Under the pieces are notes generated by a model, which was given only the letters and a program-made list of their open reading frames with translations, searched no databases and was not told the DNA's origin. From an uncultured bacterium (GTDB lineage: Bacteria > Abyssobacteria > SURF-5), in the NCBI GenBank assembly GCA_964607485.1, contig CAZSKP010000033.1, forward strand, positions 21,437-45,769: a stretch of DNA of 24,333 nt. Reading direction: 5' to 3'. Shown here one piece after another: positions 1 to 24,333 of the stretch; within the stretch, counting starts at the first letter, position 1, and every line of letters begins with the position of its first letter. The translations under genes and the position numbers were made by a program.

Positions 1-784
1 CTATCGCGCCGGGCCTGAGCTCGCCGAATCCGCGCTCGTGCGCGATGCGCAGCATCGGAATGTATGAGGGGTCGGCCCCCATCATCGCGGCCATGATGAC
101 GTCGAGCTCCATTCCATTGTCGCTGACGATAATCTTTCCGATGTCGCGCAGGTCCTCGGACGACGGCCCCTTGCCCTCCATTCCCACTATCGCGTCCATG
201 ACGACGAAGTCGGGCTTGCGGAGCTGGTAGATGTCCACGAGCGCCTCGGAGAAGCTCTCGCACGTCGCCGCCAGGCGATGGATGGCAGCCTTCTGTCCGC
301 CCACGAGCATGCCGAAGCTGTTTTTTATCGCGCCGGTGAGCACGGTGAGCATGTGCGTCTTGAATTTCGGGACCGATATGTAGTAGTCGGCCTCGAGAAA
401 CGACCGCGAGATGGTGAGCCGTTCGGTGAAGCGCGAGCCGCTGGGGGTCGAGACGCCTTCCTCGCTGAGGTTCACGTAGTGTCCGCCGCAGGCGTCGAAG
501 ATGCAGCTCTTCTGCGCGCAGAGTTCGTTGGACCCATAGCCGCGCACGCCGGGATTGTCGCCGACGATGATGCGCGCCGGGCCGCGCGCCTTGACCGCGT
601 TCACGACCGCCGCGACCACGGAGGGGTGAGTGGTTATCGCCTTGTGAACCTTGAACGGGCCGATGATGTTCGGCTTCACGACGACGGTCTTGTTCTCGAG
701 GTCCACCCCAAAACCCTTGAAGGCGGCCTCGACCACGTCCGCCGCGCTCTCGTATGTAGAATCGTATATTGCGACTGCGCTCAT
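1..784 (-). CDS. DUF362 domain-containing protein (3' end runs off the window)
   Basis: Absent from the ORF track because it has no stop in the window. Manual translation from ATG at 784 gives MSAVAIYDSTYESAADVVEAAF...VVVKPNIIG...TTHPSVV...IIVGDNPG...ISVPKFKTHMLTVLTGAIKNSFG. KPN, TTHP, GDNP and PKxKTH...TGAxKN are the DUF362 hallmark motifs. Starts 13 nt after the methyltransferase stop. Confidence 0.88.
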   Translation of the reverse strand, partial: MSAVAIYDSTYESAADVVEAAFKGFGVDLENKTVVVKPNIIGPFKVHKAITTHPSVVAAVVNAVKARGPARIIVGDNPGVRGYGSNELCAQKSCIFDACGGHYVNLSEEGVSTPSGSRFTERLTISRSFLEADYYISVPKFKTHMLTVLTGAIKNSFGMLVGGQKAAIHRLAATCESFSEALVDIYQLRKPDFVVMDAIVGMEGKGPSSEDLRDIGKIIVSDNGMELDVIMAAMMGADPSYIPMLRIAHERGFGELRPGAI

Positions 785-797
785 GGTTTCGTTCCAA

Positions 798-1844
798 TCA
801 TTTCAAAACAAAGTACCCGTGGCCGATGGCGTGAAGCAGCTTCTTCTCGACGACCGTGTAGCCGGCCTTCTCGAAAACGTCTATCCACTCGCCGATCGGG
901 AGTATTATTTGGTTCGTCAACGCATGGAAGAGGTGGTGCTCGAGGGTGGTTGTGGGAACCCTCCTGAGCCACACGCGAGGCAGCTTGAAGAATTCGGCGA
1001 CGACCAGATGAGCGTCCGGAAAATGCGTCTTGAATTTTTTCAAAAGGTCAACGACGACGCCGGAGCCGTCGCGCAGATATTCGTGAAACACGTCGATGGC
1101 CGTTATGGCGTCAACGTCGGGAAACTTGCTGGCGACGGCCTCGACCTCGAACATGTCGTCGAGCGAGACGGTCACTTGCTTATCGCGGCCGGTCTGCTCC
1201 AACCGCCTCTTCGCGTACTCGACGGCATCGGCGTCGTTGTCGATGCCGAAGCAGGTTATGTCGGAATCTTCACAGAGCAGGAAAAGGAATTCCAGGTCGC
1301 CGCAGCCGAGGTCGAGCACGCGACGGAAGCCGTGCGAGCGGACAAGCTCGCGAACGGCGAGGAAGGGGAACTGTCGTCCGAGCTCACCGCTTCCTTTGGC
1401 CACCGCCTCGCCCCGCCGCGCCACGTCTTTTCCGTAGGTCTTGGCGGAATGCAGCATGTCTTCGAGCTCGCGGAACACGGGCTCGTATCCGTACAGCAGG
1501 TCGAACAGGCCGCGTGGCTCGTCCAGCAGGGCCGCGCCCTTGGGCTCGAGCGAGCAGCGGCCGTCGCTGAAATTGAGGACCTTAATTCCGTCCAGGTATT
1601 CGCACACCGAACGCAGAACTTCGGCGTCGAGTTTGTTCTTCTCCGCGAACACTTCGACCTCGACGCTCCCCTTTTCCCGAATCTCGTCCAGCAGCCCCGT
1701 GTTCAGCAGCGACCAGAAGCACGTGGTGACGGCGTAGCCCCTGATGTATTTCAGCCCGAGCGAGTGCTTCCTGCGCATGCCCATGAGGCGGCCCAGGCCC
1801 GCTACCTTGTGCATGAATTTTATCTGTTCAAGCACGGGATTCAT
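798..1844 (-). CDS. Class I SAM-dependent methyltransferase, resembling MppJ/MrsA-type alpha-keto-acid C-methyltransferases
   Basis: 348 aa with SAM motif I VLDLGCG and an acidic post-motif (FGIDND), plus an N-terminal winged-helix-like dimerisation region. The C-terminal VFHEY...LFHALT...EWIDVFEKAGY pattern matches my recollection of the MppJ family. ATGA overlap with the GH3 stop at 1841-1844. Confidence 0.85.
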   Translation of the reverse strand: MNPVLEQIKFMHKVAGLGRLMGMRRKHSLGLKYIRGYAVTTCFWSLLNTGLLDEIREKGSVEVEVFAEKNKLDAEVLRSVCEYLDGIKVLNFSDGRCSLEPKGAALLDEPRGLFDLLYGYEPVFRELEDMLHSAKTYGKDVARRGEAVAKGSGELGRQFPFLAVRELVRSHGFRRVLDLGCGDLEFLFLLCEDSDITCFGIDNDADAVEYAKRRLEQTGRDKQVTVSLDDMFEVEAVASKFPDVDAITAIDVFHEYLRDGSGVVVDLLKKFKTHFPDAHLVVAEFFKLPRVWLRRVPTTTLEHHLFHALTNQIILPIGEWIDVFEKAGYTVVEKKLLHAIGHGYFVLK

Positions 1845-3538
1845 CGAGGCGGCCCTCCGTTGTGACTCGCCCCGGCGGACATGGATATTTCAGCCACCGG
1901 CCGCATGTCTCCAAGCTGGCGCATGTCGGGCAGCACGTGGGGGACCTTATACTGTCCGTCGGGCGCTCCCCGCCGCACCCGGCTCCTGCGGCATTCCTCG
2001 AAAAACCCCGGCGCAAGCACACAGAGCGAGGGTTCGCCCAGACGCTGCGAATCCCTCTTTGCCACGTACTCGATGTTGCGAAGGCGCAGCTCGCGCTCGA
2101 ACCTCTCCAGCAGGCCGGCGAGGAGGCGATCGTTCCGCTCGGCCGTCTCGACCGCGAGCACGTACGAGGGAGGGTCTCCGAGTCTGAGCGCGAGCGTGAA
2201 GCCCTCGACGCACGTCGCGACCGACGAGGACGCCGCGCGCATGGCCTCGGTCACCTGCGCCTCGGTAACCTTCTCACCGGTGATGGATATCGTGTTTCCC
2301 CCTTTTTGCTTAAACACTATCACGGGCGTCTTATTATAGAAATCCACCACTTCGATGATATCACATATGTCGTACCGGTACAGCCCGCCCGAGGTGGTCA
2401 TCACGATGTAATATTCCCTGCCCGCTTCGAGCTCCTCGCAGCCGAGCGGCGTGTCGGCGCGGCCGCCGTCGGAGGCGACCTCGAAGAACTCGAAGAAGTG
2501 GCCCGTGACGGCGAGCAACCCGTTGGATGTATTCGACCACAGCGGGATCGAAAAATATCCTTCGGTCGCGATGAATCCCATGTCGCGGAGCGGGACGGAG
2601 GGAAAGTATTCGGGAAATTCCCTCAGGAAGAATCCGGCCGAGCCGCCCAGCCACGTGACGATGAGGGAGAGGTTTTCCCACACATCCGTCCCGCGCACGG
2701 GCCCGCCGCTTTCGGCCAGCGCCGCCAGTTCGCGCGCCCGCCTCCTGTTCGGCCGGAGGCGTTTTTCGAGCTGCTGACGAAGTCGGGAGCAGATGTCGAA
2801 GTTTCGGCTTATGCCGCCCTCGGCGATATCGCGAGAGAGTTCTGCCGCATGTTTGTTCAACTTCTTCATCAGGAGCAGTATCGTGCTGGGGTTCATCGCG
2901 GCAATCGTTGTCACGTCCTGTTCCAGGGCGAGGCGGAGGATAAGGTAGTACTTTGCATCGAAATCGTCCACGCACATGACCTCGTAGGGCGTCGCGTACT
3001 TCGTCTGTGTAATAGGATACTGAAGCCGGTAGGAATGCCCGCTCATCGCTCCATAGGGGATTCCGCACTCCGTGTATCCCTCGACCTCCGGCGACATGAC
3101 CGAGAGGATCCTGCCCCGGAGCATGTCCCTGTGGTCGGCCACCAGCTTCCTTTGCCACATCTTCTGCATCTTCGAGAATTCCTCGTAAAACGAGGGTGTC
3201 ATGGGGATGAACTTCGGCTCGCCCGTCGTGCCGCTCGTCCGTGCGAACATATCGGGCTGCTCGGCGGTGAGCACGCCTGCTTCGCCGCGACGTATCCGCC
3301 CGATATACGGCTCGAATTCCTCGTAGGAGCGCACGGGAACGCGTTCGCGGAAGTCCTCGACGGTGCGGACGCCGGCGAAATCGTGCTCCCTTCCGAAGGC
3401 CGTCTCCGCGTTGCGCGATACGATGTCGAGCAGCCGGGACGATTGCATGCGGGCGGGCTCATGGGTCGCGAGCATCAGTTCGTTCCAGGAACGATTGAGG
3501 ACCGTCCGGAGGTAGAGGTAGAGCAGATGCTCGATCAT
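1841..3538 (-). CDS. GH3 family acyl-adenylate-forming (acyl acid-amido synthetase-like) protein
   Basis: Motif I RTSGTTGEPK, motif II-like FIATEG, motif III GLYRYDICD, N-terminal TAFGREHDF...VPVRSYEEFEPYI, and C-terminal GEKVTE...QYKVP. Start placed at ATG 3538 (MIEHLL); the ORF-track extension to 3616 looks non-coding. Confidence 0.92.
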   Translation of the reverse strand: MIEHLLYLYLRTVLNRSWNELMLATHEPARMQSSRLLDIVSRNAETAFGREHDFAGVRTVEDFRERVPVRSYEEFEPYIGRIRRGEAGVLTAEQPDMFARTSGTTGEPKFIPMTPSFYEEFSKMQKMWQRKLVADHRDMLRGRILSVMSPEVEGYTECGIPYGAMSGHSYRLQYPITQTKYATPYEVMCVDDFDAKYYLILRLALEQDVTTIAAMNPSTILLLMKKLNKHAAELSRDIAEGGISRNFDICSRLRQQLEKRLRPNRRRARELAALAESGGPVRGTDVWENLSLIVTWLGGSAGFFLREFPEYFPSVPLRDMGFIATEGYFSIPLWSNTSNGLLAVTGHFFEFFEVASDGGRADTPLGCEELEAGREYYIVMTTSGGLYRYDICDIIEVVDFYNKTPVIVFKQKGGNTISITGEKVTEAQVTEAMRAASSSVATCVEGFTLALRLGDPPSYVLAVETAERNDRLLAGLLERFERELRLRNIEYVAKRDSQRLGEPSLCVLAPGFFEECRRSRVRRGAPDGQYKVPHVLPDMRQLGDMRPVAEISMSAGASHNGGPPR

Positions 3539-3650
3539 TTCTCGTCGTCTCGCTCCCAAACAAATAGGTGGAGCATAAGCGCTCCACCTTGTTCGACACG
3601 CATCATTTCCTTGCACACACCCGGCAACTTCATCGCCGACGGTCGAGCCC

Positions 3651-3679
3651 GCCGGCTCCCGCGCCCACGCGGGCCGGCC
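3651..3679 (-). other. GC-rich stem-loop between the radical SAM stop and the GH3 start
   Basis: Approximately ccggctcccgcg-ccca-cgcgggccgg, an imperfect inverted repeat just downstream of the rSAM stop. It has no U-tract, so it is not a classic intrinsic terminator. Confidence 0.4.
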
Positions 3680-3685
3680 GATCTC

Positions 3686-5059
3686 TTATCGTGCGGACTG
3701 GGCGCCCGCTTTCACGGACTCGTCCAGCCGCTCGAGCTCGTTCTTGTAGGCTTCGGAGTTTCGCACAATCGATTCGTGCAGGTCGGTCACAATCCTTTCG
3801 CCGCCCTCATGTGTGGGAGCGAGGGCGTATTTCTTGCACAGGTACGGCAGTGCGTCGGTGTTGTCGATGATACAGCATGGTCGCCGGTGGTCCTCGTTGA
3901 ACGGCTGCAGCGACCTCGCCTCTTTGAAACAGGGCGAGTTGAGGATTTCCACGAGCGATTTCTCGCGGATGTTATCCTTTGCCATGTGGATGAACACGCA
4001 CGGCTCCACCATTCCGCTCGCGGTCACGTGCAGGTATTTGCGTCCCCACGCGAGACATCCCTCGGTCGCTTCGCCGTCGTTCCAGAAATCGTATATGACG
4101 ATAGGCTTCGTTTTTCTGAACCTTTCGACGGCGTAGTATCGTTCCAGCCTCTCATGGGGCAAGGGTATGAGCGAGGGATCGGGGCTCTTTCCCGTGGGCA
4201 GATATTGGAAATACCAGCCGAAGGACGGGCCGTGCTGCATAATCTCATCCATGAACTCGTCGCTGGTTATGGCGTGATGGTTCTTTCTCGTATGCGTCAC
4301 GGAGATGCCGAACAGCACGCCTTCCCTGCTGAGACGGTCCATGCTCGCCATTATTTTGTTGTATGCGTTCGGGCCTCGGCGCTCGTTGGTCTCGCGGGGT
4401 CCTCCCTCGATGCTTATCGCGGGATGCGCGTTCCCGAGCTCGCCCATCTTTTTCGCCATCGCGTCGTCTATCATCATGCCGTGCGTGTATATCTGGAAGA
4501 ACACGTCGTCGTGCTCTTCGAGGATGTCGAACAGATGCGGCCAGATCGTCGGTTCGCCGCCGCTGATGGTGATGAAGTAAATGCCAAGTTCCTCTTTCGC
4601 CTGCCTGATGACGTCGCTCACTTCCTCGCGGGTCAGCTCCATGGACTTGTCGTATTCGCCCGCGTAGCAGCCGAAGCAGTTCAGATTGCACTTCATGCTC
4701 GGGCTTATGACGAGAAGGAAGGGCGGGGCCTCGCCGTATGTCGCCATATACCTGTCGCGGACTTCCTGTCCGAGCGTCAGGTGATTGAAGAACATGTTGA
4801 AGGCCAGCTTGCGCTTGGTGCTCGGCGAGAGGTGGGGCAGATTGCGCTTGACCATCTCGAAGAACATGTTCATGCTGTTCGAGACTTTCTGTCGTTTCTC
4901 TTCGTCCCGGCTTCTCATGGCGTCGAGGGCCTTGGCGGAAGCGTCCTCTTTCAATTTGTCAATAAGAGTCCCGAGCAGCTGTTGGTTTCCCGATAGCGCG
5001 GGAAGGATATAAGACAGTCCCTTGGCCTTCAGGTACCCCATCATGCGCTCAACATTCAT
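3686..5059 (-). CDS. Radical SAM protein with C-terminal SPASM/Twitch-type domain
   Basis: CxxxCxxC motif CNLNCFGC, ISGGEP and YTHG. The C-terminal cysteines GCLAWGRKYLHVTASGMVEPCVFIH...PCF...RPCCIID fit an auxiliary cluster. Start ATG 5059 is preceded by a GAGGAGG RBS. Confidence 0.93.
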   Translation of the reverse strand: MNVERMMGYLKAKGLSYILPALSGNQQLLGTLIDKLKEDASAKALDAMRSRDEEKRQKVSNSMNMFFEMVKRNLPHLSPSTKRKLAFNMFFNHLTLGQEVRDRYMATYGEAPPFLLVISPSMKCNLNCFGCYAGEYDKSMELTREEVSDVIRQAKEELGIYFITISGGEPTIWPHLFDILEEHDDVFFQIYTHGMMIDDAMAKKMGELGNAHPAISIEGGPRETNERRGPNAYNKIMASMDRLSREGVLFGISVTHTRKNHHAITSDEFMDEIMQHGPSFGWYFQYLPTGKSPDPSLIPLPHERLERYYAVERFRKTKPIVIYDFWNDGEATEGCLAWGRKYLHVTASGMVEPCVFIHMAKDNIREKSLVEILNSPCFKEARSLQPFNEDHRRPCCIIDNTDALPYLCKKYALAPTHEGGERIVTDLHESIVRNSEAYKNELERLDESVKAGAQSAR

Positions 5060-5126
5060 TCCTGTTGCCCTCCTCATGCAAACGACCGTCGGGTGATCAC
5101 AATGTCGGTATCGCTCTGGCCGCCGT

Positions 5127-6146
5127 CTATGCGCCGCTCCTCATATCCGCACCGGGCGCGGATTGGGAGCGTGTGGGTGGAACTTGTGAATGCGCGAGCG
5201 CGCGCTGCTCCAACGCGCGCTGGACCATCGGTATGTCGCTGGGCTCGCTGAGATCGGTAGCGAGGTCCGGGTCGTCCCAGTAGATTGCCTTCGCCGTGAC
5301 GTGGTACTTGTCATACACGTGTTGCTCGACGTCGCGAGGCGAAAGCATGCCGAAGACATATTTCAGAGTGAGCTTGAGCCCGAGGAATCTCACGATGCCG
5401 AGCGTGTTCTTCCTCATGTAGTAGACGTTGTACAGGTTGTCTTTATTCGCCTTCACCTCGTCGGCATGGTCGAAGAACAGGTCGGGTCGCAAGAATTCCA
5501 CGTGCGCGCCCGTGTAGCGGCCTTCCTCGAAACGGGCATACGTCCGCCTCTCTTCGGGATACTTCTTTTCGCACGCCTCCTGGCTCACCAGCGGGAAGAA
5601 TATGTCAACGTCCTTTTCTTCGAGCACCCGTTCTATCAGATTATCCAGCCCCTCCGGAGTGGCGAGCACCAGGTCGGAGGGAATAAACATGATAAGGTCG
5701 CCCTTGGAAACTTCGTCGAGGCCGAACTCGACGTTCTTGGCCGCGTCGCCCCTGTCTATCACAAACGAGGTCGGCGGGCCTTGTTTCAAGTCGATCTCTT
5801 TCTCGACTTCGGGAGCCGCCACGACGATTATCTTCTGCACGTACCTGGATCGGCACAGCGCGTTATATACGTGCATTATCATCGGTATGCCGTTTACCTC
5901 GAGCAAATCGAGATTGGGTATGTCGCGGAACTGCTTGCGCGAGTTTTCGGTCTGGCCGACCGAAACCAACACGGCCACCACGCGGGTGTCCTTGTGCTCT
6001 TGAGTCTCGGAGGCGGCGGCGTCGGACGGTTGGGCCGTATCGCTGCTTACCGCGAGCGAGAGCTTCGACGGGAAGATAAGCGTCACGACTGCGACGGCAA
6101 CGATGATTCCGATGAACTTGACGTGCTCCGGCAACCAGCGGACCAT
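5127..6146 (-). CDS. Nucleotidyltransferase-fold (NTP_transf_3/MobA-like) protein with N-terminal signal/TM segment and degenerate NTP-binding loop
   Basis: LLEVNGIPMIMHVYNAL, IIVVA, FIPSDLVL, FFPLVSQEACEKKYPEERRTYARFEEGRYTG and DLSEPSD match the MobA-like NTP transferase subfamily pattern. The N-terminus is hydrophobic (FIGIIVAVAVVTLIFPSKLSLA). TAATG 1-nt overlap with the upstream hydrolase. Confidence 0.75.
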   Translation of the reverse strand: MVRWLPEHVKFIGIIVAVAVVTLIFPSKLSLAVSSDTAQPSDAAASETQEHKDTRVVAVLVSVGQTENSRKQFRDIPNLDLLEVNGIPMIMHVYNALCRSRYVQKIIVVAAPEVEKEIDLKQGPPTSFVIDRGDAAKNVEFGLDEVSKGDLIMFIPSDLVLATPEGLDNLIERVLEEKDVDIFFPLVSQEACEKKYPEERRTYARFEEGRYTGAHVEFLRPDLFFDHADEVKANKDNLYNVYYMRKNTLGIVRFLGLKLTLKYVFGMLSPRDVEQHVYDKYHVTAKAIYWDDPDLATDLSEPSDIPMVQRALEQRALAHSQVPPTRSQSAPGADMRSGA

Positions 6147-6979
6147 TATTTCGAGGACTCCCCGTTGAAGAAACCGATGACCTTCCCAAAAACCATGTCT
6201 CGCTCGGCGCCCGCCATAATACTATGGTCGCTGCTGTCGAGCATGACAAGGTTCTTCTCGCACGAACGCACCCTGCGGTAGGCGAATGGGCCGCTCTTGC
6301 CGCCCGAGACGTTATCGTTCTTGGACTGGATGATGAGCACGGGCGAATGGATGCGGCCGAGGCTCTTCCTCGCAATGGCGACCAGGTCGGACATGGTGTG
6401 CAGAATCGATGTGGGCACCCTGTCGTAGACGAAGTGGAAAGGCTCGCCGTCCGCATCGATGAGCCTCTCGGGTCTTCCCTTGACTTCCTTGAAAATCGTG
6501 CCGTACACCCTGAGCATGAGGCCGGTCGGAAACCTGCCGTTCAGCGGACAAAGCGGCACGTTCAACAGGACCAGCCGATCGACCTTATTATGAGCCGCAT
6601 AGTATGCCGAAAGCGCGGCCCCTATGGAAAAGCCTGCGAGGAAAACCTCCTCATGTTTCCTCTTCAGTTCGGAATATTCCTCGTGTATGTGCTCGTACCA
6701 GTCCTGCCATACAATCTCTTTGAGGTCGTCGGGATGCGTGCCGTGTCCCGGAAGCAGCATTCCCCTCGCCGCAAGCCCCGCCGTGGCAAGAGCGTCGGCA
6801 AGCGTTCGCATCTGGGCGGGAGAGCCGGCGATCCCGTGAACGAGCAGGCAGGCGCGTCGGCCTGCTCCGAGGGTGTATGGCTCGTGTCCTTTTGCTATTT
6901 TCACTTCGCCCAGCCGGGCCCCGCTTTCCGCCCGCCCGACCGGGCCCGCTCCACTGATGTCAGGTGTGACAAACCTCAT
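6146..6979 (-). CDS. Alpha/beta-fold hydrolase (carboxylesterase/monoacylglycerol lipase-like)
   Basis: Oxyanion motif LLVHGIAGSP, LPGHGT, nucleophile elbow GFSIG, catalytic Asp (SKNDNV) and His (SDHSI). RBS GGAG upstream of ATG 6979. Confidence 0.9.
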   Translation of the reverse strand: MRFVTPDISGAGPVGRAESGARLGEVKIAKGHEPYTLGAGRRACLLVHGIAGSPAQMRTLADALATAGLAARGMLLPGHGTHPDDLKEIVWQDWYEHIHEEYSELKRKHEEVFLAGFSIGAALSAYYAAHNKVDRLVLLNVPLCPLNGRFPTGLMLRVYGTIFKEVKGRPERLIDADGEPFHFVYDRVPTSILHTMSDLVAIARKSLGRIHSPVLIIQSKNDNVSGGKSGPFAYRRVRSCEKNLVMLDSSDHSIMAGAERDMVFGKVIGFFNGESSK

Positions 6980-7080
6980 TCCGCTCCGATAGTAACACTA
7001 AATCCGCCCAGAACTTCGAGCCGATGAAAGAGGCGCGCGACTGCCCCCGTTTGTCCCTATAAAATCCCCAATATCCAATC

Positions 7081-7109
7081 AGCCTAGCACATTTCTGCCC
7101 AAAATGCAA
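7081..7109 (-). promoter_or_regulatory. Putative sigma-70 promoter for the hydrolase-to-DUF362 gene run
   Basis: Minus strand reads TTGCAT-17 nt-TAGGCT with a TG extended -10. Confidence 0.4.
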
Positions 7110-7133
7110 ATGGCCGATGAGGCGGGTGACGGT

Positions 7134-7162
7134 TTGTTATTGCAGACGAAATGATGTAGAAT
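7134..7162 (+). promoter_or_regulatory. Putative sigma-70 promoter for the LolA-like gene
   Basis: TTGTTA-17 nt-TAGAAT, back-to-back with the minus-strand candidate promoter. Confidence 0.45.
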
Positions 7163-7250
7163 AGTCCGCGCCATTCGCCGATAAGGCGGGAACAAACGGA
7201 CGGAGAGCACCACGTGAACCGGCGGAGAACCCGCCGAGAGGAGGACGGAG

Positions 7251-8030
7251 ATGAAGATTCTGAGAGTCGGTCTGACAATCGTATTTGCGCTTGTCTTCAC
7301 ATCGCTCGCGTTTGCGGAGCTTGACTCAAAGACGGAGCAAATGATGGAAGAGGTGCAGCAAAAGTCAAAAGGCATCGACAGCTACAGAGTCGATATGAAG
7401 ACCGAAACGCAGATGATGGGTCAGACGATGACTGTCAATGGAGAGATGGCCTTCAAGAAGCCGAACAAGATGCATGTAACCTCAGTAGCCAATATGATGG
7501 GAGGCATGAGGACGGAGACATACTCGACGGGCGACGTTCTATGGACATACATGCCCACGATGAAAATGGTACAAAAGATCGACCTGTCCAAGATGAAGGC
7601 TATGGCGCCGAAACAGAGGGACGTGGCCGAGACTTCCGACATCACGAAACCGTTCGAGGGGTTCGCTAAGGACTCGATCAAGTACATCAAAACGGAGGAC
7701 CTCGATGGTACTGAGACTTACGTCTTCGAGGCGCTTCCCGACAAGCTCTCCCAGTCACCGCAGGGCCAGTCCACGCCTCAGATGCTTCCGAAGAAGATAG
7801 TCATGTGGATCAGCGCCGAGACCGGACTGCCGCAGAAGGTGCAGATGCTTAATGCGGATGGTTCCACCATGATGGAGCAGACATATTCGAATTTCAGGTT
7901 AAACGTCCCGATCAAGGATTCCGAGTTCGAGTTCACACCCCCGGAAGGCGCCCAGGTGACGGACATGACGGAAGCCACAATCAACATGATGAACCGGATG
8001 AAGGAGGGACAGCCGGCCCAGGCCGAATGA
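7251..8030 (+). CDS. LolA-like outer-membrane lipoprotein carrier/sorting protein (secreted)
   Basis: Signal peptide ending in AFA. GEMAFKKPNKMHV, VLWTYMPTMKMV, MWISAETGLPQKV and the C-terminal YSNFRLNVPIKDSEFEFTPPEGAQV are LolA-fold signatures. Strong RBS GAGGAGG. Confidence 0.85.
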   Translation: MKILRVGLTIVFALVFTSLAFAELDSKTEQMMEEVQQKSKGIDSYRVDMKTETQMMGQTMTVNGEMAFKKPNKMHVTSVANMMGGMRTETYSTGDVLWTYMPTMKMVQKIDLSKMKAMAPKQRDVAETSDITKPFEGFAKDSIKYIKTEDLDGTETYVFEALPDKLSQSPQGQSTPQMLPKKIVMWISAETGLPQKVQMLNADGSTMMEQTYSNFRLNVPIKDSEFEFTPPEGAQVTDMTEATINMMNRMKEGQPAQAE

Positions 8031-8121
8031 CGCTCTTAAATGTCCCGGGGCGGCAATCGCACTGTCGCGGTAAATCCTTTCGGTCGATTGAGCCCGACGC
8101 CGTCATGCCGGGTGGATTACT

Positions 8122-9312
8122 ATGGTTGGCTTGAAGAAGGAAATCGCACGACGCTCGGCAGAGCTTTCCGACTGGCTCGTCGAGATCAGACGCGATCTGC
8201 ACGCGCATCCGGAAATCGGCCTGAAGGAAACCCGCACGTCCGCACGGGTGGCCGAGGAGTTGCGCGGCCTCGGGCTCGAAGTGAAAACCGGCATCGGCAC
8301 GACGGGTGTCGTCGGGCTGCTCTGCGGCGGCTCGCCTGGCACCACGCTCGCCGTCAGGGCCGACATGGACGCGCTCCCGATAACCGAGGAGACGGGACTG
8401 CCGTTTGCCTCGCGGAACAAGGGCGTGATGCACGCGTGCGGGCACGACGGCCACGTCGCGATGGCGCTCGGGGCGGCGCGCGCGTTGTCGGACATGCGCG
8501 AGCGCATCCGGGGCAATGTCAAGTTCATCATGCAGCCCGCGGAGGAAAATTACGGAGGCGCAAGAGACCTTGTCGAGGAGGGCGTCCTGGAGGCTCCGAA
8601 GGTGGACGCCATCATCGCCCTCCACATCGACGCCCATGAGAGCGTCGGCAAGCTGGTGATAAAGTCCGGGGCCGTCGGGGCGTCGGCCGACGTGTTCATG
8701 ATTTCGATAAACGGCAGGGGCGGCCACGGGAGCGAGCCGCAGGCCTGCGTGGACCCCATCCACATCGCCGCTCACGTCATCACCGCCATGCAGACGATGA
8801 TACCCCGAATGCTCGACGCGCGGGACCCCGTCGTCGTGAGCGTGTGCTCCATCCAGGCCGGCACCGCCTTCAACATCATCCCCGACAGCGCTCACTTCGG
8901 TGGCACCGTGAGAACGCTTTCGAACGAGCGCCGGGCGGAGATGCCGAAAAAGCTCGAGGACATCGTCCGCGGAATAACCGCGTCGTTCGGAGCCGCGTTC
9001 GACTTCACCTACATCCACGGAGCTCCGGTCACCTCAAACGAGCCCGGCATGACCGACCTGATGCGGGGCGTCGCCGCGGAGCTCTGGGGCTCAGACAGCG
9101 TCGTCGAAATGCAGAAGCCGCACATGGGCTCCGAGGATTATTCGTATTACCTCGAAAAGGTGCCCGGAGTAATGGGCATGCTCGGCGCCGCGAAGGACGG
9201 CGGCGCATATCCGTCTCACCATCCCAAATTCGACTTCGACGAGCGCTGCCTGCCGCTCGGCGCGGAGCTGCTCGCCGCCACGGCGGTCAAATTCCTGAAC
9301 GGCACCATTTGA
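8122..9312 (+). CDS. M20D family amidohydrolase (hippurate/IAA-amino acid hydrolase-like)
   Basis: RRDLHAHPE, RADMDALP, MHACGHDGH, QPAEE, GGHGSEP, GSEDYS and HHPKFDFDE motifs. Confidence 0.95.
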   Translation: MVGLKKEIARRSAELSDWLVEIRRDLHAHPEIGLKETRTSARVAEELRGLGLEVKTGIGTTGVVGLLCGGSPGTTLAVRADMDALPITEETGLPFASRNKGVMHACGHDGHVAMALGAARALSDMRERIRGNVKFIMQPAEENYGGARDLVEEGVLEAPKVDAIIALHIDAHESVGKLVIKSGAVGASADVFMISINGRGGHGSEPQACVDPIHIAAHVITAMQTMIPRMLDARDPVVVSVCSIQAGTAFNIIPDSAHFGGTVRTLSNERRAEMPKKLEDIVRGITASFGAAFDFTYIHGAPVTSNEPGMTDLMRGVAAELWGSDSVVEMQKPHMGSEDYSYYLEKVPGVMGMLGAAKDGGAYPSHHPKFDFDERCLPLGAELLAATAVKFLNGTI

Positions 9313-9370
9313 GTTTTCGCACGGAGCGCCGCCTGCGCGGTGCGAGCCGTTTCAATCCCTCCTCCTGCTT

Positions 9371-9398
9371 TTGTTCAGACAACCCGCTGTGGTAGAAT
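9371..9398 (+). promoter_or_regulatory. Putative sigma-70 promoter for the two-component system
   Basis: TTGTTC-16 nt-TAGAAT with TG extended -10, about 45 nt upstream of ATG 9442. Confidence 0.4.
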
Positions 9399-9441
9399 AT
9401 CAAGCGAGGCTCAACAAGCCGGTTTTCAGAAAGAGCGGCCC

Positions 9442-11602
9442 ATGTATCTCAGCCAGTTGATAGAATTTATCGGCCACTTCATGGGGGCGGTACTTCAACT
9501 GATCCTCATCATGATGATGGCCCGCCGCAAGGACAAGCGGCACAGCGAAAAGGTTTTTTTCACGCTCGTTGTCGCCATCTTCATCTGGCACTCGGGCAAT
9601 TTCGTCTCGACGTTCTCCGAGCTTCTGACGGGCGAACGCGTGATAATCGTCGGGCTCATCTGGGACACGGCGGCTACGCTGAGCATGGGCTTCGTGCCCG
9701 CGCTGCTCGTGCACGCGCTGCTCGCGTTTCTCGAGGAATATCCCCCGAACTTCTTCTCCCGCCACCGCCGCATCGTCCTCCTGGCCGCGTACGCCCCTCT
9801 CATCTTCTTCTGGCGCGCTCCGCTGAGGCTGATCCAGCACCCCGAGCTGCCCAGGGCCGAGAACATCCTGCTCGTGACCGAGATGTTTCATTACTGGTCG
9901 ATCGTCGCGCTCGGGGTCGCCTCCTACATGTGTTACAGGCTGTCGAGCCTCACGAAGAATGATGTCGAGCGCCGCTTCTACATGTCGCTCGTGAGGATGT
10001 TCGTCGTCATCTTCGGGCTGCTGGTGTTCACCTACGCGTTCCATGCCAAATACCTGCCCGGCCTGGGGCAGTACTTCCTCATGGCATGCGCGCTCGCGCC
10101 CATGTTCCCGACGATAATCTTCTCATACTTCATACTCCGGTACAACTACATGGAGTACGTGCTGAAGAGGAGCATCTTCTATTCGCTTTTTGCGACGTTC
10201 GTGCTGGCCGTGTACATTCTCGGTATCCGCCGGATGGGCGACTTCCTCGAAAGGGCGCTCAACATCGACTTCAGGATAATCGAGGCGATACTCGTCATCG
10301 GCCTTATCCTCCTGATAGAACCGTTGCGGGAGAGATTTCAGGCGGCGTTCAACACCCTGTTCTTCCGCGAGCAGAGTTACTATCGAAGGGTGTTCGCCGA
10401 GCTGAGCCATCGGCTGGGCTCGCTCCAGGGGATAGAGGTCGGGCGGCTGCTGCGCTACGTCGCCAACAGCGTGCAGGCGGCGATGCGACTGAGCAACTGC
10501 AAGATCGTCCTGCTTCGCCCCGAGGACGGGCGGCTGGTAATCGACGAGACCTCGTCGCCGATGCCCTCGGCGGAAATGGACAACATCATCCGCCATTTTC
10601 AGAACGTCCATGCCCACAGCATCTCGCTGTGGCAGGTGCCCGACCAGGCGCTGGTGCGGGAAATGAAAGCGCTGGAGGCGACGCTCGTGCTGCCGATTTA
10701 TCGCGACGAACATCTGATGGGAATCATGTCGTTGGGGTCGAGCACGCAGTACCGGGAGCTTTACGAAAACGAGATCGAGATGCTGTCGATATTGCTCAAT
10801 CACCTCATCACCGCGATAGACAACACGCGGCTGATATACGACAAGCTCGAGCTGGAGCGCCGCATGCTTGCGAACGAGAAGTGGATGAGTCTCGGACGGC
10901 TCTCCGGCCAGATCGCCCACGAAGTCAAGAATCCGCTCAGTTCCATCAAGGCCATCACTCACGTCATGCGCGAAGAGCTTCCGGCCGAGAGCCCATTCTA
11001 CAAGGACCTGTCCATGGTGGAGAGCGAGATCGACAAACTTTCGGGCGTCGTCAACCAGTTGCTTCAGGTGGCCCGACCGACGACGCACGAAGAGCAGGCC
11101 GTTGACCTGCGCGACGTCGTCGAGAACGTCGCCAGCGTGCTCCGCACCGAGGCGTCCCAGAAGAACATTTTCATAAGCTGTCAATACGACGACGCAATCC
11201 CGATGGTCAAGGCCAATCCGGTCACCCTCCGCGAGATCGTGTTCAACCTGATGCACAACGGCATCCAGTCGATGAGTTCGGGCGGGAGTCTGACGGTTTC
11301 GGTCAAGCATCCTGCGCCCGACGCCGAGAGCGGGCGGCCCTCCGTGCTGATTCTGGTCCGCGACACCGGCCCCGGCATACCCAAGGAGGCCATGGAGAAA
11401 ATATTTGAGCCGTTCTACACGACGAAGGTGGGCGGCACGGGGCTCGGACTGTGGATAGTGCGCGAAAAACTCGCCGAGATGGGGGCGCAAATCAGCGTGG
11501 AAAGCGACCATGGCACCGCCGTCAGGATAGCCATTCCCACCGAGGCTCCATCCGCCGAGGCGCGGCCCGACTCCGCCTCGAATCACAAACAGGAGAAACC
11601 TG

Positions 11603-11610
<8 letters not shown>
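9442..11610 (+). CDS. Multi-TM sensor histidine kinase with GAF-like domain (PrsK-like architecture)
   Basis: Many N-terminal hydrophobic helices and a GAF-like segment (LVLPIYRDEHLMGIMSLG). H-box IAHEVKNPL, N-box VFNLMHNG, G1 DTGPG, F-box IFEPFYTTK, G2 GTGLGL. Start placed at ATG 9442 (MYLSQL). Confidence 0.93.
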
Positions 11611-13003
<1,393 letters not shown>

Positions 13004-13051
13004 GAGAACGGGCGGAGTCGCAACCAAAGAAGAACAAGAAGCGACGCGAAC

Positions 13052-13122
13052 CAGGGATTTCGCGGATTAACACGGATTCTTTTAATGTCAGGAATCTGCA
13101 GATTTCGCTGATTCACGCAGAT
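13052..13122. repeat. Short-period GGAT/CAGAT repeat clusters (REP-like)
   Basis: cagggattt-cgcggattaa-cacggatt and tgcagattt-cgctgattc-acgcagat form two runs of three roughly 9-10 bp units. Confidence 0.55.
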
Positions 13123-13125
13123 ACA

Positions 13126-13158
13126 TTCCCCCTTTGAAAAGGGGGCGAAGGGGGATTT
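13126..13158. repeat. REP-like palindrome CCCCCTTT-GA-AAAGGGGG...AGGGGGATTT
   Basis: Perfect 8-bp inverted repeat at 13128-13145 followed by a second GGGGG arm. Confidence 0.6.
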
Positions 13159-13160
13159 CC

Positions 13161-13182
13161 GTAGCGCAGGCATCCTGCCTGC
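13161..13182 (+). repeat. GTAG-type REP element
   Basis: GTAG tetranucleotide followed by the hairpin gcaggca-tcc-tgcctgc, the layout of GTAG-family REPs. Confidence 0.65.
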
Positions 13183-13293
13183 AAAGCACTGCAACACGAA
13201 GCATCCATAGCGCATACTCGATAAACCGAAGAAAAGGACAAAAACCCGAAAATAGGTGATAGGTAGAGTTGAAATTTGACAAATCCTGTTACT

Positions 13294-13914
13294 ATGGCAA
13301 CACAAATAGCTGAAATAACCACCATTGTGCAGAATATCGTGCTCGCAGCTTGCGGCATGGCCACTGTGTTTATCGCATACTTGGGTCTCACAACCTGGCG
13401 GAAAGAATTGAAGGGCAAATCAGAATACACAAAAGCAAAAGAGGTTCTTAAAGCTGTTTACAAAGTGCGCTCTTCTTTCATGCATGTCCGCAACCCTATC
13501 ATGTACTCATTCGAGTTCCCAGAGGAGATGCGAGGCCCTAGGGGCAACCTTAAGGAGGAACATGATTACGAGGGCAGAGCCCACGCGTACGCGAAGCGCT
13601 GGAAGTTGCTGGCTGATGCTTTTCAAGAGTTGGAGGAACAAAATCTTGAAGCGCAAGTTGAGTGGGGTCCAGAATTCCAGGATGTCATCATCCCACTGAG
13701 AAAGTGTCTGGCAGAATTGCAGATCACCATTGGGGACATGCTCGAAAGAAAGAAGAGCTTGCGTAATCACGAGACCATGTCAGCAGAGGAAAAAGCCAAA
13801 GAGAGGTCCGTGCTTTACTACACTGGCGAAGATTCTAAACATGACGAGTTTACTCAAAAGATCAACGCGGCGATTAAATTGTTTGAGAAGAAGCTCAGAC
13901 CTCATATCAAGTAA
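13294..13914 (+). CDS. Hypothetical protein with N-terminal TM helix
   Basis: Clean ORF in an AT-richer tract, starting at ATG 13294 or TTG 13276. Hydrophobic IVLAACGMATVFIAYLGL is followed by a charged helical domain. No family recognised. Confidence 0.75.
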   Translation: MATQIAEITTIVQNIVLAACGMATVFIAYLGLTTWRKELKGKSEYTKAKEVLKAVYKVRSSFMHVRNPIMYSFEFPEEMRGPRGNLKEEHDYEGRAHAYAKRWKLLADAFQELEEQNLEAQVEWGPEFQDVIIPLRKCLAELQITIGDMLERKKSLRNHETMSAEEKAKERSVLYYTGEDSKHDEFTQKINAAIKLFEKKLRPHIK

Positions 13915-14101
13915 GGGCAATTGAAATTCCACGAATATAATACGAAGGAAGGTAGTGTCTTCAGTTATGTGGTATATATTTGATATGTATCGCAGTCCGA
14001 AACCGATTTCAAGACATCATGATTTAAGACTCCTCTTGCTTCTCCAACCGTTGTTTCCTTGGCCAGCTATTAGCTTAAAGCGTCAAGTTTTACAGTGAGT
14101 C

Positions 14102-14947
14102 ATGGGTAATCACTATATTCCACAGTACTATCTCAGGGGATTTTGTCCCGGATTCGGCCGAACAATTTGGGTCTATGATAAGCAGAAAGCCCGGAAATTC
14201 CAGACGCAGATAAAGAGCATTGCAAACATATGCGGCCTATACCCGCAGGAACTTGAGAAATATCTTGCGGAGGACATTGAGAATCCTGCGAATCAGGTGC
14301 TTGATAAAATCCATGGTCGAGAGCCTCTGACTCCAGGCGACAAGATCACCTTTTCCAATTACATTGCGGTAATGTGGAAGAGAGTTCCAGAAACCAAAAA
14401 TCGCCTGAAGAAAAGTGCCCCTGAAATAATCGCAGGTTTGCGAGAGAAGTTTCACCGAGACTTGGACGAAGCCGTCTCTAAAGGTCTAGCGAATGCGGAC
14501 TTTGCTCAACGCCGAAAGCAGGAAATTGATGAGATTCTTGATCGATTTTCCAACGAACCACCAGCAGACATTTGGCACCAAGTAATTCCAATTGAGCGTT
14601 CGCCTGAAATAACAGCCAGTCTTGCAACAATGACATGGAGATTCATCACATTTGATGAAAAACAGGTTTTCTTGACGGGAGATAATCCCGTTTTCTTTCA
14701 TTCTAACTTGGGAATAGGAAGTCCTGAATCTGAACTATCTTTTCCAATATCAAGTCACGTAACTCTCTGGGCGACTCGCAGAATCGATCTCGCTGAAGGA
14801 TATCTTCCTGGAAGAATGTCTTTCGTCAAGGAGATGAACCGCAGGATAGCAAGCCTTGCTACACGATTTGTCTTTCAGGGAGAGGACGAAGATTGGATTC
14901 TTCCTTTTGTTATGAAGAAGTACAGGAGGCTAAATATTATAAGGTGA
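14102..14947 (+). CDS. DUF4238 domain-containing protein
   Basis: N-terminal NHYIPQYYLRGF, IWVYDK, and C-terminal FLTGDNPV and FPISSHVTL are characteristic DUF4238 motifs. Confidence 0.88.
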   Translation: MGNHYIPQYYLRGFCPGFGRTIWVYDKQKARKFQTQIKSIANICGLYPQELEKYLAEDIENPANQVLDKIHGREPLTPGDKITFSNYIAVMWKRVPETKNRLKKSAPEIIAGLREKFHRDLDEAVSKGLANADFAQRRKQEIDEILDRFSNEPPADIWHQVIPIERSPEITASLATMTWRFITFDEKQVFLTGDNPVFFHSNLGIGSPESELSFPISSHVTLWATRRIDLAEGYLPGRMSFVKEMNRRIASLATRFVFQGEDEDWILPFVMKKYRRLNIIR

Positions 14948-14952
14948 AACCA

Positions 14953-14980
14953 GAAATCTGGGGACAGCGCCCACATTTTC
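14953..14980 (+). repeat. 28-bp imperfect palindromic repeat, copy 1
   Basis: gaaatctggggacagcgcccacattttc, 23/28 identical to the copy at 16208-16235. Confidence 0.7.
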
Positions 14981-15047
14981 GTCGTCATATTTACGAACTC
15001 AAATTACTTTCAAGTTGACCCATCTTTCGGCCGGAGAACACAACGTT

Positions 15048-15485
15048 TTGGTTGATAAATCCGCAATCGGAAAGTCCACTCCCACGTACACGATGGAGGT
15101 GGAGAAGGGACACATACGCCGGTTCGCGCAGGCGCTCGGCGACGACAACCCCCTCTACCACGACGAGAAGTATGCGAAGAAGAGCCGCCACGGCGGCATC
15201 ATCGCGCCGCCCACGTTTCCTACGGTGTTCGGATTCGAGGGAGAGCGCGTGCTCGACGGTCTGGGCATCAACTACGCGCGCCTCCTGCACGGAGGGCAGG
15301 AGTACGAGTATTTCAGGCCCATCAGGGCGGGCGACACGATAAGTTTCAGCACCAAAATCGTCGATGTGACGGAGAAACAGGGCAAGAGCGGAACAATGGA
15401 TATCATCACGACTGAGATGACGGGACTTGATCAGGAGGGTGAAAAGGTGTTCGTCGGCCGGTCCACCGTGGTAATCAGACGATAG
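15048..15485 (+). CDS. MaoC-family dehydratase N-terminal-type (HadA-like) hotdog protein
   Basis: VEKGHIRRFAQALGDDNPLY, IIAPPTF and LLHGGQEYEYFRPIRAGD. Probable TTG start at 15048 with GGAG upstream; the ORF extends to 15015. Confidence 0.9.
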   Translation: MVDKSAIGKSTPTYTMEVEKGHIRRFAQALGDDNPLYHDEKYAKKSRHGGIIAPPTFPTVFGFEGERVLDGLGINYARLLHGGQEYEYFRPIRAGDTISFSTKIVDVTEKQGKSGTMDIITTEMTGLDQEGEKVFVGRSTVVIRR

Positions 15486-15502
15486 GAAGGCGCGCCAAAC
15501 CG

Positions 15503-15931
15503 ATGGCAGAGACGCCCCTGTATTTCGACGACGTGAGCGTGGGCGACGAGATCCCGAGCCTGACGAAGCCGCCCGTCACGGAAGTGCAGCTCGTGAAATA
15601 CGCGGGCGCGTCGGGCGATTTCAACCCAATTCATACCGTCCACCACTATGCGGAAAAGGCGGGCCTCGGCGGCGTGATCGCGCACGGCATGCTGAGCATG
15701 GGATTCGTGGGCGAGCACGTGACCAGATGGATGGGCGAATCGGGAACGCTCAAGCGGCTGAAGGTCCGGTTTGTCGCCATGACGCGTCCCGGCGACGTCG
15801 TCACGCTGAAAGGCAAGGTTACCGAAAAGAGGGAATCCGGCGGCGAGCGCCTCGTCGAATGCGACGTGTGGGCGGAAAAGCAGGACGGAACGAAGACCGT
15901 CACCGGCAGCGCGACCGTCGCCCTGCCCTGA
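15503..15931 (+). CDS. MaoC-family (R)-hydratase/dehydratase (HadB-like catalytic subunit)
   Basis: Hydratase-2 motif YAGASGDFNPIH, IAHGML and VRFVAMTRPGD. RBS AGGAAGG. Confidence 0.92.
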   Translation: MAETPLYFDDVSVGDEIPSLTKPPVTEVQLVKYAGASGDFNPIHTVHHYAEKAGLGGVIAHGMLSMGFVGEHVTRWMGESGTLKRLKVRFVAMTRPGDVVTLKGKVTEKRESGGERLVECDVWAEKQDGTKTVTGSATVALP

Positions 15932-15943
15932 CATCGGAAACCG

Positions 15944-16204
15944 GTGAACAGAGAAACCATCCTCGCTCTTGCGGAGCATTTGAGGCAATCCATCACCTTC
16001 ACCGAAGGCCCACGCGTCGGCCGGCTGCTGCCGCAGTCGTTCCGGAGCGAGGGCTGCGACCACACCCTTACGAAAACCACCGACTGGCTCAAAGCGAACG
16101 GGCACGATGTCAATGCCGCCGTTAGATGGCTCAAGGAACGCGGCGGCGACTGCGACTGCAAGGTGATCACGAACGTCGTCCGCACGCTCGACGCCGAGAG
16201 CTGA
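15944..16204 (+). CDS. DUF2695-like small Cys/His protein
   Basis: GCDHTL...WLK...WLKERGGDCDCKVITNV matches the DUF2695 CDH...GGxCDC pattern. GTG start 12 nt after the MaoC stop. Confidence 0.75.
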   Translation: MNRETILALAEHLRQSITFTEGPRVGRLLPQSFRSEGCDHTLTKTTDWLKANGHDVNAAVRWLKERGGDCDCKVITNVVRTLDAES

Positions 16205-16207
16205 ACG

Positions 16208-16235
16208 GAAATTCGGCGACAGCGCCCATATTCTC
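16208..16235 (+). repeat. 28-bp imperfect palindromic repeat, copy 2
   Basis: gaaattcggcgacagcgcccatattctc, a direct repeat of 14953-14980. Confidence 0.7.
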
Positions 16236-16314
16236 AACCCCTCCATTGAATCCCTAGAAACACTGGCGGACAGTATGGCCAAGATGACATGCTTAGTGAA
16301 GGAGGGATGGAAAT

Positions 16315-16794
16315 ATGGCCAAGGCACATGTTGTGAACGAATTGATTATTGAGCGCTTTTTCGACGCCCCGCGCGAACGCGTGTGGAAGGCCTGGACCGA
16401 TCGGGAAACGTTCAAGAAGTGGTGGGGTCCGAAGGATTTCACCTGTCCGTTTTCCGAGATGGACCTGCGCGTGGGCGGCAAATATCTGCATTGCATGCGT
16501 GGACCGGACGGGAAGGATTATTGGTCAACGGGCACGTACAAAGAAATTGTCCCGATGCAGAAGATAGTCGTTACCGACAGCTTCGCCGACGAAAAAGGCA
16601 AGGTCGTTCCGGCGACTCATTACGGTATGGAGGGTTTTCCGCTGGAATTGGAAGTCACCGTCACTCTTGAAGCCATCGGCGGCAAGACCAAGATGACCTT
16701 GACGCACGTTGGCCTGCCGGAAGGAGAGAGCAAGAAACAGTGTAACGCCGGCTGGAACCAATCGTTCGATAAACTTGCGAAGGTTTTGAAATAA
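16315..16794 (+). CDS. SRPBCC/AHSA1 (START-like) domain protein
   Basis: ERFFDAPRERVWKAWTD...WWGP, DLRVGGKY and GWNQSFDKL. RBS GGAGG. Confidence 0.93.
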   Translation: MAKAHVVNELIIERFFDAPRERVWKAWTDRETFKKWWGPKDFTCPFSEMDLRVGGKYLHCMRGPDGKDYWSTGTYKEIVPMQKIVVTDSFADEKGKVVPATHYGMEGFPLELEVTVTLEAIGGKTKMTLTHVGLPEGESKKQCNAGWNQSFDKLAKVLK

Positions 16795-16828
16795 CGAGAC
16801 GCAGATTTTCGAAAAAAGCTTGTTCTTC

Positions 16829-16950
16829 ACCACAAAGGCACTAAGACACAAAGAAGTCATTGATTCTTTCTCTTCTTGGATCTCTATCTTCGTGTCTTGG
16901 TGTCTTTGTGGTCGATCTAGATTCTTCTGTGTCCTCTGTGACCTCGGTGG
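16829..16950. repeat. REP-like long inverted repeat between convergent genes (possible bidirectional terminator)
   Basis: accacaaaggcactaagacacaaag (16829-16853) pairs with cttcgtgtcttggtgtctttgtggt (16888-16912), 22/25 with two of the differences being G-U wobbles. A related extra arm ctgtgtcctctgtgacctcggtgg ends at 16950. Confidence 0.7.
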
Positions 16951-17008
16951 CAACGATTCTTTTCAGCCGCTGAATACGCGGCTTCGCACGGAGAATTCCA
17001 AGTCTCTT

Positions 17009-18292
17009 TCATTCCGTCCGCTTTTCCTCGGTGAGCATAACCGATACGAGGCGGACGAACCACATAGCGAAGACGAGCATAAGAGTTGATTGGTAGGCGA
17101 TGAGCGGATAGTCGCCGCCCACCTTGTGGAACAGTGCGACGATGTTTCCCATTAATTGGGTGAAGAACGCGCCGCCGAGGAACGTGAAGAAATTGACGAT
17201 GCCCACGGCGACACCGAGTATCTCGAACGAGAACGATTCGCGCACCATCGCATGCGTCAGCACCCCGCCGCCCCAGGCGACACCCATGAGGAAAAGCAGC
17301 GCCGTCGCAAACCCGCGAGGGACCGCGAGCGGGGTGAAGGCGAACGGAAACCACACTATCAGCGCAAGAATGGAGCAGACCACCAGCACACGCTTGCGCG
17401 ATTTGAGCAGGCGGTCGGAAAGCAACCCCCACAGCGGCGCGCCGCAGATGCCCCCGAGCGAGTACCACAGAAGCGCGTTGCCCACCTCGAGCAACGAGTA
17501 CTCGTAGCTCCTGCTCAGGAACGGCCCGGCCCACAGGCTCTGGAATCCCTGCTGCGAGCTGCCGGCTATCATGAAGATGACGAGCATCAGGTAGCTGCGG
17601 TTGTGCATGAGCGTCCACACCGTTCGGAACACGGCGGCAAGCTTCTCGCCCGCGGTTTCGGTGAGCGCCGCATCGGGTGCGTCTCCGTCGGCCCCGGCGG
17701 GAGGGCTTTCCTGTTCGGGCGCATTCGTCACGTAAAAGCCCACGAGTGCGATCAGGCCGACCGTGAGCGCGCCGACGAGCAGGTAGGAATTGCGCCACCC
17801 CATCGCCTCCACCGAAAACGCCAGCGGGCTTGTGGCGAACAGGTTGCCGAGCATGCCGAGCGACATCAGTATTCCCAGCACCGTGCCGAACTCGCTCTCT
17901 TTGAACCATGCGCTCAGTATCTTTATGACCGAGAGGTAGATGCACGATATGCCCACGCCGATGAGCACTCTGCCGAGCATCGCCGTGGCGAATCCCCCTG
18001 CCGCCGCGAACACGACCGAGCCCGCCGTCGAGAGCGCGAGCGACAGGATGATGGTGCGCTTCGGGCCGACGTGGTCGGCGAATACGCCCGAGGGCAGTTG
18101 CATGAACGCGTAGCAGTAGAGCAGTATGCCGCCCAGGAGCCCGAGCGCGGCCGGATCGAGCCGGAACTCTTCGGCAAGCAGGTCGCCGATGACGGCCATC
18201 GTCACCCGGTGAAAGCTGACGAAGCAATACACCAGCGCCAGCGCCGAAAAGAGCAGGAGCCTTCTGTTGAACATGCGGGCCGGAATTCTCAT
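17009..18292 (-). CDS. MFS transporter
   Basis: About 12 hydrophobic segments, motif A-like GVFADHVGPKR and GLLSDRLLKSRKR, plus GRVLIGVG and WFKESEFG. Start is uncertain (ATG 18292 or 18274). Confidence 0.93.
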   Translation of the reverse strand: MRIPARMFNRRLLLFSALALVYCFVSFHRVTMAVIGDLLAEEFRLDPAALGLLGGILLYCYAFMQLPSGVFADHVGPKRTIILSLALSTAGSVVFAAAGGFATAMLGRVLIGVGISCIYLSVIKILSAWFKESEFGTVLGILMSLGMLGNLFATSPLAFSVEAMGWRNSYLLVGALTVGLIALVGFYVTNAPEQESPPAGADGDAPDAALTETAGEKLAAVFRTVWTLMHNRSYLMLVIFMIAGSSQQGFQSLWAGPFLSRSYEYSLLEVGNALLWYSLGGICGAPLWGLLSDRLLKSRKRVLVVCSILALIVWFPFAFTPLAVPRGFATALLFLMGVAWGGGVLTHAMVRESFSFEILGVAVGIVNFFTFLGGAFFTQLMGNIVALFHKVGGDYPLIAYQSTLMLVFAMWFVRLVSVMLTEEKRTE

Positions 18293-18355
18293 AGGTGACC
18301 GAAACAAGGTCGGGAGGGCTTACCATGAATGGCTATGACTCAACGGACAGGAAGC

Positions 18356-18384
18356 ATTATAGGAGAGCCGCCGGGGCAAGTCAA
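18356..18384 (-). promoter_or_regulatory. Sigma-70 promoter for the MFS gene
   Basis: Minus strand reads TTGACT-17 nt-TATAAT. Confidence 0.7.
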
Positions 18385-18427
18385 CCCGCGCGCGGCCTTT
18401 AATGGAATCACATGTTCCTACCGCTGA

Positions 18428-18602
18428 GTCATTCTAAGTGCGGGTGGTTCATCCTGAGCGCAGTCTTGTCATTCTGAGCGTGGCCTGGTCATTCTGAGCG
18501 CAGTCTTGTCATTCTGAGCGCAATCTTGTCATTCTGAGCGCAGCGAAGAATCTCTTATGCAATCAAACCAAACGGAGATGCTTCGCTTCGCTCAGCATGA
18601 CA
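18428..18602. repeat. Tandem 20-bp-period array (6 units of GTCATTCTGAGCG-N7) ending in a 28-bp inverted repeat (REP-like)
   Basis: Units start at 18428, 18448, 18468, 18488, 18508 and 18528. The segment 18527-18554 is 25/28 complementary to 18575-18602. Confidence 0.85.
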
Positions 18603-18660
18603 AGTGGCAAGCTGAGTGCACGAAGCCACAAGAGATGGTGAAATTCGCCGGGCCGTCCGG

Positions 18661-18690
18661 TTGACAGGGACGGCGGAAAAGAGATACCAT
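18661..18690 (+). promoter_or_regulatory. Putative sigma-70 promoter for the glutaredoxin gene
   Basis: TTGACA-18 nt-TACCAT, followed by RBS GGAGG and ATG 18714. Confidence 0.55.
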
Positions 18691-18713
18691 CCGTCAGGGA
18701 GGCTTTCACAGGG

Positions 18714-18974
18714 ATGAAGCACGTAAGAATCTACACGACGTCCACCTGCTACTACTGCGACCGCGCCAAGGCGCTCCTGAGGAAGAAGGGAGTCGAATTC
18801 GAGGAGATCGACGTGGAGACAGACCGCGAGGCCATGAGAGAGGTGATTAAGATCACCGGCCGGCAGACGGTCCCGCAGATATTCATCGACGATTTCCACG
18901 TTGGCGGGTGCGACGACCTCTACGCATACGAAGAGCTGGGCAGGCTCGACTCGCTGCTCGGGCTTGTGGAATGA
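18714..18974 (+). CDS. grxC: Glutaredoxin 3-like dithiol glutaredoxin
   Basis: 86 aa with CYYC active site, TVPQIFI and GGCDDL motifs. Confidence 0.88.
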   Translation: MKHVRIYTTSTCYYCDRAKALLRKKGVEFEEIDVETDREAMREVIKITGRQTVPQIFIDDFHVGGCDDLYAYEELGRLDSLLGLVE

Positions 18975-19014
18975 CGGCCCGGGCATACACTAGGTTATCC
19001 AGGGCGAGGAAATA

Positions 19015-20706
19015 TCAGGGCGGGCTCAGTGCCTTGTGCTGCGGTTGATTCCACCGAAATTGCCCGGGCGACTGCTCCGGGTCGATCCTGACGACGCATA
19101 ACTCGTCCCGGCCCTCCGCATCATTGAAAGTGACGAAATAAGCCTCCCGGTCGATGAACACGACGGGCGTCTTCACGCGGTCGGTGGGAAAGTCTTCGAG
19201 TCGTTTTCCGTCCGCCGCACGGTACGCGACGAGTTTTCTATTATCCGAAGGGACGAAGAGGGCTCCGTCGCTGATGGTCGCGGAGAACCGTGTCGGGCCG
19301 CCGGATTCATCCCTCCATTTCTCCTCGCCGGTCTCGGCGTCGATGGCGAATACCTTGCCCTCGCGAGTGCACACGTAGAGGGTTCCGTCCGCCAGCAGGG
19401 GCGCGGCGAATATGCAGCCGCCCGTGTTCGCCTTCCAGATGAGTCGGCCCCCATCCGCGGCGTCGAGCGCGTACACGTATTGGTCCCATGAGCCCACGTA
19501 CACGCGGTTCGCGTCCACGACCGGCGCCGCCGTTATCTTGTCGCCCGTTGTGAACGTCCATTTTGTCGTGCCGCTCGCCAGGTCATACGCGTACAGCGTC
19601 CCGTCCTCGGCGCCGATGTAGAGCATTCCCTGTGCTGCCGCTGGGGGCGCGAACATCTGTCCGCCGATTGCAAAGGCATGTTCCATCGGCCCGGGCTTCG
19701 CGCCGCCGCCCGGCCTGAACAAGAGGAAACACGCAAGCGCCAGATTGAGCACGACGCTCAAGGCCAGCGCGACCCTCACGCCGGTTGGGGTTTGCAGAAC
19801 GACCCGTTCGCGCACGCGCGGGCCGGGGCGCTCCTTCTCGCGCGCGGCCCGTGGTTGAATCTCGCTGACCGTCGCTCCAATCTCGGTGCGGACGGTCTCG
19901 GGTATCGCCTGGCCGATGGCGTTCATCACGTGGCGGAAGCTGTCGTACCGATGCGCCGGCTGTTTCTCAATCATCTTGGCCACGACGTTTGCCAAATTTC
20001 CCGGGATTTCGGGATTAAGCAGCTTGGGCGATTCGGGAATTCTTGTGCGGTGCATCTGGAGTATCTCGACCGACGTCTCCGCGTCGAACGGGACCCTGCC
20101 CGTCAGCATTTCGTACAGCACGACGCCCAGAGAATAGATGTCGGTCCGCCGGTCCACGGCCACGCCCGAGGCCTGCTCGGGCGACATGTATTCCGGCGTA
20201 CCCATTATCGCGCCCGTCGCGGTCAGCCGGGTCCCTTCATCCATGTGAGCTATGCCGAAATCCATTATCTTGAACGTACCGTTTTCGTCCGCCATGATGT
20301 TGTCGGGCTTCACGTCGCGGTGAACGATACCCCGGGAGTGAGCCAGGTCAAGGGCGTCGGCGATGTTGATGATGATTCGCGCGGCCTCGGCAAAAGGGAT
20401 GCGTCCCCGCTGTTTCAGCAGAGAGCTCAGCGTCGGTCCGCGGAGGTACTCCATCGCAAAGTAATGCATGTCGTCCTGCCGGCCCACTTCGTACACCTTT
20501 ATGATGTTCGGATGCTCGAGCAGCGAGACGGCCTTCGCCTCGCGGCGAAATCGTTCGACGTACCTGACATTCCGTGTCAATTCCGGTGGAAGCACCTTCA
20601 GGGCAACCTCGTCGCCCGTCTCGGTGTCTCGCGCAAGATAGACGACACCCATCCCGCCCTTGCCTAGTTCCCTCAGCAGTTCGTATTTGCCTATCCGCTT
20701 TTCCAA
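19015..20706 (-). CDS. Hanks-type Ser/Thr protein kinase with TM helix and C-terminal PQQ-like (BamB-type) beta-propeller
   Basis: GKGGMG, VALK, HRDVKPDN, DFG, GTPEYMSPEQ and DIYSLG kinase motifs. TM helix VALALSVVLNLALACFLL is followed by repeats such as LYIGAEDGTLYAYDLASGTTKW and VYVGSWDQYVYALDAADGGRLIW. TTG start. Confidence 0.94.
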   Translation of the reverse strand: MEKRIGKYELLRELGKGGMGVVYLARDTETGDEVALKVLPPELTRNVRYVERFRREAKAVSLLEHPNIIKVYEVGRQDDMHYFAMEYLRGPTLSSLLKQRGRIPFAEAARIIINIADALDLAHSRGIVHRDVKPDNIMADENGTFKIMDFGIAHMDEGTRLTATGAIMGTPEYMSPEQASGVAVDRRTDIYSLGVVLYEMLTGRVPFDAETSVEILQMHRTRIPESPKLLNPEIPGNLANVVAKMIEKQPAHRYDSFRHVMNAIGQAIPETVRTEIGATVSEIQPRAAREKERPGPRVRERVVLQTPTGVRVALALSVVLNLALACFLLFRPGGGAKPGPMEHAFAIGGQMFAPPAAAQGMLYIGAEDGTLYAYDLASGTTKWTFTTGDKITAAPVVDANRVYVGSWDQYVYALDAADGGRLIWKANTGGCIFAAPLLADGTLYVCTREGKVFAIDAETGEEKWRDESGGPTRFSATISDGALFVPSDNRKLVAYRAADGKRLEDFPTDRVKTPVVFIDREAYFVTFNDAEGRDELCVVRIDPEQSPGQFRWNQPQHKALSPP

Positions 20707-20727
20707 GTCTTCTTCAACCAGGCGCTT

Positions 20728-20952
20728 TCACTCGGCGGCCGAAAAGTCGAACTGCAATCCGTCATACGGGCACCAGCCTCGCCGCTGGGCCTTTTCCACG
20801 TAGAACATACGTTCGCACGACGGACATTTGACCCATCTGAAGTTGGGACTATCGACACGTGTCTCAGGCACGCTCCCGCGGGTCGAGAGGTCCCACGCGA
20901 CGAGCCCGATCAGCATACCCAGCAGAGCGATGACCAGAATTCTGTGCAACAT
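20728..20952 (-). CDS. Small membrane-anchored protein with zinc-ribbon-like motif
   Basis: 74 aa with an N-terminal hydrophobic helix and VKCPSC-x12-WCPYD. RBS GGAGGGAG. Packed 24 nt and 21 nt from its neighbours on the same strand. Confidence 0.75.
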   Translation of the reverse strand: MLHRILVIALLGMLIGLVAWDLSTRGSVPETRVDSPNFRWVKCPSCERMFYVEKAQRRGWCPYDGLQFDFSAAE

Positions 20953-20976
20953 ATCCCGAAACGCTCCCTCCGAGCC

Positions 20977-23259
20977 TCAGCCTCCTATTTCCTGTCTCAT
21001 CCTCTTCAGCACGCGTTCAAACTTTCTCCGGCCCAGCATCGCCCCCCTGTCGTCTTCCTTGAGCAGGACGATGTCTTTCAGCGTGTGCCTTTCGACGAGG
21101 AAGAACAGCACGTTCTCTCCGATGGAGTCGGGAAAGAAGTAGAACTTGTCGTTGACGTTCTTCCAGTCGAAAACGTATCCCGTGAGTTCCTCCTGGTCGG
21201 CAAAGATCAGCTTGACAAGGTGTCCCGAGCGTGGCACTTTCAGGGAGAGCAGCCTGTCGGTCAGCTCGCCGTCGAAATCGCGTACGAAGGCGACCGCCTT
21301 CAGCTCGTAGAAACGAACGTATGACTCTTTGCGGGAGGGCAGGCCGACTCTGTTCAAGAAGCGGAACCCCTCCGTCTCGATATTCCAGCTCAAGGCCCAG
21401 CCCTGCATGACCTCGCCGGTCAGGAAGTACAGGACCACCTGCCGCAGGGGTCTCGGCTCCTCGTAGTAGAATTCGAAATCACCCAGTTTGATCGAATCAA
21501 GGTGCACCAGTTGGACCCGGCCGGTCCTGGAGACGGAGTTGACGAGCACTTCGTCGGTGTCTTCTCCGGCCTCGACGACCGTCCGCACGCCGCTTTCCGT
21601 CCTAAGGCCGGAGAACCTGTATGCCCTGTCTCTCATCGAACGGTGAGGCAGCTCCACAAGAGCTTCTCTCCCCAGCCCGATCATGACCTCCTTCACTCGA
21701 TTCTTCTCGGAGAGGCGGTCAAGGTTTATGTTTCTGGCAATGCCCCTGGTCGGGTCCCGCAAGACGACCAGCTTTCCGACGGGACGCGTCTTGTGAGCAA
21801 GGTAATCGAGAATATTCTTTCTGACGTTCCCGATGACAAACAGGAGCACAATCGCGGCCAGCGCACAAGCGACCACGATGACGAAGTAGAAGGCGAGGGC
21901 CCTGAAGTCGACGCCTTTCTTCGCGACATCCACCGAAACCGGGATTTCGGAGCGTGTGAATGCCCAGCCCCCGTGTGGAGCGAGCCTGATGGTGCCTTCG
22001 TATTTTCCCTTGGCCCCTTCGGGCAGCGTCTGCTGCCGGGATAGCGCGATGTCGATGACAATCTCCTTTTCCCTCAAGCTCGGCGAAACCTTCAGCTCGA
22101 CGCCTTCGGGAAGCGCGATGTCTGCCACGACCGTTACCGCGTCGAGGCTGCCGGGAAAATCGACTCCACTCGGAGTAATGTAGATGCTTTTCGTCTCCTC
22201 GTATTTCCCCCGAAGGCCGGTCGGGCCGAATGTAATAGGTGACTCCACAAGCACTTGCAACGTCTCCGCGATGGAAAACGCAAAACCGACAGTGCGAGGA
22301 TACAGAAGCATTGTCTGAGGGTCGGTTGGTTGGAAGACGAGGGTGCCGGCGTAGTCGCCCCTTGAGAATCCCCGAGTTTCGAAACCGAACGTCTCGGTCC
22401 ACGCTTGCTGCCGGCAGACGAACCGCCTCGGCCTCACATCGAAGAACTTGTCGAGCGTTCCCTTGGTAAATTCGGCCTCTATGCTGAGCTCGAGCATGGC
22501 CAGGTCTTTCGGAGGACGTCTGGGATAGAAGGCCAACGAGAAGGCGCTCTGTGTGGGCGTGTCGGGTATTTCACCGAGAAACTTTGTCGGGGTCACGATG
22601 TTCACGTCGGCCAGCGTGAGCCGGTCAAGCCATTGTTCATCTCTCCGCCAATTGGCGGTATAAGCTCCAATCGAAAGCAGAAACGCCTGCAAGTCGGCCT
22701 CGAGCCAGTCGCCGAGATAGAAACAATAGAAAGAATAGTCTTCGCCGGCTTTCAGGTCGGAGTATCGTCGCAACAACTCTGCGAGGGTAGTGGCTTCACT
22801 CCGTGTATCGTCGGGGTCACGGCGGCCGTCGGTTATCAACACGAGAGTTCTTTCATTTGCTGGTCGCCTGATGCGGGAATCTTTGATATCCGCAAGAGCC
22901 TGCTGGAGCGCCGGGAAGTAGTTCGTGTATTTGCCCGATGTGTGGAGTTGAAGCAGTTGGGATTTCAGCTGGGCCACGTCGCCGGGCTTTTCGATTTTTC
23001 GCTTTGCAATAATGATGGGGTTGTTCGAAAACTGGTAGCATGTGAACGAGTCGCCCAGTCGCGCTCCGCTCACGAAGCGGCTCATTATTCCGCTGATGGG
23101 ACGAAGATAGGGCGACGCGCTTTCGGAGCAATCGATGAGAAACACGACGTCCTGTGCGGGAGGCTGCTGCGCGAGAGTTTCGGGAGGGAATGCTATCGAA
23201 AATATGAAGGGAAGAACAGCCAGGAGAAGTATAATATGCCTCTTGGTCGGTGTCGGCAT
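20977..23259 (-). CDS. Type-I membrane protein: signal peptide, VWA, putative beta-sandwich repeats, TM, FHA-like domain, DUF6982-like domain
   Basis: MIDAS elements DVVFLIDCSES, GKYTN and LITDG. TM helix FYFVIVVACALAAIVLLFVIG. FHA-like IGLGR...VLVNS...LVHLDSIKLGDFEFYY. The C-terminal VVLYFLTGEVMQG...ELKAVAFVRDFDG...VKLIFADQEELTG resembles DUF6982. Confidence 0.85.
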   Translation of the reverse strand: MPTPTKRHIILLLAVLPFIFSIAFPPETLAQQPPAQDVVFLIDCSESASPYLRPISGIMSRFVSGARLGDSFTCYQFSNNPIIIAKRKIEKPGDVAQLKSQLLQLHTSGKYTNYFPALQQALADIKDSRIRRPANERTLVLITDGRRDPDDTRSEATTLAELLRRYSDLKAGEDYSFYCFYLGDWLEADLQAFLLSIGAYTANWRRDEQWLDRLTLADVNIVTPTKFLGEIPDTPTQSAFSLAFYPRRPPKDLAMLELSIEAEFTKGTLDKFFDVRPRRFVCRQQAWTETFGFETRGFSRGDYAGTLVFQPTDPQTMLLYPRTVGFAFSIAETLQVLVESPITFGPTGLRGKYEETKSIYITPSGVDFPGSLDAVTVVADIALPEGVELKVSPSLREKEIVIDIALSRQQTLPEGAKGKYEGTIRLAPHGGWAFTRSEIPVSVDVAKKGVDFRALAFYFVIVVACALAAIVLLFVIGNVRKNILDYLAHKTRPVGKLVVLRDPTRGIARNINLDRLSEKNRVKEVMIGLGREALVELPHRSMRDRAYRFSGLRTESGVRTVVEAGEDTDEVLVNSVSRTGRVQLVHLDSIKLGDFEFYYEEPRPLRQVVLYFLTGEVMQGWALSWNIETEGFRFLNRVGLPSRKESYVRFYELKAVAFVRDFDGELTDRLLSLKVPRSGHLVKLIFADQEELTGYVFDWKNVNDKFYFFPDSIGENVLFFLVERHTLKDIVLLKEDDRGAMLGRRKFERVLKRMRQEIGG

Positions 23260-23310
23260 CTCACCCGGCCTGATTGTCCACGTGGGCTCGCTTCAAGTTG
23301 GCTACCGCCA

Positions 23311-23339
23311 ATTCTAACACAATGGCGGAATGATGTCAA
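23311..23339 (-). promoter_or_regulatory. Sigma-70 promoter for the VWA-kinase operon
   Basis: Minus strand reads TTGACA-17 nt-TAGAAT with TG extended -10, about 50 nt upstream of ATG 23259. Confidence 0.75.
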
Positions 23340-24102
23340 AAGAATCGCGTGACCCGGGCCTGTGGGGTGACGATCAGGCGAGACGGGTGAAAAAGCTCGA
23401 TGGGAACGTTGCTTGATGAAATTCTTCCGAGCGGCGTTTGTTCGCGTGCGTCGCCCGCGGCAGGGGGCGTTGCGGCTGGGGCGCCCATCCCGGGCGCCCG
23501 ACCAGACTTCATCCAAGACGACCAGTCGCGAAGGCGCTCCAGGCGGCGCTCCCCATGTCGGCCGTTTCCACCTCTTAGGGCGCCGAGCCGAAAATTCGCC
23601 AGGCGTTTGCCCATAAGTTAAACTGGTGCGATTACTACACCGTCGTGCAACATCTGGCTCGCAGGGCTGGCTGGCGTGCCCAATGGAGTGAGGAGTCCAG
23701 CCGCTCCCTTGCCGAACGTTCAATACGGAGGCCTCGCAGAAGAATGGGCGGAAAAAAAGGTTCAGCATGTGCGAACCGTACCCGTTGATTCACGGGTGCG
23801 CTCAGGAGTTCCGACAATATCTAAGTTATTCATTTTACCCGACTTCAATGTGGTCGGTCTAATGGCCCGTGAAGAATTCGACAGAAAAACTGAGAGGCGC
23901 CTCCGGAATGGAATGTGGAGGCAGGAGAGGTGGGTCGGCCCGGGACCCGGAGAGCTTTCCCATGCCGTATTCTTGCGTCGGCGGGAGAAAAATTATGGGA
24001 GCCCGCGCCGACACAGACCCCGCCCGATTTCTCCCCGCGTTTGAGTCGGTTCTCGCTCATGACCGGTTTTGGAAGGGGAAGGTCGGGGGTTAAAAAAAAG
24101 AC

Positions 24103-24131
24103 TTGACAAAAAAAAAGGCCTGTGGTATTAT
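24103..24131 (+). promoter_or_regulatory. Sigma-70 promoter P1 (tandem pair)
   Basis: TTGACA-17 nt-TATTAT with TG extension and an upstream A-tract (UP-element-like). Confidence 0.8.
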
Positions 24132-24169
24132 CACGTTCGTTCCTACCGAAAGAGGGAGAAAGGCGCGTA

Positions 24170-24198
24170 TTGACAAGCGGGGGGATGGGTGGTATAAT
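24170..24198 (+). promoter_or_regulatory. Sigma-70 promoter P2 (tandem pair)
   Basis: Perfect consensus TTGACA-17 nt-TATAAT with TG extension. Confidence 0.85.
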
Positions 24199-24333
24199 AA
24201 CAATACCTATCAGATATTCAGTCCTGTCTTTCACCAAACAAACTTCTCACAGGTAATCTAAAAATCTTCAAAAGCAAGGGGGGATGATTCAGCCGAGTAT
24301 CTCATGTTGTTGCGTCTCTGTGCGCAGGCAATG

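Follow-up and report, generated by a model that had tools for sequence, protein, structure and literature searches.

In Sulfolobus acidocaldarius, the ArnA/ArnB/ArnC system combines a vWA domain, a Zn ribbon, an FHA domain and a Hanks kinase, as described in excerpts of two papers (PMC12852372; PMC6509490), the second of which names the phosphate-contacting Arg, Ser and Thr residues of the FHA domain. The Zn ribbon of ArnA docks on ArnB, which consists of a vWA domain and a beta-sandwich, and FHA binding is switched by ArnC phosphorylation (PMC12852372, excerpts). The PpkA/Fha1 pathway of the Pseudomonas aeruginosa H1-T6SS places a periplasmic vWA domain in a Hanks-kinase/FHA pathway (PMC3224232 and PMC13713981, excerpts). 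The periplasmic domain of PpkA is termed vWA in the excerpt of PMC3224232, and according to that of PMC13713981, which draws on a model and loop-deletion data, TagQ and TagR engage this domain, whereby the kinase is activated towards Fha1. The TerY-P triad, composed of a vWA protein, a PP2C and a Ser/Thr kinase fused to a zinc ribbon, has been proposed to be a metal-sensing phospho-switch (excerpts of PMC11090510, which cites Anantharaman et al. 2012). Finally, the DRA0331-DRA0334 operon of Deinococcus radiodurans encodes a vWA protein, a transmembrane Ser/Thr kinase and an FHA protein, as described in part of a preprint (bioRxiv 10.64898/2026.01.23.701218).

The locus analysed here lies in a window (the whole stretch of DNA studied) of 24,333 nucleotides and comprises three genes, referred to as A, B and C, and a promoter-like site:

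23311-23339 (-): sigma-70-type promoter-like site, a consensus match only, about 50 nt upstream of the A start
20977-23259 (-): gene A, 760 aa, predicted single-pass receptor (AF2 model with pLDDT 85.2)
20728-20952 (-): gene B, 74 aa, TM helix and ribbon
19015-20706 (-): gene C, 563 aa, TTG start, receptor-type Hanks Ser/Thr kinase

As the first-pass annotation had stated, and as the open reading frames and hydrophobic segments bear out, the three genes are co-oriented, separated by gaps of 24 nt (A-B) and 21 nt (B-C), and all contain membrane segments. They are conserved at 50-85% identity in relatives and therefore represent real genes rather than a chance pattern. The sigma-70 site noted ahead of A is present as a near-consensus match (TTGACA-17-TAGAAT with an extended -10 TG, 11 of 12 consensus positions), which makes it promoter-like on the basis of the consensus only; the region contains 8 such sites as opposed to 1.6 +/- 1.0 in shuffled sequences. 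Rfam at the gathering threshold gave no match over the window, including the ORF-poor stretch of about 1 kb upstream of A.

The trio resembles ArnA/ArnB/ArnC-ArnD (PDB 8S05, 5A8I, 5A8J) in that a MIDAS-bearing vWA domain, a small Cys ribbon, an FHA fold and a Hanks-type kinase are encoded together, and the A domains align with their counterparts, the vWA domain with ArnB (8s05_B; VIA Z 18.1, rmsd 2.6, 165 residues aligned) and the FHA fold with that of ArnA (Z 11.7, rmsd 3.8, 107 aligned). However, ArnA and ArnB are cytoplasmic, whereas the vWA protein A has a predicted signal peptide, and ArnA carries ribbon and FHA on one chain with the vWA on another, whereas the trio has vWA and FHA on one transmembrane chain and a separate ribbon; neither the cytoplasmic vWA protein nor the ribbon-FHA chain of an ArnA/ArnB-type phospho-switch is found in it. 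ArnB ends in a helical domain with pThr sites, A instead has beta domains and a TM helix; the ArnA FHA keeps Arg132, Ser146 and Thr167, whereas that of A is without the Arg, and the B ribbon is of the type Cys3-Asp as opposed to Cys4 in the Arn ribbon.

With PpkA/Fha1/PppA and TagQRST, as far as the excerpts describe them, the trio shares a membrane-spanning Hanks-kinase pathway, an extracytoplasmic vWA domain and an FHA-domain partner, and switching of the kinase through contacts of its periplasmic domain, described for PpkA, is proposed here likewise. In PpkA, however, the vWA domain belongs to the kinase, whereas in the trio it is part of the FHA protein, and the kinase has a PQQ-type propeller instead; Fha1, unlike A, is soluble and reads pThr in the canonical way, and the Pfam scan of the window revealed no T6SS-related families and no TagQRST. 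TerY-P likewise encodes a vWA domain, a Ser/Thr kinase and a zinc ribbon as a unit, but it includes a PP2C and a kinase fused C-terminally to the ribbon, whereas C ends in the propeller, the ribbon of the trio is a separate membrane protein, and its vWA domain is exported and fused to FHA-DUF6982; nor is the trio linked to genes of restriction or defence. The Pfam scan of the 23 ORFs of the window found neither a PP2C nor any other Ser/Thr phosphatase, and the scanned flanks of relatives contained no PP2C. The DRA0331-DRA0334 operon differs from the trio by a separate canonical FHA protein and a KI-FHA-PP2C phosphatase, and the available part of the preprint reports neither a ribbon protein nor a vWA-TM-FHA fusion.

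The combination had been annotated as undescribed. This does not apply to the domain set, which is known from Arn, TerY-P and PpkA/Fha1, but it holds for the wiring, since the literature search yielded no paper on this particular arrangement and none naming DUF6982. New in the trio are the export of the vWA domain on the FHA protein, the ribbon as a separate gene and the absence of PP2C. Most likely, the three proteins work as one envelope-sensing unit, in which known kinase/FHA/vWA switches have been re-wired for the membrane, and not as a wholly new kind of system. With a probability of about 0.55, A, B and C form one lineage-specific, inner-membrane-spanning signalling unit wired as proposed below, for which we infer the complex, its topology, the direction of signalling and the cue.

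Domains and predicted topology of A, B and C

The features of A, in order from its N-terminus, are as follows:

23164-23259 (-): predicted Sec-type signal peptide (residues 1-32), with a basic n-region, a core at 8-26 and a conserved P-x-x-A-x-A-Q
22645-23154 (-): vWA domain (36-205), intact MIDAS D43-x-S45-x-S47, T112 and D144, predicted periplasmic
21925-22617 (-): all-beta ectodomain (215-445), two sandwich-like domains in the model
21829-21891 (-): transmembrane helix (457-477), followed by the basic stretch NVRKN..HKTR
21457-21780 (-): FHA fold (494-601) without the canonical Arg and His, G528-L529 and S541-M-R-D-R-A546-Y
21058-21441 (-): DUF6982 (607-734), beta-rich
20986-21051 (-): C-terminal helix (737-758), following DUF6982

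A has two hydrophobic segments, 8-26, after which comes a conserved AxA, and 459-477. The domain content given for A at first pass was confirmed by Pfam, with VWA (PF00092) at 37-158 (E 1.3e-9, 39 bits against a cut-off of 23.8) and DUF6982 at 607-732 (E 2.1e-9), and the intact MIDAS by residue conservation: among 24 orthologues, D43, S45, T112 and D144 never vary and the conservation of S47 is at least 90%; the former four are invariant in 21 distant relatives as well. In the VIA comparison, the A vWA aligned best with ITIH1 (Z 19.3, rmsd 2.7, 178 aligned), which corresponds to a Rossmann-like vWA fold, and 4fx5 (Z 18.2) was a further match. An ArnB-like three-domain arrangement of the ectodomain was considered, but its support ends with the vWA domain itself (model 32-221). 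In architecture, A resembles ANTXR2/CMG2, which likewise has a signal peptide, a MIDAS vWA, an Ig-like beta domain, a single TM helix and a cytoplasmic tail. The likeness is limited to domain order because residues 32-330 align with the vWA and Ig domains of ANTXR2 (255 residues, Z 15.1) only at an rmsd of 8.4; moreover, ANTXR2 is eukaryotic, its tail is unrelated to that of A and it has no kinase partner gene.

The canonical pThr pocket of FHA domains includes an Arg after a conserved Gly together with the Ser and His of an S-x-x-H loop. It had been suggested that the FHA-like tail of A reads pThr written by the kinase, of which the fold stands and the reading becomes questionable. The model of the tail (pLDDT 90.8) confirms at 494-601 the FHA fold, which is defined as an 11-stranded beta-sandwich: Foldseek gave a TM score of 0.80 to the KIF1C FHA (2g1l), and VIA a Z of 12.5 (6i2q_B and 2g1l_A, rmsd 2.1-2.5, 93-99 aligned) and 45 chains with Z >= 8, essentially all of them FHA. 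Pfam FHA (PF00498) does not match A at E <= 0.1; it matches 37 of the 43 distant relatives scanned and four of the six paralogues in the same genome, and these paralogues and relatives keep the His. The residue after the invariant Gly528 is not Arg in any of the 24 A orthologues (Leu529 here), and the position of the canonical His is occupied by Ala, Thr, Val or Ile. An hhalign comparison with a canonical FHA of the same genome pairs G-L with G-R and R-D-R-A with A-R-V-H, at a probability of only 23%; two residues upstream, S541 is invariant and could still take the place of the FHA Ser. Because both Arg and His are absent, canonical pThr reading by A is doubtful and a simple writer-reader link with C is unlikely.

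For DUF6982, both fold searches with the A-tail model returned essentially FHA matches, a protein atlas search found solely DUF6982 clusters with scores of at most 0.85, and the tail matched PDB sequences at chance level at best (E >= 0.78). An hhalign comparison with a PilZ protein of the same genome gave a probability of 0.4%.

B and C contain the following features:

20884-20940 (-): B, N-terminal TM helix (residues 5-23)
20755-20835 (-): B, ribbon C43-P-S-C46...C61-P-Y-D64 (40-66)
19882-20685 (-): C, kinase domain (8-275), catalytic residues intact
19717-19773 (-): C, transmembrane helix (312-330), a hydrophobic segment
19018-19689 (-): C, PQQ/BamB-type beta-propeller repeats (340-563), about 224 aa only, predicted periplasmic

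The description of C as a Hanks kinase with a beta-propeller agrees with its Pfam matches, Pkinase at 8-255 (E 4e-57) and PQQ_2/PQQ/Beta-prop_ACSF4 at 360-508, and with the catalytic residues: K37, E56, H129-R130-D131, N136, D149-F150-G151 and the activation-loop residues T162 and T164 are invariant in 23 C sequences. In B, residues C43, S45, C46, C61, P62, Y63, D64 and G65 are invariant in 31 sequences, all of which have three Cys and Asp64 in the ribbon instead of the four Cys ligands that two CxxC knuckles provide in a Cys4 zinc ribbon; ribbon matches in Pfam and NCBIfam were below their cut-offs. B is probably a membrane-anchored accessory subunit. The Lys and Arg residues flanking its TM helix, one on the N side and two on the C side, leave the topology ambiguous; the ribbon probably lies in the periplasm, as predicted from a paralogue with the order TM-ribbon-ribbon-TM-FHA. 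The placement of the vWA domain and the propeller outside and of the FHA-like tail and the kinase inside, already proposed in the first-pass annotation, is predicted from the signal peptide and the TM segments together with domain logic, and is supported to that extent.

This topology invites comparison with the integrin-like head of the first-pass annotation, in which the vWA domain of A would dock via its MIDAS on the propeller of C and the contact would gate the kinase. Both domains are predicted to be periplasmic, their genes always occur together, the MIDAS is intact, and there is a precedent in PpkA and TagQ/TagR, where the binding of a partner ectodomain to a vWA ectodomain activates a Hanks kinase (PMC13713981, excerpts). 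However, the propeller is of the PQQ/BamB type rather than the FG-GAP type, the A vWA is no closer to integrin I-domains (Z about 15) than to ITIH1, ArnB and alpha2delta (Z 17-19), and such a head ignores B, which is conserved as much as A and C, so that we regard it as unlikely.

Conservation, paralogues and gene neighbourhood

The source is an uncultured sediment bacterium; the trio is confined to one family and the 74-aa ribbon protein B is found only there, and the source names of the relatives are mostly Candidatus Abyssobacteria. The sequencing runs listed for it include four DNA runs from a single sediment study, of which one may be the source, and no RNA run. The order A-B-C is kept in 9/9 other genomes of the family and in 5/5 close metagenome loci, which supports co-conservation of the three genes. 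B occurs in 10 of the 11 genomes of the phylum examined, namely in all 10 of the family, and always between A and C; among 5.8 billion proteins it forms 32 clusters, all of 65-76 aa and at least 59% identical. The families are of matching size: A has 27 clusters, B has 32, and close C-type kinase-propellers number about 24. All synteny evidence comes from this one family of one small phylum, where the locus is at the same place in all genomes, and since the conserved block also contains unrelated genes, a glutaredoxin gene (L001, L003, L048) and an MFS transporter gene (L003, L048), the shared order is partly plain inheritance.

A belongs to a family of vWA-FHA-DUF6982 receptors with seven members in the source genome (A and six paralogues), which the first-pass annotation did not include. 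Two paralogues on contig C20 are flanked by receptor kinases, one of which bears an FGE-type domain like that of TagR. Four of the six have no kinase within about 8 kb, and the short flanks of distant relatives (L025-L034) contain neither B nor C; the receptor family therefore needs no adjacent kinase. The TM-ribbon-ribbon-TM-FHA protein mentioned above, of about 300 aa, is encoded on contig C19 of the source genome and by no fewer than 8 of the 9 other genomes of the family. The B profile recognises its ribbons (E 4e-17), its FHA bears the A-type motif, and it has a weak Pfam TerY_C match (E 7.6e-4, below the cut-off). This fusion suggests a common pathway for ribbon and FHA, and the TM helix between them would place the ribbon across the membrane from the FHA.

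These data also bear on a reading without joint function, according to which C would be an ordinary PQQ-propeller kinase, A an orphan-type vWA receptor and B a small membrane protein, neighbours merely by descent. This would fit the common kinase-TM-PQQ architecture (910 matches), the paralogues of A, most of which are without kinase neighbours, and the unrelated genes in a block known from a single family. We nevertheless consider it quite unlikely, since the genes are separated by only 21-24 nt behind a single upstream promoter-like site, B has been found solely alongside A and C, A-B-C holds together across relatives in which the genes upstream of A vary, and the fusion paralogue ties B-type to A-type modules.

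In the relatives, an alkaline phosphatase (PF00245, E 1e-83 to 1e-88) follows C in 9/9 other family genomes and in 2/2 metagenome loci that reach that far. It has lipobox-like N-termini, which point to a lipoprotein, and the active-site stretch TDSAAAAT; this fourth conserved gene of the relatives was missing from the first-pass annotation. No homologue was found at E <= 1e-5 in the source genome, which is 97.5% complete and, judged from its sequence, has lost the phosphatase. A-B-C could accordingly sense the status of phosphate esters, phosphate or Zn/Mg and control or mature the phosphatase, the trio of the source genome being a remnant. The MIDAS sites of vWA domains bind divalent metals and the ribbon could bind Zn, which together with the constant adjacency would suit such a role. 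It is improbable all the same, because in the source genome the phosphatase is gone, yet A, B and C are intact and none of their conserved residues is lost. Moreover, the adjacency may be inherited order, as the phosphatase is in turn followed by the glutaredoxin gene in three relatives (L001, L003, L048) and by the MFS gene in two of these (L003, L048), and in L052 and L054 C and the phosphatase frame are as much as about 130-170 nt apart, far enough for the phosphatase to have its own promoter.

That the trio is an anti-phage or conflict system like TerY-P is very improbable: TerY-P-like vWA/kinase/phosphatase modules do act in defence (PMC11090510, excerpts) and the kinase domain of C scores with the PADLOC models PD-T4-6 and mad6, but these matches cover only the generic catalytic domain, A and B are without any PADLOC family, PP2C, nuclease and mobile-element genes were not found in the Pfam scan of the window, the position of the locus is fixed within the family and the vWA domain is exported.

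Proposed working and biological meaning

If A, B and C work as one inner-membrane-spanning unit, A would expose a metal-dependent vWA head and beta domains in the periplasm and an FHA-DUF6982 tail in the cytoplasm, and C would be a receptor kinase with its PQQ-type propeller in the periplasm and an active kinase domain in the cytoplasm. A periplasmic cue would alter the contacts among the ectodomains (vWA MIDAS, ribbon and propeller), whereupon C would be activated by autophosphorylation of its activation loop and would then act on the A tail, or be held by it. The Arg-less FHA would serve for docking by other means than the canonical pThr pocket, and DUF6982 would act as output or adaptor. 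Since the lipoprotein alkaline phosphatase follows C in all relatives, the cue may be related to phosphate esters or divalent metals. Co-prediction of the A ectodomain (31-452), the C propeller (332-563) and the A tail with B (22-74) gave ipSAE values of 0.00 and 0.00, in a run without controls and with the vWA-propeller pair unscored, so that these values count neither for nor against binding. A more specific version, which we put forward as a speculative and on balance unlikely one, is that the trio is a periplasm-facing counterpart of the ArnA/ArnB core, in which the exported vWA head with its beta domains, the membrane-anchored Cys3-Asp ribbon and the propeller would come together as a single extracytoplasmic sensor of phosphate-ester or divalent-metal status. 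It would signal via the Hanks kinase to an FHA that no longer binds pThr and to DUF6982, a way of sensing envelope or phosphate independently of PhoR/PhoB and ancestrally tied to the alkaline phosphatase.

Modules of Hanks kinases, FHA and vWA domains recur in bacteria and archaea, but only few, such as ArnAB and PpkA/Fha1, have been worked out, and this locus spreads the same parts across the membrane in a new way. It also introduces a family of single-pass receptors, unstudied so far, that combine an exported vWA domain with an FHA-DUF6982 tail; this genome has seven of them, and further candidate phyla contain relatives. Should A, B and C indeed make up one sensor, DUF6982 would gain a defined set of partners, an FHA fold would be seen to work without its phosphate pocket, and Ser/Thr signalling might be connected with the status of phosphatase or metals in the periplasm.

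Gene layout and conservation

The genes A (vWA receptor), B (74-aa ribbon membrane protein) and C (Hanks kinase with a propeller) are separated by gaps of 24 and 21 nt.

20977-23259, minus strand: gene A, 760-aa ORF, ATG start
20728-20952, minus strand: gene B, 74-aa ORF, ATG start
19015-20706, minus strand: gene C, 563-aa ORF, TTG start
23339-23311, minus strand: promoter-like site, 11 of 12 positions matching: TTGACA-17-TAGAAT, its -10 extended by TG; lies upstream of A at a distance of about 50 nt

All checkable details of the trio in the first-pass annotation proved correct. The site is a putative promoter by consensus match, which does not in itself prove activity; across 18500-24333, eight such sites were found as opposed to 1.6 ± 1.0 expected from shuffles. 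Upstream of A, the remaining 1.07 kb or so (23260-24333) holds no ORF with a Pfam match and no Rfam match. Two further near-perfect sites on the plus strand, 24103-24131 (11/12) and 24170-24198 (12/12, with TG), are directed out of the window and, since the window ends with the contig, any genes that they may drive are absent from the assembly here. Elsewhere in the window, the GC content falls to 44-46% at 13000-15000, compared with about 60% in the remainder; this stretch, possibly an acquired islet, contains a 212-aa ORF without a Pfam match and a DUF4238 protein (14102-14947). The adjacent, overlapping genes of a histidine kinase (756 aa) and a sigma-54-dependent response regulator (466 aa) at 9340-13003 look like an ordinary two-component system.

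Among 11 species genomes of the phylum, B was present in 10, which are all members of the family of the source genome (source genome included), and absent from the sole genome of a second family (96% complete), where at least five tail-bearing paralogues occur with a best match of just 243 bits. The trio is co-conserved, with the order A-B-C kept in 9/9 other genomes of the family and in 5/5 close metagenome loci. Consecutive NCBI locus tags on Candidatus Abyssubacteria/Abyssobacteria records, a class placed by NCBI within Candidatus Hydrogenedentota, agree with this order; one relative bears a Poribacteria label. Neither B nor C was found in ten distant loci (26-37% identity over the matching part, most of A being matched in four), whose flanks are mostly short. 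As the conserved block also includes genes without an obvious link, shared order within one family is no more than moderate evidence for joint function. Mere inheritance of the order is opposed by the genes upstream of A, which vary among relatives (deacetylase, MBOAT, amidase), by the tiny gaps, by the occurrence of B nowhere else and by a fusion that joins B-type and A-type modules, described below.

A co-oriented fourth gene after C encodes an alkaline phosphatase (PF00245) in 9/9 other genomes of the family and in 2/2 metagenome loci that reach it, with lipoprotein-like N-termini and an active-site TDSAAAAT stretch.

L001 4883-6448, L002 6638-8143, L003 10533-11984, also L048-L054 (loci of relatives): alkaline phosphatase directly after the kinase

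The whole source-genome assembly (97.5% complete) contains no homologue of it. Here C is directly followed by a glutaredoxin gene, convergent on the plus strand at 40 nt. In L003 and L048 the phosphatase is followed by glutaredoxin and an MFS transporter, and in L001 by glutaredoxin, an order which indicates that the phosphatase was lost in the lineage of the source genome.

Architecture of the three proteins

Protein A matches the Pfam families VWA (37-158) and DUF6982 (607-732). The MIDAS residues D43, S45, T112 and D144 do not vary across 24 aligned orthologues, and S47 hardly does. The N-terminus resembles a Sec signal peptide: it begins with basic residues, has a hydrophobic core (8-26) and includes a conserved P-x-x-A-x-A-Q. 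Basic residues also follow a second hydrophobic helix (459-477). In the AlphaFold2 model (pLDDT 85.2), the vWA domain and then an all-beta region (215-445) come before the TM helix; after it lie a beta domain (494-601), DUF6982 and, last, a long helix at the C-terminus. The best structural alignments of the vWA domain were to ITIH1 (Z 19.3), a Catenulispora vWA protein (18.2) and ArnB (18.1), the last restricted to residues 32-221 of A.

The tail of A had been read as FHA-like, FHA domains being readers of pThr written by Hanks kinases. The fold was confirmed: folded alone (pLDDT 90.8), the tail adopts an FHA fold, with a Foldseek TM score of 0.80 to the KIF1C FHA domain and VIA Z scores of 12.5 (GarA-type and KIF1C), 12.2 (EmbR) and 11.7 (ArnA), 45 chains having Z ≥ 8; Pfam FHA gave no match to A at E ≤ 0.1. 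The arginine of the FHA Gly-Arg is essential for phosphate recognition. In A, the invariant Gly528 is followed by Leu, and none of the 24 orthologues has Arg there; they also carry S-M-x-D-[KR]-x-Y where paralogues have S-V-x-x-x-H-[AC]. In an hhalign comparison with a canonical FHA of the source genome, which is of low probability and agrees with the alignments, G-L falls opposite G-R, and R-D-R-A opposite A-R-V-H. This orthologue group thus has a degenerate FHA that has lost the Arg, and it is doubtful that A reads pThr in the canonical way. According to PMC6509490, ArnA and Rad53 recognise phosphate through Arg, Ser and Thr residues; Ser541, invariant in the A orthologues, could contribute to such recognition.

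Gene B is real: its protein is represented by 32 clusters among 5.8 billion proteins, all of 65-76 aa and with identities of 59% or more. Residues I15, G16, W20, R25, R32, S35, W40, C43, S45, C46, F50, Y51, G59, C61, P62, Y63, D64, G65 and F70 are invariant, a pattern which makes the ribbon CxxC...CxxD and not Cys4; no curated ribbon model scored above its cut-off. A match to the B profile was found on another contig of the source genome.

L035 (G000:C19), 3782-4615, plus strand: TM-ribbon-ribbon-TM-FHA fusion, 277 aa

Its order is TM, a ribbon CPSC...CPYC, a second ribbon, TM and an A-type FHA, and it occurs in at least 8/9 other genomes of the family. Nearby lie a PilZ protein (5113-5592) and a response-regulator-HD-GYP-type gene (1118-2113, minus strand). 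If the FHA of the fusion is cytoplasmic, the ribbons between its two TM helices are periplasmic and, by homology, that of B probably is too. Charge counting in B is ambiguous on topology, and we put a periplasmic ribbon at about two in three.

Protein C matches Pkinase (E = 4e-57), and 23 sequences show no variation at K37, E56, HRD129-131, N136, DFG149-151 or at T162/T164 of the activation loop. A TM helix (312-330) lies between the kinase and about 224 aa of PQQ/BamB-type repeats. The propeller part gave 910 matches, kinase-TM-PQQ proteins being common, and about 24 close full-length matches share 46-90% identity with C. The source genome encodes about 25 Hanks kinases, with this propeller on C only.

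The wider receptor family

A search with the A tail, made without a profile, retrieved 80 proteins from 1.84 billion representatives, 43 of which, the longer ones being chosen, were scanned with Pfam. FHA precedes or replaces DUF6982 in 37/43; 21/43 have an N-terminal vWA domain, several with a FecR domain, and 3/43 show a PilZ-DUF6982 layout. These layouts make A a member of a wider vWA-TM-FHA-DUF6982 receptor family. In the 1279-aa relative P0037, the place of vWA before the same FHA-DUF6982 tail is taken by a PA domain with an M28 peptidase, and other relatives have PilZ before DUF6982. The tail is thus a portable module with interchangeable heads.

The source genome has nine DUF6982 ORFs, seven with the vWA ... 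FHA/DUF6982 layout. Besides A, only a tandem receptor pair on contig C20 is surrounded by kinases.

L014 (G000:C20:48000-67900), 2012-18680, all genes co-oriented: Ser/Thr signalling supercluster, with
kinase-FGE-lectin-TPR protein, 1415 aa
two tandem vWA-(FecR)-FHA-DUF6982 receptors, 883 and 887 aa
CHASE2-cyclase-kinase, 964 aa
kinase-Clp_N protein, 446 aa
FHA-GAF-cyclase, 534 aa

Around the four remaining vWA-FHA-DUF6982 paralogues, no kinase lies closer than about 8 kb; members of the receptor family can therefore occur on their own, A-B-C being one specialised use of the family. The FGE-type domain of the C20 kinase resembles TagR, whose FGE domain was modelled as binding the periplasmic domain of PpkA (PMC13713981), a domain called vWA in PMC3224232. 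By analogy, this likeness would indirectly support contacts between kinase and vWA ectodomains.

Comparison with known systems

The combination had been considered undescribed. ArnA/ArnB/ArnC of Sulfolobus contain the same four modules as the trio, the Zn ribbon of ArnA docking on the beta-sandwich and C-terminal domain of ArnB and the ArnA FHA binding phosphorylated ArnB (PMC12852372, PMC6509490). Other known systems are the TerY-P triad of vWA, PP2C and kinase-Zn ribbon (PMC11090510), Deinococcus DRA0331-0334 with vWA, TM kinase, FHA and PP2C (bioRxiv 10.64898/2026.01.23.701218), and PpkA, whose vWA is extracytoplasmic and whose substrate is Fha1 (PMC3224232, PMC13713981). The trio is set apart from all of them by the exported vWA of A, linked through the membrane to an FHA lacking the Arg, by a ribbon that forms a membrane protein of its own with a putative Asp ligand, by the propeller on kinase C and by the lack of PP2C. 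In the main-text literature searched on vWA, FHA and Hanks-kinase proteins of the membrane and periplasm, this wiring was not found described, and no paper on DUF6982 was found; the novelty thus holds for the wiring and not for the set of modules.

The earlier interpretation stands in part: the genes and their order (9/9) were upheld, and canonical FHA reading was weakened (Arg 0/24), the FHA of A being probably non-canonical. The integrin analogy, in which vWA-propeller contact outside would control signalling inside, is kept as a sub-hypothesis. The most likely reading of the trio (about 55%) is one Ser/Thr signalling unit that spans the envelope and wires a known kind of system in a new way; it was tied ancestrally to a periplasmic alkaline phosphatase.
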